From a virus: a DNA stretch of 47,390 bases. The notes beneath the pieces are model-generated. The model saw nothing but the letters and a program-made list of their open reading frames with translations. It had not been told where the DNA came from and searched no databases. This document shows positions 1 to 47,390 of the stretch, in pieces. Positions within the stretch are counted from its first letter, which is position 1. The number at the start of each line of letters is the position of its first letter. The translations under genes were made by a program, and so were the position numbers. The stretch is taken from the UHGV virus genome UHGV-1361924, one strand, 5' to 3'.

Positions 1-3
1 CCA

Positions 4-621
4 ATGATTAATCAGGGTAGCGAGTTTGCGATGATGGCCCGCATGGCGCTGGCCGCAATGGAAAGCGAGGCAGACTGCAAGGAGAGAAAACTATTCTGTT
101 CAACCGATACAGCCAGGATGAGAAAGGTAATCTCTGCCTCTGCTGGGACCGAGGATGCGCCGCTCTATCGCCACGCGCAGCCAGCGTCGGAACGTGACCA
201 GGTACGCAGTGCGCATGCCGAGTGGTCACAGGCTACCTTTGGCAATGTCGGACCGGTTGGCCCGCTGAAGCACCTCAGCAAAGAAGCACTGGAAGCCGCT
301 GAACAGCCCGGAGACCTGTCAGAATGGGCTGATATGCAGTTCCTGCTGTGGGACGCTCAGCGCCGGGCTGGCATCACTGATGATCAGATTACCCAGGCGA
401 TGATCGATAAGCTGGCGGCAAACAAACAACGCGAATGGCCGGAGCCGAAAGACGGTGAACCGCGGTTGCACATCAAAGAGCAGCCGGCGCCGGTAGTGCC
501 GGAGGAAAAACCAATTCCAAATACACTGAGCATGTACGCCGTGGATGCAGTAGCAGCCATCGCTGAGGTGAAGGGCTGGAACGCCTGCCGCGCCGCCATG
601 CTCAACGGAGGTAAGTCATGA
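4..621 (+). CDS. MazG-like (all-alpha NTP pyrophosphohydrolase-like) protein; N-terminus probably continues from ORF at 47340..47390 if the genome is circular
   Basis: 205-aa ORF; motif SEWADMQFLLWDAQRRAGI resembles MazG/DUF550-type helices; no upstream RBS in window; frame continuous with last ORF of window. Confidence 0.4.
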   Translation: MINQGSEFAMMARMALAAMESEADCKERKLFCSTDTARMRKVISASAGTEDAPLYRHAQPASERDQVRSAHAEWSQATFGNVGPVGPLKHLSKEALEAAEQPGDLSEWADMQFLLWDAQRRAGITDDQITQAMIDKLAANKQREWPEPKDGEPRLHIKEQPAPVVPEEKPIPNTLSMYAVDAVAAIAEVKGWNACRAAMLNGGKS

Positions 622-713
622 AACCATACATCGCACGCCGCCTAATCGCCATGGCGCTGGCAATCTTCTGGCTCTCAGCAGGAGGTGCAATTGCATATTA
701 CTTCTGTTCCTGA
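618..713 (+). CDS. small hydrophobic protein (31 aa)
   Basis: ATGA start/stop overlap with upstream gene; predicted TM segment MALAIFWLSAGGAIAYYF. Confidence 0.3.
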   Translation: MKPYIARRLIAMALAIFWLSAGGAIAYYFCS

Positions 714-900
714 GCTGATTAAGCAGTACGGCACCATGAAGAATGTGCATGAGGCAACTGGCTTTGCGGAGTGTTCAATCTACCGGTATCGCTTTGATAC
801 AGGCATGAAAGACCACATTATTATAAATGGCAGGCTGTTTACGGCCCGTAAAACATCGAAGGTGGCAAATGTTGTGGTCAGACATTCATGCGGTGTGTGA
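685..900 (+). CDS. hypothetical protein (possible HTH); start uncertain (alt ATG 736)
   Basis: ORF track; protein-like composition. Confidence 0.3.
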   Translation: MQLHITSVPELIKQYGTMKNVHEATGFAECSIYRYRFDTGMKDHIIINGRLFTARKTSKVANVVVRHSCGV

Positions 901-1026
901 AGAGGCTGATTTCCTGTATGAGGAAACCGGCAGGCATCACTCCGTCATTCAGGTTGGCAGCATGATGATGGTTATTGAGCACCATCTGTCATTGCAGTAC
1001 ATGTACTCAACGGTGAGGTATCAGTA
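868..1026 (+). CDS. hypothetical small protein (52 aa)
   Basis: RBS AAGGTGG 7 nt upstream of ATG 868; TAATG coupling to next ORF. Confidence 0.4.
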
Positions 1027-1191
1027 ATGCCGCAGAAAACGAAACAGGAGATATGGCAGGCGGCCAAAGATGAGAAAGTCGACCACTTCATTGCCGCCAT
1101 TGCGAAGGCGTTTCCTGATGCGATTGAAGTGGTGCATGTGAAATCAGACAATCAGAATGTTTGGTGTTATGTGAATAGTGATGTAAAATAA
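1027..1191 (+). CDS. hypothetical small protein (54 aa)
   Basis: TAATG overlap with upstream ORF; followed by strong terminator. Confidence 0.4.
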   Translation: MPQKTKQEIWQAAKDEKVDHFIAAIAKAFPDAIEVVHVKSDNQNVWCYVNSDVK

Positions 1192-1218
1192 ACCCATCAC
1201 ATCACCCACCACCCTTTT

Positions 1219-1247
1219 AACCCGCTTCGGCGGGTTCTTTTTTATCT
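1219..1247 (+). terminator. rho-independent terminator
   Basis: hairpin aacccgc-ttcg-gcgggtt followed by cttttttat. Confidence 0.7.
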
Positions 1248-1301
1248 ACGCCATTGTGGTAAGATATGTCCTATGTGAGTTACTCAAAGGACACATAGAA
1301 T

Positions 1302-1736
1302 ATGGCGAACCCAAACCCAAAACATAAGTTTTCTTCTGATAATCAGCCGCCTCCCAGAGGAAAAAGCTACAGGACTGTGCTTTTAGAAGCATTACGTGCT
1401 GCAAACAATCCAATGAATGAGATTGAGTTCGTCACCTATTACATTAATCAGGCAATGAAAGACGGCGATGCTGGCATGCTGCGGGAAATATTCCTGCGCC
1501 TTAATCCAATTCCGAAACCAGTCGCTCCTCCGATTGAGTTCGACTTCCCGGCAGATGGCACTCCTGTCGAGAAGATGGACGCAATTATTAAAGGCGTTTC
1601 CACTGGAGCCGTGCCTGCTGATATCGGCAAGATGATGGCTGACATCATTAAGTCTGGCCTGGATATTCAGGAAGTCACCGAGCTTGCTGCACGACTTGAG
1701 AGGCTTGAGAAGTTGCTGGAGGAAAAGAATGCTTAA
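1302..1736 (+). CDS. putative terminase small subunit
   Basis: 144-aa ORF immediately upstream of large terminase; C-terminal coiled coil; position-based. Confidence 0.5.
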   Translation: MANPNPKHKFSSDNQPPPRGKSYRTVLLEALRAANNPMNEIEFVTYYINQAMKDGDAGMLREIFLRLNPIPKPVAPPIEFDFPADGTPVEKMDAIIKGVSTGAVPADIGKMMADIIKSGLDIQEVTELAARLERLEKLLEEKNA

Positions 1737-1884
1737 ATTCACTCTATCAATAATGGCATGCGCAATGCTGATGTTTATATTTTGCGGAATATCCAGCAGC
1801 AGCGCCTTTGTTATATGGGGAAATATGTTTACATTTCTCTCATTTATAATCACACTCCTGGGCACCAGAAAGCATGGCTCGTAA
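1729..1884 (+). CDS. small hydrophobic ORF between terminase genes (51 aa)
   Basis: two predicted TM segments; overlaps both neighbours; uncertain. Confidence 0.2.
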   Translation: MLKFTLSIMACAMLMFIFCGISSSSAFVIWGNMFTFLSFIITLLGTRKHGS

Positions 1885-3304
1885 ACGCCTCTCTGCACTG
1901 GCAATCGAAAAGCTGGAGGCGCAGGTGGATGATGCACTGACCGATGTTGCTGAGTCGGCCATCTTCGGCATCTGCGATATGCAGAAGAATGTCATTAAGC
2001 GCCTCAGAATGACCGCTAATGGTGTGGAGGATGTTACCAATGCAACAACGCAGGCTGACCACTTAATCCCCGCAAAACTTGAAAGGCTGCTTTATCCGAA
2101 GAGAAACAAGATAGCTTTCGGTGGCAGGGGATCGTCGAAGACCAGAACGGTAACGACCATACTCACCGAGAGAGCCAGGTTCCGCCCTGAGCGCATAGCC
2201 TGCTTCCGTGAGATTCAGCAGTCTATTGAGGACAGCTCATATCAGGAACTAAAGGACGAGATTGACCGCAAGGGAGAGACAAAAGAGTTTCGCGTAATCA
2301 ATAACGAGATAACCCACAAAGGCACTAAGGCAAAATTCCGATTTAAGGGGTTGTATCGCAACCAGACGACTGTTAAGGGCTTCGCAGGCATTACCGTGGC
2401 CTGGGTGGAGGAGGCTGAAAACGTCAGCCAGACAAGCTGGGAGATACTCACACCAACCGTCCGCGCGGAAGGGTCAGAGATATGGGTGACATTCAACCCG
2501 AATAAGGAGCATGACCCAACGTGGAAAATCTGGGTGGAGCCTTTTTATAATAAATTGCGCGAGAATGGCGGGATTTACGAGGACGAAGAAAACCTGATCA
2601 TCGAGTGTAATTACTCAGACAATCCGTGGTTCTGGGATACACCACTGCCCAGCCAAATGCAGCGCATGAAGGAGACCGACTTCGACCGATACCAATGGGT
2701 ATGGGGAGGACGTTTTAATAAGCGAAATGATGAACAGGTCTTTGGAGGTAAGTGGCGCGTTGCTGATTTTGAGGTTAAACCTGAATGGCATGGGCCTTAC
2801 TTTGGCATTGACTTTGGTTTCTCGCAAGATGCCACGGCGATGGTAGAGGTCTATCTTGAGATTCTTCCAGGTGACAGGAGAAACGTTTACATTAACCGAG
2901 AGTACGGAAAGGTAGGCCTTGAGATTACCGACACCCCAACGGAAATGGAGCAATCATTCCCGCTCGCCAGGAAGGCAAGATGGTATGGCGACTGCTCGAG
3001 ACCAGAAACCATTAGCCATATCAAGCGATCTGGTTTCGATATTCATCCATGCAACAAATGGCCCGGTAGCGTTGAGGATGGCGTGACATGGCTTAGAGGT
3101 TGTGATTCGATTGTCATCCACGACAGGTGCAAGCAGACTCAGGAAGAGTTTTCAATGTACAGCTATAAAGTAGACAAGCTGACTGGTAATGTTCTGACAG
3201 ATATAGTTGACGCATGGAACCATTTCATAGATTCGATCAGGTATGCATGCAACGACCACATCGTACAGCGTGGCTCTGGATGGATTAGAAGGAGCAGGAG
3301 ATAA
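1874..3304 (+). CDS. terminase large subunit
   Basis: 476 aa; Walker A-like GGRGSSKT near N-terminus; C-terminal nuclease-like region; canonical position before portal. Confidence 0.9.
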   Translation: MARKRLSALAIEKLEAQVDDALTDVAESAIFGICDMQKNVIKRLRMTANGVEDVTNATTQADHLIPAKLERLLYPKRNKIAFGGRGSSKTRTVTTILTERARFRPERIACFREIQQSIEDSSYQELKDEIDRKGETKEFRVINNEITHKGTKAKFRFKGLYRNQTTVKGFAGITVAWVEEAENVSQTSWEILTPTVRAEGSEIWVTFNPNKEHDPTWKIWVEPFYNKLRENGGIYEDEENLIIECNYSDNPWFWDTPLPSQMQRMKETDFDRYQWVWGGRFNKRNDEQVFGGKWRVADFEVKPEWHGPYFGIDFGFSQDATAMVEVYLEILPGDRRNVYINREYGKVGLEITDTPTEMEQSFPLARKARWYGDCSRPETISHIKRSGFDIHPCNKWPGSVEDGVTWLRGCDSIVIHDRCKQTQEEFSMYSYKVDKLTGNVLTDIVDAWNHFIDSIRYACNDHIVQRGSGWIRRSRR

Positions 3305-3307
3305 GAT

Positions 3308-3345
3308 AAAGCCCTCTAGCGAGGGCTTTCTGTTTAATTTTTGCG
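3308..3345. terminator. bidirectional rho-independent terminator
   Basis: hairpin aaagccctc-tagc-gagggcttt between convergent genes, T-run downstream. Confidence 0.65.
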
Positions 3346-3624
3346 CAGAAGCGTGGATACCGTTTCTTGTGAGGGGTGTCGGTAGTTAACCAGTTGCTCC
3401 GGCATACTCATAAATTTATTGTTTTTATCTTTGACCGTGACAAAACAGGAGTGAACACCAAATGCGCCAGTGTTGATTGTTTCGTCGTATTCGTGGAGAA
3501 GTTCTGCCATTTTTTCCTGCCACTCTTTCGGCATCTGCATCATAGCCACGCGGGGCATAACAACAAACGCTGCATAAGATAAACCGAACCACCCATGCAG
3601 GTCTTTTCGATAGTCATCTTTCAT
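3334..3624 (-). CDS. hypothetical protein
   Basis: 96-aa ORF, minus strand, downstream of minus-oriented promoter motif. Confidence 0.5.
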   Translation of the reverse strand: MKDDYRKDLHGWFGLSYAAFVVMPRVAMMQMPKEWQEKMAELLHEYDETINTGAFGVHSCFVTVKDKNNKFMSMPEQLVNYRHPSQETVSTLLRKN

Positions 3625-3670
3625 CGCCTTTACCTTTTATGATTAAGTCGCCAATCGACTTAGTGAATTT

Positions 3671-3700
3671 AATCTACATCAACAACGAATCCACGTCAAC
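3671..3700 (-). promoter_or_regulatory. sigma70-like promoter TTGACG-16-TAGATT (minus orientation) built from two copies of AATCTACRTCA motif
   Basis: plus strand aatctacatcaa...ccacgtcaac; revcomp gives TTGACG then TAGATT. Confidence 0.5.
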
Positions 3701-3712
3701 ATTTACAATAAA

Positions 3713-4003
3713 TTATTTATAAAGCCAACAATGAATCCCCGCATTGCGCATGGCGGCATAAATCACATCATCAGACACGACCGCCATTGCCACCCTGTCA
3801 GCTTCAATCTGCTGGTGCGAGGCCATGATGTCATCATAGAAAATATCGTTAGCATGCAGCCATTCATACGCATTCTTTGCCCTCATAATCAGCACATCAT
3901 GCCCGGCAGAATAGAGCGACTTAGCTAGCGCAACGTTGCCAGCGATAGCATTTCCTTCCGAATCGCGCAGCACGCCATCAAGCTCGAAAATGACACATTT
4001 CAT
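3713..4003 (-). CDS. hypothetical protein (N-terminal MKCVIFELDGVL resembles HAD-like motif)
   Basis: 96-aa ORF. Confidence 0.5.
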   Translation of the reverse strand: MKCVIFELDGVLRDSEGNAIAGNVALAKSLYSAGHDVLIMRAKNAYEWLHANDIFYDDIMASHQQIEADRVAMAVVSDDVIYAAMRNAGIHCWLYK

Positions 4004-4028
4004 AAGATTTCTCCGAGAGGTTTCATTT

Positions 4029-4070
4029 TAATCTACGCCATGCTAGAATCTACGTCAAGGCGCATTGACA
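4029..4070. promoter_or_regulatory. divergent promoter region with two tandem AATCTACGYCA motifs (minus: TTGACG-17-TAGATT) and plus-strand TTGACA
   Basis: taatctacgcca / gaatctacgtcaa / ttgaca at 4065..4070; conserved leader ctacatcaccgggg before ATG 4092. Confidence 0.5.
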
Positions 4071-4091
4071 TAACTACATCACCGGGGCATC

Positions 4092-4331
4092 ATGAAGGCA
4101 TACTCATCTTTTTCGTGGGAGCAGAAGGAAAAAATATACTCACTCGCAAGAGCTGGTGTATCAGATGCAGCTCTGTGCGAAAGGTACGATGTGGATGAGG
4201 CTATTCTTCTGCGCATGTATGATGAAGTGTTGTGTGAGTTGCAGCGGCGCCGTGGTTATAGTGGTCTGAAGACGATTAACGATTTCTTTCGGAATGTTGA
4301 GTTAAATAACGATGAGGGTAGTGATTTATGA
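4092..4331 (+). CDS. hypothetical protein
   Basis: 79-aa ORF downstream of promoter region. Confidence 0.5.
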   Translation: MKAYSSFSWEQKEKIYSLARAGVSDAALCERYDVDEAILLRMYDEVLCELQRRRGYSGLKTINDFFRNVELNNDEGSDL

Positions 4332-4493
4332 TTATTGAAGGTGAAATTTTTGAGGATATCTCAACTACAGAGATTAATCCGCAATCGATGAACATCAATC
4401 AAAATGGTGATGCAATCGTCATCGACAAACACCAGGCCGAGCAGCTTATCGAAGCCCTGCAACGCTGGGTTAATGGCGAGGAGATTGAGTGAT
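4328..4493 (+). CDS. hypothetical small acidic protein (54 aa)
   Basis: ATGA coupling to upstream ORF; GTGATG coupling to downstream ORF. Confidence 0.35.
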
Positions 4494-4713
4494 GAAGGCT
4501 GCCAAAACAATCCTGTTCTGCATCATCAACCCGCACCTGATTGTGATGCTAATCTGCGGCGCCATTCTTATCGGCGCAAGAAAGTCGCTTTATTATCTTT
4601 CCGATAAGCTGGATGATGCGGCACGTTACGTGCAGAATATTGACTATAAACTCGGTGCGAAGTCGTACCCAGCATGGTTCAGATCGCTGGTTGATGATGA
4701 GGTGAATAAATGA
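4489..4713 (+). CDS. small membrane protein
   Basis: 74 aa, TM segment ILFCIINPHLIVMLICGAILIG. Confidence 0.45.
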   Translation: MMKAAKTILFCIINPHLIVMLICGAILIGARKSLYYLSDKLDDAARYVQNIDYKLGAKSYPAWFRSLVDDEVNK

Positions 4714-4919
4714 AGAGATTCCTTTTGGCGTGGGCCTTGCTATTTACGGTATTCATGGCGTGCCTCGCACTAGCATTTCCTGTCGCGTGGTTCATAAAAT
4801 GGCAGCCACCGATGCTGAGCGATATCATGAATATCGGTGTACTGCGCATCTCGGTATTTATGCTGGTTGCGTCTATGGTTGGCGCATTGTTCTTGGTAAG
4901 GTCGAGGAGTAGCGGCTAA
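4710..4919 (+). CDS. small membrane protein
   Basis: 69 aa, two hydrophobic segments; ATGA coupling. Confidence 0.45.
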   Translation: MKRFLLAWALLFTVFMACLALAFPVAWFIKWQPPMLSDIMNIGVLRISVFMLVASMVGALFLVRSRSSG

Positions 4920-5020
4920 AAGATTTATAATAAATTGCGGATAGGAAGGCCATCCGACAAGTGTGTTAGTCAGCGCATTTCCGCAATCCTCTACTGACTC
5001 CTGATGACAAGGTATAAATC

Positions 5021-5503
5021 ATGAATTGGAATGAAATATTTTCTTACTCCGATGGAAATCTTATATGGGAGAGGGTTAACAGGAATAGATATAATAAGCC
5101 TGGCGATATTGCTGGCAGGCTAAACCCGACAAACGGTTACTTGTATGTAAAAGTAAACCAGGAGGTGAGATCGGTTCATAACATCATATGGGAGATGCAC
5201 AACGGGAAGGTACCTGACGATATGGAAATTGACCACATAAACCACATTAGAACAGATAACCGCATTGAAAATTTAAGGATTGTTTCTCATCAGCAAAACG
5301 CTATGAACAGGAGCAAAACATTAAGGAATACATCGGGCGTTGTTGGCGTATCTTGGTGCAAGATGAAAGGGAAATGGTATGCGCACATAAAGAAAGATGG
5401 AGTAATGCATAACCTTGGGAGATACACCAATTTTGAGGATGCTGTTCTGGCAAGAGCGTCTGCCGAAAAGAGGCTTGGCTTCCATGAGAACCACGGCTCT
5501 TGA
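5021..5503 (+). CDS. HNH homing endonuclease (HNH_3 with AP2-like DNA-binding domain)
   Basis: motifs DHINHIRTDNRIENLR, HQQN, and GVSW..GKWYAHI (AP2-like); free-standing between terminase and portal. Confidence 0.8.
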   Translation: MNWNEIFSYSDGNLIWERVNRNRYNKPGDIAGRLNPTNGYLYVKVNQEVRSVHNIIWEMHNGKVPDDMEIDHINHIRTDNRIENLRIVSHQQNAMNRSKTLRNTSGVVGVSWCKMKGKWYAHIKKDGVMHNLGRYTNFEDAVLARASAEKRLGFHENHGS

Positions 5504-5514
5504 TGATATAATGA

Positions 5515-5540
5515 CCCTTACAGAAATGTGAGGGTTTTTT
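5515..5540 (+). terminator. rho-independent terminator with GAAA tetraloop abutting portal start codon
   Basis: cccttaca-gaaa-tgtgaggg then tttttt immediately before ATG 5541. Confidence 0.55.
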
Positions 5541-6995
5541 ATGAGCGATAAAATCGCAGCACTGAATGCATACATTCAGCAAAGAGTAGCAAACAATAGC
5601 CGGGTTATGGAACGCCAGAGGCGTGAGTTTGGCGGTGTAAACATAGACCAAAAGCACACCAGACTGTATGTCGAATGTGGCTACCCTGAAGAAATCACCG
5701 CCGAGATGTTCCGCTATGCCTATGAGCGCTATGCACCGGCAACAGCTGGCGTCAATCGCGTGCTCGATAAGTGCTGGCAGACTCCGCCGCAAATCCTTCA
5801 GGAAGGCGCCGATGATAAAGCAAGCACCCCATGGGAGAAAGCTGCCAATAAGCTGTTTAAGCGCGCCGCGCCGTTCATCAAGGATGCTGACCGCCGCAAC
5901 CTCATCAACCGATACTCCGGCCTTATCCTGCAAATCCGAGACGGAAAGCAGTGGAATGAGCCGGTAGACACCACGAAAACAAAACGCATCAAGGATGCTG
6001 CCATTGTCCGCTACATTCCGGCATGGGAAGAGCAACTAACCGTCAGCGATTGGGAGAATGACGAAGCCAGCGAGGACTATGGGCAGCCGAAGATGTACCT
6101 GTATCAGGAGTCGGTAATAGGCGCCTGCAATAACGACGGCAAACCAACGCGCTCCCTGAGCATCCATCCCGATCGCATTATCGTATTTGCCGAGGGTGCG
6201 ATGGATGGCTCCATTTACTCTGGTGTCCCACTTCTTCGTGCCGGGTATAACCACCTCATCGACATGGCGAAAGTCACCGGCTCAAGTGCCGAGGGCTTTC
6301 TGAAAAATGCAAGCCGACAGCTCAACGTTAATTATAATAAAGACAACGTTTCCGCTCAGTCGCTGGCACAGCAAATGGGCGTGCAGCTGGAGGAGCTGGC
6401 AGATGTGCTCAATGAGGATGTGGCGCGTCTGAATGAGGCAATTGACGCGGCGATGTTCACGATGGGTGCAGATGTCAAAGTACTCTCAGTGACACCAGCT
6501 GACCCAGGGCCGACATGGACTATTGCAGCGAACCAGTTTGCGGCGTCCATCAAGAAGCCATTCACCATCCTGTTTGGTCAGCAGACTGGTCGCCTTGCGT
6601 CCGATGAGGACAAAACCGATGACGCTATGAGCGCCAAACAGCGCCGTGAGGATTGGCTGGATTACATCATCTCGGTATTTATCGACCGGATGATTTCCTT
6701 TGGCATTCTGGATAAAGCGCCGGAAAGTGGTTATTACTGCAAATGGGACGACCTGCTTGCACCTTCCGAGCTGAACAAGGCAGACCTGCTGGTTAAACTT
6801 GCCACTGCAAATAAATCCGTGTTCGATGCGGGCCAGATGGCCCTGATTACCGCAGATGAGATGCGCGGCATTGTTGGTATGGAGCCTCTGGAAGAGCAGC
6901 TTCCTGACGGATTACAGGAGGGTCAGCAGCAGCAAGACCAGCAACCGCAGCAAGACCAACAGCAGGGCCAGAGCGATGCGCCTCCTCAAAATTAA
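5541..6995 (+). CDS. portal protein
   Basis: 484 aa, position after terminase, Q/D-rich C-terminus typical of portals. Confidence 0.75.
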
Positions 6996-7920
6996 TGCCC
7001 GGCTTCCGCAGCCAAAATTAAGCATGAGCCTGACAGACCCACTCGGCGCAGTGGGTCGCGTCAATAAGATGGTGCGCGATGTTGACGCCAGATATGTGAC
7101 GCTAAAATCGCAGTTTGCCGGGCTGTTCCGCACGATTCCTGTGGCGACCAGCAACGCGGAGGCTGGAAATTATTATTATGATTTCTCCGCCTACCGCGCA
7201 TCGACATTCTTTGATGAGCTTCAGCGCATCCTTGATGGTCAGTTGCTGGAGGGTGACGATTTCACACACGGAAGATTGTGGGCATCATCCTATGTCAGCG
7301 ACGCCATGTATGCTGGTACGCAGAAGGCCAATTCAGACCTTGGCGACCTGTCTTCGGCATACAAAGACAGCAGGCCACTTGCTGAAATCCTGTACTCTCA
7401 GCCGTATCTCGACCGACTTCAGCTTGCGTACACGCGCACTTATAACGATTGGGGCGGCCTCTCTGATTACACTCGGCAGCAGGTGGCGGAAGTCATCACT
7501 GCTGGCATTGCAAATGGCGAAGCTCCGGGCGTGGTTGAGCAAAATATCGTTAATCGCATGGACGTATCAAGGAGCTATGCGCGATCAATTGCTCAAACTG
7601 AAATCACCAACACCCTGCGCGAAGCCAACAGGCGCGAAGTGAAAGAGGCACAAGTCACGCTGGGTATGGATACCATCATGCTCTGGCAGTCGGCGCTAAT
7701 GAAAACCACTCGCGTTACTCATGCTGCGCGTCATGGGAAATATTACACCCCGGAAGAGATTGATGAGTTCTACAGCGAAGGAGCAAACCGCCGTAACTGT
7801 CACTGCGCACAGACTCCAGCGCTGGTGATGGATGGCAAGCCGGTGATACTTGAGAAGACACAGGAGAAGCTGGATAAGCAGCGCGAAGCATGGCAGGATA
7901 CGCACAAGAAAGCCGCCTGA
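6976..7920 (+). CDS. head morphogenesis protein (Mu F-like / SPP1 gp7-like minor head protein); start 6976 or 7024
   Basis: follows portal; motif [15 protein letters not shown]; ORF-track 5' extension overlaps portal and is rejected. Confidence 0.65.
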
Positions 7921-7933
7921 TGGCGGCTTCTGT

Positions 7934-8125
7934 TTATCTTTTTCTTATAGCTGATTTTAAAATGCAGTAAGGCCATGCAAGGCTTGAAAGGAACATGATA
8001 ATAAAAACCAATAGCGCGCGATATAATCCATCAATTGATTTGATTAAATCTCTTACACTCATGTAAAGACCAGGAAAATCAATCACGCAGCCAATGAAAA
8101 CATACAGCAAAACCAAATAAATCAT
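7934..8125 (-). CDS. small membrane protein
   Basis: 63 aa, hydrophobic. Confidence 0.3.
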   Translation of the reverse strand: MIYLVLLYVFIGCVIDFPGLYMSVRDLIKSIDGLYRALLVFIIMFLSSLAWPYCILKSAIRKR

Positions 8126-8231
8126 ATCAATCCTCCAGCTTCATGCCCGGCACTTTTCCAGCGGCAACGAGGTCGTAAATTTCCTCGGCGACAGCCTGGC
8201 ACCATCCTGTTAACATAATTGTTTTCACCGC

Positions 8232-8978
8232 CTATTCGCGCTTCTTGTCCGCTTCTGAGCGGATAGGGCGGAATATGACGTCTCCAATGTTGTAGGAATC
8301 CTCTCTACCGCTTTCTTTCAACTTAATGACAACAAGTTGATTGCTTGTGAAAAGTATTTTGCATCGCTGCCATTCATCACAAGCCCATGAGCGCTCACAC
8401 TCACAACCAACAGGCGGTAATCCTTCGCCATTCCAAATCTGCGCAGCATCCTGACCGATGCACTCATTCAGGTCGGCTACATCATCTACTTTGTCCTGTG
8501 CTGCTTCCTGCGTATTGTGCAGGCGGTAGGCGATGATGTCGTGAGAGTTGCCATGATGCCGCCATCTAATTGCGTTACGCCTTGATGAGTACAGATCATG
8601 GCTTATTTTTGCTGGAATACCATCGTCAATTCTTCCATCTCGCCATTTGACGTCAACCAGAGTTCCTGTCGGCACCGGGCACTCACCACCACCCCAATCA
8701 ATCCATCCGTCATTTTTGGCAGCCAGCGCGGCTTCGTACTGTTCGCGGGTGATGATGGCTGTTTCGTAGTCACTTGCCAAAACATCAGCGGTGAAACAAT
8801 CAACTCTAGAACCATTAAGAAACCACCGATTAAAACTAGCATCAAATCTAGCAACGCTTGACTGGCATGTTGCCGGCATGATTTCTCTGTCGCGGTCCTG
8901 CGTGATGCAATTTGCGCGCTCCGGCCATGACCATCCGTTTTTAATAGTTTCTTCAACCAAAATATCAATCAGCTTCAT
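8232..8978 (-). CDS. hypothetical protein (248 aa), Cys/Trp-rich, function unknown
   Basis: long minus-strand ORF in accessory island. Confidence 0.55.
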   Translation of the reverse strand: MKLIDILVEETIKNGWSWPERANCITQDRDREIMPATCQSSVARFDASFNRWFLNGSRVDCFTADVLASDYETAIITREQYEAALAAKNDGWIDWGGGECPVPTGTLVDVKWRDGRIDDGIPAKISHDLYSSRRNAIRWRHHGNSHDIIAYRLHNTQEAAQDKVDDVADLNECIGQDAAQIWNGEGLPPVGCECERSWACDEWQRCKILFTSNQLVVIKLKESGREDSYNIGDVIFRPIRSEADKKRE

Positions 8979-9091
8979 TTCTTCTCTCCGTTATAAATGC
9001 TTTTCAGTTCACCCATCACATTCAGCCATGCTGCATGCTCATCCATGCCGCGCATCACCAGCTTAACGTAGCGATTGCGGGCCTTAAACAT
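8975..9091 (-). CDS. small ORF (38 aa) translationally coupled to 8232..8978
   Basis: ATGA overlap. Confidence 0.25.
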   Translation of the reverse strand: MFKARNRYVKLVMRGMDEHAAWLNVMGELKSIYNGEKK

Positions 9092-9105
9092 CAGGCGCTG
9101 GCACA

Positions 9106-9396
9106 TTACTTATTACCGAAGGTTGAGATGCAGACATCGCGCGCAATGGCAAACATTTCTTTCGGCGTTTTGTTTGTCATTTGGTATGCGGCATCAACGG
9201 TTGTTTTGTTGATTTCGTTGGCCTCTGCGCTCGCCTTGCTGCTAACCGACACCGCCAGCGCAACCTGCTTCGGTACGCCTGCATCACGTGCTTCTGCTGC
9301 TGTCTGGCCGAGTTTGCCCATTGCATCGCAAAGTTCGCCAGCTGATGCACCAAATGAAGCCATTGCGAATACTGCCACCACGATAAATTTTTTCAT
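9106..9396 (-). CDS. small secreted protein with signal peptide (cleavage after ASA)
   Basis: MKKFIVVAVFAMASFGASA-GE; 96 aa. Confidence 0.55.
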   Translation of the reverse strand: MKKFIVVAVFAMASFGASAGELCDAMGKLGQTAAEARDAGVPKQVALAVSVSSKASAEANEINKTTVDAAYQMTNKTPKEMFAIARDVCISTFGNK

Positions 9397-9439
9397 CTTG
9401 AATCCCCTGTTTTTGTGTAACTACATCATCGCCTACGAT

Positions 9440-9470
9440 TCAATCTACGTCAATAGGATTATGATAAAAT
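9440..9470. promoter_or_regulatory. promoter/operator: TCAATCTACGTCAATA + extended -10 TGATAAAAT (plus) ; TTGACG -35 on minus
   Basis: 30-bp block nearly identical to 21050..21079; conserved leader ctgcatcaccggagg before ATG 9495. Confidence 0.55.
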
Positions 9471-9494
9471 AATCTGCATCACCGGAGGTAACAA

Positions 9495-9932
9495 ATGAAA
9501 CTATCAACGCGCGGAAAGAATTTAATTAAATCTCATGAGGGTTTGGTGCTCGCAGTCTATCCTGACCCGGCAACCGGAGGCGCCCCGTATACCGCTGGGT
9601 ACGGTCATACCGGAAGCGACGTTAAGCCTGGAATGAAGGTCACGCAGGCAATGGCTGACGCATGGTTTGATAAAGACGTGGCGAAATTTGAAAGCGGCGT
9701 CTCGTCACTCATCACATCCCCGACAACTCAGGGCCAGTTTGATGCAATGGTGTCGCTGGCCTACAACATTGGCCTTGGTAACTTTGGTAAATCAACTCTG
9801 CTGAAAAAACATAACGCCCGCTGCTACACCTGCGCCGCCGACCAGTTCCGGGTATGGAACCGCGCTAATGGCAAGGTCATGAACGGACTGACCAAGCGCC
9901 GCGCAGCTGAGCGTGAGGTATACATGTCATGA
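9495..9932 (+). CDS. endolysin, GH24 T4-type lysozyme
   Basis: SHEGLVLAVYPDPATGGAPYTAGYGHTG with catalytic E/D/T spacing. Confidence 0.9.
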   Translation: MKLSTRGKNLIKSHEGLVLAVYPDPATGGAPYTAGYGHTGSDVKPGMKVTQAMADAWFDKDVAKFESGVSSLITSPTTQGQFDAMVSLAYNIGLGNFGKSTLLKKHNARCYTCAADQFRVWNRANGKVMNGLTKRRAAEREVYMS

Positions 9933-10174
9933 AGCGCCTAAGCAACTGGCTTATCGGCATTTGGGCATCACTCTGCTCGCTGATTCAGCTCTGGCCTGAC
10001 GCCATGGTTCATGTATGGTCTTTCATGCCTGAGGACCTCAAGTCTGCCATTCCACCGATTGCGGTCAAGGCGATCAGCTACAGCATCCTTCTTGCCTCGC
10101 TGTTTGGAAAAATGCACGGCATGAAAAAAGAGATTAAGGCGCTGAAAAATGATTCTGCAAATCCTCAAGGCTAA
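9929..10174 (+). CDS. putative holin-like membrane protein (2 TM)
   Basis: two TM segments; located in lysis cassette; ATGA coupling to lysozyme. Confidence 0.4.
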   Translation: MKRLSNWLIGIWASLCSLIQLWPDAMVHVWSFMPEDLKSAIPPIAVKAISYSILLASLFGKMHGMKKEIKALKNDSANPQG

Positions 10175-10643
10175 CTGGAAAGTTGTTGCGGCCATTATCG
10201 GCGTAGCGCTTCTGGCATTGATTATCTACGGAAAGTGGGTCAATTACGGGAAGGCGAAATATAACTCTGGATATCTGGCCGCCGTAGAGGCGCAGAAGGT
10301 CAAAGACAAAGAGGCGAGCGAACAACATGAGCAAGACAAAAAGACCATCGAGCAGGAAGCGCAGAGTCGCATTGATGCCGCGCGTGCTGATGCTTCCGCT
10401 GCTGCTGTTAAGTCTGGCAGGTTGCAGCAACAGCTCGCCACAATCAGAAAGCAGCTCCTCGGTTATTCCCGCACTGAGTCCATTGGCAATCCAGCCTCAA
10501 ACACCGGAGTTTTGCTCTCCCAGCTGCTCAGCGAATCTGTCGAAAGAAATCGACAGCTGGCAGAATATGCTGACTCAGCAAGAGAAGCAGGATTGACTTG
10601 TCAGGCACAATACAACTCCCTGCGCAATAAAAAAGCCCCGTAA
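10149..10643 (+). CDS. i-spanin (Rz-like)
   Basis: N-terminal TM, periplasmic coiled-coil; contains embedded lipoprotein ORF. Confidence 0.7.
   Translation: MILQILKANWKVVAAIIGVALLALIIYGKWVNYGKAKYNSGYLAAVEAQKVKDKEASEQHEQDKKTIEQEAQSRIDAARADASAAAVKSGRLQQQLATIRKQLLGYSRTESIGNPASNTGVLLSQLLSESVERNRQLAEYADSAREAGLTCQAQYNSLRNKKAP
10327..10596 (+). CDS. o-spanin (Rz1-like lipoprotein) embedded in +1 frame of i-spanin
   Basis: lipobox LLSLAGC, Pro/Ser-rich mature part. Confidence 0.65.
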   Translation: MSKTKRPSSRKRRVALMPRVLMLPLLLLSLAGCSNSSPQSESSSSVIPALSPLAIQPQTPEFCSPSCSANLSKEIDSWQNMLTQQEKQD

Positions 10644-10658
10644 AGGGGCTTTGTTTTA
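10630..10658 (+). terminator. rho-independent terminator
   Basis: aaagcccc-gtaa-aggggcttt + T-run. Confidence 0.7.
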
Positions 10659-10799
10659 AATTAGTTCCACGGGGTTATGCATAAAGAGCCTCCATTTTGT
10701 ACCCAAACATAACTGCGTTCTGGTGCTCAACACTACCAGCAAACACCAGATAGCGACGCCCACGATTGCTGGTGATGATGTAGGCTGCTGGCTCCCGAT

Positions 10800-11033
10800 T
10801 CATAGTTTCACCATTGATGCTTTGCTTAGCTTGTCGTTGACGTGCTGGATGCACTTGATAATCTCCCCAACCTCATCATGAGTAAACAAGCTGCAATCAT
10901 ATGCAGCATTGACCTTATCACCTGCCACCTCAATAGTCAGGTGCTTGCCTTTGAATCGTGCAGCAAACCCATTACACTCAAAGTGTCCTGATTCTTGTGC
11001 TACATTATCCGCGCATGCATTGGTAACTTTCAT
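10800..11033 (-). CDS. hypothetical protein
   Basis: 77-aa ORF. Confidence 0.45.
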   Translation of the reverse strand: MKVTNACADNVAQESGHFECNGFAARFKGKHLTIEVAGDKVNAAYDCSLFTHDEVGEIIKCIQHVNDKLSKASMVKL

Positions 11034-11242
11034 TTCGATAACCTCGCCCAGCCTTTACCTTTCACGTTATAAACAAGCCCCTTCTTTTTCAGTGCCTGCA
11101 TTCTCCTGTCAAGGATTGTGATGTTTTTGACTGGTGAAATGTCCAACACCTCACGCCAAATCGACCCAATATCTACAGGCCTGATTGAGTCATCAAGACG
11201 GCGCAGAATTGCATCGTCAAGTTCATCATAAACACCCATCAC
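11030..11242 (-). CDS. hypothetical protein
   Basis: 70-aa ORF, ATGA coupling. Confidence 0.45.
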   Translation of the reverse strand: MMGVYDELDDAILRRLDDSIRPVDIGSIWREVLDISPVKNITILDRRMQALKKKGLVYNVKGKGWARLSK

Positions 11243-11760
11243 TTTACCTCCCCATTCAGTTCATTAACAATTAATGTTGCATAGCCAGCAATGTCTTTCC
11301 AGCTATCGTCGTATGTCGGGTCGCCATTCAGGATTCGACCAATTTTATGCTGAATCATGTCGAGCGCCTCCTTCTGGCTCGCCGTCAGGTTGCTCCAGCC
11401 GTCAACGTCGCGCATGGTGTCTTTCAGTGATTGCATGATATCTGCGCCGTCTTTGAATTTGCCATAGCGATTTCCGCGCTCGGTGATGAGGGCTTCTGTT
11501 GGGTCTGTGCATTCTTTGGTGGCTTGCCCCTCAATATCCACAATGTACCGCTTGGCCATGCATAAGAATTGACTGCGGTATACACCCTCACCCCAAATTC
11601 CAGAGCCGCCATATACGCCCCAATATCTGGCGCCGGGAGTTGGGGAGATTTCCACGAAATATTTTCGCTTGTTGTTGTCAATGACAAGCATTGTTGCTTC
11701 TTCAGGAGCGCCATAGAAATGACCCTCATTTCCTTTCGTGTATTTGTATTTCCTCATCAC
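11239..11760 (-). CDS. conserved phage protein; C-terminal all-alpha domain with MazG-like motif (KIGRILNGDPTYDDSWKDIAGYA)
   Basis: 173 aa; motif-based only. Confidence 0.5.
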   Translation of the reverse strand: MMRKYKYTKGNEGHFYGAPEEATMLVIDNNKRKYFVEISPTPGARYWGVYGGSGIWGEGVYRSQFLCMAKRYIVDIEGQATKECTDPTEALITERGNRYGKFKDGADIMQSLKDTMRDVDGWSNLTASQKEALDMIQHKIGRILNGDPTYDDSWKDIAGYATLIVNELNGEVK

Positions 11761-11957
11761 TCCACCCTCAACGTAACTTTGTTTTTCTCATCCACACTGA
11801 AGTGTTTACGCACAAACGCATACATTTCTTCAGCGCTCCATTCCCGCATTGCTACATAGCAGTGCGCGTAATATCTGACATCTCGCAGGCTTAACGGCTG
11901 GCGCTTAGCGATAATCTCAGTCAGTGCTTCCATTGGTTCTTTGCGTTGTCTCGCCAT
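11757..11957 (-). CDS. hypothetical protein
   Basis: 66 aa; first gene of minus operon. Confidence 0.45.
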   Translation of the reverse strand: MARQRKEPMEALTEIIAKRQPLSLRDVRYYAHCYVAMREWSAEEMYAFVRKHFSVDEKNKVTLRVE

Positions 11958-11980
11958 TTGTCGCTCTCCTGTGAAAATAG

Positions 11981-12027
11981 TATTGACTAATCTACATCAT
12001 CTAGTCAATACTTAATGACGTAGATTA
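11981..12027. promoter_or_regulatory. divergent promoter/operator with nested inverted repeats (tattgacta/tagtcaata and aatctacatca/tgacgtagatt)
   Basis: seen directly; lies between divergent operons. Confidence 0.55.
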
Positions 12028-12054
12028 TATCACATTAGAAATCGGTGGTGTGGA

Positions 12055-12258
12055 ATGAAAGGATGGCGAGAAGTAACAGAGGTGCATAAGAGGGATTGCC
12101 GGGAAATGCTTGAAATGCTCAACATCCCGGAATCAATCATCAAATCTGTCGAGCTGCGCATTGATATGGCGGCAATGGAGGCAGCGCATGAACAGCAATC
12201 CTGCTGGATTGACAGGCCGTTACCGGGGATTTTACATCGTGGTAAGACTTCCGATTGA
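12055..12258 (+). CDS. hypothetical protein
   Basis: 67 aa. Confidence 0.4.
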   Translation: MKGWREVTEVHKRDCREMLEMLNIPESIIKSVELRIDMAAMEAAHEQQSCWIDRPLPGILHRGKTSD

Positions 12259-12341
12259 AGATGATGTCGGGTATCTGCATAACCATAGTCATGTGCTCAA
12301 ATATTATGGCGCTCACTACAAAGTGTTGATGGAGAGAAAAA

Positions 12342-12533
12342 ATGATTACTGACCAGATATACGAAAAAGAGTTGCTGAACAGGCTGGAAGAGCTCGACCG
12401 CACTCGCGCATGGGTGGAAAGTGAATTGCGCGAAGTACGTAACCGCATGCAGCGGCAGGTTAACCGCGAAATTATTGAGTGGCGCGAAGGGCGACCGCAT
12501 TTTAGCAATATTGGTGAATGGGTGGCGAAATGA
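12342..12533 (+). CDS. hypothetical protein
   Basis: 63 aa. Confidence 0.45.
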   Translation: MITDQIYEKELLNRLEELDRTRAWVESELREVRNRMQRQVNREIIEWREGRPHFSNIGEWVAK

Positions 12534-12769
12534 GCAAGGCCAGCACGCTGCATGAATTAATCATGGCTGATATCAGGGAAGACAATGCAAGGGCCAGATG
12601 GCAGCGAAACCAGCCTGACCGCCGAACGTTGAAGCAGAAGCTGCATCCAAAGCGCAGGCGCCCAAATAGAAAGCGAGATTATCGCAGGGACAGGGTGTTG
12701 CTTAAACTGTGTGATATTCAGATGAAATTTATTATTAAGGAGGCGATGAATGAAACCAATGATGAATGA
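12530..12769 (+). CDS. hypothetical basic protein
   Basis: ATGA coupling; K/R-rich. Confidence 0.4.
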   Translation: MSKASTLHELIMADIREDNARARWQRNQPDRRTLKQKLHPKRRRPNRKRDYRRDRVLLKLCDIQMKFIIKEAMNETNDE

Positions 12770-13001
12770 TGAGGGGATTCTAGAATGCCCCTTATGCCAG
12801 GCTACTATCTCGCATGCAGAGCAAGCATATTTTGAGCTATCACCAGTTGGGTGGGTGGTTGAGTGCTACGAGTGCGGATGCACAACAGGAAAGCATGCAA
12901 CAAAAAACGGCGCCATTGAGTCATGGAACACCAGAAACGGCCACCTCTATACCGCTGATGACTACAAACAGGATGCAATGGAGCGCGCAAATGGACTTTA
13001 A
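12750..13001 (+). CDS. Lar-family restriction alleviation protein (zinc ribbon)
   Basis: CPLC...CYECGC and AIESWNTR signature. Confidence 0.65.
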   Translation: MKPMMNDEGILECPLCQATISHAEQAYFELSPVGWVVECYECGCTTGKHATKNGAIESWNTRNGHLYTADDYKQDAMERANGL

Positions 13002-13461
13002 AACGCAAATACTCACGGTGATAGAGCGCTGCGGCGGCGCAACCAATGCGATGATACGAAAGCAGACTGGCATGACAAACCGAGCCAGCGTTACCGGCTA
13101 TCTGATTGAGCTGGAGGGTATGGGATTTATTATTAAAGAGGAAAGCGTCAGCTATGGCAGGCGCTGCTTTAAGTATTTCCTCAATCCCGATAATACTGCG
13201 CTTGACCTGGCAATTCAGACGTACCTTGAGGCGAATCCTGGGCGCAAGAGCAAGCAGATAGCAGAGGCTGTCGGCGTCAACTACACCATCCTCAAGGCGC
13301 GCATGCGCTATCTGGCAAGCATTGGTCAGGTTGACCGTGAAATGCTTCCAGGCGGTGCATGGAAATATTACTGGCAGGAGATCATCCCGTTTGGTATGAG
13401 CCGTGACAGGATGATGTTTGAAAAGCTGCTTGCCGGGGCGCGTCAGTCATGTGGGCGATAA
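12991..13461 (+). CDS. DNA-binding protein with two winged-helix-like domains
   Basis: RBS GGAG 7 nt before ATG 12991; wH-like segments; ORF-track 5' extension rejected. Confidence 0.5.
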   Translation: MDFKTQILTVIERCGGATNAMIRKQTGMTNRASVTGYLIELEGMGFIIKEESVSYGRRCFKYFLNPDNTALDLAIQTYLEANPGRKSKQIAEAVGVNYTILKARMRYLASIGQVDREMLPGGAWKYYWQEIIPFGMSRDRMMFEKLLAGARQSCGR

Positions 13462-13646
13462 AGCATAAATCAGGAACCGTGCTGTTTGTCACCAGATGTG
13501 AGCGCACGGCCAGTAATCGCAGAGAGATGGGGTGGATAGTGGAAGAAACAGAATGCCCGCACGAATGGGTTAGCAAGGGAAGCTATCCGGATATTTATTA
13601 TGTATGCATGTGGTGCGGAGAGTGTGGTAATGACGAAGATGACTAG
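13449..13646 (+). CDS. small Cys-rich protein
   Basis: CPHEW...CMWCGEC. Confidence 0.4.
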   Translation: MWAIKHKSGTVLFVTRCERTASNRREMGWIVEETECPHEWVSKGSYPDIYYVCMWCGECGNDEDD

Positions 13647-13899
13647 CAGAGAGCAGTTTGAAGGGTGGGCAACCAGTGCCGGTTTTATTGTTACCACTAA
13701 AAATGACGGCTACTTATACCCAGCAACCAATAGCGCATGGCAAGCATGGCAAGCATCACGGCAAGCGGTTGAAATTGAGCTTCCGGCTATCGAAGATAAA
13801 AGATGGTATTCATCATCCAATGGCAAGTTTAGAGAGGTTGGTTTTTATCTTGCTATTCGTAAAATCATTATTAGTCACGGGTTGAGGGTGAAGGCATGA
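13630..13899 (+). CDS. hypothetical protein
   Basis: start chosen at ATG 13630. Confidence 0.4.
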   Translation: MTKMTSREQFEGWATSAGFIVTTKNDGYLYPATNSAWQAWQASRQAVEIELPAIEDKRWYSSSNGKFREVGFYLAIRKIIISHGLRVKA

Positions 13900-14240
13900 A
13901 ACTACAACTTAACGAAATCATGGAAGCAACAATTAGCGAGCTGGATGACATTGACATGACCCTTGCCTTTGAGATTGAGGCCATCGAGCGTCAGCTTGCT
14001 GGCAATCAGAATGGAAATAAGGTGTGGAGAGAGAAGGCCATGAAGGCGAAGGGACACATGCAGCGCACCCGAGCGCTGGTTCGCACTCGCCTTGATAAGC
14101 TCTACTACGGCGAAGAAAGAATGTTACACGGCGCCATTCTGGCTGAAATCCGCAAAACGATGTCTGTCGGGAAATTCATGGATGCCGTAAACCGCGCAAA
14201 AGTTAACTGCGGAATGTTAAATAAGAATAGTCCTCAATAA
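13896..14240 (+). CDS. hypothetical protein
   Basis: 114 aa, ATGA coupling. Confidence 0.45.
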   Translation: MKLQLNEIMEATISELDDIDMTLAFEIEAIERQLAGNQNGNKVWREKAMKAKGHMQRTRALVRTRLDKLYYGEERMLHGAILAEIRKTMSVGKFMDAVNRAKVNCGMLNKNSPQ

Positions 14241-14284
14241 ATTCTCTTCCGTGGCTGTTACCTTGCACTCAGGAGGTAGCAGCC

Positions 14285-14407
14285 ATGCCAATCATACTGA
14301 TATCATTCTTTGCTACTCTTTTCGCTTTTACCGCATCTCCGCTTTACCTTCTCGCGTCCATTTCGTGGTGCATATTCATGGTGTGTTATAATCCGGGCAT
14401 AAAGTAA
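14285..14407 (+). CDS. small hydrophobic peptide (40 aa)
   Basis: strong RBS CAGGAGG; overlaps extended -10 promoter. Confidence 0.3.
   Translation: MPIILISFFATLFAFTASPLYLLASISWCIFMVCYNPGIK
14384..14392 (+). promoter_or_regulatory. extended -10 promoter TGtTATAAT
   Basis: gtgtgttataat 30 nt upstream of ATG 14423. Confidence 0.5.
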
Positions 14408-14422
14408 GCGCGGAGAAAGGTC

Positions 14423-15823
14423 ATGATTGTCAAAATTGGCGACAAGTGGGTCGTTAAATCTAAGGATGGCTCGCACCAGTTTGGCGAGTACGACACCGAA
14501 GAGGCGGCGAAAAAGCGCCTTGCTGAGGTGGAGGCATTCAAGCACATGAATAATAAATTACAGGTTAACATCCTGTACACCGTCAACTCAGCCAGCAACA
14601 TCAGTGAAAAAATCATTGATGGCGACCCGCATTATGTCATCAAGAATGTTGTGCCGGTTGTGGATGATATTGTCATGAATGGCGGCCTGTACCCTGGCGA
14701 TGAGATTAAAAAATCATTCCATGGGCTTGATGGGAAACCGGCTCCATATGACCACCCGAAGATTGACGGCAAATACGTATCAGCCAACATGACACGGGCC
14801 GCCAATCAGTTCAGCGTTGGTGCATGGATTGAGAACTCATCTCATGACGGCAGCAAAGCACTGGTAGACCTTTACATCAACAAAGTGGTAGCCGAGCGCT
14901 CTGATAAGGGCCGGGAATTGCTGTCGAGAATTGATGGCCTCAAAGTTAACAGCGCCGATGCTGAACCTGTTCAGGTGTCCACGGGCCTGCTGCTCAACCG
15001 CGAGCAGGCATCAGGAACTTCCAAGGGTAAAAAATATTCCTGGATTGCCAGAAATATGGAGTGGGATCACCTCGCCATTCTTCCACCTGGCATTCCCGGT
15101 GCTGGCGGCCCTGCTGATGGTGTCGGTATCTTTGCTGCTAACGGCGAAGACATTGGGCGCGTTGTAGTCAACCTTGAGGAATCGGCAATGACCGACGAAA
15201 GTGTAAACAAAATAAAATGGTGGCAGCGCGCCATCAATCGACTTACTGGCAACCAGCTGTCATTCACCGATATTACTGAGCAGCTCCGCAATATCATCAA
15301 GGCCGAGATGCCAGCCGACTCATGGCCTTATATCGTCGCCGTTTATGATAATTACTTCGGTGTTGAGATTGACGGCACCATTTATATGCAGTCCTACATC
15401 GTCCGTGAGGATATGGTAGAATTAGTCGGTGAACGGGTTAAGGCTGTTTATAAAACAGAGCTTGAACCGGTAAAAGCAACTCAAGGGGAAATCTCAATGA
15501 CTAACGAGGAATTACAGGCTGTACTGGCCGACGCCCTCAAACCGGTTCAGGAATCGTTGACCGCAGTCAACCAGAAACTGGCCGATGTGGAGGCGCAAAA
15601 CAAAACCCTGCGCGACCAGTTGCAAGCCAATGCCGCACAGGAAGAAACCGCAATGCGCGCCGCCATTATGGCTAAGCTGAAATTGCCGGAATCTGCTGTT
15701 AATGCGCTGACTGGCGAAGCACTGCGTGAAACCTATGCGCTCACCAGTAAAGCGGCTCCGATTTCCGGCGGGTTCAAGCCGAACCGTGCCGAAGAGGATT
15801 TTGATATGGAGGCACCTGAATAA
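14423..15823 (+). CDS. prohead protease / scaffolding fusion protein
   Basis: 466 aa; N-terminal conserved phage domain then long coiled-coil C-terminus; located before capsid gene. Confidence 0.55.
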
Positions 15824-16287
15824 TGGCTACTATCCGTTATGGCACCATCATCGGCGGCCCGGCCCGCAAAAACGACCCGCAGTTGCGCGAAGGGCTGATG
15901 AACGTCGCCCTGCAACCTGGCGCACTGGTCGACTTCAACTCCTCCGACAAAATCATCGCGCATGCGACTGCTGGCGGTCACGGTTTCCCTTACGTTCTGC
16001 AACATAACTATGTTGGCGGCGGCGACGTGAGCGAAGCTGTACCGGCGAATGCTACCGGCATGGCAGTACAATGCGAATTTGGCGTAACGTATCACGCTCT
16101 GGTTGCGGCATCCTCCGCACTGGTAAAAGGTACTCCGCTGGCAAGCAATGGCTCCGGCGCGTTAAAAGTGGCTGGCACAGGTGATAAAATCCTGTTCTAT
16201 GCGTATGAAGCCTACACCGTAGCATCTGATGGCGCTGAACTCGTTGCAGTTCGTCGCGCTGGCAATGCTGCAATGCCTGCGGCGTAA
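15823..16287 (+). CDS. putative head decoration/accessory capsid protein
   Basis: 154 aa between scaffold and major capsid; Gly/Ala-rich; position-based. Confidence 0.4.
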
Positions 16288-16298
16288 GGAGCCGAACA

Positions 16299-17387
16299 AT
16301 GGAAAAGATTATCTTTACGAAAGGCCTGATCACCAACTCGCAGGTGGTTAAAGAGCAATGGCGTCACCTGACCGTTGACCGCAAGGTTTTCATCAATGGT
16401 GAAAACGCTCTGGCGAAAGAATACGGCGTAAACGCCACCGCACTGGTAACGAAAGACTACTGGCGCGAAGTGGATGACGTGACCACCCGTGTATTCCGCA
16501 ACGAGTCCGGCATGGATATGATGGCCGACCTGATGACGCTGGCGACCAACATCAACATCGGCAAGACCGTGGCAATCAGCCGCATGGCTTCCGACGCTGG
16601 TAAGGTTGTGCGCACCATCTCCGGGCAGGAGCCTGAAGACCTGGATAAAACCCGCTACTCCTACAGCGGCGATGTAATCCCGATCTTCAAAACCGGTTAT
16701 GGCCGCGAGTGGCGTGAGCTACTGGGCATGCAGTCTGAAGGTTTCGACCCGCTGATTGATGACCAGGAAAGCACCACCTTCAACCTGCGCGCAGACATGG
16801 CGGATTATCTGCTGGTCGGCGATGCAAGCCTGAACGTGAACGGCGTTTATACTGCTTACGGCATCACCAACCACCCTAACACCGTGCAGCTTAACCTGAG
16901 CGCTTCGGGCACTGGTGCGCTGAACATCGACCTGCAAACCGCGACCCCTGATGAAATCGTTGAGTTCTTCAACCAGGATTTCCAGGCGGTTCTCGATGCG
17001 CAGAACGTGTTCGAGCCGGTTACTCTGTGGGTTTCTCCGTCCGTGCGCCGCTCCTTCAGCCGCCCGTACTCCAACGCGGCAGGCTTCAAAGGCGGCACCA
17101 TTGAGGATTACATCCTCGCATTCGGCAAAACCGGCAACGTTGGCCGCATCGCGTCTATCGGCACCAACTTCAAACTGACCGGGAACCATTTCGTCGGCTA
17201 TGTGAAGAATGCGCTGTATATCCGCCCTCGCGTCGCTCAGCCGGTATCTACCTATGCAGAGCCGCGTACCACGCCGCACGCTAACTTTAACTTTTTAACG
17301 TGGGCTGCTATGGGTTTGCAAATACGGCGCGATTATTCAGGAAAATCAAAGGTTTTCAACGGGTATGGAACACAAACAGCGTTGTAA
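16299..17387 (+). CDS. major capsid protein
   Basis: 362 aa, position and size. Confidence 0.7.
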   Translation: MEKIIFTKGLITNSQVVKEQWRHLTVDRKVFINGENALAKEYGVNATALVTKDYWREVDDVTTRVFRNESGMDMMADLMTLATNINIGKTVAISRMASDAGKVVRTISGQEPEDLDKTRYSYSGDVIPIFKTGYGREWRELLGMQSEGFDPLIDDQESTTFNLRADMADYLLVGDASLNVNGVYTAYGITNHPNTVQLNLSASGTGALNIDLQTATPDEIVEFFNQDFQAVLDAQNVFEPVTLWVSPSVRRSFSRPYSNAAGFKGGTIEDYILAFGKTGNVGRIASIGTNFKLTGNHFVGYVKNALYIRPRVAQPVSTYAEPRTTPHANFNFLTWAAMGLQIRRDYSGKSKVFNGYGTQTAL

Positions 17388-17391
17388 TTGA

Positions 17392-17420
17392 TAAAGGGGG
17401 CGTTAGCCCCCTTCTTTATA
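17392..17420. terminator. bidirectional terminator
   Basis: aagggggc-gtta-gccccctt. Confidence 0.65.
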
Positions 17421-18239
17421 TCTTATCTCGCCATATACCATCCATTGAAGCATATAGCACCACTCCCATTCTGTAATATCATCCCTTAACCATCGGCTAT
17501 TCTTTTTGAAGTTGTACTCGGCTGGCTCAGCTTTAAGGTTATGCAAGCAATTAACTAGCTCTGGATACACAAGCTCATTCTTAACAAACCAGTTAACAGG
17601 AAGAATATGGTCAATATGCCAGGAGCTTCTATTATCAAAGCTCATCCATGCCTCCATTGTTGACTCTATATGGTTAATAAATTCATCCTTTGAGTAACCA
17701 AGAACTTCATCAACGCTTGAATCAGAAAGAATGGCGCCAATCTTGACGTCCATCCTTTCCAGAGTCTTCCTCAGCAACCTATGGTGTGGATTGTCTGTCG
17801 CCCATTGCTTTACGTTTTGCAGTGCCTTTGCGTTACCATTTTTTGAGTAATACCATTTACGATAAATCTTCCTTTTCTTCTCCAAAAACTCCTCGCGCCT
17901 CAAAGGGTCTTCTCTCATCCTTTTGCTATATTTGGAGCCATTAAGCGACCTCCTTCTCCTGTTTTCTTCCTTTGAGTAATATTTATCATATGATTTTTTC
18001 CGGCTAATGCGCTCCCTTTCCTGCCCCTCACTTGTTGCGCGCTTGGCTCTGGTGAACTCATACAAGCAATCCTTGCATCTTCCTCCGCCGGCAGTAAAAA
18101 AGGTGACACAACCACATTTTGCGCATGGTATTTCAGTGCAGACAAACTGCTTTAATCCCTGCTCTCTGGCTTTAATAGCCAGTTCTTTTCTTGTAGCCAT
18201 AGTGTAATCCTTGCTGATTTGGTTTTGCCATCTTAGCAC
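17403..18239 (-). CDS. HNH homing endonuclease with N-terminal zinc ribbon
   Basis: WHIDHILP..N..N HNH motif; CxxC..CxxC N-terminus; opposite strand inside late operon. Confidence 0.6.
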   Translation of the reverse strand: MLRWQNQISKDYTMATRKELAIKAREQGLKQFVCTEIPCAKCGCVTFFTAGGGRCKDCLYEFTRAKRATSEGQERERISRKKSYDKYYSKEENRRRRSLNGSKYSKRMREDPLRREEFLEKKRKIYRKWYYSKNGNAKALQNVKQWATDNPHHRLLRKTLERMDVKIGAILSDSSVDEVLGYSKDEFINHIESTMEAWMSFDNRSSWHIDHILPVNWFVKNELVYPELVNCLHNLKAEPAEYNFKKNSRWLRDDITEWEWCYMLQWMVYGEIRYKEGG

Positions 18240-18254
18240 ATCTATATGTCATGT

Positions 18255-18263
18255 GTTATAATT
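18255..18263 (+). promoter_or_regulatory. extended -10 promoter TGtTATAAT
   Basis: catgtgttataat 30 nt upstream of ATG 18292. Confidence 0.5.
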
Positions 18264-18291
18264 AATCAACATCAAAATAGAGGTATTTATC

Positions 18292-18486
18292 ATGGCTAAA
18301 TATGAAGTAATCGCCAGCGGAATCTTCGTCAAGGATAAAGACGGTCGCCTGCGTGAGCTTGCTATTGGCGATATCATTGACGAATCAAGCCCACACATTG
18401 AGTCAAAACTTCGCCCGGTTAGTGAGAAAGTTCTGGAAGTTGCAACTCCGCAAGAATCGCAGCCAAAGGCGAAGAAAACCAAGTAA
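18292..18486 (+). CDS. hypothetical small protein
   Basis: 64 aa followed by terminator. Confidence 0.45.
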   Translation: MAKYEVIASGIFVKDKDGRLRELAIGDIIDESSPHIESKLRPVSEKVLEVATPQESQPKAKKTK

Positions 18487-18488
18487 AA

Positions 18489-18517
18489 TAAACCCGCAAA
18501 CAAGCGGGTTTTTTATT
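18489..18517 (+). terminator. rho-independent terminator
   Basis: aacccgc-aaacaa-gcgggtt + tttttatt. Confidence 0.7.
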
Positions 18518-18526
18518 GGGGGATTT

Positions 18527-19348
18527 ATGGCTATCAGATACGAAATTTTTACCACTCCGACTGATGGAGAGGTATTGTTGGGTGAAAGGATGTCACCTGA
18601 CTGGACGGCGCTACAGGTCAACGTTGTGCCACTGGATGCGTCAGGAAACTACACGCCATTCACAAGCGGCACGGTTGCTGTCAAGGTGTCACCCTTTGAT
18701 TCCGGCGATTACTGGATTGACGTCAACAATAATAATTATTATGGCGTCGCTTTGCGCCTGAAAATCGTCAAGAGTCAGTTACCAGCGGCAGTGGCATCAT
18801 TGCGCGTTCTCATCTGGCGCGCTGATATCGCACCACCGGCCAGCAGCCTTACTGTGCAATCATACATAGAGAGAGCCAATAAACAAGGCAAGCTGTTTAC
18901 CGCATCACGTCGTGTTGATGCGGTTGCAGGCTCCGCCAACCTCGATAGCATTTTCATCACCGGCGCTAAGCAAGTTATTTTTAATCAGCGCATTATCGGT
19001 TACACCGGCAAGGGTGTTATCGCGTCAATTTATCGCGGAGCGGTTGCGACTGGCGGAACGGCTGCGGAGATAAACAACCCCAACGATATAACGCCGCAAG
19101 CAGTTACCGCGCAGCTCCTGACCGGCGCTACAGTGACAAGCATCGGCCAGCTAACCATTGCGGCGGCGTATAGTGAAGGTAACGCATCGAATCAGGGGCA
19201 AGGTAATTCGCAGGCCATATTGGGTGAACGCGTTATCATGGCACCAAACACCACGTATCTTCTGCGCATCACGTCGCTTGACACAGCAGCACAAAACATT
19301 AACGCCTATGTGTCCTGGTTTGAGGATGATACTTATATCAATGGGTAA
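18527..19348 (+). CDS. putative structural protein (273 aa), Ala/Thr/Gly-rich
   Basis: late-region ORF, start ATG 18527. Confidence 0.45.
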   Translation: MAIRYEIFTTPTDGEVLLGERMSPDWTALQVNVVPLDASGNYTPFTSGTVAVKVSPFDSGDYWIDVNNNNYYGVALRLKIVKSQLPAAVASLRVLIWRADIAPPASSLTVQSYIERANKQGKLFTASRRVDAVAGSANLDSIFITGAKQVIFNQRIIGYTGKGVIASIYRGAVATGGTAAEINNPNDITPQAVTAQLLTGATVTSIGQLTIAAAYSEGNASNQGQGNSQAILGERVIMAPNTTYLLRITSLDTAAQNINAYVSWFEDDTYING

Positions 19349-19352
19349 ATGA

Positions 19353-19378
19353 TAAAGCCCCGTGAGGGGCTTATTTGC
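19353..19378. terminator. bidirectional terminator
   Basis: aagcccc-gtga-ggggctt. Confidence 0.6.
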
Positions 19379-19571
19379 GATTCTTAATATAATGCTGCTT
19401 TGCAATATACAGCATCTCATCAAACGCTTTTCCGGTTACACTACGGCACTGTCGGTAATGCTGCAAAGCAGCCTCAATGGCTGAATTGTCAATGCCAGGC
19501 AGTTTTTCGCGCAGGTTTTTCTCTATGAATTGTTCGGGATTCATTACCAACTCTCCACCACGTTTGCGCAT
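19371..19571 (-). CDS. hypothetical protein
   Basis: 66 aa. Confidence 0.4.
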   Translation of the reverse strand: MRKRGGELVMNPEQFIEKNLREKLPGIDNSAIEAALQHYRQCRSVTGKAFDEMLYIAKQHYIKNRK

Positions 19572-19741
19572 TCATCATAAAATAAGAAATGCCTTGTTTT
19601 TTCTTCGTAACGCTTCATTTCAAACGCGATTATGTCCTCCTGATAGTGAATTTTCTCCACCTGGCGAGCCACTCCGTCTCGCATTAGGATGTGATCGCCT
19701 TCTTTTATGTTTTTTGCAGCAGTGCCAATTGTAATCATCAC
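19544..19741 (-). CDS. hypothetical protein
   Basis: 65 aa. Confidence 0.4.
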   Translation of the reverse strand: MMITIGTAAKNIKEGDHILMRDGVARQVEKIHYQEDIIAFEMKRYEEKTRHFLFYDECANVVESW

Positions 19742-20553
19742 AGCTTCTCCAGAATCGCCAGCACTTCACTCAACTCCGCAGAAGGAAGGCGCAAAAATTC
19801 TTCTGTCTCCTGTGCCACATGGCCCTCAGCGACAACCATGTGATCTGCTTCTTTCAGCAACTGAATCAGGCGGTCAATCGGCTTAACTTTTTTGGCTTTG
19901 AGCGTTTTCGCCGTCACCTTATCCTTGCCTTGCGCTTTCGCTTCCTCAACGGCAGCATCAATAACGTTAACGGCATCATCGCCATGCTCGCGCGCCACTG
20001 CAACGGCGTTGGCATAGCTGATTTGTCCTGCATTGATGCGCTGCTTGATGGCATCAGGTACATCACCAAGTGACAGGTGCATCTGCACATCAGAAACAGA
20101 GCGGCCGACCTTCTTGGCGATTTCTTCATTCGTCCATCCAAAACCTTTCAGGCGCACATAAGCCTTTGCACGCTCAAGCGGGTCAAGCTGCTTGCCCTGA
20201 CTGGATGACACCATGAAGGCGATTTTATCCGCTTCATCGCCGGTGAAGTCTTTGCACTCAATGCGCGCAATTGGTACGCCGCGCTCAATGGCACGCAATG
20301 CGCCAAGGTAGCGATGCTGACCATCAAGAATCTTGATGCGCTTACCATCGGCATCAGGAATAACAGTTAATGCCGGGATTGGCTGCCCCGATTCCCAGCA
20401 CTGCGCGAAGTATTCGACGTGCGCAGGGTCGGCGTCGCGGATGTTGTATCCAGGCTCAAGGTAAAGCTGGTCCACAGGAACCTGATAACCCTTGTTAACC
20501 ACGATTCCGCCGCGAGTCTCTTTGTCTGCATAAATTTTATTGAGAGATGTCAT
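19738..20553 (-). CDS. ParB N-terminal-domain (ParB/Srx nuclease-like) protein
   Basis: KILDGQHRYLGALRA motif; C-terminal K/A-rich region. Confidence 0.7.
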   Translation of the reverse strand: MTSLNKIYADKETRGGIVVNKGYQVPVDQLYLEPGYNIRDADPAHVEYFAQCWESGQPIPALTVIPDADGKRIKILDGQHRYLGALRAIERGVPIARIECKDFTGDEADKIAFMVSSSQGKQLDPLERAKAYVRLKGFGWTNEEIAKKVGRSVSDVQMHLSLGDVPDAIKQRINAGQISYANAVAVAREHGDDAVNVIDAAVEEAKAQGKDKVTAKTLKAKKVKPIDRLIQLLKEADHMVVAEGHVAQETEEFLRLPSAELSEVLAILEKL

Positions 20554-20562
20554 TTATTCCTC

Positions 20563-20677
20563 ACTTTGATAAACATATTGCGCTTGCAATTGCAAAGCCG
20601 ATAACGATTAACACAAGTTTTACTTTAAACTTACCCCATGCTTTCAGGTCTTGCTGACGGATTTCGTGGCGAATCAT
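20563..20677 (-). CDS. small membrane peptide (38 aa)
   Basis: ATGA coupling to upstream gene; C-terminal TM. Confidence 0.3.
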
Positions 20678-21012
20678 TTGGTTTCTCCGAGCGCTTTGGC
20701 GATTGCGGCACGCGCTTTGTCATATGGGCACATGCATGTAAAACCATTGTGGCCGCATGACTTATTACCACCTGTTTGCTCAGCCATTAATAATTGAAGT
20801 GCTTCCAGCAATTCAGGTGCGGCTGCTATCAGATTGGCATTAGCTACTTGAATTTCTATCTCCGGATCAAACTCAACATAAGCCACTTCAATTATCATCC
20901 CAAAACTTTGGTCATCAAGACCACTGACAGGGCCGATGCCCCTTCCAGTCTTGCTTGCCACCCACGGCCCCGGCGTACCTTTAAAACCTTTCATCTTCAT
21001 CACCTCTAACAT
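20674..21012 (-). CDS. hypothetical protein with conserved C-terminal NANLIAAAPELLEAL motif
   Basis: 112 aa; first gene of minus operon. Confidence 0.5.
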   Translation of the reverse strand: MLEVMKMKGFKGTPGPWVASKTGRGIGPVSGLDDQSFGMIIEVAYVEFDPEIEIQVANANLIAAAPELLEALQLLMAEQTGGNKSCGHNGFTCMCPYDKARAAIAKALGETK

Positions 21013-21028
21013 TTATTGTTGTTTCTAC

Positions 21029-21079
21029 GTCATCACTATAGCGACACCCTCAATCTACGTCAACACTTTATGATAAAAT
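21029..21079. promoter_or_regulatory. divergent promoters: minus TTGACG-17-TATAGT ; plus motif TCAATCTACGTCAACA + extended -10 TGATAAAAT
   Basis: seen directly; 30-bp block shared with 9440..9470. Confidence 0.6.
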
Positions 21080-21224
21080 TAAACCAACAACACTCACCCC
21101 GCGCTGTTCCGTCCTGAAAAACGTAAGGCGGCGAAATTGGATATAGCAATCGGCGTTATCGTCATAGCGTTTTCGCTGGTTCAGGTGTACAGATGCTGGA
21201 AGTTCATCATTCGGAGAATAATTA

Positions 21225-21512
21225 ATGAGAGACGCGCTTCAGCACGCCGCAAACCAGATAATTAGTGGCACTGTCGGCCAGGTAATCGACAAGGCCGGTT
21301 ATACATCCATCGGCACTGGTCTTGGCCTGAAGGTGGCAGAGCAGACGCCGGTCGCACAATCATACATTGCCTCAATGATCCCCCATTCGATTACCGAGTG
21401 GGCAGCGGTAGCCTCTATACTTGGCGCGCTGTCACTGGTGGCAAAAAACCTTTTTGAGATGTGGTGGAAGATTCGGGAGAGCAAAAAGAATGGCAGCACC
21501 GACAGCAAGTGA
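21225..21512 (+). CDS. hypothetical protein with one TM segment
   Basis: 95 aa. Confidence 0.45.
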   Translation: MRDALQHAANQIISGTVGQVIDKAGYTSIGTGLGLKVAEQTPVAQSYIASMIPHSITEWAAVASILGALSLVAKNLFEMWWKIRESKKNGSTDSK

Positions 21513-21882
21513 ACTCGTCGCCGCCATGGCGTCAAGAGGCGTAACTATCACCACGGCAGATGCAACTGGCATCCTGTGTCTGGTAGCGAGCATCACAGAG
21601 TGCCTTGAACTTAATTACCCTGAAGACACATGCAGACAGGATGCAATTCTGCTATGGGCATCCATCCTGATCGCCTCAAATACAGCCGGGAGATACATCA
21701 CCAGCCACCGGGCGCCATCTGGTGCGTCGCAATCATTTGGCTATGGAAGCAAGCCGTGGATGGCCCTTTACAATCAGATGAAGCTACTCGATACGGCAGA
21801 CTGCACAGGAGACCTTGTGGAAGAGCCTGATGGAAGTGCAAAGCCGTGGTTTCGGGTTGTTACCGGGAGTAAGTGCAGATGA
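21490..21882 (+). CDS. putative head-tail connector/neck protein
   Basis: position in neck module; start at ATG 21490 with GGGAGAG RBS. Confidence 0.4.
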   Translation: MAAPTASELVAAMASRGVTITTADATGILCLVASITECLELNYPEDTCRQDAILLWASILIASNTAGRYITSHRAPSGASQSFGYGSKPWMALYNQMKLLDTADCTGDLVEEPDGSAKPWFRVVTGSKCR

Positions 21883-22000
21883 AAACGTCAACATTAACTG
21901 TAAATATCGAAATCCGTAAATGGTGCATGCCGTTGCTGATTATCCTGGTATTGCTGCGCCTTCCTGTTCCACGCTGGGTTTATACTCTTGAGGCCGCACC

Positions 22001-22345
22001 ATGTCAGCAATAGCCAGATGGACTTACACATATCCATGCACAATCTGGCGGCTTACTGGCAAGGATAAGTATGGCAAGCCAACATTTGCCGCGCCAGAAT
22101 CCATCATGTGTGATTATGGCTTCGATAAGAATCTGACAACTGGCACAGCTGGCAATGAGATTGCACAGAAAAACACATTCTGGACGGAGTATCAGGATGC
22201 GTCTGTTGGCGACTTCATCATGCTTGGCACCGTCACAAGTGCTGACCCTCTAGCCGCCGGAGCTGACCAGATTAGAAACGTAGTGAATTACGGCAACACA
22301 CTAAATCGTAACGACCTTCCTGATTTTGCGCTGGTAACGGGGTAA
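22001..22345 (+). CDS. putative head-tail adaptor/head closure protein
   Basis: 114 aa, position. Confidence 0.4.
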   Translation: MSAIARWTYTYPCTIWRLTGKDKYGKPTFAAPESIMCDYGFDKNLTTGTAGNEIAQKNTFWTEYQDASVGDFIMLGTVTSADPLAAGADQIRNVVNYGNTLNRNDLPDFALVTG

Positions 22346-22449
22346 TGTATGAGCAGAAGAGAGAGACTTTTGAAGTGCGCGCAGCTTAATCTTGACTTGA
22401 TGCGGTTAGGTGTCAAACCCATCTGGCAACTGCATTACTGGATGAAATA

Positions 22450-22866
22450 ATGGCCGCCAAAATGCGAGGTATCCAGCAGGCGATTAAGCGCACTCAGCAG
22501 ATAGTCGGCGAGATTACTGGCGAGAAGGCGGTATCAGCAATAAAAGCCGCCAACTACATCATCAGGACTGAATCGGCGTCTATGACTCCAGTAGCTACAT
22601 CGGCGCTGATAAACAGCCAGTATGACACCGTTGAGGTTAATGGCACTCGCATAACCGGCAAGATTGGATATGCTGCTAATTACGCCCTGTATGTCCACAA
22701 TGCACCAGGTAAATTGCTTGGCACGAATACGCCGCGCACAGGACGACTCAAAGGAAAGGGTAACGTGTGGGATAAAAGCGGCGAGCCTAAATTCCTTCTC
22801 AAGGCTGGCGAAAACACACGCGAGCTTGTCGATCAGGTAATTAAAAAAGAGATGACGCTAAAATGA
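22450..22866 (+). CDS. putative neck/tail completion protein
   Basis: 138 aa, position. Confidence 0.4.
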   Translation: MAAKMRGIQQAIKRTQQIVGEITGEKAVSAIKAANYIIRTESASMTPVATSALINSQYDTVEVNGTRITGKIGYAANYALYVHNAPGKLLGTNTPRTGRLKGKGNVWDKSGEPKFLLKAGENTRELVDQVIKKEMTLK

Positions 22867-23246
22867 GAGATATGCTTGAGCTTGTTGACCAGTACCTTAG
22901 CGATGCCGGTCTTTATGATGGGTGGACTTCTCAGCTTGAGTTCTGGAATGATACCGAAGTTGGCACAGATCGGTTTATGGTGCTGCAATCCAATGGCGGC
23001 ACGAACGTAAGCAAAGACCTCGGCAATGATTATTATTTTTCGCTCTATGTTGTCGGCCAGCAGGGTCAGTACAACATCGAGGAGACAAAAGCAAAAGCGC
23101 TTGATGTCATCTCATATATCAAAGAGCATCCCGTTGATAGTTGCATTGGCATGATTCAGTTGCAGGCGCCGCTTGGTCGTCCAACACTCACTACAGAGCA
23201 GAGACCGGTTTACGAGTTGTTTCTGAGGGTTGTTTTTGGTGAGTGA
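22863..23246 (+). CDS. putative tail terminator protein
   Basis: 127 aa, last gene before tail genes; ATGA coupling. Confidence 0.4.
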   Translation: MRDMLELVDQYLSDAGLYDGWTSQLEFWNDTEVGTDRFMVLQSNGGTNVSKDLGNDYYFSLYVVGQQGQYNIEETKAKALDVISYIKEHPVDSCIGMIQLQAPLGRPTLTTEQRPVYELFLRVVFGE

Positions 23247-23323
23247 TGGTTCCCGCGACAGGATTCGAACCTGTAATCATCCGATTATGAGTCGGGTGCT
23301 TTAACCAGTTAAGCTAAACGGGA
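23247..23323 (-). tRNA. tRNA-Met (anticodon CAT; could be initiator/elongator or Ile2-type)
   Basis: revcomp gives T-loop GGTTCGAATCC, D-stem GCTT/AAGC, anticodon loop CTCATAA, encoded CCA; two stem mismatches (7-66, 27-43). Confidence 0.6.
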
Positions 23324-23326
23324 ATT

Positions 23327-23403
23327 TGGTGCACCATACTGGATTCGAACCAGTTACCGATTGCTTAGAAGGCAATTGCTCTATCCTGATGAGCTAATGG
23401 TGC
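23327..23403 (-). tRNA. tRNA-Arg (anticodon TCT)
   Basis: perfect cloverleaf: acceptor GCACCAT/ATGGTGC, D-stem GCTC/GAGC, AC-stem ATTGC/GCAAT loop CTTCTAA, T-arm ACTGG-TTCGAAT-CCAGT, CCA encoded. Confidence 0.8.
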
Positions 23404-23877
23404 GTTTATTGTTGTGGTGGCAGCACACCTAGCCGCACGTTTTCAGTAAAGTTACATCAGGTGATCAGTCTGACGCTGTTAGGGCGTGAGATTTATGCCC
23501 CGCATTCACCACAACGGAAAGAGCACTGCCTAGATACTAGGTCCATTTCCTAACGGAAAATTCAATGCTCTTACCTGTTGTGTGTTGTGACTACTAACCC
23601 AGGAACCCATTACCGCGCTTTGGCTCGACCTTTTTACAGGTTGGTGAATGTATTTCATCCGCTTGCATTCATATGTTTTGCTTTCGTCACAACGGAAATG
23701 GCGCTACACTTTGCTTCGTACTCTGTGGCAATCATGTCCACTATGTAAACCTGCAACGCCATTTCCTGTTATGTGCTGGCGTCTCACATTAACAGTAAAC
23801 CGAATGCCACCTGTTAATGTCCCTGCATTCTGCGACCAGCAAAGTAAATCTACACCACCATTCCGCGCCTGTCAACA

Positions 23878-23886
23878 TGATATAAT
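23878..23886 (+). promoter_or_regulatory. extended -10 promoter TGaTATAAT for tail genes
   Basis: catgatataat 35 nt upstream of ATG 23921. Confidence 0.55.
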
Positions 23887-23920
23887 ACGATTGTTTAGCT
23901 AAACACAGAGGATTCTAAAC

Positions 23921-24676
23921 ATGGCTATTTGTGCAAATGACAACGGCATCATCACAGGTCGCCAGTCGCTCATTGAGCTGGCTGATGGCTGCTGGGATGC
24001 CGTTCCCGCAGAGGAAGACTGGAAGTTTTTCGCCCCTATGACATCGAAAGGGGTCGACTTCAGCCCGAGCACCACTACTTCAGAAGCCGATGATGGCGAT
24101 GGTTTTGTTGCCACTCTGGTAACGACTGCTGACCTGACCATTTCTGGAGACTTCGAGGTACGCAAGGCTGACAAAGCTGATGAGTATGGCGTGCATAACC
24201 TCATCAAATACTTTGTAACCGAAGTTAAAGCGCGTCGTCAGCCGTCTGTCTGGGTTCGTCAGACCACCGGTAACACCGTTGTTGTGGCCTACTGCAACAT
24301 CACCGCGCTGAGCTATGACGGCGGCACCAACGACATCATCACCGGCTCTGTTGAGTTCAAGCCGTATGATGGTTCCACCGTTGACGTGTCCAGCATTGAA
24401 GACCTGACGCTGACTACCGATATCGCCGCCACACTTAGCGTTGCGACTGGTGCAACTCTGACGCTTGGCCCGGTTGTCGCCGCTGGCGGTGTTGAGCCTT
24501 ACACTTATCAGTGGTACAAAGGCACATCTCCGATTAGTGGCGCAACTTCTGCCACATATACCAAGGCAACCGCCGCTGCTGGTGATGCTGGCACGTACTT
24601 CTGCCGCGTTACTGACTCAGCAACCAGTCCTGATTACGTTGACTCCACCAAGTGTGTTGTTACCGTTACGGCATAA
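23921..24676 (+). CDS. major tail protein with C-terminal Ig-like (Big_2-type) domain
   Basis: 251 aa; C-terminal YQWYKGTSPISGATSATYTKA...GTYFCRVTD Ig-like motif. Confidence 0.7.
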   Translation: MAICANDNGIITGRQSLIELADGCWDAVPAEEDWKFFAPMTSKGVDFSPSTTTSEADDGDGFVATLVTTADLTISGDFEVRKADKADEYGVHNLIKYFVTEVKARRQPSVWVRQTTGNTVVVAYCNITALSYDGGTNDIITGSVEFKPYDGSTVDVSSIEDLTLTTDIAATLSVATGATLTLGPVVAAGGVEPYTYQWYKGTSPISGATSATYTKATAAAGDAGTYFCRVTDSATSPDYVDSTKCVVTVTA

Positions 24677-24677
24677 A

Positions 24678-24705
24678 GAAAACCCCCGAAAGGGGGTTTA
24701 TAGTT
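24678..24705. terminator. bidirectional terminator
   Basis: aaaccccc-gaa-agggggttt. Confidence 0.7.
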
Positions 24706-24886
24706 TATGTGGAACAAGTTTATATTGTTTGGTCTTTTTGCATTTATCACACGTTACGAATCGCCGGGTAAATGCATATCCATTCTGTCCAGCCATTGGG
24801 GCGCCGCAGGCAGCCAGGTTATCATTGCGCCCACTCTCAACATGAATTTTTTTACCTGCATACGGGTGTCCATTACTCATCATCAT
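24698..24886 (-). CDS. small zinc-ribbon-like protein
   Basis: start at MMMSNG; CxxC...CDKC. Confidence 0.4.
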   Translation of the reverse strand: MMMSNGHPYAGKKIHVESGRNDNLAACGAPMAGQNGYAFTRRFVTCDKCKKTKQYKLVPHKL

Positions 24887-25148
24887 CCTCCTCACTAATC
24901 GCAGTATCGAGTTGACGGCGAAGCATACACAGCGCGCCATGCGGCATAAACTGTGAAACCATTCCGTCGAATATCTGGCGGTTTAATTTATTATCAATGC
25001 GCGGCCTGATTGCAGACCAGCATGACCGTATAGCGCGATTAACCGGACGGCGGTCGAGCATTGCGAGTCGCGCAGCTAGCTCAATAGTCACGAGTGCATC
25101 AAGATACTGCTCACAGGCGTAGCGGCCTTCATCATCCATTATTATCAT
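24873..25148 (-). CDS. hypothetical acidic protein
   Basis: 91 aa. Confidence 0.4.
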   Translation of the reverse strand: MIIMDDEGRYACEQYLDALVTIELAARLAMLDRRPVNRAIRSCWSAIRPRIDNKLNRQIFDGMVSQFMPHGALCMLRRQLDTAISEEDDDE

Positions 25149-25259
25149 CCTGCATCATGAGAAATACTATCATGGCGGCGCGGAGTGGGTTTTTATGGTT
25201 CATGCGATGCTTAACATATGCAGGCTTGAATTGCGCTCGCCATGTTTTCTCGTGCCTGT

Positions 25260-25487
25260 TCACCACAATACATTCCAGAGAAATGCCATTATTAACAATA
25301 ATCGGCCATGCATCTGCTGGGTTGTTGCATGGGTCAAATTTACACTTAAATTCCCGTTATCAAAAAAGAAAAAACCATCGTTATTAATATGCGCAAGCCC
25401 ACCATTTTGGCAAAAATCATTACTAAGCCAAAAGAATACTTTTTGCGCAACTTCTATATCACTCATCTTGCTGTAATCAGTGCTCAT
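25260..25487 (-). CDS. hypothetical protein
   Basis: 75 aa; crosses T-homopolymer. Confidence 0.35.
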   Translation of the reverse strand: MSTDYSKMSDIEVAQKVFFWLSNDFCQNGGLAHINNDGFFFFDNGNLSVNLTHATTQQMHGRLLLIMAFLWNVLW

Positions 25488-25618
25488 CTCTTATCCTCCA
25501 CCACTACGCCAATCTTAGCCAGCAACAAAATCGCCTTTACGCGGGCCTCTTCATAGGTGTAACCCTGATCGATGTAAAGGTCGATGTAAAATCTCAAATC
25601 AGAATCAGTCTCGTTCAT
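25486..25618 (-). CDS. small ORF (43 aa), first gene of minus moron operon
   Basis: ATGA coupling. Confidence 0.3.
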
Positions 25619-25647
25619 ATGTCAAACCCTCAATCACCTTATGCTTT

Positions 25648-25687
25648 CAATCTACGTCAGTCTTGCTCTCCCTGTCAATGGTATAAT
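25648..25687. promoter_or_regulatory. promoter: TCAATCTACGTCAG motif + extended -10 TGgTATAAT (plus); TGACG -35-like on minus
   Basis: seen directly. Confidence 0.5.
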
Positions 25688-25715
25688 TACGTCATTATGA
25701 AAACAGGATTTAGAC

Positions 25716-26423
25716 ATGAGACAACGCACACCGCTAACAGAAATCGGAGAGATGCGCATCTACCTGGATGACAAGTCTTTTTTCTTCAAACCATCATTTG
25801 CGGCGATGAATGAGCTTGGCTCACCAAAAGAGATTGTCGAGCTGTACGTTACGCTTAATGGCTATGAATACGCGGCCATACTCGGCGCCATTCAGTCAAT
25901 GCCATATGGCGCGCAGATTCAGGTGGCAAAAATCCTGTCACGTCCTGCCTATGGTAAGAAAGTGCTCAGCGCCGCCTGCCTCATCATGCAGTCCTGTTGT
26001 GATGATGATATCTCGGTGCTCATTGGGTCATGGAAGCCGACTCCGCGCGGTGTGAAGTACGTCACCGGAAGAATGCCAGTAAATGACATTATTATTATTG
26101 CTCGCAACCTGATGGAGCATGGCATCATCGGCAAGTCTCCACTCAAGGTTCCTCAGCGCTCGGAAAACCAAAAGCGCACAACCAGTGAGTTGAGAATGTC
26201 GGATTACATCATCTCAGCTCGCACTCACTTCGGAATCACCCGTGAGGAAGCCGAAGACCTGACCATGACCGAGTATCAGCAGATGATAAAATCAAAATAC
26301 CCGGAACCGGAAGGCATGACGCGCGAGCAGTATGATGCGTCTTATGAACGGGCTAAGCTGAATAAACAGAAACTGAAAGAGAAAGCCGCCAGAAAGGCCG
26401 CTAAAAGCAAAGGAGCAAAATAA
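25716..26423 (+). CDS. tail assembly chaperone (no frameshift site identified)
   Basis: position between major tail and tape measure; K-rich C-terminus; ATGG overlap with TMP start. Confidence 0.5.
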   Translation: MRQRTPLTEIGEMRIYLDDKSFFFKPSFAAMNELGSPKEIVELYVTLNGYEYAAILGAIQSMPYGAQIQVAKILSRPAYGKKVLSAACLIMQSCCDDDISVLIGSWKPTPRGVKYVTGRMPVNDIIIIARNLMEHGIIGKSPLKVPQRSENQKRTTSELRMSDYIISARTHFGITREEAEDLTMTEYQQMIKSKYPEPEGMTREQYDASYERAKLNKQKLKEKAARKAAKSKGAK

Positions 26424-29347
26424 TGGCAGAAGAAGTTGGCGGCATTGTCTATGAGGTTGGCATGGAGGTCTCTGGCCTCACTGCTGGCGCTAAACAGGCA
26501 GAGGATGCACTTGACAGCATCGATAAGTCAGCGCAGAACTCATCAAAAAGCATGGATAAGCTGGATGGTGCGGCATCATCATCTGGCAAAGAGCTTTCAG
26601 CCCTGGCAAAAATTGTAAGCTCCATTGATGCAACTCTGAAGGATATGGCTTCATCGTCTAAGACTGCCGCCAGCTCAGTAGAAGCTACAACCTCCAGCGT
26701 CACTGGCGCCGAGCAAGTTATTGCATCCCTAAACCAACAGCTTGCACAGATGCAGCAGGCTCAGGTGTCCGCGAACGCAACCGGCCTTGCGCTTCAAAAC
26801 TCAGTCAATCAGGTCACTCAGGCTATTCGCGCTCTTGGCGCTCAGTCCACTGAAACCGGCGGCTCGATATCTGGTATCGACAGGATGATTGAGTCTCTTG
26901 GAAATCAGATTGCCATTCTTGATGAGCAGGCAGAAAAAGGTGCACGTAGCGCTGCTATTCTTGCCGCTCAGTTGCGTGCTGGAGACAGCGCCACGGATTC
27001 ACAAAAAGCAAAAATTGCTGAACTTACCGGCCGCCTTTATGACATGAAAAATGGTACTGAGGCTGCCGGTAAGTCAACTGGAAACTTTAAGAATATCATG
27101 CAGCAGGGCGGCTACCAGATTCAGGACTTCATTGTCCAGGTTCAGGGTGGTCAGTCTGCGCTTGTGGCATTCAGTCAGCAAGGTTCTCAGCTGGCATCCG
27201 TATTTAGCCCTGTTGCCGGTGCGGTGCTGACTATCGCAACGGTTATTGCTGGCACCCTCATTGCTTCCCTTGGCAACGGAAAAAACGCCGTGGACGCGCT
27301 GAAAGAAGCGATTACCACAATGGATAGTGTAGTGTCGGTGTCGTCTTCTGGTGTCGCAGTGTACACCGACAAATTCGCTCAGCTTGCCAAGGTTAACGCC
27401 AGCGTAGCAACGCTTATGCGCCAGCAGGCGCAGCTTGAGTTACAGACAGCGCTTTCCAAGGTATCAGCTGAAGTCACCAAGGCATCCAGCGATTTTATCG
27501 GATTTGGTGACTCGCTTGTGTCATCGCTTGGCGGTGGTTATGCCAGCGTCAAACTGTTCAATGACTACATGTCGCAGTTGAATATCACTACCAACAGCTG
27601 GACGGAGGCTATTAAGCAGGCATCTGCTGCCGGGGAGGGCGGAAAAACCTCAATGAATGGCATGATTGCCACCGTTGGTGCTCTGGCAAGCAAATTCCAG
27701 CTCTCAGACCAGCAGGCTTTCGAGTTTGCGAAACAACTGTCAGACATTGCCAAAAATCCATCAGATGAAAAATTAAAATCGCTGATAGACACCCTGCAAA
27801 AAGTAGGTCAAGGGACTTCAAGTGGCGCTGTTACTGCGCAGGAATACGCAAAGAGGCTACTTGAAATAGCAACCAGCAGCGCAGATGCTACTCAGCGACT
27901 GCGCGTATTGAAACAAATGACGGATGAGCTTACTGACTCTCAGGATAAGGCGCTTCAGCAGGCTAAGCAGACCCTCTTCATTGAGCGACAGACTGGCGTA
28001 GAGAAACAGAAGGCGCTCGCATGGCGTGATGCTGAGAATCAGGGGCTAAAAGCAGGTACTCAGGCATTCCGTGACTATTACAATGTTCGCCTGCAAACCT
28101 ATCAGCAGCAGGAGAAAAATGCACAAGCCCTGAAGGATGAGCGTAGCGCACAAAGTGCTGCGGAATCAGCGGCGAAAAAAGCAGCCACAGAGCAGGAGAA
28201 TATCGCCAATAAACTTGAGCAGCTTCGCCAGAAGTCACTGCTTACCGCTGAAAGTACAAGAGAGCTTAGCCGCGAACAGTCAATACTGGCTGCTCAGCAG
28301 TCTCTTGGAAAGGGAGCCACTCAGGAGCAAATTAACCTCGCCGGGCAATATGCGGCTAAGGCATGGGATAATGCCAACGCGCTCAAGGCTCAGGCAGAGG
28401 CGGAGAAACAAAGGGTCGAAGCTGTAAAGGGCTTCGCTGCATTAAAATCGCAGACATCCCCAATGTTTGCCGTTGAAACAAATTATCAGAAAGATTTAGC
28501 AGCGCTCAATGCTTACGCGGTGGCTTACCCGCAAAAGATAGCGGAGGTTGAACAGGCCAGAGCGGCAATTGAGGAGCAATACCGCCAGCAGCGCCTTGAT
28601 GCCATGTGGCAGGAGTGGAGCCAGCAGAATGCGGCTACGCAAGCAGCAGCTGCTGCATTTGATGCTTTTGGGCAAACCGCAAGCAATGCCTTAACTGGCG
28701 TTCTGACTGGCTCAATGTCTGTTAGCGAGGCGCTACAGTCAATAGGGAGTAATGTGTTAAATGCGGTTATTAACTCTTTCGTTCAGATGGGTGTGGAGTG
28801 GCTTAAATCGGTAATTATGGGACAGGTTGGTATGACCGCAGCTGCAGGAATGGCGGCGGCTCAGGCCCAGCTAATCGCAGCGGCAATGGCACCAGCGGCA
28901 GCAATGACCTCGCTTGCTACAGCTGGTGCGAACGCAATCCCTGCACAGGCTGGCATTGTTTCCACCGTTGGTGTAGCTAAAGCCATGTCGGTTGCCGGGG
29001 CATTAAAGAATGGCGGCCCTGCGCAGGCTGGCTCAATGTATCAGGTCGGTGAGAATAACCTCCCTGAAATCTTCCAGGCCAGTACAGGTAAGCAGTATAT
29101 GATTCCCGGAGATTCAGGTAAGGTTATCAGCAACAAAGACCTTACCGGCGGATCTTCTGGCGGTGGCTTGATTATAAATAATAATGTTTATAATAATTCA
29201 AGCGGAGCAACAGCAACTACCAGTGCCAGAGACAATGGAGATGGATCGGTCACAATTGAAACAATAGTCGCAGATATAGACAACGGAGGCGCTGTTGGGC
29301 AAGCAATTTCAAGGAATTATAGCACCAACAGAAGAGCTACAGAGTAA
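26423..29347 (+). CDS. tape measure protein
   Basis: 974 aa, A/Q-rich coiled-coil, C-terminal Gly-rich hydrophobic segment. Confidence 0.9.
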   Translation: MAEEVGGIVYEVGMEVSGLTAGAKQAEDALDSIDKSAQNSSKSMDKLDGAASSSGKELSALAKIVSSIDATLKDMASSSKTAASSVEATTSSVTGAEQVIASLNQQLAQMQQAQVSANATGLALQNSVNQVTQAIRALGAQSTETGGSISGIDRMIESLGNQIAILDEQAEKGARSAAILAAQLRAGDSATDSQKAKIAELTGRLYDMKNGTEAAGKSTGNFKNIMQQGGYQIQDFIVQVQGGQSALVAFSQQGSQLASVFSPVAGAVLTIATVIAGTLIASLGNGKNAVDALKEAITTMDSVVSVSSSGVAVYTDKFAQLAKVNASVATLMRQQAQLELQTALSKVSAEVTKASSDFIGFGDSLVSSLGGGYASVKLFNDYMSQLNITTNSWTEAIKQASAAGEGGKTSMNGMIATVGALASKFQLSDQQAFEFAKQLSDIAKNPSDEKLKSLIDTLQKVGQGTSSGAVTAQEYAKRLLEIATSSADATQRLRVLKQMTDELTDSQDKALQQAKQTLFIERQTGVEKQKALAWRDAENQGLKAGTQAFRDYYNVRLQTYQQQEKNAQALKDERSAQSAAESAAKKAATEQENIANKLEQLRQKSLLTAESTRELSREQSILAAQQSLGKGATQEQINLAGQYAAKAWDNANALKAQAEAEKQRVEAVKGFAALKSQTSPMFAVETNYQKDLAALNAYAVAYPQKIAEVEQARAAIEEQYRQQRLDAMWQEWSQQNAATQAAAAAFDAFGQTASNALTGVLTGSMSVSEALQSIGSNVLNAVINSFVQMGVEWLKSVIMGQVGMTAAAGMAAAQAQLIAAAMAPAAAMTSLATAGANAIPAQAGIVSTVGVAKAMSVAGALKNGGPAQAGSMYQVGENNLPEIFQASTGKQYMIPGDSGKVISNKDLTGGSSGGGLIINNNVYNNSSGATATTSARDNGDGSVTIETIVADIDNGGAVGQAISRNYSTNRRATE

Positions 29348-29375
29348 AAAAAGCCCCTTATGGGGCTTCTTTCAT
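29347..29375. terminator. bidirectional terminator
   Basis: aaaagcccc-ttat-ggggctt. Confidence 0.65.
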
Positions 29376-30437
29376 TATCTCGCTCATTAATTCAGGTGAG
29401 TATCTTAACCATTCTGTTGCTCCATCAAATCCTGCCAGTCCTGCGCTTTCGTATTTCTTATGATAATACTTTTCAATGCGCATGGCTTCGACTCCGGTTG
29501 TTTTTATCTTTGCTATCAGGTTGAAGTCGAATGGTGTTCCTGATTTAAGTTGCGATAATCTTTTTCTGATTTTATTAGTTATTCCAACCTTAATAATTCC
29601 ATCGGCCATCAAGAAATACACATATCCGGTCAATGATGGATTATATCCACCTTTTGAACAAGAAGGGCAGCCACTACCTTTCATATGTGTATTTGGTGAT
29701 TGCATGAATATCCCATGAATAGGGCAGACTATTTTTACCTTACTCATTACATTTCTATAATCAACAAGATGATAGTCATATCTTGAATCGTGAATTTTAT
29801 TTGATCTGATGATGAACTCACCTACCTTTAAAGTTCTTCCTTCAACTCTAGACTGAATGCCACATGACGGACACCCCTTGCCGTTTACATGTGATATGGC
29901 TCTCTGAGTAAATAACCCGTGTATGTTGCATTTAATATTAACATCGGCATCCATGCCATTAAAATTAGCAGCAGAGTAATCATATCTCAATCCATGTCTA
30001 GAAACAGCCCTAGAAATAAAACTATCAATAGAATGCGTTTTCTTTTCGGATATCCTTTTATATCCGCACAATCTACACCCTAAACCTCCAAGGTGTTTAT
30101 AAGGAAGCTGATTGAAATCCCCATGGGTTGCGCATGTTATTGTTATTTTCGTGTGTGAGTTTATATATTCAACTTTAGAATAATCATAAGAGTCACCATG
30201 TTTTGCAATCGCATCAGCCACAAACTCACGCGTTGTTTTCCTCTTACCTCCAGAGCATGATGGGCACCCGGACCCATTCAAATGAGCACCTGGAGTTTGC
30301 TCAAAATCACCGTGATAATGGCAGGTTATAATTATCTTTATCTTTGAGCCAGTGTACACGGATTTATCATAAATGTACTTATCGCCATGGATGGCTTTAG
30401 CTTTTGCTATAAACTCTTCTGTGGTGAGCTTGCGCAT
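29358..30437 (-). CDS. T5orf172-domain (GIY-YIG-like) protein with four tandem CHC2-like zinc-ribbon repeats; putative homing endonuclease/DNA-binding protein
   Basis: repeat consensus YDY..V.Y.....KI.I.C..HG.F.Q.P..H..G.GCP.C x4; C-terminal GYVYFLMADGIIKVGITNKIRKRLSQL; start at ATG 30437 with GAGG RBS (ORF track start 30500 lacks RBS). Confidence 0.6.
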   Translation of the reverse strand: MRKLTTEEFIAKAKAIHGDKYIYDKSVYTGSKIKIIITCHYHGDFEQTPGAHLNGSGCPSCSGGKRKTTREFVADAIAKHGDSYDYSKVEYINSHTKITITCATHGDFNQLPYKHLGGLGCRLCGYKRISEKKTHSIDSFISRAVSRHGLRYDYSAANFNGMDADVNIKCNIHGLFTQRAISHVNGKGCPSCGIQSRVEGRTLKVGEFIIRSNKIHDSRYDYHLVDYRNVMSKVKIVCPIHGIFMQSPNTHMKGSGCPSCSKGGYNPSLTGYVYFLMADGIIKVGITNKIRKRLSQLKSGTPFDFNLIAKIKTTGVEAMRIEKYYHKKYESAGLAGFDGATEWLRYSPELMSEIMKEAP

Positions 30438-30539
30438 TTGGAATCCTCGGTTAAAGGTGGTTTGAAGTGATGCAGCAGGCGATAACCAATCGCTTTTCAT
30501 CTGGCCGGACTAGCTGCACTTATGATTGTACCATCAACG

Positions 30540-30548
30540 TGCTAAAAT
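30540..30548 (+). promoter_or_regulatory. extended -10 promoter TGcTAAAAT
   Basis: cgtgctaaaat ~15 nt upstream of ATG 30562. Confidence 0.45.
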
Positions 30549-30561
30549 ACAACAACAAGAG

Positions 30562-31047
30562 ATGGAGACTATCATGGCCACAATTCCCTACCCAAGCTGG
30601 TTGCCTTTAGCTCAGAGGTCCAGCAAGAACATGACGACTCAAACGCCGTTCCGCAGCGATCAGCCTGCCGTTGGCGCGCCGATTTTCCAGAAGTTGACAA
30701 CTGACGTTGCGGTAACATGGAGCCTCACCTGGGTTTTTACGCTTCGCCAGGAGCGTGCATTCATCCAGTGGCTGCGGAGTTCGAGATACCTTAACCACTG
30801 CACTGAGTGGTTTACAATGGATATCGACCTTGGCGGCAGCGGACTGCAAACGCAGACCCTGCACTTTACCGATTATCCAGTGCAGACCAGCATTAATGGC
30901 GGACTTGTTACATGGTCTGGCAATGTTATCTGCAAGACTCTCAATAACTCAATGGATGATTTTGATGATGTTCTCGTTGAGCTTGATGAGAGATGGTTTT
31001 CATGGCTTGATGAAGTCGTTAACAGGGATTTGCCGGAGTATCCATAA
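30562..31047 (+). CDS. minor tail protein (distal tail/gpM-like position)
   Basis: first gene after TMP block. Confidence 0.45.
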
Positions 31048-31517
31048 TGCCAACATTGCGTGAATACCAGTCAAAAAGGCCAAACTGGAAGCTGTATGAC
31101 ACCATAACCTTTTATCACTCTTCATTTGGTTACGTCCGGCTAGTTGGCAATGAGTTTTCTGATGTTGTGCTTGGTGGTCAGACTTACCAGCCAGTGCGCA
31201 TGGATGTAACCAGAAGCCAGCAATCAAACACGCCGGTAATCAATGCCACGCTGAAGTTTGCGAGACTGGCAAATGACTTTAAGCAATATCTGAAGCTCTG
31301 GACTGGCTCCGGAAGGATTGAGCCAATCACTGCGCTTTATCAGCGCTTTGATGAAACTGACAAGAACACACCACTGAAGCCGTACACACTTTACGTTAAC
31401 GATGTGACGCTTGATCAGTCTGATGTGACTGTCTCCATTTCCATCAAAAACCCCATTAACGGCAACGTGGCAAAACTTTATGACATCACAGAATTCCCTG
31501 GACTGCGCACAATTTGA
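31047..31517 (+). CDS. minor tail protein
   Basis: 156 aa, ATGA coupling. Confidence 0.45.
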
Positions 31518-31929
31518 GTCGCTTATGCTTGGCAAGCCATATGTTGACAGGTGCTGCCATGAGGATGCAGTGGATTGCTGGGGTCTTGTGGTTCTCTTTT
31601 ATCGCCTTTGTCATGGGATAAACGTTCACCACGATGATTCATATTCAACGGGTGGTGACTTTGTCACCTGCTTTGATAGCGAGGTTGAATTCTGGCGAGA
31701 AACCACGACACCGAAAGTTGGCGATGTGGTTGTTGCATATCGCGGAAGTCATCCGGTACATGTCGCGCTGTGGTGGGGTCGTGATAAAATACTTCATGCG
31801 CGAGAGAAGGCGGCGGTCAAAGCAGATCGCCTGCGAACACTCGAAAAACTATCAACAAAATTAAGGTTTCTGACTTATGCCGGTGATTCACATTCAGAAA
31901 ATGCCAGGGGTGCCAAAGGAAACGGGTAA
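31480..31929 (+). CDS. tail assembly protein, NlpC/P60-like (gpK-like C-terminal domain)
   Basis: [11 protein letters not shown] Cys nucleophile context, His downstream. Confidence 0.5.
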
Positions 31930-34357
31930 TGTGGCAACAGGTACTAACCTGTGGCGCTGGCTTGAAAGCTCTGGCCTGCCAGCTGATATCCGCATAGCAC
32001 TCAACGGGCGCATTTTTGGCCCTGATGATGAACTTTCCATTGCGCTAAAACAGAATGATATTGTTAACATTTACTGTCAGCCTCGCGGAGCCATTGGCGA
32101 TCTTATCAGCACGATACTCAAGCCTGTAACTAAGGTTCTTTCTTTTCTGCTGCCAAAGGCATCAACGCCATCGACCAGCACTGGCACGACGGTTGAATCA
32201 CCGAATAACAGCCTGAAGTCGCAAACCAATATTGCGCGAAACGGAGAGGCAAGACCTGACAACTTCGGTCAGATAAGGGCATTCCCTGACCTGATTCAGG
32301 AATCGCTTTTTGAATACATTGACGATCTGAAGTACGTCACTGAGTTCATGAACTTTGGCCTTGGGAAATACACCATTTCATCGGTTCGCTATGCGGAAAC
32401 TAATCTTGGTTCTCTGCCCGGGGCCACTCATGTCATCTACAATCCAGGTGATGTGATTGGACAAATAATTGAGCCTTACCAGTTCGACGGACTTGATGGT
32501 CAGGAGGTTCCAGGGCTAAACGAGTCAGAGGACACCCCGATAGAGACAGCGACCACGACATCTGTTACCAGTGGCGATTATGCTGGCGGTCAGCTGTTAA
32601 TGGTCATACCAAAAAACACTGATTTCGATTACTTTATGGGTCTCTCTTTGCCGCACTCTGTGTCATTAACAATAAATATTACCTACAACTCGACATCCGG
32701 GCCAGTTACTGAAAATATCCAGCTTAGTGGCAACATCATTTCAGCTGAGGAAACTGAGACAGGCGTCATTCCTGATATTCAGTATTTCTATAATTTCACC
32801 TTCAATAACCTGACCGGCGCAAATCTTGGCAACCTGACAGGAGCAACCATCAACAACACTTATTTCCAGATTGTGGATAATGAGGCGCTTGTTGTTGGCC
32901 CATATGTTGGAGCCGTGGAATCGACGCAGGTATGGGTTCACGTTCAGTCTGAGCTTGGGCCTACCAGTGGCACGGCGGATTATCTGATCAAGGTATGGGC
33001 GGTTGATGATAATGGGGATGCCATCCCAGGAACCGAGGAGCAGCTTGCAGACAGTATTGACAACCCATTCAATCAGACAACCAAAACCTATTATCGCACG
33101 TATAAGTTAACTCCTGCTTATGGGCTGGCTAAGTATGCCATCAGCATTGAAAGAACAAACAACTCAAACTCTGGCAACCGCGTAACGTTGCAGGCGGCGC
33201 ACGCCATCAACATCCGCGAGAATGTAGTTTATCCTGATGACACCCTTGTTAAAGTCACGGTGAAGGCCACGCTTCAGCCCACATCAGTTACTGAGCGCAA
33301 ATATAATGCGCTGATCACCCGCTGGACTATTGGATACAATAGAACAACCGCGGCAGTCGACTATACGTTAACGCCATCAAGAAGTTTTGCAGATTCAGTG
33401 CTGCATAACTGGCTTATTACTGCTGGTCAGCCTGAAAGCACGATTGACGTGGGAAGATTATATGAAATAGCTGATGCGCTGCCTGATGAGCGTCTTGGGT
33501 ACTTTGATTACACCTTTGACGATGAGGATAAGTCCATTGGTGAGCGAATCCAGACCATCTGTGATGCCGCTCGCGTAACTGTATTTTGGGATGATGGCGT
33601 CTTGTCTTTCTCAAGAGATGAGCAAAAATCAACCCCTGAAACTGTGTTTAATACCAGAAACACGCAGGCTGATGGCTATAAAATGTCTTATGACATGACT
33701 TTGCCAGGCTCATATGATGGCGTAAGCGTTCAGTACCGCGACCCAAACACAAACAAACAGGCTTACGTTTATTATAAAGTTGGGGTATCTGGTATCGAAC
33801 CTGGAGAGCCAACTAAGCCGAAAAAATTCGACATGCTATATGTTCGAAACCTGTATCAGGCAACAGACAGGGCTATGCTTGAATGCAATCGCCTTATGTA
33901 CTCACGTCGCGGAATGGAGATAAAAGCGCTTGCCGATGGAGAGTGGGTAAACGTTGGCGATATGATTTCCGTTGTCGACATTTATGATTCAGTGCAGCAG
34001 ACTGGCGTTATCCGTTCAAGGTCTGGAAACGTATTTACCACCAGTGAACAGCTCACAGCAGGAAGCGGCCTGTTTGTGGTCATCACTGGCGCCAATGGGA
34101 ATGTGTCAGAACGCCTGGCTTGTACCGTTACTGGATTGAATACATTCGAGTGCGCATTACCATCTGATTTCGAGTTAAACATTTTTGACGGTGTTAATGT
34201 TCAGTCAGAATCAAGATATGCCATCTCAACAGAGGTTGAGCTTGACTCAACCTTATGGACAGTGAGTCAAAAAACTCCAGGTACTGATGGCACAGTGTCT
34301 CTTACAGTAACTGAGTACAGTGACGCTATGTACGCCTACACCAACCCTGTTGCATGA
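31877..34357 (+). CDS. tail tip/host-specificity protein (gpJ-like) with N-terminal gpI-like ubiquitin-like domain
   Basis: 826 aa; N-term 70 aa resembles lambda I C-terminus pattern; position. Confidence 0.55.
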
Positions 34358-34395
34358 TACAATAGGGCAATTAATGATTACGGAGATTGCAGCCG

Positions 34396-36786
34396 ATGGC
34401 TACTACCCCAACTAACAAGCCAATCCCTTCTGAAGACCCGCGCGACCTGAAGTTTAACGCCGGGAAGATTGATGAAGAGGTCAACGGAAGTGCTGATTAC
34501 TACACCGACCGATTCGGCATGCAGAGGCTGACGAATACAGGAAGGAATAATCAGTTTCAGGAGGCGCAGGACCAAAGGGAGTCTGATTTCGTTGCGTCAC
34601 AAGTGGATAAAGAAGCGCGTTTTCAGCAATTTCTTTTAAGCTCTGGATATCAGTTTCTTGGTGATTATGAAAATGGGCCATACACAATTGCAGCTCGCAA
34701 TCAGATTATTCGTTATCAGAATGAATTCTGGCGTTTAAATGCGTCCACCAATCCACCATACACGACCACTGGTGTTAATAGTACGTCGTGGGCCACCGAT
34801 GTCACGCATCTGGTGAGCGTTGGTGATGCTAATTTACGTCAGGAGTTATATCAACCTACAGGGTTAGGTTTGATAGGTCAGTGCTCGACTATATCAGCTT
34901 TAAGAAACATAGCATTTAATCAGGTAGGGCAGCAGGTTTTTGTAAAAGAACATACCTCCGGGCAAAATGCCGGCGGAGGTATTTTCTACTGTCACGCCCT
35001 CACATCGTCAAGTGAGGTGGATGATAACGGTTTTCAGATTATAAATAATTTTGGGCAGGTTATTCGCAGGAAAGACCCCACTATACTATCTGCCGAAATG
35101 TTCGGATACATCCCAGACTTTAATGGAACCACCCAGACAGGCACCGACAACGCCCCAGCTATTCGCAACGCTATTAAGGCGGCTATTACTTTTAAGTACA
35201 CCAAGGTTGTGCTTCCTGCAGGCGCAGCTCTAGTGGATGTTACTTCTGCCGACATCAACTTAGGTGGTCAGGGGTACAGTGGAGTGAACGGCGTGCGCGT
35301 ACAGGGTCAGGGGCAGCAGAGCACCAGGCTATTTGTTAGGGGCCCTCTTAACTCTGTATGCTTCTCGAATATAGGCGGTAGCGGCTCAAGCTCTTATAAG
35401 TCCATATCCGGGCTGACTCTTATTTGTACTACAGATAGTACTAGAAACGTAATCCTATACCGGATGCAGGGTTGCTGTATGTCTCATAACCACGACCTAT
35501 ACATATTAAACGGGTTGATTGGCGTACAGTATTATAACGCACCAAGTGCCGGTACGTTTACCGAGTTTAACACCTTAAGCTACAGTCGTGTGCAGGGGTG
35601 TCTGTATAATATCAGTTTTGATGTTAACGGTGGCGACAATAGTTTCCACGGAAACTCCTTTGTTAACGTCCAAAACCAGATCCTTGCAGGGGCAACATAC
35701 GGCGCTGGTGTTCGGGTACTTGGTTCGACAGCGCCAGCGTATCTGTACAATCAGACATGGGACATGAAATTCTTTGGCGGTACAAACTGTCGGGCTTTTC
35801 TACTGACAAACTGTAACACCGATAACTTATACGGTAATTTGACTTTCGAAGGAAACATAATTTGCGAAACGACTGATGATTCATATTTCGAGTTTAAAGG
35901 GAATCTGGCTGGTATAAGCGGCACGACATTTACTGTAGCCACACCAACAACAACAAGAGCAGCCAACTTTGTGTTTAATAACACGCTGTCGAATTTTAGT
36001 GCTTTCACCAATGGAACACTATCCTCGTATAGCCCCCGCCTATATAATCCAGAGCTAGCGGATACTACAGATAACGGGGTATCCGCCTCCCTGTGGCGCG
36101 TGCGCAACTCCACAGGTGATGGTATTCTATTTAATTCTTTTTCAGGTAGTCCTGGGTGGTTCTTCACAACCACCGCAGTTAATCAACGCATACAAAGCGC
36201 GTCACCAAAATACTCATTTGGGCCAGATGGTAATAATATTACCGCGTACAGCGCGACTTTATATTTAAACCCCAACAATTCGACGTATGGCGTGCAGCTA
36301 TCAGCAGAAAATGCGAGATTCTCCCCCAGAGAAGATAACGTAATGTCGTGCGGGTCTGGGGGCTTTAGATGGACTCAGCTTTTTGCGACTAACAGCACAA
36401 TAGGAACATCTGATAAACGTAAGAAGACCAACCTGCGCCAGATATATGATGCAGAAGTGGATGCTTTCTATGAAATAGGTCTCCTTGATTCGGTGTGGCA
36501 ATGGCTTGAAAAGTATCAGATCGAGGGTGATGATGCTCGGTTGCATTCCGGGCCTACAGTACAAGACGCCATTGCCATTATGGAAGATTACGGTCTTGAC
36601 TGGTCAAGTTACGCCTGTTTCGTTCATACTTCCATCCCTGAGCACGTCGATGCAGAAGGTATTGCGCAACCGGCAGTTGATGAGTACGCATTCAGAAAAG
36701 AGGAGCTACTTTTTTGGATTTCCAGATCTATAGTTGCTAAGCAGCAAGACATATTAGCGCGTCTTGATGCGCTTGAAGCTAAGTAA
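34396..36786 (+). CDS. tail fibre/tailspike: conserved siphophage fibre N-terminus, parallel beta-helix, C-terminal S74-type intramolecular chaperone
   Basis: N-term SEDPRDLKFNAGKIDE; beta-helix-like repeats NISFDVNGGDNSFHGNSFVN...; C-term TSDKRKK...chaperone; ATG 34396 with GGAG RBS (ORF track start 34387 is TTG). Confidence 0.65.
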   Translation: MATTPTNKPIPSEDPRDLKFNAGKIDEEVNGSADYYTDRFGMQRLTNTGRNNQFQEAQDQRESDFVASQVDKEARFQQFLLSSGYQFLGDYENGPYTIAARNQIIRYQNEFWRLNASTNPPYTTTGVNSTSWATDVTHLVSVGDANLRQELYQPTGLGLIGQCSTISALRNIAFNQVGQQVFVKEHTSGQNAGGGIFYCHALTSSSEVDDNGFQIINNFGQVIRRKDPTILSAEMFGYIPDFNGTTQTGTDNAPAIRNAIKAAITFKYTKVVLPAGAALVDVTSADINLGGQGYSGVNGVRVQGQGQQSTRLFVRGPLNSVCFSNIGGSGSSSYKSISGLTLICTTDSTRNVILYRMQGCCMSHNHDLYILNGLIGVQYYNAPSAGTFTEFNTLSYSRVQGCLYNISFDVNGGDNSFHGNSFVNVQNQILAGATYGAGVRVLGSTAPAYLYNQTWDMKFFGGTNCRAFLLTNCNTDNLYGNLTFEGNIICETTDDSYFEFKGNLAGISGTTFTVATPTTTRAANFVFNNTLSNFSAFTNGTLSSYSPRLYNPELADTTDNGVSASLWRVRNSTGDGILFNSFSGSPGWFFTTTAVNQRIQSASPKYSFGPDGNNITAYSATLYLNPNNSTYGVQLSAENARFSPREDNVMSCGSGGFRWTQLFATNSTIGTSDKRKKTNLRQIYDAEVDAFYEIGLLDSVWQWLEKYQIEGDDARLHSGPTVQDAIAIMEDYGLDWSSYACFVHTSIPEHVDAEGIAQPAVDEYAFRKEELLFWISRSIVAKQQDILARLDALEAK

Positions 36787-36788
36787 TT

Positions 36789-36816
36789 AAAAAAGGGCCT
36801 TGCGGCCCTTTCTTCA
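36789..36816 (-). terminator. rho-independent terminator (strongest on minus strand), ends replication operon
   Basis: minus reads gggccgcaaggccc + tttttt. Confidence 0.7.
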
Positions 36817-36891
36817 TTAAAACGGAATATCATCATCAAAATCCATCGGCGGCTCATTTGCTGGTGGTTTTGGTATGTTTGATGGTTTCAT
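36817..36891 (-). CDS. 24-aa peptide identical at C-terminus to E. coli SSB acidic tail (NEPPMDFDDDIPF); in frame with VRR-NUC behind a single TGA
   Basis: MKPSNIPKPPANEPPMDFDDDIPF; TGAATG junction with upstream gene; followed directly by terminator. Confidence 0.45.
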   Translation of the reverse strand: MKPSNIPKPPANEPPMDFDDDIPF

Positions 36892-37350
36892 TCAAAAACT
36901 ATCAATTTGTATGCTCTTATCATGAGGCTTTTTCAAATGGTAATACGTTGCTCTCCAGTCATTGAATGCCATCATGGCTGCTTCCCATCCAAGGCATACG
37001 CACACAAAGCATTCTGCTTTTTTACTCGCCTCAAGATACTCAAGCTGACCATCCTCCCATTCGCAAAGTGTATGGTCTCTCCTCTTCATCTCAATGACAA
37101 GTGAGGGGTTCCCAGGGATTATTATATCTGAAGCTCCTTTGTTTAAAGCTCCTTTCTTTTTTAGGTTATTAACTTCGTGCGCTTTTCTCTTCCCCTCGTT
37201 TGGGACGTGAAGAACAAGGCGCCCAAAACTGTCAGGATACATTTTCTTCAACTGATTTATGAATGTTACAAGTTCAGCATCTTCTACAGGACATTTTTTA
37301 TTGCGGTAGTCCTTTTCACCATAAATTTTTAACCATTCTGGAAAAATCAT
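36892..37350 (-). CDS. VRR-NUC domain nuclease (PD-(D/E)xK)
   Basis: GASDIIIP...VIEMKRRDH motif. Confidence 0.7.
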   Translation of the reverse strand: MIFPEWLKIYGEKDYRNKKCPVEDAELVTFINQLKKMYPDSFGRLVLHVPNEGKRKAHEVNNLKKKGALNKGASDIIIPGNPSLVIEMKRRDHTLCEWEDGQLEYLEASKKAECFVCVCLGWEAAMMAFNDWRATYYHLKKPHDKSIQIDSF

Positions 37351-39209
37351 AACTCACCCCAGTACATTCCTTTCACATTGTAATATTTGCTGCCTTTATC
37401 CTTTCTGAACATAATGGCAGTAGGATATGTAGCATCTTCTCTTCTCGATAGTGCTTCATCTATTTCCAGTACCTCTCCAAAAGATTTAATACTGAAGTCC
37501 TCCCATTCTCTTCTTTGCCATGTCTTTTCTGCCATAGGTTTAAAGAATTTATTAACGAACCATGGCGACTGCTCAATAGCAAACTTAACTACCAACATAT
37601 CATCACCACTACTTACATAGTGGCGCGTGATGCTCATCATTGTAACTTTTGATTGCTTGGTTGCATCAGGCGCAGAGTCAAGTCTTGCCGCCTCTTCCTG
37701 TAGCTTCTGATTTGGGTCAATAATTTCTGCTTTGCAGCTCACGCAGTTACGAGCAGCAATATCATTTTCAAAACCACAATCAGGGCATTCTTTGAATGAC
37801 CACTTATACGTGCAACGACGCATTTCACGCAGCGCACCAACCATAATATAGTTCTTACAGCGACGCCCAAAGTGTCCTGGCATTGGCTTTTGTCCTATCT
37901 TTTCGCCAGATTTATCATAAATATCTACCATTATTCTGTCACCAGCGAGATCAAGCCAATATCCCTCACTGTCCATATCAAGGCCTTCTGGATTTGGGCG
38001 CACTCCAAATTCATTAACAAATCCGCATGATGGGCATTTTACTTCCATTGGAACAGATGGTTTTTTTCGCGTTGCTTTAATCTCAGGAGTAAACAGGTCT
38101 CCTGTCTCAGCAAAATGACGGTCTATGTTTCCTGCGTAGTCGCTCACGAGAAAGTTTTCCTTCCCTTCGTAAAGCCTTGTTCCACGACCTATTATCTGCT
38201 GATACAGTCGCGGTGACTCTGTGGCGCGCATTACAGCAATATGATCGCAATGTGGCACATCGACGCCAACCGTAAGGATATTCTGGTTGACGATGTATTT
38301 AACTTTCTGCGCCTTAAAATCTGATATAGCCTTGTTGCGCTCGGCAGTAGACATATCACCGAAAACATAGCTATAACTACCAGAAGGCAGAGATTCCATA
38401 ATCTCCATGGCATGCTTTTTCGTGCTGGCGAAAATCATAGTTCCACGGCGATTCGCTGAACGCCTGACGATATCCTCAACGATGCGAGATGTCTTGCGTC
38501 CTTTTCCAACCATAGCGCGCTCTACCGATGCAGTTGTATAACGCCCAAGTTTATCCTTCTCAAGTCCAGAGGTATCATATTCTTCTTCTACGTGCTCAGT
38601 AACTGGAGGAGTCAGGTAGCCATTATCAATCAGGAATTTTGCCTCAAGCTCATAAACAACCTTGTCATAGTAAGGTTCAATCGCCGTATCTTCGTCGGTT
38701 GGCCCATCAATATAGTGCTCCTTATAGATATAACCAGTACCAAGGCGGTAAGGCGTTGCGGTCATTCCAATGATGCGCAGCTTTGCGTTGCGACGCCTCA
38801 CCTCATTAATAATAAATTTAATGGTTGGCGTGATGCCGTCGCACTCATCAATGATGACGGCGCCATATTTATCTCCGAACATTTCAATAGAGTTTTTGAT
38901 TGTGACAGGAGAGCCAAACACTACCGGGTGGCGCAGATTTTTAGGACCAGCCTTGGCGCTAAACATGCTTGCTGGCTCGCCAGTTAAGAGGTATTTAGAG
39001 CGATTCTGCGTCACAAGCTCCCCCGTGGGAGCAATGCAAAGCACACGCTTTTTACTCATCTCATAGATGCGTGCTGCAAGCTCAGCGACAACCATTGACT
39101 TTCCTGCGCCAGTGGGAAGGATAATAACGCATGATGAGATTGTTCTTCTAATGTGAGCCATAGCAGCGTCAACCGCTTCCTGCTGGTATGGCCTTAGCGT
39201 ATATTTCAT
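37347..39209 (-). CDS. SF2 (DEAD/DEAH-box) helicase with C-terminal zinc ribbons
   Basis: Walker A PTGAGKS, DEAD-box IIDECD, CPSCG and CPDCG..CVSCK fingers; start at MKYTLRPYQQ with GAGAGGA RBS. Confidence 0.8.
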   Translation of the reverse strand: MKYTLRPYQQEAVDAAMAHIRRTISSCVIILPTGAGKSMVVAELAARIYEMSKKRVLCIAPTGELVTQNRSKYLLTGEPASMFSAKAGPKNLRHPVVFGSPVTIKNSIEMFGDKYGAVIIDECDGITPTIKFIINEVRRRNAKLRIIGMTATPYRLGTGYIYKEHYIDGPTDEDTAIEPYYDKVVYELEAKFLIDNGYLTPPVTEHVEEEYDTSGLEKDKLGRYTTASVERAMVGKGRKTSRIVEDIVRRSANRRGTMIFASTKKHAMEIMESLPSGSYSYVFGDMSTAERNKAISDFKAQKVKYIVNQNILTVGVDVPHCDHIAVMRATESPRLYQQIIGRGTRLYEGKENFLVSDYAGNIDRHFAETGDLFTPEIKATRKKPSVPMEVKCPSCGFVNEFGVRPNPEGLDMDSEGYWLDLAGDRIMVDIYDKSGEKIGQKPMPGHFGRRCKNYIMVGALREMRRCTYKWSFKECPDCGFENDIAARNCVSCKAEIIDPNQKLQEEAARLDSAPDATKQSKVTMMSITRHYVSSGDDMLVVKFAIEQSPWFVNKFFKPMAEKTWQRREWEDFSIKSFGEVLEIDEALSRREDATYPTAIMFRKDKGSKYYNVKGMYWGEL

Positions 39210-39221
39210 AATGTCCTCTCG

Positions 39222-39258
39222 AATAAAAAGGGCCACGAATGGCCCTTGGTTACTTTTT
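39222..39258 (-). terminator. intra-operon terminator/attenuator between SSB-like gene and helicase
   Basis: agggcca-ttcg-tggccct + ttttatt on minus strand. Confidence 0.55.
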
Positions 39259-39262
39259 GAAA

Positions 39263-39799
39263 TCAAAATGGTACATCATCGTCGAAGTCAACCGGCGGCT
39301 CTTCATCCTGCGGCTTTGCCGTTTGCTTTTGTTGCTTTGCTGCTGGAGCTGCTTTAGTCTGCTGGCGACCAAATACCCCGGCAACGTAGTTGCCTGACTT
39401 CTGCTTATCGTCAGACTGCCAGACGCGAAGCAGGAGGATCATCGGGCGGTTAGCCAGAGCGCTTGCGATAGCGAAATCAGTAGGCTCTTTCCCTGAAGCC
39501 ATCAGTTTGCCACCAGCGTTTGCATCAATTGCTGCCAGCATGCTGATGGCGTTATCGCGCTGCTTGTCCTTCTGGCTGAAAACCTTCAGCTTCTGGAAGA
39601 TGATACGATTTTTGTAATCGCCATCCAGGATGCGCCACTTCAGGTTAAAGAAGCGCTCACCTTCCCATTCATCGTCCTTGCACTCCTCAACAGCAGCCAG
39701 CACGCGGGTGCCGTCAGGAATAACTTCGAAAGCACCACCAGCCTCAAATTCAGACTTTGACTCAACTTCTTTACCGTCAGAAAGATTCCAGAAACCCAT
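39263..39799 (-). CDS. non-canonical SSB-like ssDNA-binding protein with SSB-type acidic tail (DFDDDVPF)
   Basis: C-terminal PPVDFDDDVPF; neighbours Sak4/Gp157; N-terminal region unlike E. coli SSB OB fold. Confidence 0.55.
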   Translation of the reverse strand: MGFWNLSDGKEVESKSEFEAGGAFEVIPDGTRVLAAVEECKDDEWEGERFFNLKWRILDGDYKNRIIFQKLKVFSQKDKQRDNAISMLAAIDANAGGKLMASGKEPTDFAIASALANRPMILLLRVWQSDDKQKSGNYVAGVFGRQQTKAAPAAKQQKQTAKPQDEEPPVDFDDDVPF

Positions 39800-39815
39800 T
39801 TTTATGTCCTCTCGA

Positions 39816-40295
39816 TTATTTGATGATCAGCTTTGGTTTTCCATCGGTGATGGCACAACCTTTAATTTCAGTTCCGGCTTTCAGTGCCGCTTTAATGGCT
39901 GCATTATCTGCCGAAAATTTTACAACGCGATACTGCTCTGGCAACTGCTCAACCGGGACAAACACATCCAAAACAGGAGATGGTTTGCCAAGCGTTATGC
40001 TGAACAGCTTGCCTTTGATATTCGTTTTTCCAGATGCAAGCATGTTCTGACGAAGATAATCTTTCAGGTTATCTATCTTCGCAGTCAGCACCCGCTTGCG
40101 TTCTGACAGGCGATCAATCTCAGCCTTCATGCCAGCTTCATCCGCCTCAAGCTCGCTGATATAAGCGGCAACCATCTCGGCCTTTCCTTCAAACTCCTCC
40201 TCAATCAGGTTAATGGTGTCTTCAATCTGCTCGCGTGGAATATCTTCCATCGCAAGCAGTTCGTTAAGCTGTTTCGTTATTTCGTAAAGACGCAT
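39816..40295 (-). CDS. Siphovirus Gp157 family protein
   Basis: 159 aa coiled-coil protein typical partner of Sak4. Confidence 0.6.
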   Translation of the reverse strand: MRLYEITKQLNELLAMEDIPREQIEDTINLIEEEFEGKAEMVAAYISELEADEAGMKAEIDRLSERKRVLTAKIDNLKDYLRQNMLASGKTNIKGKLFSITLGKPSPVLDVFVPVEQLPEQYRVVKFSADNAAIKAALKAGTEIKGCAITDGKPKLIIK

Positions 40296-41106
40296 AATAC
40301 TTAATCTCTGTCAGAAGTGGATTTTCGCCTTTATCAAACTGAATCTCAGGTTCAAGGTTGAAGCGATTTTTCGCATTAACGTAACCAACCCGGCCATCAC
40401 CAGAGGTGACAAGTACACGCTGCCCAGTCTGCACAACCTTACCGAACTTAGTTACCTGCCCTTTTTTATCTGTCTCAGTACCCTTCACAAACTCCTCATT
40501 GCGGATATAGATAACAGCATCGCTAAGCGCAACGTAACCATCAATACTGGCTTCGTGCATGTTGAGAGTGTAAACGGTGTACTCGTCAGAATCAGGTCGG
40601 TTCTTCATCTTACGTATGCCAGCATGCGCAAGATAAATGATGCTCATCCCTTTGTTAGAGCGAAGATACTTGCATGCGTTAATAATTTCAGCATGCATCT
40701 CAGCCACAACCAGATAGCCCTTGTTGTAACCACCGGCTGCTGCGCCAACGTTATCTACTCCATAGTTTTCGCAAACCTCATGCTCAAACATGGCGTGGAG
40801 GCTGGTGATGGAGTCGATAACCAGCGTTTTATAGTCATGCTCTTCTGTAATAAGAGCGCGCAACTGTGACAATAAGTCTTCTTTTGTACTCGTCTTGCGC
40901 TTTGCATCAGCTCGCTTCAGAACAGGGAATGAATCAGGCTTGTTTTCTTCGTCCCAGTCGTCGAATACGCCAGTAATCTCTTCAGCCTGAATGAAAACAG
41001 GCTTAGGGAAGAGCGCCGCCAGAGTCGTCTTGCCAACACCAGGGGTACCAACAAGGGTAATGATAGGTGCAACTGGTTTTGGTTTTTGAATCATTGATAA
41101 GCTCAT
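40264..41106 (-). CDS. Sak4-like RecA-fold recombination ATPase
   Basis: Walker A GTPGVGKTT; start at MSLSMIQ with GAGAGGA RBS. Confidence 0.7.
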   Translation of the reverse strand: MSLSMIQKPKPVAPIITLVGTPGVGKTTLAALFPKPVFIQAEEITGVFDDWDEENKPDSFPVLKRADAKRKTSTKEDLLSQLRALITEEHDYKTLVIDSITSLHAMFEHEVCENYGVDNVGAAAGGYNKGYLVVAEMHAEIINACKYLRSNKGMSIIYLAHAGIRKMKNRPDSDEYTVYTLNMHEASIDGYVALSDAVIYIRNEEFVKGTETDKKGQVTKFGKVVQTGQRVLVTSGDGRVGYVNAKNRFNLEPEIQFDKGENPLLTEIKYYASLRNNETA

Positions 41107-41238
41107 AGTGTCCTCTCGAATCACTCAGCGTTGTTGCTGGTGTGAGTAAAAGATACGACAGGACATTCGTCAGGTCAATAGCTTTACATAAAAATATTTT
41201 GCGTTTATCATTCTTCTATAAATTAGCAGGAGGAAAGA

Positions 41239-41480
41239 TGAAAACCATCGCTGAACAAATCAAAGAAATGGAAAAGAAAGCTCTCGATGCTCTTATTGAG
41301 CATATGGGAGGACAAGCATCGCTGGCGCGCTTCCTTGGCGTTTCTCGTCAATCAGTAAACGAATGGGTTTCCCGTGGGCGCATCAGCGCAACGGCTGCCA
41401 TAGAGGTAGATAAGCTAACCAACGGACTTTTTAAAAAGGAAGATTTGCGCCCAGCAGTTACTCAATGGAGAGCGAAATAA
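41239..41480 (+). CDS. Cro/YdaS-like HTH transcriptional regulator
   Basis: ASLARFLGVSRQSVNEWVSRGRIS; strong RBS GCAGGAGG; ORF-track 5' extension rejected. Confidence 0.55.
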
Positions 41481-43798
41481 TGACAGGATACAAGGATTAT
41501 CACGCCGCCGGATTCCCTGTTATAGGAATCCATCCAATGGATCATGACAGGAAATGTACCTGCGAGCGTCCTGAATGCGACGCAGCAGGCAAGCATCCCA
41601 TAATGTCAAACTGGCAATGTGGAATCATATGGGAAGATGACCAACTTGAAAACATGCGCGAGTTTGGCCAGCTAAATAGCTTCGGCGTGCTGGTAGATGG
41701 TTATCTTGTCGTGGATGTTGACCCGAGAAATGGTGGCAATGAAGGGTATGAGGCGCTTTGCGAGGCACTTGATATGGAGCTTGCAGATGAATCAGGATTT
41801 GTAGTGAACACTGGTGGTGGCGGAAAGCATATTTATTATAAATTGCCAGATGGAGTGAAGCTCAATTCTCACGACAAGCGATTCAAAGGAATTGACTTTA
41901 AGTCTTCAGGCTTCGTGATCGGATGTGGCTCATTCCATAAATCAGGCAACTTTTATGAAGCTGAGCATGGCTCTCCGTCATCCATAACAGAGCCACCGTC
42001 GTCACTTGTTGAGCTATTGCAACGAGCAGAGCGCGAGGAATTTTCACTCGGTGCCGAATCGTTTTCTATGCAGGAACTTCAGGACATGCTGAACCACATT
42101 AATTGTGGTGAAGATTATGAAGACTGGATTCGCGTTGGCATGGCAATTCATGAGGCAACAGATGGTAACGGATTTGATTTGTGGGACTCATGGTCATCAC
42201 GCTTCTCAAAGTATGACCCATCTGATATGGATTACCACTGGCACTCATATGGTAAGGGAAATGGGGACCGCGTCACTGCCGCTACGCTTGTTCATCTGGC
42301 TGAAGAGGGTGGATGGGTTCGTGCAGTTTCATTTCAGGCGTCGCCAGAAGAAATTGCATTGCTTGAGAAATTTGAGAAAAAAATGGCGATGGGTGTTGGT
42401 GAATGCCCGGTTGATTACAAATCTGTTGATGTGCGGTTTCCGCCAGGGTTCGTCGGCAAGTTGACGGAATGGATTAACAGAAACTGCGCTGAGAAAAGAG
42501 AATACCTCGCAGCTCTGGCAGCCATCCATGCGGCATCAATAATCTGCGGCGCCTCTTCAGATATTTACCTTACCAATCGTAAGGCTGTGCCAAATCTTTT
42601 TTCTATTGGCATCGCCGGGTCTGGCTCAGGAAAGGGTGACGTGCTTGCGGCTTTGCAAAAAATTATCGACTGCTCAGGACTCAGCAAGACAGTAGCCGGT
42701 AAAATCCGTTCTGAAAGAGCCATATATGAGGGGCTGGCAGCTAATCAGATGTTTAACCTCATTATGGATGAGATTGGCATCAAACTCGGCAGCGTGGTTG
42801 GGCAAAAGGTCAGTGAGTACAACATGGCCACGGCTGGCGCACTAATGGAGTCTTACACCGCAGAAATACTGTACTGCGACCAGCGCATCACTGATGAATA
42901 CGTCAAGCAGTTTGAAAAAAGGCTTGGCACTCTCATGATGATGATCGAAGAAAACGAGTTGCAGGCAGATCCTGTCGACATTAAGCATCAGTTTGAAGAT
43001 GTGATTAGTCGCATAGATGGTGCGATAAGAAATCCTTTCTTTTCCATGTTTGGCGTTTCGACTGATGACCAGTTCAAAAAACTCATTACCGAAGAGAACA
43101 TCAAATCAGGTCTCATGGGGCGCGCCATGATTATGCAGGAGCTTCAGGAAATCGCAGACGAAAACGAAGATGTGGAATACTGCGATCTGCCAATGTCTAT
43201 GCAAATGACCATAAAAACAATAATAAATGGCACTACTGCTGGTTACAAAAACTGGACTGAATCAATCATAAGCAACAAAGAAAGGCGAGCAATAAAGGCA
43301 ACACCAGAGGTGTCAGCAATGGCCAAAGAGTTTTTTTCATGGCTCAAGATGATTGCCCGTCAGCACGTAGAAAATGGCACAGGCTATCAACCGTTGATTA
43401 ACCGATGTGCTGTAAAGGTGGCAAAGATAGCCGGAATTCTTGCCTGCGATACTGGCGTTATCACAATGGAGCATCTACGGTACGCCGTTGCGCTCACCAT
43501 CAAATCAACAAGCGATTTAATGATGCGGGCTGATAGTTTGTCAGGGGCTAACTCCAAGAGCAACGACAGGCGCGTTGAGGGGCTTGAATCGCTTGTCCGT
43601 GAGTACGTCAAGCGTGGAATGGCCCGCAAAGCAATCATTATTGGCGTGGCTAAGGACGGAAACTATAAACGAGCTGACTCTGAGCGCATGCTGGACAAGC
43701 TCATTGAAGACGGTGAGGTTATTGAGGATAAAGAGGCCAGGCGCACAAGCAACCGGGCCATCATCTATAAATTAGTTAATGATGAGGTAAGCATATGA
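41480..43798 (+). CDS. primase-helicase (PrimPol-like N-terminus + D5/P4-type SF3 helicase-like C-terminus)
   Basis: VVDVDPRNGG catalytic motif, Zn motif CTCERPECDAAGKH, P-loop-like GIAGSGSGKG; TAATG coupling, GGAG RBS. Confidence 0.75.
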   Translation: MTGYKDYHAAGFPVIGIHPMDHDRKCTCERPECDAAGKHPIMSNWQCGIIWEDDQLENMREFGQLNSFGVLVDGYLVVDVDPRNGGNEGYEALCEALDMELADESGFVVNTGGGGKHIYYKLPDGVKLNSHDKRFKGIDFKSSGFVIGCGSFHKSGNFYEAEHGSPSSITEPPSSLVELLQRAEREEFSLGAESFSMQELQDMLNHINCGEDYEDWIRVGMAIHEATDGNGFDLWDSWSSRFSKYDPSDMDYHWHSYGKGNGDRVTAATLVHLAEEGGWVRAVSFQASPEEIALLEKFEKKMAMGVGECPVDYKSVDVRFPPGFVGKLTEWINRNCAEKREYLAALAAIHAASIICGASSDIYLTNRKAVPNLFSIGIAGSGSGKGDVLAALQKIIDCSGLSKTVAGKIRSERAIYEGLAANQMFNLIMDEIGIKLGSVVGQKVSEYNMATAGALMESYTAEILYCDQRITDEYVKQFEKRLGTLMMMIEENELQADPVDIKHQFEDVISRIDGAIRNPFFSMFGVSTDDQFKKLITEENIKSGLMGRAMIMQELQEIADENEDVEYCDLPMSMQMTIKTIINGTTAGYKNWTESIISNKERRAIKATPEVSAMAKEFFSWLKMIARQHVENGTGYQPLINRCAVKVAKIAGILACDTGVITMEHLRYAVALTIKSTSDLMMRADSLSGANSKSNDRRVEGLESLVREYVKRGMARKAIIIGVAKDGNYKRADSERMLDKLIEDGEVIEDKEARRTSNRAIIYKLVNDEVSI

Positions 43799-44172
43799 TC
43801 CGCGTAATTCAGCAAAGCGATATTTTTGCATACAGCCAGTATGAAGCTGAGTGCGAGCCAGAAGCAGCGCTAAACATGATGACTGGAAGAAACCTGATGG
43901 AAGTCTACTATCACAGCGTGCCGGTGTTTCGTTGCAATATGGGGCACAGCATAGAGGATGATGTATTTTTCTGCCGCATAAACTACAAGGGTAACACGGC
44001 ATTCATTTCACAGCCTTATCGTGATGTGGCGAAAAAATGCGGCAAGTGGACTCCAGATGAGCATTTCGCTGGAAATGCTGTGGCAAACTTCTGTGATGTG
44101 TTTGGCGTCAACAGGGAAGAACTGAAGAGACACCTTGACGCGAGGAGAGAAAGGGATTGCGCATCTAATTAA
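43795..44172 (+). CDS. hypothetical protein
   Basis: 125 aa, ATGA coupling. Confidence 0.5.
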   Translation: MIRVIQQSDIFAYSQYEAECEPEAALNMMTGRNLMEVYYHSVPVFRCNMGHSIEDDVFFCRINYKGNTAFISQPYRDVAKKCGKWTPDEHFAGNAVANFCDVFGVNREELKRHLDARRERDCASN

Positions 44173-44175
44173 AGC

Positions 44176-44205
44176 AAAGCCACCTAGCCGGTGGCTTTTT
44201 GTTTG
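44176..44205 (+). terminator. rho-independent terminator
   Basis: agccacc-tagcc-ggtggct + tttttgtttg. Confidence 0.65.
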
Positions 44206-44280
44206 ATTGAAGTTGACCAGACACGTTAAAAGTAGTAACTTTATATAAGTTGATGATTTTATTGAGTTCTAATGTTTTCT

Positions 44281-44593
44281 GGACTTTAGAGCGACATTCA
44301 AAACGTCTTTAGGAAGTTGTTGATTTTTAAACGAAAAACACCAAAAAACAGCTCTAAAGTCTACTTTTTGGTACCCCCCCCCCTCATCGAAAAATAAAAT
44401 TCATAACAAAAAAATACCCCCCCCCCCACAAAAAATAGACTTTAGAAGCAAAATCGCCCTGCAGGCCGCGTCATATATGGATTCTCTAAAGTCGTGACCT
44501 AAAAAACGTTCGGGACTATAGAGGCTCCTATAAGACCTTTTTTCTCCTTCAATACTTACCAATTATTTATATATAAACAATAGACTTTAAAAT
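44281..44593. repeat. AT-rich non-coding region with 5-7 GACTTTAGAG iterons (both orientations) flanking two poly-C tracts (C10 at 44374..44383, C11 at 44417..44427)
   Basis: seen directly; no ORF >40 codons. Confidence 0.7.
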
Positions 44594-44664
44594 CCCTTAG
44601 AGAGATGGTAACTCACGTTACAAAACTATTAGCTTGCTATTGTTTATTTATTTTCACCATCATA

Positions 44665-44693
44665 TTGACGTAGATTGAGCGCCATCGTATAGT
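44665..44693 (+). promoter_or_regulatory. sigma70-like promoter TTGACG-17-TATAGT (motif TTGACGTAGATTGA)
   Basis: seen directly; 30 nt upstream of first early gene. Confidence 0.6.
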
Positions 44694-44724
44694 TACCACA
44701 CCAACAACAAAGAGGTGATGAAGA

Positions 44725-44940
44725 ATGAAAAAAGGCGATGTGGTGGAGTGCGTTGACGCAAAGGGAAGTGAATATCTTACTAATGGAAAATCGTATGAAG
44801 TTGTAGCGGGAAAAGGCGACAATGGAAGATATGGATACATCAGCAGCGATATGGGATTTGAAATAGTAGACGACAATGGGTATTCAGCATTTTGCTTATA
44901 TCCTGAATGTGAACACGCTGAATGGAGAATCAAAGAATGA
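44725..44940 (+). CDS. hypothetical protein
   Basis: 71 aa, RBS AGAGGTGA. Confidence 0.5.
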   Translation: MKKGDVVECVDAKGSEYLTNGKSYEVVAGKGDNGRYGYISSDMGFEIVDDNGYSAFCLYPECEHAEWRIKE

Positions 44941-45122
44941 CCAAAGCAATCTACAAGCGCACTCAACTGGAACCAGAAATGGGCACAGTGAAAGCGCAAA
45001 ACTTTATGATGGCGCAGGCAATGCATGCATACAGCAACGGCAAGCGAGTCTGTCGCGTTTTTAGTGGCGAAGGTAAGCACAGAACACTTGAGCAGGTTAT
45101 CGTGTCGTCTGGCGCAAACTAA
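44937..45122 (+). CDS. hypothetical protein
   Basis: ATGA coupling. Confidence 0.4.
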   Translation: MTKAIYKRTQLEPEMGTVKAQNFMMAQAMHAYSNGKRVCRVFSGEGKHRTLEQVIVSSGAN

Positions 45123-45137
45123 ACCGGTTTAGCAACG

Positions 45138-45416
45138 ATGAATAAGCTATTTGCAGTGGTGTTGCTCGTCATTTCCAACGCAACAAGTGCCGAAACCATA
45201 TGGGTAACGAAATACGCGCTTACCCGTGGCATTCAGAAGTACGAAAGCGCACAGTTGTTTGCTGATGGTCAGGTTGCCGTAGTTGGCGATGTTTACTTTA
45301 AGCGTGGTGAGTACTGGCTTGATGAACAACAGGCAAAAGACCATGCAGAAACGTTGCGTCAGCGCAGAGTATCAGCACTGATGCGTGAACTTGAAAGATT
45401 GCAGGCTGTTAAGTGA
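45138..45416 (+). CDS. small secreted protein with signal peptide
   Basis: MNKLFAVVLLVISNATSA-ETIW. Confidence 0.5.
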   Translation: MNKLFAVVLLVISNATSAETIWVTKYALTRGIQKYESAQLFADGQVAVVGDVYFKRGEYWLDEQQAKDHAETLRQRRVSALMRELERLQAVK

Positions 45417-45423
45417 GGGTGTG

Positions 45424-45882
45424 ATGATTACTGTCAATGAAGTGCAGCAAATGATTGAGAAACTTGAAGCCGCTGGCGAGATTTCCATGAAGGAAGAAAA
45501 GTATCTGGCGCTGGCGAAAGCGTTTAAGCAGCTGGCTGCGGAGAATGTGGGGCTTAAGGCTGGCGTTGCAGAAGAAATTGAAGTTATCAATCGCGGCGGT
45601 CAGATGTACTGCGTGAAGGACGGCATGTCCATAAATCCGATATATGCGCGCGGATGGAATGACCACCGGGCTAATGTGACGGCAGTACAAACCCCCGCCA
45701 CCGATCTCATCGTAGCCGGGATTAAGGCTGATGGGGTGGAGGAAATGGCGTCAACTTACCGCGGTTTTGCCAATAAGGATGGCTGCTCTGTAAACATGAA
45801 ATGCAGCTACAACCTCACCGCAGAACTAGCCGAAAGCTACGCGGCCTATATTCGCCACCAGATGCGCGAGGGGGCCAAATGA
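45424..45882 (+). CDS. hypothetical protein
   Basis: start at ATG 45424. Confidence 0.45.
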   Translation: MITVNEVQQMIEKLEAAGEISMKEEKYLALAKAFKQLAAENVGLKAGVAEEIEVINRGGQMYCVKDGMSINPIYARGWNDHRANVTAVQTPATDLIVAGIKADGVEEMASTYRGFANKDGCSVNMKCSYNLTAELAESYAAYIRHQMREGAK

Positions 45883-46154
45883 GCAAGTCATTCATCGTAA
45901 TTATCCGGCGCGCCTGGTGTAACGAAGGCGGGCACGGTATCGAATATTCATCTGACCTTATTCACTACGAGACCCGCAATGGAGCCATATCACACGGTTT
46001 TCGGACTGTAGATAGCGACGATTTCAACATCGGAGTTATCGAGGGCGGCAATCTGGTTTCGTTTGACTGGATGGATAAGCCGGTTGGTGAAAGCGAAGAC
46101 ACGCTGGCACAGATTGCCGAGCTAATCGGTCTGGAGGCACAGCATGACAACTGA
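45879..46154 (+). CDS. hypothetical protein
   Basis: ATGA coupling. Confidence 0.45.
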   Translation: MSKSFIVIIRRAWCNEGGHGIEYSSDLIHYETRNGAISHGFRTVDSDDFNIGVIEGGNLVSFDWMDKPVGESEDTLAQIAELIGLEAQHDN

Positions 46155-46324
46155 TATCACCGAACTCCCGCCAAACATTGGCTATGGCGTCCGTCGGCGC
46201 TGGCACGCTCAACGTGGGCAACGAAATGGTCGAGGTGGGAGATATCATCGCCTTCCGTCACGACACAATTTAAGGAAATGGATAGGCAAGCGTTTGATTG
46301 CAGAAGTTTTAGCGGAGGCCAAAC

Positions 46325-46837
46325 ATGCAAAATGATATCACCGAACTGGCGCATAGCCTGAAAGCGGCGGCAGAGAAAGCAATCGCAGAAGAAGGTTCGA
46401 CTTGGTGGAACGAAGAGCAACTGGCGAGCGACTATGGTCTTGCGCTGCATAGGACGGACGCTAAGTTCATCGCGTTAGCTAGTCACGAGAACGTGCTGGC
46501 TCTGGTAGAGGCGCTGGAGAAGGCGCAGCGTGCCAGCGGCTACCTTCGTGAGCAGTCTGCTGAATGGGAGCGTAAGGCAATCAGTAACTTTGAAGACTGT
46601 GCGGAAATGTCGGCGCGGGTTGAAGAGCTAGAATCACAGCGGAAACTGGCTTTCGCCGCCAGTAATCGCTGGGCGGATAAATTCAGAGAAGCAGAGAAGC
46701 GCATCGCCGAGCTGGAGTCCCGCACCGTGAAGCTGCCAAATCAAACTGAGTTTGATGATCCGCTATCAGCGTATGAGGCTATCCAGAAGTGCAAAGAGGC
46801 GCTGACCGCCGCTGGCATCAAGGTGGAGGCTGAGTGA
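46325..46837 (+). CDS. coiled-coil protein (possibly Ead/Ea22-like)
   Basis: 170 aa, ELES repeats; family assignment from memory only. Confidence 0.45.
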   Translation: MQNDITELAHSLKAAAEKAIAEEGSTWWNEEQLASDYGLALHRTDAKFIALASHENVLALVEALEKAQRASGYLREQSAEWERKAISNFEDCAEMSARVEELESQRKLAFAASNRWADKFREAEKRIAELESRTVKLPNQTEFDDPLSAYEAIQKCKEALTAAGIKVEAE

Positions 46838-47130
46838 TGTGGAGAGGAATCGATCGCACCAGAAGCCAGATGATACTGACCGAGTATCGCTATGACCCAA
46901 AAGCCAAAGACTCCAAATCCGTTTACCTGGTGCGGCATAACAGCCGCATTCATCAGACTGTTCTGGAGCAGCATTTGACAATAGAGCGCGATAGTTTCGG
47001 TCGTTTCATACCGACTATCGAACTGAAAGACTTTCCGGAAGGACTTAGCGACCGCGAGTCGATGCTCAAACTCGCCGACTGGCTGCACCGCTTAGGCGTG
47101 GCGATTGAAGATAACTGGAGTCAACCATGA
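46834..47130 (+). CDS. hypothetical protein
   Basis: GTGATG coupling. Confidence 0.45.
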   Translation: MMWRGIDRTRSQMILTEYRYDPKAKDSKSVYLVRHNSRIHQTVLEQHLTIERDSFGRFIPTIELKDFPEGLSDRESMLKLADWLHRLGVAIEDNWSQP

Positions 47131-47339
47131 CCAATAACACCGAAACGAAAGGTCGCTATATCTACCACTTCTGTGGCGCACTGAAAGGTCAGAACGCCAC
47201 GCTTTCTGGTGTCGCTCAATTGACGTTCAGAATCACGAGCCAGCAGGATTTGGAGAGATTCAAAGCGGCCGTCAGTTGTGAGGGAAAAGAAATCGATGCA
47301 GTTTTTTCTCTGAGCTATCTGGGGCGGGAGCACGAATAA
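47127..47339 (+). CDS. hypothetical protein
   Basis: 70 aa. Confidence 0.45.
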   Translation: MTNNTETKGRYIYHFCGALKGQNATLSGVAQLTFRITSQQDLERFKAAVSCEGKEIDAVFSLSYLGREHE

Positions 47340-47390
47340 ATGACCAAATCAACCATAACCAGAGAGCGCCTGGAAGAAATTGTCAGCGAC
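47340..47390 (+). CDS. 5' fragment of ORF running off window end; in frame with ORF at 1..621 if circular
   Basis: TAAATG coupling; MTKSTITRERLEEIVSD... Confidence 0.35.
   Translation, partial: MTKSTITRERLEEIVSD

Follow-up and report, generated by a model that had tools for sequence, protein, structure and literature searches.

The window analyzed here, a stretch of 47,390 nucleotides (UHGV virus genome UHGV-1361924) from a Klebsiella siphovirus, carries on its minus strand a five-gene operon located between head and neck genes, the third gene of which encodes an orphan ParB-type protein without a partition apparatus. We favor, with moderate confidence, a reading in which this is a family-typical leftward accessory operon and the product of gene 3 is a DNA-binding switch of the entry phase. 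Host sigma-70 RNA polymerase would probably transcribe the operon upon DNA entry from a strong promoter of the TGAYGTAGATT class, and the transcript is expected to end at a hairpin that it has in common with the convergent head-side gene. The gene 3 protein would then most likely bind DNA as a nucleotide-gated dimer, with its C-terminal domain probably mediating dimerization, and regulate or organize DNA in the entry phase like KorB, BisD, Noc, and HerB. A role in partition, or one as a nuclease, is unlikely.

Operon anatomy and transcription signals

An ORF scan revealed five tightly packed genes on the minus strand between 19371 and 21012, the longest ORFs for genes 1 to 5 spanning 20674-21012, 20561-20677, 19738-20553, 19544-19741, and 19371-19571, respectively. 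Consecutive genes meet, from gene 1 to gene 5, at an ATGA, at a 7-nt spacer containing GAGGAA, at a TGATG, and at a TAATG. Because these junctions are so tight, an operon is expected, and the promoter-driven opposite-strand operon proposed in the initial annotation was recovered with all five ORFs in place. The features of the region, with gene starts as discussed below, are as follows:

20674..20994, minus strand: gene 1 (slot 1), 106 aa from the likely start at the third ATG (longest ORF to 21012), PF27050 / phrog_1273
20561..20677, minus strand: gene 2, 38-aa basic peptide, start overlapping the gene 1 stop as ATGA
19738..20553, minus strand: gene 3, 271-aa orphan ParB/KorB/Noc-type protein (Pfam, phrog_1033, AF2/Foldseek)
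19544..19738, minus strand: gene 4 (variable slot), 64 aa, ATG overlapping the ParB stop as TGATG
19371..19544, minus strand: gene 5, 57 aa from the likely start, phrog_4439, ATG overlapping the gene 4 stop as TAATG
21063-21035, minus strand: predicted sigma-70-type promoter TTGACG-17-TATAGT (-35, 21063-21058; -10, 21040-21035), 10/12 matches in promoter scans
21054..21062, minus strand: box 1, TGACGTAGA, overlapping the -35 hexamer, a copy of the TGAYGTAGATT family
21024..21032, minus strand: box 2, TGACGTAGA, immediately 3' of the -10, at a distance of 30 nt from box 1 (repeat scan)
21086..21108, minus strand: terminator-like hairpin upstream of the promoter (terminator scan; weak evidence)
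19372-19355, minus strand: predicted intrinsic terminator hairpin AAGCCCCTCACGGGGCTT (terminator scan; -12.1 kcal/mol, z = -2.9)

In genome order, the island is preceded by the major head gene (16299-17387) and two more plus-strand genes and followed by DUF7370 and HK97-gp10-like neck genes, which agrees with the head/neck location described initially. The initial annotation had named structural or assembly homologues as evidence against its interpretation; none was found for any of the five products in Pfam, PHROG, and homologue searches. NCBIfam returned matches for the ParB product only, every one of them below cut-off, and an Rfam scan of 17000-26000 found nothing besides two tRNAs at 23247-23403 and no ncRNA in the island.

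The start of gene 1 is most likely the third ATG at 20994, since the preceding 'MLEVM' codons belong to a leader that is conserved where the first gene is unrelated and since a Shine-Dalgarno sequence (GAGGTG) sits 7 nt upstream. The conserved NANLIAAAPELLEAL motif ascribed to this protein is present, but its length is likelier to be 106 aa than the 112 aa assigned before. Gene 2 matches the 38-aa membrane peptide of the initial description: it encodes a hydrophobic product with a C-terminal hydrophobic helix (pI 10.2, GRAVY 0.61) that is 81.6% identical to BUCT610 gp40, and an ORF of the same size occupies this place in VLCpiS13f. For gene 5, the TAATG overlap and the extents of the matches to phrog_4439 (E = 1e-16, from residue 10 of the longer ORF) and to BUCT610 gp37 (over 57/57 residues) make the ATG at 19544 the most likely start. 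Both of the last ORFs, described as encoding proteins of about 65 aa each, are therefore present, with the size holding for gene 4 (64 aa) but probably not for gene 5 (57 aa).

The predicted operon promoter is near-consensus and of the strong sigma-70 type. The scan recovered it exactly where the initial annotation had placed it, and its class is unlike the sequence preceding the structural genes. Promoter-like sites are not in excess in the region as a whole (13 versus 8.9 ± 3.2 in shuffles). In an alignment, the hexamers and the intervening stretch were identical or nearly so in BUCT610, YX3973, Bas77, BS5, and seszw. The promoter core TTGACGTAGATT belongs to the TGAYGTAGATT motif family, which has 13 matches in the window (3.1 ± 1.8 expected; 13 reached in 0/100 shuffles) and tops the over-represented 11- to 14-mers in an exhaustive k-mer scan of the window. 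The same motif precedes at least six leftward cassettes, this operon being one of them, and is also found ahead of recombination and helicase clusters in BUCT610 and SB28. Box 2 is kept in 6/6 aligned relatives, the SB28 version being TGATGTAGA, and possibly serves as an operator or lies in the initially transcribed stretch.

From the promoter type, we infer an early timing of the operon; a literature search on relatives found no transcription-timing data. An extended -10 sequence, TGTGTTATAAT, is located upstream of two structural-gene blocks. It was rejected as a 'late' promoter class, as it is not significantly enriched (4 versus 1.1 expected, equalled in 4/100 shuffles). At the other end of the operon, the hairpin at 19372-19355 separates gene 5 from the convergent plus-strand gene 18530-19348, and its stem sequence is repeated at 10633 and 29351. 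The hairpin at 21086..21108, which is present in Klebsiella-clade relatives and absent in Skateviruses, may insulate the operon against leftward read-through.

The gene 3 protein and the search for a partition partner

The gene 3 product consists of a ParB/Srx N-domain, a ParB-type HTH (residues ∼122-203), and a small C-terminal domain (∼225-270). Its GxxR motif is kept as DGQHR at residues 77-81, so that the 271-aa protein with a ParB N-terminal domain and this motif is present as initially described. A motif of the DGQHR type is also known from ParB/Srx members with enzymatic activity. Pfam matches above cut-off were obtained for HTH_ParB (43.3 versus 22.6 bits) and for KorB (PF08535; 27.9 versus 22.3 bits, residues 139-196), the latter overlapping the generic ParB HTH match, and phrog_1033 was matched with E = 5e-87. 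By sequence, the protein is more similar to Spo0J (1vz0, E = 3e-11) than to KorB (E = 1e-4), and ParB and Noc were also found. With the AF2 model (pLDDT 87), Foldseek retrieved Noc, KorB, ParB, and Spo0J (including 7nfu, 6t1f, and 1vz0) at E ∼5e-9 over ∼190-240 alignment columns, and the best superposition was on KorB 8qa9 (TM-score 0.72, rmsd 3.3 Å).

The label 'nuclease domain', under which the protein had been introduced, did not hold. PF02195 (ParBc) gave no match at E <= 0.1 and is found, as a precomputed match, only on distant homologues with ∼44% identity; no nuclease evidence was obtained. TIGR03187 (DndB / DGQHR-domain) matched residues 63-106 only, with 17.4 bits against a cut-off of 58.85, and TIGR00180 (ParB partition) reached 42.9 bits, under its cut-off of 58.45. 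Taken together, sequence and predicted fold identify the gene 3 product as a complete ParB/KorB/Noc-type DNA-binding protein by architecture and not a nuclease by the tests run.

Conservation in the family alignment is highest in the columns of the three box regions, of which Box II and Box III are invariant in the family. Box II reads GQHR (canonical GERRxRA). Box III aligns as SSSQG (canonical ENxQR; ENLQR in the reference), which suggests that its Glu, Asn, and Arg are lost. Given that Box III, a part of the CTP pocket, diverges here, the protein may not act as a nucleotide-gated clamp, and the nucleotide preference of ParB folds is not predictable from sequence (PMC12704722).

No partition partner was found. 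The six frames of the window contain no ORF with a KGGxGK[ST] Walker-A motif, and no ParA is present in the BUCT610 annotation or in the homologue contexts examined. The gene 3 protein lacks the ParA-binding motif LG[KR]GL / (L/F/I)G(K/R)G(L/F/I), and the scanned ORFs and the BUCT610 annotation revealed neither an integrase nor a repressor. In an exhaustive k-mer and palindrome scan, the recurrent palindromes of the window were terminator stems only, a result that still allows for a non-palindromic or single site. A local repeat scan found a lone 12-bp palindrome near gene 3 (TTGCAATTGCAA, 20584-20595). It was rejected as a parS-like site, as it is conserved in none of the compared loci and its frequency equals that expected by chance.

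Databases label the gene 3 protein 'ParB-like partition protein', and a literature search found no characterized phage homologue and no expression, binding, or phenotype data for members of this subfamily. In many of the ∼200 related phage genomes, the gene carries one of two labels, 'nuclease domain' or 'ParB-like partition protein', a likely mis-annotation that our analysis corrects. Several related phages are under development for Klebsiella or Salmonella therapy, and the 'partition' label can wrongly imply a plasmid-like or temperate lifestyle.

Conservation and gene exchange among relatives

Every Skatevirus- or Roufvirus-like relative examined has the operon at the same head/neck place. 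The initial annotation had regarded it as an inserted and unusual island; this view is not supported by the fixed place in these relatives and by the number of leftward cassettes with the same motif. Synteny instead identifies the operon as a standard, ancestral feature of the phage family and not a sporadic local insertion. Across this family, the gene 3 proteins are 75-98% identical, and gene 5 is the second conserved gene of the operon, with homologues in BUCT610 and Bas77. The promoter is conserved across clades, though the gene behind it differs. Comparison of the loci points to two exchange slots, namely slot 1, directly behind the conserved cassette of promoter, leader, and RBS, and the slot after the ParB gene.

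Slot 1 is filled by phrog_14587 (annotated 'anti-restriction protein') in Skateviruses and VLCpiS13f and by EaC in other relatives; gene 1 of the window is unrelated to both. It shares only 15-21% identity with the slot-1 proteins of Bas77, BS5, and seszw, which match phrog_14587. Gene 1 was rejected as a member of that family, since its sole PHROG match is phrog_1273 (E = 6e-23). Its own family, with the motif ANANLIAAAPELLEAL, comprises 1331 homologues, many of them in enterobacterial prophages, with PF27050 on every one among the matches listed, and homology thus marks the gene 1 product as a common prophage protein. A Pfam-A scan of gene 1 gave no match at E <= 0.1, PF27050 also being unreported by that scan, and the AF2 model (pLDDT 81) had no fold match in the PDB at E <= 0.001. 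The name 'Ead/Ea22-like' for this family is one source's label on one homologue. It was rejected for gene 1 in view of the missing Pfam Ead_Ea22 and PDB fold matches; a structure of lambda Ea22 has been published (PMC10834534).

The slot after the ParB gene contains a methyltransferase, HNH, endonuclease VII, or other small ORFs in relatives. Both N6/N4-type and C5-type methyltransferase genes occur, abutting the ParB stop in Bas77, YX3973, and VLCpiS13f. Gene 4, which fills this slot in the window, has homologues in RCIP0071, RCIP0103, and Tbat1_6 only, always directly 3' of the ParB gene. With its conserved promoter cassette and exchangeable genes, the locus is a compact hotspot to screen for anti-defence or host-takeover genes.

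The evidence on the need for the ParB gene is mixed, as it is retained in seszw and lost in SB28. All of the ∼70 seszw records, including the deposited genomes of CRISPR genome-reduced mutants, retain it, and its only changes are two independent 45-bp in-frame deletions; the designed seszw edits were 100-bp or whole-gene deletions (PMC9825161). Since the two viable 45-bp deletions remove core parts of the N-domain and of the HTH region, they may be functional nulls whose reading frame was preserved for another reason. About 170 bp in the region of seszw_17, the gene 5 counterpart by position, are missing from many viable genome-reduced seszw mutants. In phage SB28, the ParB gene is naturally lost, which shows that it is dispensable in nature, and at least 12 TGAYGTAGATT sites persist in this phage, including one at the operon locus.

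Outside the phage family, lambdoid and P2-like prophages with an integrase carry gene 3 homologues in their early accessory regions. Another homologue (37% identity, E = 2e-38) is encoded on an IncA/C-like conjugative plasmid, where it lies in an oriT-proximal leading-type region with PsiA and Hok in the single plasmid examined in detail. In all, 747 records matched as plasmid homologues. In two cases, gene 3 homologues are found beside CsrA genes. Relatives of gene 3 are present in first-expressed regions of three kinds of mobile elements, and gene 3 offers a small and tractable way to ask if establishment or host reprogramming is a general function of orphan ParB folds.

Possible roles of gene 3 and comparison with known systems

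Phages often encode orphan ParB folds, and these bind a range of NTPs (PMC12704722). In plasmid F, the leading region encodes the orphan ParB HerB/YfjB, which is loaded on the host chromosome and alters the transcriptional program (PMC13370423, a 2026 preprint). By analogy, we tentatively propose as one possible form of the entry-phase switch that the gene 3 protein is made minutes after entry, loads on the host nucleoid or the incoming genome, and reprograms or silences transcription, with a pocket that lacks the canonical CTP-hydrolysis motif. If this HerB-like reading is true, a single ParB subfamily would occur in the early operons of phages, the early regions of prophages, and the leading regions of conjugative plasmids and would generally serve the establishment of incoming DNA. 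The two slots flanking the ParB gene would then be a ready search site for new anti-defence genes.

It seems rather unlikely to us that the operon is an anti-defence island, a role raised in the initial annotation, in which the ParB/Srx protein, with or without its neighbors, neutralizes host defence, for example by masking, modifying, or cutting DNA. Gene content argues for such a role in relatives, where phrog_14587 occupies slot 1 (Skateviruses and VLCpiS13f) and DNA methyltransferase genes abut the ParB gene (Bas77, YX3973, and VLCpiS13f), but the label 'anti-restriction' is that of an unrelated gene missing from this window, and the operon of the window has no methyltransferase. The leading region of F groups a methylase, an antirestriction protein, SSB, and a ParB-like protein, phage ParB-methyltransferase fusions may serve anti-defence (PMC12704722), and an accessory role would agree with the natural loss of the gene from SB28. 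However, no clean ParB deletion arose in ∼300 passages on one permissive host, where anti-defence should be dispensable. PADLOC gave zero matches for all five products, which carries little weight because its models cover defence and not anti-defence. In the BASEL collection, Skateviruses were markedly sensitive to restriction-modification (RM) systems (PMC11990801).

An improbable role is that of a KorB-like global regulator that binds the TGACGTAGA boxes at its own and other early promoters and shuts early transcription. Both the Pfam KorB match and the best superposition on 8qa9 are consistent with it, no element other than the promoter motif recurs in the genome, and two conserved boxes flank the core promoter of the operon. 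As ParB target, these boxes were rejected for the leading model and kept for this low-probability alternative, since they persist in SB28, which lacks the ParB gene but still has its TGAYGTAGATT sites, including the one at this locus, and since they are absent from the three prophage-type homologue loci scanned for them (one with a near-duplicate). Furthermore, the motif is non-palindromic, its tandem copies 17 nt apart can be read as -35 (TTGACG) and -10 (TAGATT), and a conserved MarR-like regulator is an alternative candidate binder.

We consider it highly improbable that gene 3 represents one half of a split ParB-methyltransferase fusion, serving as a DNA-targeting or nucleotide-dependent helper of a DNA-modifying enzyme. 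N6/N4-type and C5-type methyltransferase genes do abut the ParB stop codon in several relatives, and fusions of the two are enriched in phages (PMC12704722), but most relatives and this window have the ParB gene without an adjacent methyltransferase, and ParB is highly conserved whatever gene comes next. That gene 3 encodes a true ParB/Srx nuclease, or a protein that partitions a plasmid-like carrier state, is scarcely credible: the DGQHR-type motif, the weak TIGR03187 match (17.4 bits), and the database label would fit, but they are opposed by the lack of a PF02195 match at E <= 0.1, a TIGR03187 score far under 58.85, and the full HTH architecture of DNA-binding ParBs on the one hand, and on the other by the failure to find a ParA, a ParA-binding motif, a parS-like repeat, an integrase, or a repressor and by the fact that the prophage homologues belong to integrating phages.

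We finally compared the entry-phase switch favored here with known systems. Gene 3 resembles the gene for HerB, which is among the first-expressed genes on entry and adjoins methylase, antirestriction, and SSB-type genes, in encoding an orphan protein of a mobile element with an N-domain and an HTH and in that neither a ParA partner nor a parS-like consensus site was found. The CTP pocket of HerB is canonical, including the Box III glutamate (PMC13370423), whereas gene 3 has SSSQGK there. The relationship is remote: the two profiles align over D1-D2 only (hhalign probability 95%, E = 2e-8, ∼21% identity), and BLASTP gave E = 0.12. HerB has 652 aa and a dimer core formed by D3 and D4; the 271-aa gene 3 protein lacks D3/D4 and has a short unrelated C-domain instead.

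KorB of the IncP plasmid RK2 is a CTP-dependent sliding clamp and repressor, and its role is regulatory, not partition. Gene 3 shares with it the Pfam KorB match, the best superposition (8qa9), and the layout of N-domain and HTH, but differs in Box II, which is GQHR and not GERR, in its divergent Box III, and in that no palindromic operator was found in the phage window and no KorA-like partner was noted. Noc is an orphan ParB with a non-partition function. Noc and ParB/Spo0J provide the closest solved structures by sequence (1vz0) and fold, and HTH_ParB is present; compared to ParB/Spo0J, gene 3 stays below the TIGR00180 cut-off, aligns without the ENxxR of Box III, and came without a detectable parA, ParA-binding motif, or parS.

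Like the orphan or fused ParB-CTPase folds of phages (PMC12704722), gene 3 lies outside parAB and has a divergent Box III with the GxxR kept. The phage-enriched fusion partners in that study are methyltransferases and DUF domains, whereas gene 3 has a bacterial-type N-domain, HTH, and C-domain. Finally, the operon as a whole resembles moron or leading-region cassettes in being a self-contained opposite-strand unit from promoter to terminator within the structural region, and its content is swapped among close relatives behind a conserved promoter cassette, as in morons. It differs from morons in that it is fixed in position and ancestral in the phage family, with a central gene product that is 75-98% identical.

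Genome context and anatomy of the operon

Positions 17000-23500 share ~90% nucleotide identity with the Klebsiella phages RCIP0071 and BUCT610, and 214 phage records match this region, with hosts that are mostly Salmonella, Klebsiella, and Escherichia. The matching phages belong to the Roufvirus and Skatevirus group of siphoviruses, with genomes of 45-48 kb. The gene order of the window was derived by projecting the BUCT610 proteins; several leftward small-gene clusters break up the rightward gene series. No integrase or repressor was seen in the window ORFs scanned or in the BUCT610 annotation.

Genes placed by BUCT610 projection
+ strand: terminase, portal, lysis, and head genes
16299-17387 (+): major head gene
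from 21225: neck genes
23921: major tail gene
26423: tape measure gene

Further features
17403-18239 (-): 278-aa protein with a phrog_1035 'endonuclease VII' match, directly after the major head gene
18530-19348 (+): 272-aa protein, phrog_5335, between the head genes and the operon
19372-19355: terminator hairpin 3' of gene 5 (-12.1 kcal/mol, z = -2.9)
19738-20553 (-): ParB-like protein, 271 aa (gene 3)
23247-23403 (-): tRNA-Met (CAT) and tRNA-Arg (TCT) between neck and major tail genes; several relatives have them there too
29358-30500 (-): 380-aa protein with T5orf172/MUG113, DUF723, and zinc-finger domains, between tape measure and distal tail genes
36892-44172: replication module (SNF2/DEAD helicase, DUF669, Sipho_Gp157, AAA_24 ATPase, Prim-Pol/DUF3987)

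The replication module of BUCT610 differs (SSB, recombinase, exonuclease VIII, and another helicase), whereas the rest of that genome is ~90% identical to the window, which looks like a whole-module swap. The genes at 17403-18239 and 29358-30500 look like free-standing homing endonucleases within the structural module. The 272-aa protein gave no Pfam match; its homologue in BUCT610 is gp35.

All five minus-strand ORFs of the initial annotation are present. Their junctions (ATGA, a 7-nt spacer with GAGGAA, TGATG, and TAATG) make the operon translationally packed. Two sizes had to be revised. Gene 1 was described with 112 aa, but its first codons (MLEVM) belong to a leader kept in relatives with an unrelated first gene. 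Therefore, its start is most likely the third ATG at 20994, leaving 106 aa. For the last two proteins, given as ~65 aa each, the size holds for gene 4 (64 aa), while gene 5 most likely starts at 19544 and encodes 57 aa. The terminator is flanked by convergent genes and could work in both directions; its stem (AAGCCCC...GGGGCTT) is common to the hairpins at 10633-10651, 19355-19372, and 29351-29368. Overall, the operon is real and its anatomy well supported.

The gene 1 family (1331 matches, with PF27050 on all those listed) is widespread in enterobacterial prophages; the ends are conserved, the middle and C-terminus modular. Its structural model (pLDDT 81) had no match in the PDB. The C-terminus (20674-20770) carries a Cys/His-rich segment, SCGHNGFTCMCPYDKA, which the alignment places in some family members, with unrelated sequence instead in others; it may represent a small metal-binding module exchanged within the PF27050 family. 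Gene 2 encodes a conserved basic, hydrophobic peptide of 38 aa. Profile and sequence searches gave no informative homologues for genes 4 and 5.

Conservation of the operon and its promoter

The operon had been regarded as inserted between head and neck genes. In BUCT610, YX3973, VLCpiS13f, Bas77, BS5, seszw, and Akira, we found it at this very site, with the head genes ahead of it and the membrane-protein and DUF7370 genes behind. It is thus a conserved, family-typical accessory operon and not an insertion and, judging from the near-consensus σ70 form of its promoter, it is probably early.

Operon positions in the window and in relatives
Promoter: TTGACG-17-TATAGT; the same, conserved, in relatives
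Slot 1 (first gene behind the promoter): phrog_1273 protein; in relatives phrog_14587 'anti-restriction protein' (Skateviruses, VLCpiS13f) or EaC (Akira)
Small protein: 38-aa peptide; in relatives similar or larger in size
ParB-like gene: 271 aa; conserved in relatives
Variable slot (directly after the ParB-like gene): 64-aa ORF; in relatives N6/N4 or C5 methyltransferase, HNH, endonuclease VII, or small ORFs
phrog_4439 gene: 57 aa; present where checked (BUCT610, Bas77)
Last gene: absent; in relatives often a RusA-like gene

The methyltransferases in the variable slot abut the ParB stop codon, and the 64-aa ORF found there in the window is known from only three other phages. The RusA-like gene is absent from both the window and BUCT610. 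The exchangeable neighboring slots are more plausible carriers of anti-defence activity than the ParB-like protein. BASEL reports a marked sensitivity of Skateviruses to restriction-modification systems (PMC11990801), which lends no support to an effective anti-restriction action of this locus in these phages.

The promoter at 21063-21035, proposed in the initial annotation, was recovered by our scan with 10/12 matches. Its core, TTGACGTAGATT, has 13 matches in the window at ≤2 mismatches (3.1 ± 1.8 expected), a number reached by 0/100 shuffles, and the most over-represented 11- to 14-mer is TCAATCTACGTCA(A). The motif, TGAYGTAGATT(GA), comprises 11-14 nt, occurs at most promoters of non-structural clusters, and is kept across genera. 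Its clear copies are intergenic, upstream of non-structural clusters, and often paired at a spacing of 17 or 30 nt.

Motif sites (copies)
3671-3699 (3698/3681)
4030-4058 (4057/4040)
9442-9453 (9452)
11989-12026 (11999/12016)
21024-21063, operon (21062/21032)
25649-25660 (25659)
44665-44676 (44666)

In the 17-nt pairs, the first copy provides TTGACG and the second TAGATT, so that the motif doubles as -35-like and -10-like element. At the operon promoter, the second box lies immediately 3' of the -10 hexamer. A near-duplicate of the operon promoter, including leader and RBS (AGAGGTGATGAAG), is found at 44665-44693 (TTGACG-17-TATAGT), where it drives a rightward small-gene cluster from 44725; the promoter/RBS at 44630-44735 looks like a reused cassette. 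In BUCT610 and the Salmonella phage SB28 (Macdonaldcampvirus), the motif is located upstream of exonuclease, recombinase, and helicase clusters. Furthermore, ~85 nt of promoter and leader are ~90% conserved across clades, with the coding sequence directly behind replaced. Enrichment, placement, and conservation of the motif therefore support a real operon promoter of the class driving non-structural genes. A conserved MarR-like protein (12991-13458) is a candidate binder of this motif. Identical extended -10 elements, TGTGTTATAAT, at 14382-14392 and 18252-18262 (+), upstream of two structural-gene blocks, may represent a distinct promoter class; their enrichment in the window is not significant.

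Fold of the ParB-like protein and need for its gene

The ParB-like protein matches HTH_ParB (43.3 bits) and KorB (27.9 bits) in Pfam and phrog_1033 (E = 5e-87) in PHROGs; its score against TIGR00180 (42.9 bits) is below the cut-off of 58.45. The closest solved structures by sequence are Spo0J (E = 3e-11), Caulobacter and Myxococcus ParB, Noc, and KorB. An AlphaFold2 model from a 24-sequence alignment (pLDDT 87) matches the folds of Noc 7nfu, KorB 8qa9, ParB 6t1f, and Spo0J 1vz0 (E ~5e-9), with a TM-score of 0.72 and an rmsd of 3.3 Å to KorB, whereas the sulfiredoxin match is restricted to the N-domain. The initial annotation had named it a nuclease-domain protein. We find no support for this label: the model has a full ParB-type HTH fold and ParBc gave no Pfam match at E ≤ 0.1. 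Partition fares no better: we found no ParA-type Walker-A protein encoded in the window, no ParA-binding motif in the protein, and no parS-like repeat in repeat and palindrome scans of the window. Neither label is therefore supported.

GxxR is kept, because GQHR falls on GERR of Spo0J, but Box III is lost, because SSSQG falls on ENLQR. Within the family alignment, conservation peaks in the columns of these boxes. Orphan ParB folds of exactly this kind have been described, which bind CTP, ATP, or GTP with a preference that is unpredictable from sequence (PMC12704722). By sequence and fold, the central gene encodes a predicted DNA-binding protein, an orphan of the ParB/KorB/Noc type with a modified nucleotide pocket.

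The evidence on the need for this gene is mixed. The Skatevirus seszw, whose homologue is 81% identical to the window protein, was subjected to a CRISPR genome reduction in which each non-structural gene was to lose either 100 bp or its full length (PMC9825161; ParB is unmentioned there). The ParB-like gene is kept in all ~70 deposited seszw records, with genomes down to 36 kb, and its only lesions (seszw 3504-4313; P0039, P0040) are two independent 45-bp in-frame deletions of residues 55-69 in the N-domain and 160-174 in the HTH region. Many mutants have lost ~170 bp in the seszw_17 region, the gene 5 counterpart by position. Retention and exclusively in-frame lesions suggest selection against frameshift or complete loss, although the 45-bp deletions might still be nulls. 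In SB28, by contrast, the operon is naturally cut to two tiny ORFs behind an intact promoter (14409-14775), one of 40 aa matching the ParB C-terminus (tblastn, residues 228-271) and one of 58 aa. The protein is therefore not universally essential. Since the operon promoter and at least 12 TGAYGTAGATT sites persist in SB28, this promoter class does not need the protein either, which argues against the idea that the protein is the regulator binding these boxes.

Relatives in prophages and plasmids

Integrase-bearing prophages of the lambdoid and P2-like kinds carry homologues with 44-48% identity within their early accessory regions, with Rad52-type, exonuclease, SSB, Dam, P22 antirepressor-N, and CsrA genes as neighbors; some of the homologues sit between cII and replication genes. 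In plasmids, tblastn matched 747 records, 530 of them conjugative, a set that surely contains distant canonical ParBs. The one match inspected closely, on an IncA/C-like plasmid (37% identity, E = 2e-38), lies inside a long unidirectional small-gene array starting at mobI, with hok, a methyltransferase, mazEF, and psiA, typical leading-region content. A homologue adjoins a CsrA-family gene in a lambdoid prophage (L007 7819-8813); on a Pseudomonas plasmid (L018 11911-13030), CsrA directly follows the homologue and a PAPS-reductase-family gene comes next. Such neighbors hint at a host-reprogramming gene set.

Taken together, we lean slightly towards a reading of the locus as an accessory operon whose orphan ParB-type protein would bind DNA in the entry phase, with a regulatory or organizing effect. 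Any specific target would be far less certain. The exchange slots of the operon can be screened.

The phage protein parallels the ParB-like proteins of plasmid leading regions. The leading region of plasmid F contains a methylase, an antirestriction gene, ssb, the ParB-like HerB/YfjB, and psiB. HerB is induced immediately after transfer and forms nucleoid foci, for which it requires both the CTP pocket and the HTH; it binds the chromosome at many sites that share no consensus and reprograms transcription of the host (PMC13370423). The two proteins are only remotely related (hhalign probability 95%, ~21% identity), and the D3 and D4 domains of HerB are absent from the phage protein. HerB may therefore serve as a functional analogy, not as a family assignment.

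Follow-up and report, generated by a model that had tools for sequence, protein, structure and literature searches.

A clade-specific 11-bp intergenic word in Roufvirus-like Klebsiella phages: predicted sigma70 promoter hexamers and a possible operator

A short word recurs in the DNA between the genes of the phage genome UHGV-1361924, and it raises the question of whether such a word is a piece of promoter, the landing site of a regulatory protein, or both. It was first pointed out at positions 21,029 to 21,079 of the window (the whole stretch of 47,390 nucleotides that was analysed), where the original prediction took it for the mark of an early, phage-specific class of promoters and/or an operator for a repressor or activator. 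In the literature searched, no AATCTACRYCA word, promoter analysis, transcription map or regulator is reported for this clade of phages, and for none of its members was a mapped transcription start, a time course of expression or a binding study found there.

By its sequence, the window is a Roufvirus-like Klebsiella siphophage of a group with genomes of 46-48 kb. Its nucleotide sequence is about 90% identical to that of Klebsiella phage VLCpiS13f and of the phages close to it (MK54, BUCT541/610, KlebP_265 and the 'Aeromonas' phage pIS4-A). Farther relatives are the Skatevirus and Macdonaldcampvirus phages of Salmonella and E. coli (Skate, E1, SB28, Bas78). Gene annotation was carried over from VLCpiS13f via tblastn, and it places the structural and lysis genes on the plus strand. 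The non-coding fraction of the window is 7.5%, and its other large features are the following.

3334-4003, 8130-9396, 10675-11957, 19371-21012, 24698-25618 and 29358-30500, minus strand: clusters of small accessory genes that break up the plus-strand structural and lysis genes
36.9-44.2 kb: replication module
from 44725, plus strand: run of small genes (transferred annotation)

An exhaustive search of both strands with AATCTACGTCA, allowing at most one mismatch, gives 12 matches where 0.53 are expected, a count reached in none of 100 shuffles. Together with a comparison of coding and non-coding DNA, this bears out the recurrence that had been claimed. The coordinates given earlier were right within 1-2 nt (1241 becomes 1243, 3690 becomes 3688, 25650 becomes 25649 and 44667 becomes 44666), and several degenerate copies can be added to them.

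4047, 9442, 12016 (minus strand), 21052, 25649 and 44666 (minus strand): exact copies of AATCTACGTCA
3671, 3688, 4030 and 11989: intergenic copies with one mismatch
21022 (TTTCTACGTCA), 4071 and 9418 (both TAACTACATCA) and 18264 (AATCAACATCA): additional degenerate copies, absent from the original prediction

The core TCTACGTCA is found only in non-coding DNA (7/7 copies, p ~1e-8), and the looser TCTACRYCA lies inside a gene in one of its 13 copies (27994, in the tape-measure gene); these counts are annotation-based, and greedy ORF masking misclassifies intergenic DNA. The claim that copies occur only between genes thus holds for the real motif. Two coding matches with one mismatch, at 18321 and 34831, have the TCTAC core broken and look like chance by their sequence. 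When k-mers were screened without bias for enrichment in non-coding over total DNA, the words of the motif came out on top, alongside one homopolymer.

A logo of 19 non-coding copies from three diverged genomes gives an 11-mer, AATCTAC-R-Y-CA, with information at all 11 positions and none in the flanks. The two central positions accept transitions only. Read in reverse, the word is TGRYGTAGATT; dyad symmetry is absent beyond ACGT. Neighbouring copies lie 10, 17, 24-25, 27 or 29-30 bp apart, and the window carries about 17 sites over about 10 promoter regions. A 14-mer scan of IMG/VR returned matches that are mostly chance. The motif was also considered as an RNA element and rejected: Rfam models match the window for two tRNAs only and not for the motif, and copies occur in both orientations and also upstream of predicted start sites.

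A sigma70 promoter combines a -35 element near TTGACA with a -10 of the TAnnnT type across a spacer of 17 ± 1 bp, and its start point is expected some 7 nt beyond the -10. TTGACG is present 48 times in the window, and a hexamer with A2 and T6 stands at exactly 17 bp from it in all five motif-borne instances and in none of the other 43. The five (at 3699, 4058, 9453, 21063 and 44665) pair twice with TAGATT, twice with TATAGT and once with GATGAT. The base that completes TTGACG is a T in all five of these copies, yet it is not conserved in the motif overall; that this T is kept there, though it lies outside the motif, argues that sigma70 really reads the -35 copies. The motif can also serve as the -10, in the form TAGATT, both in the tandem pairs at 3671 and 4030 and in two promoters where it is combined with TTGACA at a spacing of 17 or 18 bp (23875..23847 and 25678..25649). 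In all, sigma70 geometry is found in five promoters of the TTGACG-17-TAnnnT type and two of the TTGACA-17/18-TAGATT type, and the design with TTGACA and a motif-borne TAGATT recurs in Skate and in the distant relative L073.

Much of this had been anticipated. The geometry TTGACG-17-TATAGT at 21063..21035 on the minus strand and at 44665..44693 on the plus strand was confirmed. The promoters proposed at 3699..3671 and 4058..4030 also stand, with a spacer that is 17 bp and not the 16 bp that had been allowed. The motif does belong to core promoters and gives their TTGACG -35, as had been proposed, and its use as a TAGATT -10 extends beyond the tandem pairs to 23847 and 25649. Among 405 unique contexts from about 77 genomes or loci, 109 place the motif as a -35 and 104 as a -10, against 17 and 19 with shuffled flanks (about 6-fold); the contexts are phylogenetically related and the counts not independent, and the figure is descriptive. 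About half of the copies are fully accounted for as sigma70 hexamers.

On the evidence of sequence and spacing it is well supported that the motif would supply the host sigma70 with a -35 (TTGACG) or a -10 (TAGATT). A full promoter would consist of two copies 17 bp apart, or of one copy and an ordinary TTGACA or TATAGT. The promoters so predicted would drive the small accessory-gene operons, the operon of a ParB-like gene, the small genes that follow 44665 and the two tRNA genes. The copies and the predicted promoters around them are distributed as follows.

1243..1253, plus strand: motif copy TATCTACGCCA, in the spacer just 5' of an extended -10 TGGTAAGAT (1257-1265), ahead of the small-terminase-like gene at 1302
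3671..3698, minus strand: tandem pair of AATCTACATCA (3671-3681) and AATCCACGTCA (3688-3698), giving the promoter TTGACG (3699..3694) -17- TAGATT (3676..3671) for the open reading frame 3624..3334
4030..4081, both strands: three copies, at 4030-4040, 4047-4057 and, degenerate, 4071-4081
4030..4058, minus strand: promoter TTGACG (4058..4053) -17- TAGATT (4035..4030), serving 4003..3713
4041-4049, plus strand: extended -10 TGCTAGAAT, fused to the copy at 4047, serving the gene at 4092
9418..9481, both strands: three copies, at 9418-9428 (degenerate), 9442-9452 (exact) and 9471-9481 (AATCTGCATCA)
9425..9453, minus strand: promoter TTGACG (9453..9448) -17- GATGAT (9430..9425)
9462-9470, plus strand: extended -10 TGATAAAAT, serving the endolysin, holin and spanin genes, with the copy at 9471 on its predicted start site
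11979..12032, both strands: switch-like region with TTGACT (11983-88), AATCTACATCA (11989-99), AATACT (12007-12) and an inverted copy TGACGTAGATT (12016-26); its targets are 11957..10675 (minus strand) and 12055 onward (plus strand)
12032..12024, minus strand: extended -10 TGATATAAT, fused to the copy at 12016
18254..18274, plus strand: extended -10 TGTTATAAT (18254-62), followed by AATCAACATCA (18264-74), a degenerate copy in which the start predicted for the gene at 18292 falls
21022..21079, both strands: the site first pointed out, where copy B, AATCTACGTCA (21052-62), gives the -35 TTGACG (21063..21058), with the -10 TATAGT at 21040..21035
21022-32: copy A, TTTCTACGTCA, on the predicted minus-strand start site
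21071-79, plus strand: divergent extended -10 TGATAAAAT
21012..19371, minus strand: operon behind the 21063 promoter, containing the ParB-like gene
23847-57, minus strand: copy AATCTACACCA, the -10 of TTGACA (23875..23870) -17- TAGATT (23852..23847), which points at tRNA-Arg and tRNA-Met (23403..23247)
23878-86, plus strand: extended -10 TGATATAAT, back to back with the 23847 promoter, serving the major tail gene
25649-59, minus strand: copy AATCTACGTCA, the -10 of TTGACA (25678..25673) -18- TAGATT (25654..25649), serving 25618..24698
25679-87, plus strand: extended -10 TGGTATAAT, back to back with the 25649 promoter, serving 25716 and the tape-measure gene
44665..44693, plus strand: TTGACG (44665-70; motif at 44666-76 on the minus strand) -17- TATAGT (44688-93), serving the small genes 44725..47339 and continuing with 4..1191

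The motif thus serves divergent transcription units, as had been suggested. The architecture of the 25649..25687 region recurs in Skate and L073, and the leader of the 44665 promoter, AACAACAA..AGAGGTGATGAAGAATG, is paralogous to the 21035 leader. A 30-bp block had been described as common to 9440..9470 and 21050..21079; the identity is there, in two identical sub-blocks, TCAATCTACGTCAA and TATGATAAAAT, with 5-6 variable bases between them. What had been called a conserved leader begins as CATCACCGGGGC at 4077 and as CATCACCGGAGG at 9477, and the CATCA in both is the tail of a degenerate motif copy, after which comes a ribosome-binding site.

A second class of predicted promoters consists of an extended -10 (TGnTAnnnT) without a recognisable -35, and heads most of the plus-strand structural and lysis operons. 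Its members are found at 1257, 4041, 5504, 9462, 14384, 18254, 21071, 23878, 25679, 30540 and 34355, each 24-43 nt upstream of the first gene of its operon with the exception of 21071 (146 nt upstream). Most of them overlap, or back onto, a motif-borne promoter of the opposite strand; those at 5504, 14384, 30540 and 34355 have no motif nearby. Part of the conservation of the motif could stem from two overlapping promoters on opposite strands. An assignment to early promoters alone is not supported by this comparison. Operons for lysis, terminase, connector and tail have extended -10 promoters that touch or overlap these copies too, and the motif would therefore mark promoter regions generally and not an early class. 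The suggestion that the motif, read forward, precedes extended -10 elements fared no better: the geometry is not fixed, with gaps to the TG of 3, 9, 20 and 19-21 nt, and the copies at 23847 and 25649 form the -10 of a promoter on the other strand (TTGACA-17/18-TAGATT).

A search of related phages, one of the checks proposed at the outset, shows the motif to be kept across the Klebsiella, Salmonella and E. coli relatives, where, as in the window, it is part of nearly all promoter regions. AATCTACRYCA is found at orthologous intergenic sites in Skate, Bas78 and VLCpiS13f, and in Salmonella phage SB28 all 15 copies are intergenic. The distant group L073/L074, with tail proteins 40-69% identical, keeps both the word and the same promoter architectures. 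In the four complete genomes compared, the only 10-mers that occur at least three times in every genome are derived from the motif. It was not found in the unrelated phages of the same hosts that were examined, nor in unrelated phages that share just a ParB-like gene of 44% identity.

Conservation extends over the whole word and stops at its edges. The 21-kb region was compared in 57 unique orthologs. Conserved in them are five blocks (the leader, copy A, ACTATA, TCAATCTACGTCAAC and ATGnTAAAAT), and the other spacer bases vary freely; TCAATCTACGTCAAC is invariant in all 57. The TGRYG half is kept in copies that form a -10, though it lies in the spacer there, with all four R/Y combinations represented, and the TAGATT half is kept in copies that form a -35. 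Orientation is less constant. In the endolysin region the second copy is direct and 24 bp away in Klebsiella phages of the clade, and in the Salmonella clade it is inverted, 29 bp away and just after the -10; in the 12-kb region the downstream copy is flipped in one genome (L247). Roughly one copy in two serves as neither a -35 nor a -10; such copies fall on spacers or on predicted starts and occur in either orientation. Examples from the window are these.

21022 and 12016: copies that coincide with a predicted start site and read in the direction of transcription
9462 (TGATAAAAT and AATCTGCATCA), 18254 (TGTTATAAT-t-AATCAACATCA), 4041 (TGCTAGAAT and CTACGTCA) and, on the minus strand, 12032 (TGATATAAT and CTACGTCA): opposite-sense copies on predicted start sites, after or fused to the -10
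11983 (TTGACT and AATCTACATCA) and 4065 (TTGACA and TAACTACATCA, which in genome L307 is TTGACA and AATCTACATCA): copies directly after a -35

In relatives, TAGTAT is directly followed by AATCTACATCA and TACAATga directly by ATCTACATCA. Relative to the predicted start, motif positions range from -46 to +10, in either orientation.

A trans-acting factor is postulated because conservation goes beyond the polymerase contacts, copies lie off the hexamers, flips occur with position kept, and the spacing is irregular. No copy stands clear of the predicted promoters: each falls across a -35, a -10, a spacer or a start site, in about 10 promoter regions, and the logo, the footprints and the orientation flips at retained positions all point to conservation in excess of what a promoter needs. 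We lean, at a little better than even, to the reading that AATCTACRYCA is a clade-specific word of dual use, at once a sigma70 hexamer and the operator of a phage-encoded DNA-binding protein. The promoter part of this reading rests on sequence and conservation, and the operator part is one that we infer by reasoning. Of the roles originally put forward, that of an operator best accounts for the copies that occupy spacers and predicted starts in either orientation.

The whole 11-mer would then be the recognition site of a sequence-specific phage protein. The asymmetry of the site and the widely varying spacing suggest binding as a monomer, or a flexible arrangement. Since each copy overlaps a core promoter element or a start, occupancy should close the motif-oriented promoters as the protein accumulates, and this shut-off would act as a timer or as negative feedback on the accessory operons. 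Occupancy would also alter the competition at overlapping divergent promoters of the late type, with a sign that could go either way: co-repression, relief of promoter competition or activation of the overlapping extended -10 promoters are all possible.

Among the closest known arrangements is that of the phage P2 C repressor, where direct, non-palindromic half-sites flank the -10 of Pe. As with sites of the P2 C type, short asymmetric paired sites here lie over the -35, the -10 or the start of sigma70 promoters at divergent control regions, and candidate regulator genes are found right behind such promoters. The two differ in scale, with about 17 sites over about 10 promoter regions of a virulent-looking phage here in contrast to a single immunity region in P2. 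Spacing and orientation are also irregular here, the operator itself encodes the -35 and the -10, and the repressor is as yet a candidate only. Several proteins of the window could fill that role.

11757..11957, minus strand: gp 11757, 66 aa, candidate regulator with predicted winged-helix topology
4092..4331, plus strand: gp 4092, 79 aa, candidate regulator with a predicted three-helix HTH-like core
19371-19571: gp 19371, further candidate with a weak HTH_50 match
44922-45122: gp 44922, further candidate, DUF7540
19738..20553, minus strand: HTH protein of the ParB/Spo0J/KorB family

The first four are present in every motif-bearing genome checked, a check that covered the genomes outside the L073 group. 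The small proteins gp 11757 and gp 4092 are the best candidate binders, because they occur in all motif-bearing genomes checked and their genes lie directly behind motif-bearing promoters. Each is the first gene behind a promoter with two motif copies, a layout that is usual for an autoregulated repressor and is no proof of one, and gp 4092 is the first gene downstream of a motif-bearing promoter in all complete genomes. The best AlphaFold model of gp 11757 has a pLDDT of 85 and the other four have 61-67 (low confidence); its Foldseek matches are to winged-helix DNA-binding domains, at non-significant E values of at least 0.26. For gp 4092 the three-helix core is predicted with confidence, with a weak Pfam match to HTH_Tnp_1 and Foldseek E values above 1, and a profile search for distant homologues of it found the Klebsiella clade only.

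Other ideas were examined and set aside. One is a MarR-like protein with a double winged helix (12991-13461), which Bas78 lacks, as do 2 of 51 loci that still carry the motif. As a methylation site the motif would be hard to explain, for the two methyltransferases of the relative L001 are without a homologue in the window, and the motif is still kept. The GACTTTAGA repeats, considered as the target of the ParB-like protein, are specific to the window. Promoters for a T7-like single-subunit RNA polymerase were rejected as well; no such gene is found in the gene map or in the annotation of relatives, and copies occur in both orientations relative to genes.

The likeliest of the rival explanations, though still an improbable one, is that the 11-mer is a paralogous piece of strong sigma70 promoter that has been copied around the genome and has no dedicated binding protein, its conservation coming from polymerase contacts and from overlapping divergent promoters. 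Bidirectional or overlapping divergent promoters and extended -10 promoters are known concepts in bacteria, and the window resembles them in its back-to-back promoters within a few tens of bp and in its late-type TGnTAnnnT elements without a -35. The ideal 17-bp geometry, the position of about half of the clade's copies as a -35 or -10, the tight overlap of promoters on the two strands and the fusion of extended -10 elements to the motif at 4041 and 12032 all speak for such a promoter module. Those concepts, however, leave the conservation of the 11-mer outside the hexamers unexplained. In -35 copies the TAGATT half, and in -10 copies the TGRYG half, is maintained although sigma70 has no known contact there, about half of the copies are neither element, and orientation flips while position is retained. 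The word also stays intact between phages whose tail proteins are about 50% identical, whereas adjacent spacer bases drift.

The remaining explanations accept a binding protein and differ in its identity or its action. KorB of the IncP plasmid RK2 is a global regulator with 12 OB sites at or near promoters, OB being a 13-bp palindrome, and the ParB/KorB-like protein (19738-20553) could by analogy use the motif as a binding or loading site, either as a global repressor of the KorB kind or as a partition or condensation protein. It is a true HTH protein of the ParB/Spo0J family that matched the KorB structures 8qa8 and 1r71, and its counterparts in Skate and Bas78 share 80% identity with it. Across all motif-bearing groups the HTH segment is the same save for one G-to-A substitution (L074), and it is altered in the unrelated motif-less group. 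Its operon lies behind the best-conserved double site, the motif is the sole repeated word common to the clade, and as in RK2 one word stands at many promoters of a small replicon with a protein of this family encoded behind one of them. We nevertheless hold this explanation to be very improbable. Unlike parS or the KorB operator, the site is asymmetric, no 13-16 bp palindrome is present and the copies are irregularly spaced. The gene can also be lost while the motif is maintained. It is lacking at one of 51 loci, that of Salmonella phage SB28, whose complete genome has a 44-aa C-terminal remnant alone at the ParB locus, and the same remnant is found in CHRF_10034 (26 kb examined). SB28 (Canada) and CHRF_10034 (Bangladesh) are independent isolates that differ by 6.6% of nucleotides. 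SB28 keeps its 15 intergenic copies, apparently under constraint; at ten well-aligned sites the two phages disagree in 2 of 110 motif bases, whereas their flanks diverge by about 5.6%. The persistence of the motif in SB28 after loss of the gene means that the ParB-like protein is not needed for its upkeep.

For an activator box, in which a phage protein on the motif stands in for the missing -35 at late extended -10 promoters in the manner of T4 MotA or a class II activator, the probability is small, if somewhat higher than for the ParB-like protein. The MotA box of T4 middle promoters has a fixed position near -30 and a fixed orientation upstream of the -10. Here too there is a phage-specific asymmetric word of 9-11 bp, centred in some promoters near -30 upstream of a good -10; the late-type promoters have no -35, and the copies at 9442 and 21052 cover roughly -34 to -24 of their plus-strand promoters. 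In contrast to the MotA box, position and orientation are not fixed, and a sigma70 -35 close to consensus is part of the motif itself. The variable distance to the extended -10 (3, 9 or 19-21 nt) speaks against an activator, as do the four extended -10 elements at 5504, 14384, 30540 and 34355 that lack the motif and the copies at 23847 and 25649, which are better explained as the -10 of the opposite promoter. Extended -10 promoters need no -35 in any case, and neither MotA nor AsiA came up when about 30 small proteins were compared with Pfam and PHROGs, in searches that did not target these two families. Least probable of all, in our estimate, is a host transcription factor or nucleoid protein common to Klebsiella, Salmonella and E. 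coli. It would suit a motif that is kept across phages of different enterobacterial hosts and outlasts the loss of the ParB-like gene, but the motif is clade-specific and absent from the unrelated same-host phages examined, and to our knowledge AATCTACRYCA resembles no enterobacterial factor site.

A broader and more tentative scheme can also be drawn, one that we hold to be rather doubtful. The regulated promoters of these phages may all be built from one portable operator of 11 bp, with a -35 and a -10 both contained in it, so that copying, flipping and re-spacing it would create, move and rewire self-repressible promoters. One small monomeric protein with a (winged) helix-turn-helix, for example gp 11757 or gp 4092, would time the accessory programme and the switch to the late promoters without a -35, and the ParB-like protein would be dispensable.

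An element of this kind is ordinary in itself and, in the literature searched, previously undescribed for this phage group. The Roufvirus, Skatevirus and Macdonaldcampvirus phages now include many isolates from Klebsiella therapy, Salmonella Typhi surveillance and the BASEL collection. For this clade the motif gives a testable map of promoters and operons and a defined bait for a master regulator, and it may offer phage engineers a compact promoter design, possibly one that represses itself.

The replication module shares only about 25% identity with that of the closest relatives, and because the rest of the genome is about 90% identical to theirs, sequence comparison indicates that the module was probably swapped. 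The features of the module and of the adjoining 552-nt non-coding region (44173-44724) are as follows:

36892-44172, replication module
37347-39266, helicase, within the module
41465-43798, primase/polymerase-like, within the module
44282, 44353, 44438, 44485, 44514 and 44583, six 9-mers that resemble GACTTTAGA and occur in both orientations, within the non-coding region
44374-44383 and 44417-44427, two poly-C runs, within the non-coding region

The close Klebsiella relative VLCpiS13f lacks the non-coding region, as do the more distant Salmonella and E. coli relatives Skate and Bas78. The region adjoins the phage's own divergent replication module and is therefore a candidate for an origin with iterons, or else a packaging region.

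The leaders of the predicted promoters at 21035 and 44693 are paralogous, with the common pattern AACAACAA...AGAGGTGATGAAGA(A)TG:

21013-21034, minus strand, leader of the 21035 promoter
44694-44724, plus strand, leader of the 44693 promoter

The former is nearly invariant among the 57 orthologs compared, a degree of conservation that exceeds the need of a ribosome-binding site. Another predicted promoter (23875..23847, minus strand) is separated from a minus-strand tRNA pair, tRNA-Arg(TCT) and tRNA-Met(CAT) (23403..23247), by about 440 nt (23404-23846). This stretch has neither an ORF nor an Rfam match, and may be a long leader or a small RNA so far unannotated.

In the window, the ortholog of VLCpiS13f gp46 (8130-8978, minus strand) is interrupted by a stop codon, and is either a shorter gene (8232-8978) or a pseudogene. 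The ParB-like gene has suffered the same deletion, sparing a 44-aa C-terminal remnant, in two independently isolated Macdonaldcampvirus phages, Salmonella phage SB28 (14585-14719) and CHRF_10034 (20617-20748); the protein is therefore dispensable for a plaque-forming phage. Two unrelated phages, L079 and L081, carry a 44% identical ParB-like gene. Their intergenic DNA has its own repeated near-palindrome, AATACYTGCGGTATT (L079, 4104-4266 and 6408-6795; L081, 6022-6107 and 7509-7848), perhaps a further word of the promoter or operator kind.

Extended -10 promoters (TGnTAnnnT) that lack a -35 element are predicted at:

1257, 4041, 5504, 9462, 14384, 18254, 21071, 23878, 25679, 30540 and 34355, plus strand
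30533..30525 and 12032..12024, minus strand

These elements are systematic: most structural and lysis operons have one 24-43 nt 5' of their first gene; that at 21071, 146 nt upstream of its gene, is the exception in distance. Such regularity hints that transcription switches from -35-dependent to -35-independent.

Follow-up and report, generated by a model that had tools for sequence, protein, structure and literature searches.

A 24-codon open reading frame with an SSB-type tail behind a nuclease gene of a Klebsiella siphophage is very probably an ssb relic at a recombination junction

The window analysed here is the whole of a 47,390-nucleotide stretch of viral DNA (UHGV virus genome UHGV-1361924), and the phage is a Klebsiella T1-like (Webervirus-like) siphophage. 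A replication/recombination operon on the minus strand and a tail-spike gene on the plus strand converge at the locus (Table 1). The last gene of the operon encodes a 152-aa nuclease, and its start overlaps the stop of the helicase gene (ATGA). Directly behind the nuclease TGA and in the same frame lies a 24-codon open reading frame (mini-ORF), the junction reading TTT TGA ATG AAA. The mini-ORF extends from an ATG at 36891-36889 to a TAA at 36819-36817 on the minus strand. Its DNA is ATG AAA CCA TCA AAC ATA CCA AAA CCA CCA GCA AAT GAG CCG CCG ATG GAT TTT GAT GAT GAT ATT CCG TTT TAA, and its translation is MKPSNIPKPPANEPPMDFDDDIPF, in which a linker is followed by the acidic tip ...PPMDFDDDIPF. 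The chromosomal SSB of E. coli terminates in ...APSNEPPMDFDDDIPF, and 13 out of 13 final residues are shared with the mini-ORF product. Both the presence of the mini-ORF in frame behind the nuclease stop and the identity of its last 13 residues with the E. coli SSB tail had been claimed in the initial annotation, and both were confirmed by the sequence with its translation and by residue comparison. The resemblance to SSB is not a chance effect, because the 24-mer matched PHROG ssb C-termini (E 1.5e-4) and the mini-ORF DNA matched phage ssb 3′ ends with E values down to ~1e-29.

Table 1. Features of the window around the junction of nuclease gene and mini-ORF.
Feature	Position	Strand	Remark
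Tail spike / receptor-binding protein (RBP) gene	34387..36786	+	C-terminal Peptidase_S74 chaperone domain; variable cassette across the hinge
104-nt homology island	36784..36887	.	ssb relic, terminator and tail-spike stop; 89.4% vs BUCT610
Bidirectional intrinsic terminator (putative)	36789..36814	both	Between the convergent replication operon (-) and tail-spike gene (+)
24-codon ORF (ATG..TAA)	36817..36891	-	Probable relic of the ~23 terminal codons of ssb, from linker end to acidic tip
Replication/recombination module, ~7.8 kb	36888..44645	.	Without nucleotide homology to the BUCT610 exonuclease-recombinase-ssb module
Nuclease stop TGA	36892..36894	-	Junction between replication/recombination module and ssb relic
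152-aa VRR-NUC-fold (PD-(D/E)xK) nuclease (predicted)	36892..37350	-	Last gene of the minus-strand replication/recombination operon
Helicase	37347-39266	-	Replication/recombination module
DUF669-type ssDNA-binding protein	39263..39799	-	DUF669; phrog_9002 'single strand DNA binding protein', E 3.6e-67
Gp157	39816-40295	-	Replication/recombination module
AAA_24/Sak4-like ATPase	40264-41124	-	Replication/recombination module
HTH protein	41142-41480	+	Replication/recombination module
Primase-polymerase	41465-43798	+	Replication/recombination module

The nuclease had been labelled VRR-NUC. This label appears to be right at the fold level, because the predicted structure matches that of a VRR_NUC protein and the catalytic residues are invariant. 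The AlphaFold model (29 homologues) has a pLDDT of 88.9, and Foldseek aligned it with the VRR_NUC structure 4qbl (E 7e-5, prob 1.00, TM 0.60/0.74). Asp75, Glu87 and Lys89, forming the D...ExK motif, are invariant in the 29 nuclease sequences. At the level of sequence profiles the label does not hold. Searches against Pfam (even at E <= 10), NCBIfam and PDB gave no match, and no precomputed Pfam domain was present among the 120 nuclease homologues listed; the profile matched was phrog_824, whose function is unknown. The 152-aa protein shares a predicted fold and the D...ExK motif with prokaryotic and viral VRR-NUC nucleases of the Holliday-junction type (PDB 4qbl, 4qbn and 4qbo), but its family lies outside Pfam VRR_NUC and every sequence profile tried. 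It also differs from them by an extra C-terminal tail with Phe as the final residue, and its last 16 residues are predicted to be disordered in the AlphaFold model. A distant homologue of the nuclease lies ~2 kb upstream of ssb in one relative (L028).

Behind the stop codon of the mini-ORF, direct folding revealed a hairpin (GGGCC-GCAA-GGCCC followed by U6) that was left unreported by a promoter/terminator consensus scanner. Its folding energy on the minus strand is –18.3 kcal/mol with a z-score of –4.6, which bears out the earlier description of a strong minus-strand terminator after the peptide stop. On the plus strand, the same hairpin folds with –14.4 kcal/mol and stands directly behind the convergent tail-spike gene, the stop codon of which is at 36784-36786. 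With its GC-rich stem and U tract, it qualifies as a putative intrinsic (rho-independent) terminator. The hairpin is kept behind full-length ssb in BUCT610/L027, and the terminator was probably inherited together with the ssb 3′ end. An Rfam search gave no known RNA family above threshold. Its hit to STnc150 was discarded, since 25.5 bits stand against a gathering score of 60 and the match, with an 82-nt gap, was driven by the terminator hairpin and AT-rich sequence.

Between 3671 and 34557, the window and BUCT610 are collinear and ~90% identical. The two phages have unrelated tail-spike bodies (34558-36783 in the window), and the homology island is the only similarity to BUCT610 between 34558 and 44645; homology resumes at 44646. 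In BUCT610 the gene order is helicase, two hypothetical genes, exonuclease, recombinase, ssb, the same GGGCC hairpin and the tail genes. Neither an exonuclease nor a recombinase was found in the window, and the helicases of the two phages share 25% protein identity. The DUF669-type protein of the window ends in EEPPVDFDDDVPF, with a DFDDDVPF tail. It appears from its sequence to be the working SSB of this phage, provided with an SSB-type tail of its own, and its presence would therefore make a classical ssb redundant or dispensable. In phage HK620, Sak4 and its cognate DUF669 SSB are functional, and the six C-terminal residues of the SSB are required for the stimulation of Sak4 (PMC5928155). 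The window resembles HK620 in having a Sak4-like AAA_24 ATPase, Gp157 and a DUF669 SSB with the DFDDDVPF end in one neighbourhood. The likeness concerns the full-length DUF669 SSB rather than the 24-codon relic.

The region 36700-37400 was used as a blastn query against 50,697 phage records. The nuclease part was matched in a handful of phages. The 24 codons and the hairpin matched the 3′ ends of annotated full-length ssb genes at 82-94%. The phages with such a match number well above one hundred, and in many of them ssb is convergent with a tail-fibre gene. Against the full-length ssb 3′ ends of sister Klebsiella siphophages, the 75 nt and the terminator are 89-97% identical. Homology to full-length ssb begins 3-5 nt past the nuclease stop in all window-type loci and continues through the terminator. 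In the relics of the Sf11 type, it starts at the first relic base and points to ssb genes of Salmonella and Shigella phages. On the other hand, E. coli ssb agrees with the window at 42 of 48 nt in the tail-coding part and at 6 of the 27 preceding nt, and the downstream DNA is unrelated. The mini-ORF most likely derives from the ssb of the phage family itself and not from that of the host, because its linker codons and terminator match phage ssb and the E. coli gene matches the tail codons only. The initial annotation had looked to the host ssb 3′ end as the source, and one of its readings was a pseudogenised remnant of such a captured end. The comparative data support the remnant. They do not support the host as its donor, with an E. 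coli match over the last ~48 nt only and a syntenic phage ssb as the source.

Sister phages such as BUCT610 keep an intact ssb at the syntenic position. What marks the mini-ORF as a putative gene relic is that its homology covers only one end of a gene which relatives retain whole in this place. The classical SSB of T1-like phages is represented by the BUCT610 product QWX10332.1, which has 158 aa and the C-terminus ...KPQQPSNTSKPPANEPPMDFDDDIPF. The relic shares the SSB-Ct tip DDDIPF with it and with the host protein. In contrast, the OB-fold ssDNA-binding domain is absent from the mini-ORF, which consists of 24 codons and has the nuclease in frame upstream, where full-length relatives measure 157-167 aa. 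No oligomerisation or DNA-binding part is left in 24 codons against the 158-167 of a classical SSB, and a nuclease gene instead of ssb stands directly upstream of the tail.

Twenty-nine distinct sequences downstream of the nuclease were compared from GenBank phages, IMG/VR and metagenomes. Twelve belong to the window clade, the nuclease of which ends in ...IDSF and whose nuclease genes are 89-98% identical in nucleotides. Eleven of these 12 have TGA as the nuclease stop, RSU-F4K5 having TAA, and eleven have ATG as the codon behind it, L015 having ATT; 22-24 codons are open in all twelve. Linkers differ in their residues, and two tails occur, PPMDFDDDIPF and PPMDDDIPF. Another twelve sequences form the Sf11/YX3973 clade, with ...FDGF as the nuclease end. 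Here the nuclease ends on TAA or TAG in all but L119, which lost its stop through a 1-nt insertion, and 38-39 codons of ssb linker and tail follow. These codons are intact and in frame in nine of the twelve, and none of the twelve has a start codon ahead of the native Met. The other three are broken by an internal TAG nonsense codon (L021) or by frameshifts (L119 and L120), and L021 and L120 contain in-frame stops beyond that of the nuclease. VLCpiS13b has a shortened and decayed relic that lacks a start codon and has its tail out of frame. Four loci have no relic (gmqsjt-1, ECO95, L116 and L117; also listed as L008, L010, L116 and L117), and the terminator stands directly behind the nuclease stop in them. 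The downstream frame is open in 21 of the 25 relic-bearing distinct sequences and broken in L004, L021, L119 and L120. Decay or loss has taken place in some lineages. Conservation of the TGA and of the ORF among relatives, which had been proposed as a check, therefore holds for the most part within the window clade and fails elsewhere, the stop being TAA or TAG in the Sf11-type clade and the frame being broken or absent in several sequences.

The start codon of the mini-ORF appears to be a local novelty of one young clade and derived within it, because the ATG is missing from the outgroups in the nuclease tree and L015, which branches as sister to all other members of the window clade, reads ATT CAA. 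Of these other members, L013 reads ATG CAA and the remainder ATG AAA. The intact start codon, the tight coupling to the upstream gene and the placement of the terminator had been advanced as three arguments against decay. The first loses its weight with the ATT of L015, the absence of the codon in all other clades and its apparently derived state. The second is met by the finding that the relic abuts the nuclease stop in two clades, also where it has no start codon. As to the third, the terminator would have belonged to the ancestral ssb gene. A different origin of the ATG, as the original ssb start left after an internal in-frame deletion of ssb, is unsupported, since full-length ssb was not found directly behind the nuclease at any locus and the outgroups have no ATG.

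Two signs of coding constraint or damage were considered and given up. The PPMDDDIPF allele, a 6-nt deletion seen in four relic phages (three distinct sequences), could be taken for damage specific to the relic. However, an exact-pattern scan of IMG/VR located it also in two intact ssb genes of 167 aa, L109 and L110; therefore, it is an ordinary ssb polymorphism and no sign of relaxed constraint. The Sf11 relic differs from that of YX3973 mostly at synonymous positions, which could be taken for selection on a coding sequence. The pattern is explained by import from functional genes, because ssb homology starts at the first relic base, the tail and terminator DNA is common across nuclease clades, and three relics of this clade are broken.

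The relic coincides with a break in similarity between genomes. Starting at the relic, phages that have it are ~99% identical to phages with ssb over as much as 2.6 kb, and their upstream sequences are unrelated. In one of the two clearest cases, the relic-bearing L014 and L037, which has an intact ssb of 167 aa, are 98.9% identical over 2,567 nt starting 5 nt past the ATG, with nothing shared upstream. L023 and L034 are 99.0% identical over 1,478 nt. A similar switch is found between L017 and L024, whose nucleases belong to different clades and are ~67% identical: identity is ~70% upstream of the relic and 84-100% downstream, and the change lies inside the tail codons. The siblings of the window are 92-96% identical through helicase, nuclease and relic, and their similarity is lost at +73 to +104. 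For the window, the 3′ half of its tail spike (35300-36900 searched) matched the phage collection in the 104-nt island only; therefore, no recent exchange partner was identified for the window itself, and L014 and L023 provide the clearest examples. As judged from these alignments, the flanking modules appear to be non-homologous or independently assorting. Crossovers that swap RBP cassettes between relic and ssb phages would have to fall in the ~100-nt island, because these phages have no other DNA in common on the replication side of the cassette. In the past at least, the relic would thus have acted as the right-hand homology arm in RBP swaps. In Webervirus, host range is reprogrammed through RBP exchange by homologous recombination (PMC13463945).

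With its homology to ssb, its position at the junction of non-homologous modules, the crossovers mapped to it and its decay or absence in some lineages, the 24-codon ORF is very probably what remains of the 3′ end of a classical phage ssb, now a hinge for recombination and non-functional as a gene. The ancestral state would be that of most phages in the family (Klebsiella T1-like siphophages), in which exonuclease, recombinase and ssb close the early operon and the bidirectional terminator behind them faces the tail-fibre genes. In the window lineage, the exonuclease-recombinase-ssb module would have been replaced or lost, with a set of Sak4-like ATPase, Gp157, DUF669 SSB, helicase and VRR-NUC nuclease in its place. 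The junction would have formed directly past the nuclease stop, and the last ~72 nt of ssb and the terminator would be the survivors. The ~100-nt island may then have been used repeatedly as a crossover site during RBP-cassette exchange. Every exchange would bring in a fresh ssb tail from a functional gene, and these tails would keep the relic intact-looking and conserved without selection on the peptide. Such re-import can therefore explain why the relic alleles, PPMDDDIPF included, mirror the polymorphism of intact ssb, and why a relic can look conserved although no peptide is selected. The terminator would still be in use, with the coding part as a remnant. We infer that the relic is without function at the protein level and owes its persistence to recombination and youth, not to selection.

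Among the alternatives, a free SSB-Ct micropeptide of 24 aa, the decoy peptide of the initial annotation, comes first. It would be produced by reinitiation at the AUG adjoining the nuclease UGA, and its DFDDDIPF tip would draw partner proteins such as ExoI, RecQ, PriA, RecO or Ung away from host SSB (or from the DUF669 SSB of the phage), the gene being born de novo from the relic. We consider this unlikely. All twelve frames of the window clade are open, and eleven have the ATG fused to the stop (TGA ATG or TAA ATG), an arrangement able to support termination-reinitiation. The second codon AAA is derived, and the series ATT CAA, ATG CAA, ATG AAA along the nuclease tree can be read as an improving initiation site. 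Also, the tip is identical to the E. coli SSB-Ct, and the operon uses translational coupling elsewhere, at the helicase/nuclease overlap. However, no Shine-Dalgarno sequence precedes the mini-ORF. Its anti-SD duplex has an energy of +0.6 kcal/mol, compared with –6.0 for the nuclease, –5.8 for the DUF669 gene and a random median of –2.1. Such an ORF is lacking in the twelve Sf11-type sequences, in VLCpiS13b and in the four relic-less loci, and L015 has ATT; therefore, it is dispensable and recent at best. The retention of the ATG says little in a clade with 89-98% identical nuclease genes, because the clade is too young, and the intactness of the tail is accounted for by re-import from functional ssb. 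The mini-ORF is uncalled in the GenBank records of four annotated relatives. The peptide, being short and unstructured, is probably unstable, and it would need high concentrations to compete with tetrameric SSB. That the relic gained a start codon in the steps above and is now translated into a micropeptide titrating ExoI, RecQ, PriA, Ung and others, or modulating the Sak4/DUF669-SSB pair, thus seems improbable from the sequences compared. If it were true, a recombination scar would have given rise to a new gene de novo and to a new anti-host strategy.

The second alternative is programmed or leaky UGA readthrough, by which linker and SSB-Ct would be added to a fraction of the nuclease and would recruit it to SSB-tail binders, either host partners or the Sak4-like protein of the phage. 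This reading had also been raised in the initial annotation, and it now looks very unlikely. In E. coli, UGA terminates relatively weakly when A follows it, and leaky UGA is known to yield the A1 protein of Qbeta as a readthrough extension. The window has an in-frame ORF behind UGA as in that case, nuclease and relic share one frame in 12 of 12 window-clade and 9 of 12 Sf11-type sequences, and the extension would be tolerated because the last 16 residues of the nuclease are predicted to be disordered. Unlike in the Qbeta case, the identity of the stop is not conserved in this family, where it is TGA, TAA or TAG. Non-suppressor enterobacteria show no appreciable readthrough of TAA or TAG. Furthermore, the downstream frame is interrupted by further stops in L021 and L120, shifted in L119 and L120, out of frame in VLCpiS13b and missing in four loci, and the Rfam search showed no stimulatory RNA structure. 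The prior chance of an in-frame junction is 1/3, and the two clades need not be independent. In-frame abutment in two clades shows somewhat more order than one would look for in a random deletion scar, which counts against the relic reading, but the low-complexity CAA/CAG/CCA linker is expected to shift its register by multiples of three, and such slippage would preserve the frame. Finally, direct capture of a host (Klebsiella or E. coli) ssb 3′ end is barely credible in spite of the 13 residues and the tail codons shared with the host gene, as similarity to ssb of E. coli, the host gene compared, ends at the tail, and the phage genes match through linker and terminator and are both syntenic and sufficient as a source.

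The ssb relic carries a caution for annotation, as a striking host-mimic mini-ORF can arise merely from a module junction, and repeated recombination with intact gene copies can keep it pristine-looking. RBP cassettes that are 99% identical behind both intact ssb and relic also mark a site at which Klebsiella phages naturally cross over in swaps of host range. This site would be useful for the choice of homology arms in RBP engineering and for reading mosaicism in a therapeutically relevant group. In the literature on SSB-Ct mimic phage peptides, Webervirus recombination and RBP exchange, and DUF669/Sak4, no description of the relic or of a free phage SSB-Ct peptide was found. The relic is a further example of an already known kind of feature, the gene remnant at a phage mosaic junction. 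Tailed phages such as the lambdoid and T1-like groups evolve in a modular manner and contain gene remnants and conserved boundary or linker sequences at their mosaic junctions. Here, too, a short conserved stretch lies between independently assorting modules, similarity changes abruptly, crossovers map to it, and the stretch is a fragment of a gene of which relatives have an intact copy. Compared with known junctions, the hinge consists of ~72 nt (SSB linker end and acidic tip) and a terminator, joins a replication module to an RBP cassette, and has gained an ATG in one clade, which gives it the look of a gene.

The hinge, that is, the ssb relic and the terminator island between the replication module and the tail-spike cassette, carries an additional small gene between the relic stop and the terminator in some relatives. 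Such extra ORFs were found in phage 6991 and VLCpiS13b. The hinge therefore also receives insertions of small accessory genes.

Features at the hinge and in the neighbouring operon
Feature	Location	Strand	Remark
Tail-spike body	window 34558-36783	+	part of the 799-aa tail spike, which has a C-terminal Peptidase_S74 chaperone domain
Hydrophobic ORF, about 64 aa	L002 (phage 6991) ~3624-3818		between relic stop and terminator
68-aa ORF	L004 (VLCpiS13b) 3620-3826		between relic stop and terminator
Nuclease residues ~137-152	window 36892-36942	-	C-terminal ~16 residues
DUF669-type SSB	window 39263-39799	-	C-terminus EEPPVDFDDDVPF
Gp157	window 39816-40295		adjoins DUF669-type SSB
Sak4-like AAA_24 ATPase	window 40264-41124		adjoins DUF669-type SSB

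The C-terminal tail of the VRR-NUC-fold nuclease is predicted to be disordered (pLDDT 56-58) and its sequence is variable. The last residue is always Phe, as in the endings IDSF, INEF, FDGF, and INNF, and because of this constancy the tail is a possible docking motif of its own. In the related locus L119, one additional T in the junction T-run (~580-590) abolishes the nuclease stop codon, and the nuclease frame continues for ~30 codons within the relic, in a frame other than that of the relic. The extra T could reflect a genuine frameshift or an error in sequencing the homopolymer. In Shigella phage Sf11 (L009), an annotated 'gp12 hypothetical protein' (3496-3678) spans the ssb relic. Its reading frame differs from that of the SSB tail, and the relic has probably given rise to a false gene prediction here.

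In several prophage-type SSBs from the IMG/VR ssb loci (L035, L039, L042, L045, L091, L097, L101, L103, and L104), the PPMDFDDDIPF motif is internal. A conserved extension of ~10 residues (APIGLPYPRH-like) comes after it, so that the 'C-terminal' tip does not form the end of these proteins. Within the operon, the C-terminus of the DUF669-type SSB is a second SSB-Ct-like tail. The arrangement of this SSB beside the Sak4-like ATPase and Gp157 resembles the Sak4/SSB module of HK620.

On the other side of the hinge, a nucleotide match to the tail-spike body was not found in the phage collection of 50,697 records. The protein may possess an uncharacterised receptor-binding or depolymerase specificity.

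Follow-up and report, generated by a model that had tools for sequence, protein, structure and literature searches.

The window, i.e., the whole 47,390-bp stretch of DNA analysed here, is the near-complete genome of a virulent Klebsiella siphophage, and it contains a gene-free stretch of about 460 bp (44206-44664) lying between the replication operon and an early promoter. The operon is opened on the plus strand by a gene for a Cro/YdaS-type helix-turn-helix protein (41142..41480; Pfam YdaS_toxin 3.7e-17, P22_Cro 5e-9), whose product falls into PHROG 35, annotated as a transcriptional repressor; a gene of this type also adjoins the primase gene in the relatives L045, L049, L050 and L052. It is followed by the gene for a 777-aa primase-helicase (41465..43798, plus strand) comprising an AEP Prim-Pol domain, PriCT-2, an MCM-like AAA+ domain (DUF3987) and a C-terminal winged helix encoded at 43553..43774 on the same strand (aa ~697-770, wing RTSNRAIIYKL). 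A gene translationally coupled to the primase gene (43795..44172, plus strand) encodes a 125-aa protein of phrog_33005 with no Pfam match, so that, contrary to the sequence-only reading, the region does not directly follow the primase-helicase gene. In the PrimPol-type relatives examined, an ORF of 98-140 aa with no recorded Pfam family likewise comes after the primase gene; sequence similarity to the 125-aa protein (95-98%) is demonstrated for close relatives only.

Both boundaries of the region proposed earlier were confirmed. On the left, the replication operon ends at an intrinsic terminator (44176..44205, plus strand) consisting of a hairpin at 44176-44198 with a 9-bp stem (5 G-C pairs) and a subsequent T run. 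On the right, the early promoter TTGACG-17-TATAGT (44665..44693, plus strand) matches the consensus at 10 of 12 positions; its 33-nt block is present exactly in 26 IMG/VR contigs, and for the ~85 bp around it 45 phage records in GenBank match, 39 with an identity of >=95%. The region between these signals is touched by only two ORFs of >=30 aa, which both lie on the minus strand. The first, a 147-aa GTG ORF, has just its tail in the region, the remainder overlapping the plus-strand early genes; the other, a 53-aa TTG ORF (44401-44562), was judged spurious, as it crosses a run of 11 cytosines and its span is not conserved in L003/L004.

The region is marked by a cluster of short repeats (iterons). 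When the window was scanned for GACTTTAGAG with at most one mismatch, six matches per 47,390 bp were found vs. a whole-window mean of 1.67 in shuffled sequence, and five of the six lie within 44282-44523, namely at 44282(+), 44352(-), 44438(+), 44484(-) and 44514(+). The binomial probability for five of six falling inside one given 532 bp is 1e-9. With at most two mismatches, 7 of the 35 matches lie in 44199-44730 vs. 0.32 expected (P 5e-8), and the window has no second cluster, every other 400-bp stretch of it having at most two such matches. The results clearly bear out the iteron cluster noticed earlier from the letters alone, with two corrections of position: the exact inverted copy CTCTAAAGTCG occupies 44484..44493 on the minus strand, 8 bp away from the reported 44476, and the variant 'cgtctttagga' starts at 44304, not 44306. 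The first description also lacked a direct triplet on the plus strand (44282..44316), in which GACTTTAGAGC, GACATTCAAAAC and GTCTTTAGGAAG begin at 44282, 44293 and 44305 with a spacing of 11-12 bp; L013, L014 and the group with a 517-aa helicase have triplets of other sequence that are likewise phased by 10-12 bp. The weaker variants are GTCTTTAGGA at 44305 and GACTTTAAAA at 44583, and all the copies, i.e., those at 44293, 44305 and 44583 together with the five GACTTTAGAG matches, are spread over 310 bp, the cluster starting 110 bp past the end of the replication operon.

[quoted passage not shown] The copies at 44352(-) and 44438(+) flank a central element made of ten cytosines, 33 bp of AT-rich DNA and eleven cytosines, while those at 44514(+) and 44583(+) flank a second AT-rich block. 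The inverted iteron at 44352..44361 (minus strand) is in the left arm of an 18-nt inverted repeat (44353-44370), and the right arm, together with the iteron GACTTTAGAA, is found at 44429..44447 (plus strand); as single-stranded DNA, these arms would form a 17-20 bp stem (z = -4.9). The variant GACTATAGAG at 44514..44523 (plus strand) is kept in L003, L004 and L005. Neither DnaA boxes (at most two mismatches) nor GATC sites are present within the region. Matches to the IHF consensus in it all bear one mismatch and are uninformative.

The two cytosine homopolymers described in the sequence-only reading proved exact on direct reading: C10 at 44374..44383 and C11 at 44417..44427, both on the plus strand, are the sole C or G runs of >=6 (hence of >=8) in the 47-kb window. 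The spacer between them (44384..44416) is indeed 33 bp long and 85% A+T, its top strand being A-rich. The expectation that such tracts vary in length and trouble assemblies also held. The first tract is 9-10 long in L001, L002 and L005 and the second 9-11 long in relatives, the pairs across four genomes being 9/9, 9/11, 10/9 and 10/11; one metagenomic contig breaks within the first C tract. An AT-rich spacer with a tract of 6-11 bp at either end is present in seven genomes of four lineages, i.e., the window's own and three others, two of which were tested for runs of >=6. The spacer measures 31-33 bp in six of these genomes and 39 bp in Yersinia phage P400, and the orientation of the tracts is C..C in the window, G..G in P400 and C..G in L046 and L047. 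The flanking repeats are GGGAAGC in L046 and L047, and those of P400 have no more than a core in common with the window's. The paired tracts are a genuine feature of some lineages. L003-L008, whose helicase is 97-99% identical to that of the window, lack them, so that the tracts are dispensable for this helicase type; moreover, no fixed amino-acid differences in the primase-helicase separate tract-bearing from tract-less genomes, and the tracts are therefore not tied to a helicase variant.

Thermodynamics point to another part of the region as the likelier site of strand opening. The inter-tract spacer, taken earlier as the unwinding element, is not where the duplex melts most easily; this is at 44530-44650, so that either segment is a candidate for that element. 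Here lies a conserved AT-rich block, TATATATAAACAATAG... (44529..44651), which holds GACTTTAAAA at 44583, a 15-nt inverted repeat (44569-83 / 44637-51) and a small hairpin GTAAC-N4-GTTAC (44608-44621). The least stable duplex of the whole genome begins at 44529 when measured over 60 bp and at 44552 over 100 bp, and the block is nearly invariant across the PrimPol-type relatives. On thermodynamic grounds it is the best candidate for unwinding.

The same locus was then compared in relatives, where the outcome was twofold: the position and the architecture of the block are kept, and the repeat sequence is not, each lineage having a family of its own. A noncoding block of 375-600 bp extends from the replication genes to the early promoter in 25 of the 26 IMG/VR promoter contigs and in further loci, the 26th (L033) having just 21 bases upstream of the promoter, and it holds this position through three different gene arrangements. 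Within each block, AT-rich DNA is surrounded by short repeats of a block-specific family that point both ways, frequently in triplets with a phasing of 10-12 bp. In the window the family is GACTTTAGAG; it is GGGGCA, GGGGAA and GGGTTA in the group with a 517-aa helicase, GGGAACTCG with a 551-aa helicase, TGGATAAG and GGTTGAA with a 496-aa helicase, and TCGGGAAGC, TAAATGCCA and CTATTTGCCA in the group with a primase that shares 76% identity with the window's. Helicases unrelated in sequence (496, 517 and 551 aa, and the PrimPol fusion) are paired with unrelated repeat families. The early genes are common to all families; the repeat family goes with the replication module.

Within the PrimPol fusions, the repeat core tends to change together with the C-terminal domain. 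The proteins of L011-13 and L015-17 are 99-100% identical at aa 300-680, whereas at aa 680-777 the identity between the GGGAAGC group (wing RTSHNVIIYKL) and the AWWTGCCA group (wing RTSNAVVIYKL) is 86%; the N-terminal 300 aa of the two groups likewise differ. The wing SNRA(I/V)IY(K/R)L is accompanied by a TTAGA(G/A) core in the window, L049 (71% identity, with ACTTTAG in 8 copies), P400 and L051, and the wing SHNVIIYKL by GGGAAGC repeats in L046, L047 and L048. L050 has a variant wing, NNRAIIYKL, and the TTAGA(G/A) core. In all, three wing types pair with three repeat cores in about 20 genomes, a correlation to be read in the light of the few independent events behind it (about two switches among the PrimPol fusions, plus module swaps) and of its exceptions. 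Thus, L013 and L015 have identical C-terminal domains and repeats differing at 2 bases, while the window and L003-L008 show no fixed helicase difference and partly different repeats (GACTTTAGAG vs. GACTTTCGAAA / CCGAAAG). The 517-aa group combines a 100% identical helicase with a variable repeat mix; the repeats may be read there by small proteins of 71-95 aa encoded nearby, some of which have an AP2 domain, and a one-to-one mapping of these repeat-adjacent proteins to the repeat types of this group gave no clean fit.

The comparison also bears on the packaging alternative (a pac site or terminus in the sequence-only reading), by which the region is a pac site, a cos site or a fixed genome end and the repeats would be bound by the small terminase. 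Repeats beside A-tracts do recall some pac regions, and at least 4 of the 26 IMG/VR promoter contigs, plus L011, end within the block (P about 3e-4); in addition, GenBank PV296009 begins at window position 44245, and ZCKP8 begins about 230 bp upstream of the promoter. However, the contigs ending in the block close upon themselves, with an 89-nt overlap in L006/L019 and a 9-nt overlap in L008/L043, while L010/L022 just break in the poly-C tract. Phage P400, which has the same architecture of repeats and G tracts, lacks cohesive ends, and Bal31 mapping showed it to be circularly permuted (PMC9412545), and PhageTerm detected no termini in the relative KlebP_265 (PMC11769527). In view of the self-overlaps and of these experimental data on relatives, the clustered contig ends are not physical termini; they are breaks of circular assemblies at a mosaic junction or a homopolymer. 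Furthermore, terL lies about 4.6 kb off with more than 10 genes between, and the repeats do not covary with the terminase: one repeat family is found with TerS-candidate types 51% or 88% identical and with TerL 59-91% identical, while a single terminase type is common to different repeat families. A role in packaging is thus contradicted on several sides and appears extremely improbable.

A more serious competitor is transcriptional control. According to this explanation, the block mainly controls transcription: regulators of the winged-helix or HTH kind, be it the C-terminal domain of the helicase, the Cro-like protein or the stand-alone winged-helix proteins of some relatives, would use the repeats as operators and set the activity of the promoter at 44665 and of a promoter after the terminator. 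The repeat block adjoins the conserved early promoter in all arrangements; in L049 two repeats lie within the spacer of a TTGACC-17-TATTAT promoter; in relatives whose helicase operon is on the minus strand the left repeat cluster is 60-110 bp from the first gene, where the promoter must be; and accessory proteins with the SNRAIIYK motif are encoded next to the repeats in L003, L010 and L018. At the same time, 8-12 helically phased sites over 300 bp around 30-130 bp of AT-rich DNA exceed the needs of known operators, the window has no gene transcribed leftward out of the region, and it is the replication module that the repeat family follows, the early genes being common to all families. We therefore consider a mainly regulatory block unlikely, although far from negligible. 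The two functions can also coexist; in iteron plasmids, for example, Rep acts as a repressor at the promoter of its own gene. Since the block always adjoins the early promoter, operator and origin roles are inseparable on the present comparison.

The promoter after the terminator belongs to a further explanation, namely that the region encodes a non-coding or primer RNA of whose structure the repeats are parts. Origins that are transcribed occur in the phages T4 and T7 and in the lactococcal phage c2. In the window, a putative weak rightward promoter leading into the iterons, TTGACC-17-TAACTT (44214..44242, plus strand), was recognised by eye under the scan threshold. A promoter-like element, TTGAC(C/G/T)-16/17-TAnnnT, stands directly after the terminator in L010, L045, L049 and L050, and upstream of the iterons, with no terminator visible, in L018, so that judging from its sequence the 44214 element may possibly act as a promoter; besides, the inverted repeats would fold. 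Yet the -10 of the 44214 candidate agrees with the consensus at only 3 of 6 positions, Rfam 15 covariance models gave no match at E <= 1 on either strand of 43000-46000, the left half of the block is swapped wholesale among close relatives with no compensatory pairing seen, and the repeats occur in both orientations, as duplex binding sites would. An RNA product as the reason for this block is very improbable.

Among the known systems, the closest parallel to the region is offered by the pathogenicity islands of Staphylococcus aureus (SaPIs). Their helicase Rep loads itself and binds, through a winged helix at its C terminus, 6-12 short iterons directly downstream of rep, the origin has an AT-rich centre with iterons on each side in opposed directions, and in SaPI5 the primase is fused with Rep (PMC9371898). 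As in the S. aureus SaPIs (Rep1, PriRep5) and SCCmec Cch, the proposed initiator of the window is a replicative helicase with an MCM-like AAA+ domain and a C-terminal winged helix; a primase fusion is possible, the origin would lie just past the gene as a cluster of short repeats with an AT-rich centre and opposed flanking repeats, and repeat specificity varies among related elements. The differences are also evident. Sequence homology could not be detected; the primase domain of the window is an AEP Prim-Pol with PriCT-2; the repeats are 10-12 bp long vs. 5-6 in SaPIs; the 125-aa gene and the terminator stand between the helicase gene and the repeats; there are two AT-rich elements vs. one; and the carrier is no satellite island but a virulent phage that infects Gram-negative bacteria. 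The central G/C homopolymers are not described in the SaPI study cited (PMC9371898).

The likeness to SaPI Rep or Cch is, as far as the models indicate, at the level of the fold only. The structure model of the 777-aa protein, of moderate confidence, shows an MCM-like ATPase followed by a winged helix. Foldseek gave no match at E <= 1e-3, and phmmer with the 777-aa protein against all PDB sequences, SaPI Rep included, gave no relevant match at E <= 1. The profile of the C-terminal domain found sub-threshold matches only in PDB and Pfam, consistently of the wHTH type; AF2 of the C-terminal 117 aa from a 4-sequence alignment reached a pLDDT of 44, and with the 95-aa C terminus as the query, a word-indexed search for homologues returned only 3 proteins.

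Other replicons share single traits with the region. The Sulfolobus plasmid pRN1 encodes a small repressor and a Prim-Pol helicase and has an essential cis sequence within ~170 bp downstream (PMC4234260). Its orf56/orf904 order, with a repressor gene followed by that of a Prim-Pol, helicase and winged-helix protein, is that of the window, and Pfam Prim-Pol is common to both; unlike the window, it is an archaeal plasmid whose downstream element is described as a stem-loop, with no iteron array around AT-rich DNA, whose helicase is usually classed as SF3 and whose repressor type differs from the Cro/YdaS-like one. In the alpha protein of the satellite phage P4, too, a single polypeptide unites primase and helicase with a winged-helix domain at the C terminus that binds the origin; it has 777 aa like that of the window and reads octamer repeats in both orientations. 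However, its primase is of the Zn-ribbon/TOPRIM type, not AEP Prim-Pol with PriCT_2, and Zn_Ribbon_Prim, absent from the window, occurs in relatives as a separate protein of 297-308 aa; P4 also requires a second repeat cluster, crr, 4.5 kb away, and the window has no crr-like cluster. In lambda, ori lies inside the initiator gene and consists of iterons for the O protein and an AT-rich region, and host DnaB is recruited through P. Phased repeats beside AT-rich DNA and a specificity swapped among related phages are common to lambda and the window, whose phage, unlike lambda, brings its own helicase.

Since the architecture is that of the SaPI Rep/ori replicons, a replication origin is the best reading of the region. 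The origin proposed from the sequence alone is supported comparatively, by position, architecture, the joint change of repeats and C-terminal domain, the predicted MCM-like and winged-helix fold, and the least stable duplex. Judging from these sequence features, 44206-44664 is probably (at about 70%) the vegetative replication origin, served by the 777-aa primase-helicase encoded upstream, which we propose as the initiator, with the winged helix at aa ~697-770 reading the iterons. The publications searched on the relatives BUCT541, KlebP_265 and P400 make no mention of an origin. The cumulative GC skew of the window has its minimum near 41 kb; as gene orientation switches at this very point, the skew gives the origin no independent support.

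With regard to mechanism, we infer that the 777-aa protein binds the repeats, melts the DNA, loads itself and primes synthesis. The C-terminal winged helix of the MCM-like helicase would read the GACTTTAGAG-type repeats, in both orientations, that flank AT-rich DNA; the bound protomers would form rings and melt this DNA, either in the 33-bp inter-tract spacer or, likelier on stability grounds, at 44530-44650. The helicase would thus load itself with no separate loader, and the first primers would come from the N-terminal AEP Prim-Pol domain. The C tracts could delimit the bubble as G/C clamps or offer the primase poly-dC sites at which to start. That the paired homopolymers contribute to the working of the origin core, be it as clamps of bubble size, as poly-dC starts of the AEP Prim-Pol, or both, is doubtful; if they do, slippage in tract length would tune origin firing. 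Their relative orientation could decide between one- and two-directional start of synthesis, and in the C..G arrangement each C tract is part of the strand that templates an outward leading strand. As a small oddity, the homopolymer-bracketed spacer is open to testing, and it is of practical concern because it breaks assemblies.

Taken together, the region is most likely the site where replication of the phage DNA starts; its architecture resembles the known origins of small mobile elements, with an unusual central pair of long C-runs. The phage group contains many candidates for Klebsiella therapy. If confirmed, the origin would provide a defined cis element with a matched initiator for engineering, and the region cloned in a plasmid could serve as an origin decoy against these phages. 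It would also explain why replication modules are exchanged in a mosaic manner here and offer a natural series of initiator/repeat pairs for studying DNA recognition by a winged helix that is part of an MCM-like helicase.

The window comprises nearly the whole genome of a virulent Klebsiella siphophage. Its segment 44150-44730 matched Klebsiella phage VLCpiS13c over the full length (94.7%) and vB_KpnP_XY3 (94.6%), both with genomes of 47-48 kb; for related phages (DP01, KlebP_265, pIS4-A and others) the grouping 'Roufvirinae/Skateroufviridae' has been proposed (PMC11769527). A minus-strand recombination block with a Sak4-like AAA_24 gene (40264-41124) precedes a plus-strand operon encoding a Cro/YdaS-type HTH protein (41142-41480), a 777-aa Prim-Pol/PriCT-2/DUF3987 protein, the primase-helicase (41465-43798), and, coupled to the latter, a 125-aa protein without known function (43795-44172). 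Next come a terminator (44176-44198) and the noncoding region 44206-44664, behind which lie the strong promoter TTGACG-17-TATAGT (44665-44693) and a run of small genes. The first gene after this promoter is a variable cassette, whose protein differs among the window and the relatives L003, L004, L007 and L018. The large terminase gene (terL, 1874-3304), about 4.6 kb onward round the circle, is uninterrupted in the window; in four relatives (L019 5609-8125, L030 1474-3990, L032 6235-8736, L036 5034-7550) it matched in two same-strand pieces, aa 1-97 and aa 87-476, separated by about 1.06 kb, which suggests an intron, intein or homing-endonuclease insertion.

The sequence-only reading had listed iterons, two C homopolymers and an A/T stretch in the noncoding region. 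All of these were found when the sequence was read, with two small slips of position: CTCTAAAGTCG lies at 44484 rather than 44476, and cgtctttagga starts at 44304 rather than 44306. Allowing at most one mismatch, GACTTTAGAG matched the window six times, and five of these matches fall between 44282 and 44523, while shuffled windows gave a mean of 1.67 matches over the whole length (binomial P for the clustering, 1e-9). With up to two mismatches, 7 of 35 matches lay inside 532 bp (0.32 expected), and no other 400-bp stretch of the window held more than two. The first three iteron copies are arranged as direct repeats with a spacing of 11-12 bp. Two iterons belong to an 18-nt inverted repeat (44353-70/44429-46), which encloses the C10 tract (44374-44383), the 33-bp spacer and the C11 tract (44417-44427), the only C or G runs of at least six in the whole window. 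The stretch 44320-44440 also shows a marked strand asymmetry: the top strand, with its A-tracts and both C runs, holds hardly a base other than A or C, and the T/G-rich bottom strand, with G11 and G10, could in principle form a G-quadruplex. A search of 43000-46000 against the Rfam families gave no match (E <= 1).

The comparison covered three sets of loci: 16 encoding primase-helicase relatives, 26 bearing the exact 33-nt promoter block and 8 encoding more distant homologues. The promoter and leader (44646-44730) proved strikingly conserved: 26 IMG/VR contigs (L019-L044) carry the 33-nt block without a mismatch, and the ~85 bp matched 45 phage records in GenBank (39 with an identity of at least 95%), among which are entries labelled Aeromonas phage pIS4-A and Vibrio phage pYD38-A. 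In every genome with upstream sequence, a noncoding block of 375-600 bp separates the replication genes from this early promoter, and its position is constant despite three distinct gene arrangements. The window type has the block downstream of its Prim-Pol operon. In most relatives, a plus-strand Zn-ribbon primase gene and the minus-strand genes for a DUF3987 helicase (496, 517 or 551 aa) and for a small protein (71-95 aa) end at it; in a third group, where the primase shares 76% identity with that of the window, it lies upstream of the operon, beside an inverted copy of the early promoter. The module upstream of the promoter (L020-L042), either the Prim-Pol/DUF3987 fusion or a Zn-ribbon primase with one of the three mutually unrelated DUF3987 helicases, is swapped wholesale between otherwise similar phages. 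In split-primase modules the small variable protein, in some cases with an AP2 domain, adjoins the repeats.

Each of these blocks has a short repeat family of its own, oriented both ways and arranged around AT-rich DNA. The window type has GACTTTAGAG, and loci with the 517-aa helicase have GGGGCA, GGGGAA and GGGTTA; GGGAACTCG accompanies the 551-aa helicase, TGGATAAG and GGTTGAA accompany the 496-aa helicase, and the 76% group has TCGGGAAGC, TAAATGCCA and CTATTTGCCA. Distances to the promoter are preserved across the families, triplets phased at 10-12 bp recur, and the copies inside one genome change in concert, as is typical of sites bound by a variable reader protein to which they are matched. 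Two loci of the 496-aa group (L023, L038) bear three TTGGATAAG in a row, resembling DnaA boxes (TGTGGATAA). In the distant relative L051 (5800-6100), CTGTAAA occurs 12 times in both orientations at the centre of the block; on the flanks are a C7 tract and a second family (TTAGAAGCG), an arrangement that hints at two distinct readers.

The repeat family appears to track the replication module and, among the Prim-Pol fusions, the C-terminal domain. Unrelated repeat families accompany helicases without detectable similarity to each other. Among L011-L017, residues 300-680 of the primase-helicase are 99-100% identical in six of seven genomes, while residues 680-777 show 86% identity between the GGGAAGC group (wing motif RTSHNVIIYKL) and the AWWTGCCA group (RTSNAVVIYKL). 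L046, L047 and L048, with wing SHNVIIYKL and GGGAAGC repeats, fit this pattern. The window wing type, SNRA(I/V)IY(K/R)L, pairs with a TTAGA(G/A) core in Yersinia phage vB_YenS_P400, L051 and L049, where the primase-helicase is 71% identical to that of the window and ACTTTAG occurs eight times; L050 has the variant wing NNRAIIYKL, yet the same core. In some close relatives, L003 (protein of 190 aa), L018 (215 aa) and L010, an extra gene next to the repeats encodes a stand-alone protein that shares the SNRAIIYK motif of the helicase C terminus. These genes lie between the 125-aa ORF and the repeats (L010 6331-7175; L003 6751-7323 and L018 ~890-1540, both minus strand), and the L018 protein is 39% identical to primase aa 702-770 (tblastn); such winged-helix-like proteins may act as competitor or helper at the same repeats. 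This covariation is suggestive rather than proof, because independent switches are few, the N-terminal 300 aa differ between the groups as well, two repeat positions differ between L013 and L015 despite a common C-terminal domain, and the window and L003-L008 have helicases without a fixed difference but partly different repeats. In the 517-aa group an identical helicase accompanies a varying repeat mix, and repeat reading may there be aided by the small proteins encoded nearby, a few of which have an AP2 domain.

Taken together, the kept position and the repeats that follow the replication module lend good comparative support to the proposal that 44206-44664 is a phage replication origin, to which we assign a probability of about 0.7. 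We read it so because the arrangement (helicase, downstream repeats in both orientations, AT-rich DNA) matches that of SaPI replicons, where Rep is a self-loading helicase whose C-terminal winged helix recognises 6-12 short iterons directly downstream of rep, set on either side of an AT-rich centre in opposed directions; in SaPI5 primase and Rep are fused (PMC9371898). The gene order is likewise that of plasmid pRN1, in which a repressor gene and a Prim-Pol helicase gene are followed by an essential sequence downstream (PMC4234260). On this reading, the predicted winged helix of the 777-aa protein would bind the repeats, hexamers would assemble and melt AT-rich DNA, the helicase would load itself, and the Prim-Pol domain would prime. 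The predicted fold fits this proposal: in an AF2 model of residues 301-777, built from 17 homologues (pLDDT 68.5), the last 75 residues (pLDDT 72-87) form a helix-helix-helix-hairpin. Sequence-level searches gave sub-threshold matches only, of wHTH type, and Foldseek E-values were weak. No DnaA boxes or GATC sites were found in the region, which would fit an origin independent of the host initiator.

The spacer between the C tracts had been proposed as the unwinding element. A nearest-neighbour stability scan of the whole window placed the least stable 60 bp at 44529-44588 and the least stable 100 bp at 44552-44651, in the conserved TATATATAAACAATAG block, not in the A-tract-rich 33 bp (44384-44416); on stability grounds this block is the likelier of the two candidate melting sites. 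Right after the terminator lies a weak promoter-like element (TTGACC-17-TAACTT in the window). It recurs in several lineages, in stronger form in L018 and L049, and transcription from it would enter the repeats. Because the block is invariably adjacent to the early promoter, and repeats overlap a promoter in L049, it might be an operator region, a rather unlikely reading which may nonetheless coexist with an origin.

The packaging site or terminus, offered by the sequence-only reading as the alternative, we consider highly improbable and rejected. It is true that the block holds a cluster of contig and record ends (L006/L019, L008/L043, L010/L022, L030, L011, and PV296009, whose position 1 is window 44245; binomial P ~3e-4). 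However, end-bearing contigs overlap themselves (L006/L019 by 89 nt, L008/L043 by 9 nt) or, as in L010/L022, break in the first poly-C tract, so that these ends are most likely assembly-graph breaks at a mosaic junction or homopolymer and not a physical end. Moreover, P400, of the same architecture, lacks cohesive ends and, according to Bal31 mapping, has circularly permuted DNA (PMC9412545), PhageTerm found no termini in KlebP_265 (PMC11769527), and TerS-candidate and TerL types combine freely with the repeat families.

The C tracts are real and, as anticipated, variable and assembly-prone: they measure 9-11 in four independent genomes, and the first tract contains the break point of one metagenomic contig. 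Paired G/C runs around an AT-rich spacer recur in Yersinia phage P400 (G7-39 bp-G6), L046 (C8-33 bp-G8) and L047 (C10-32 bp-G8), where they are the only runs of at least six in the locus, or two of three; the flanking repeats of L046 and L047 differ from those of the window, and those of P400 have no more than the TTAGAG core in common with them. L049, L051 and L011 have a lone tract, and tract orientation varies between lineages. No tracts are present in L003-L008, whose primase-helicase is 97-99% identical to that of the window and shows no fixed difference from it, in L013-15 or in any split-primase relative; they are therefore not essential to this origin type. One may speculate that they limit the bubble as a clamp, offer an AEP primase a poly-dC priming site, or form a G-quadruplex in the G-rich strand. 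Iteron origins with a self-loading helicase are of a known kind, and the homopolymer-bracketed spacer is the sole unusual feature here; for this phage group, such an origin is undescribed in the papers on BUCT541, KlebP_265 and P400.
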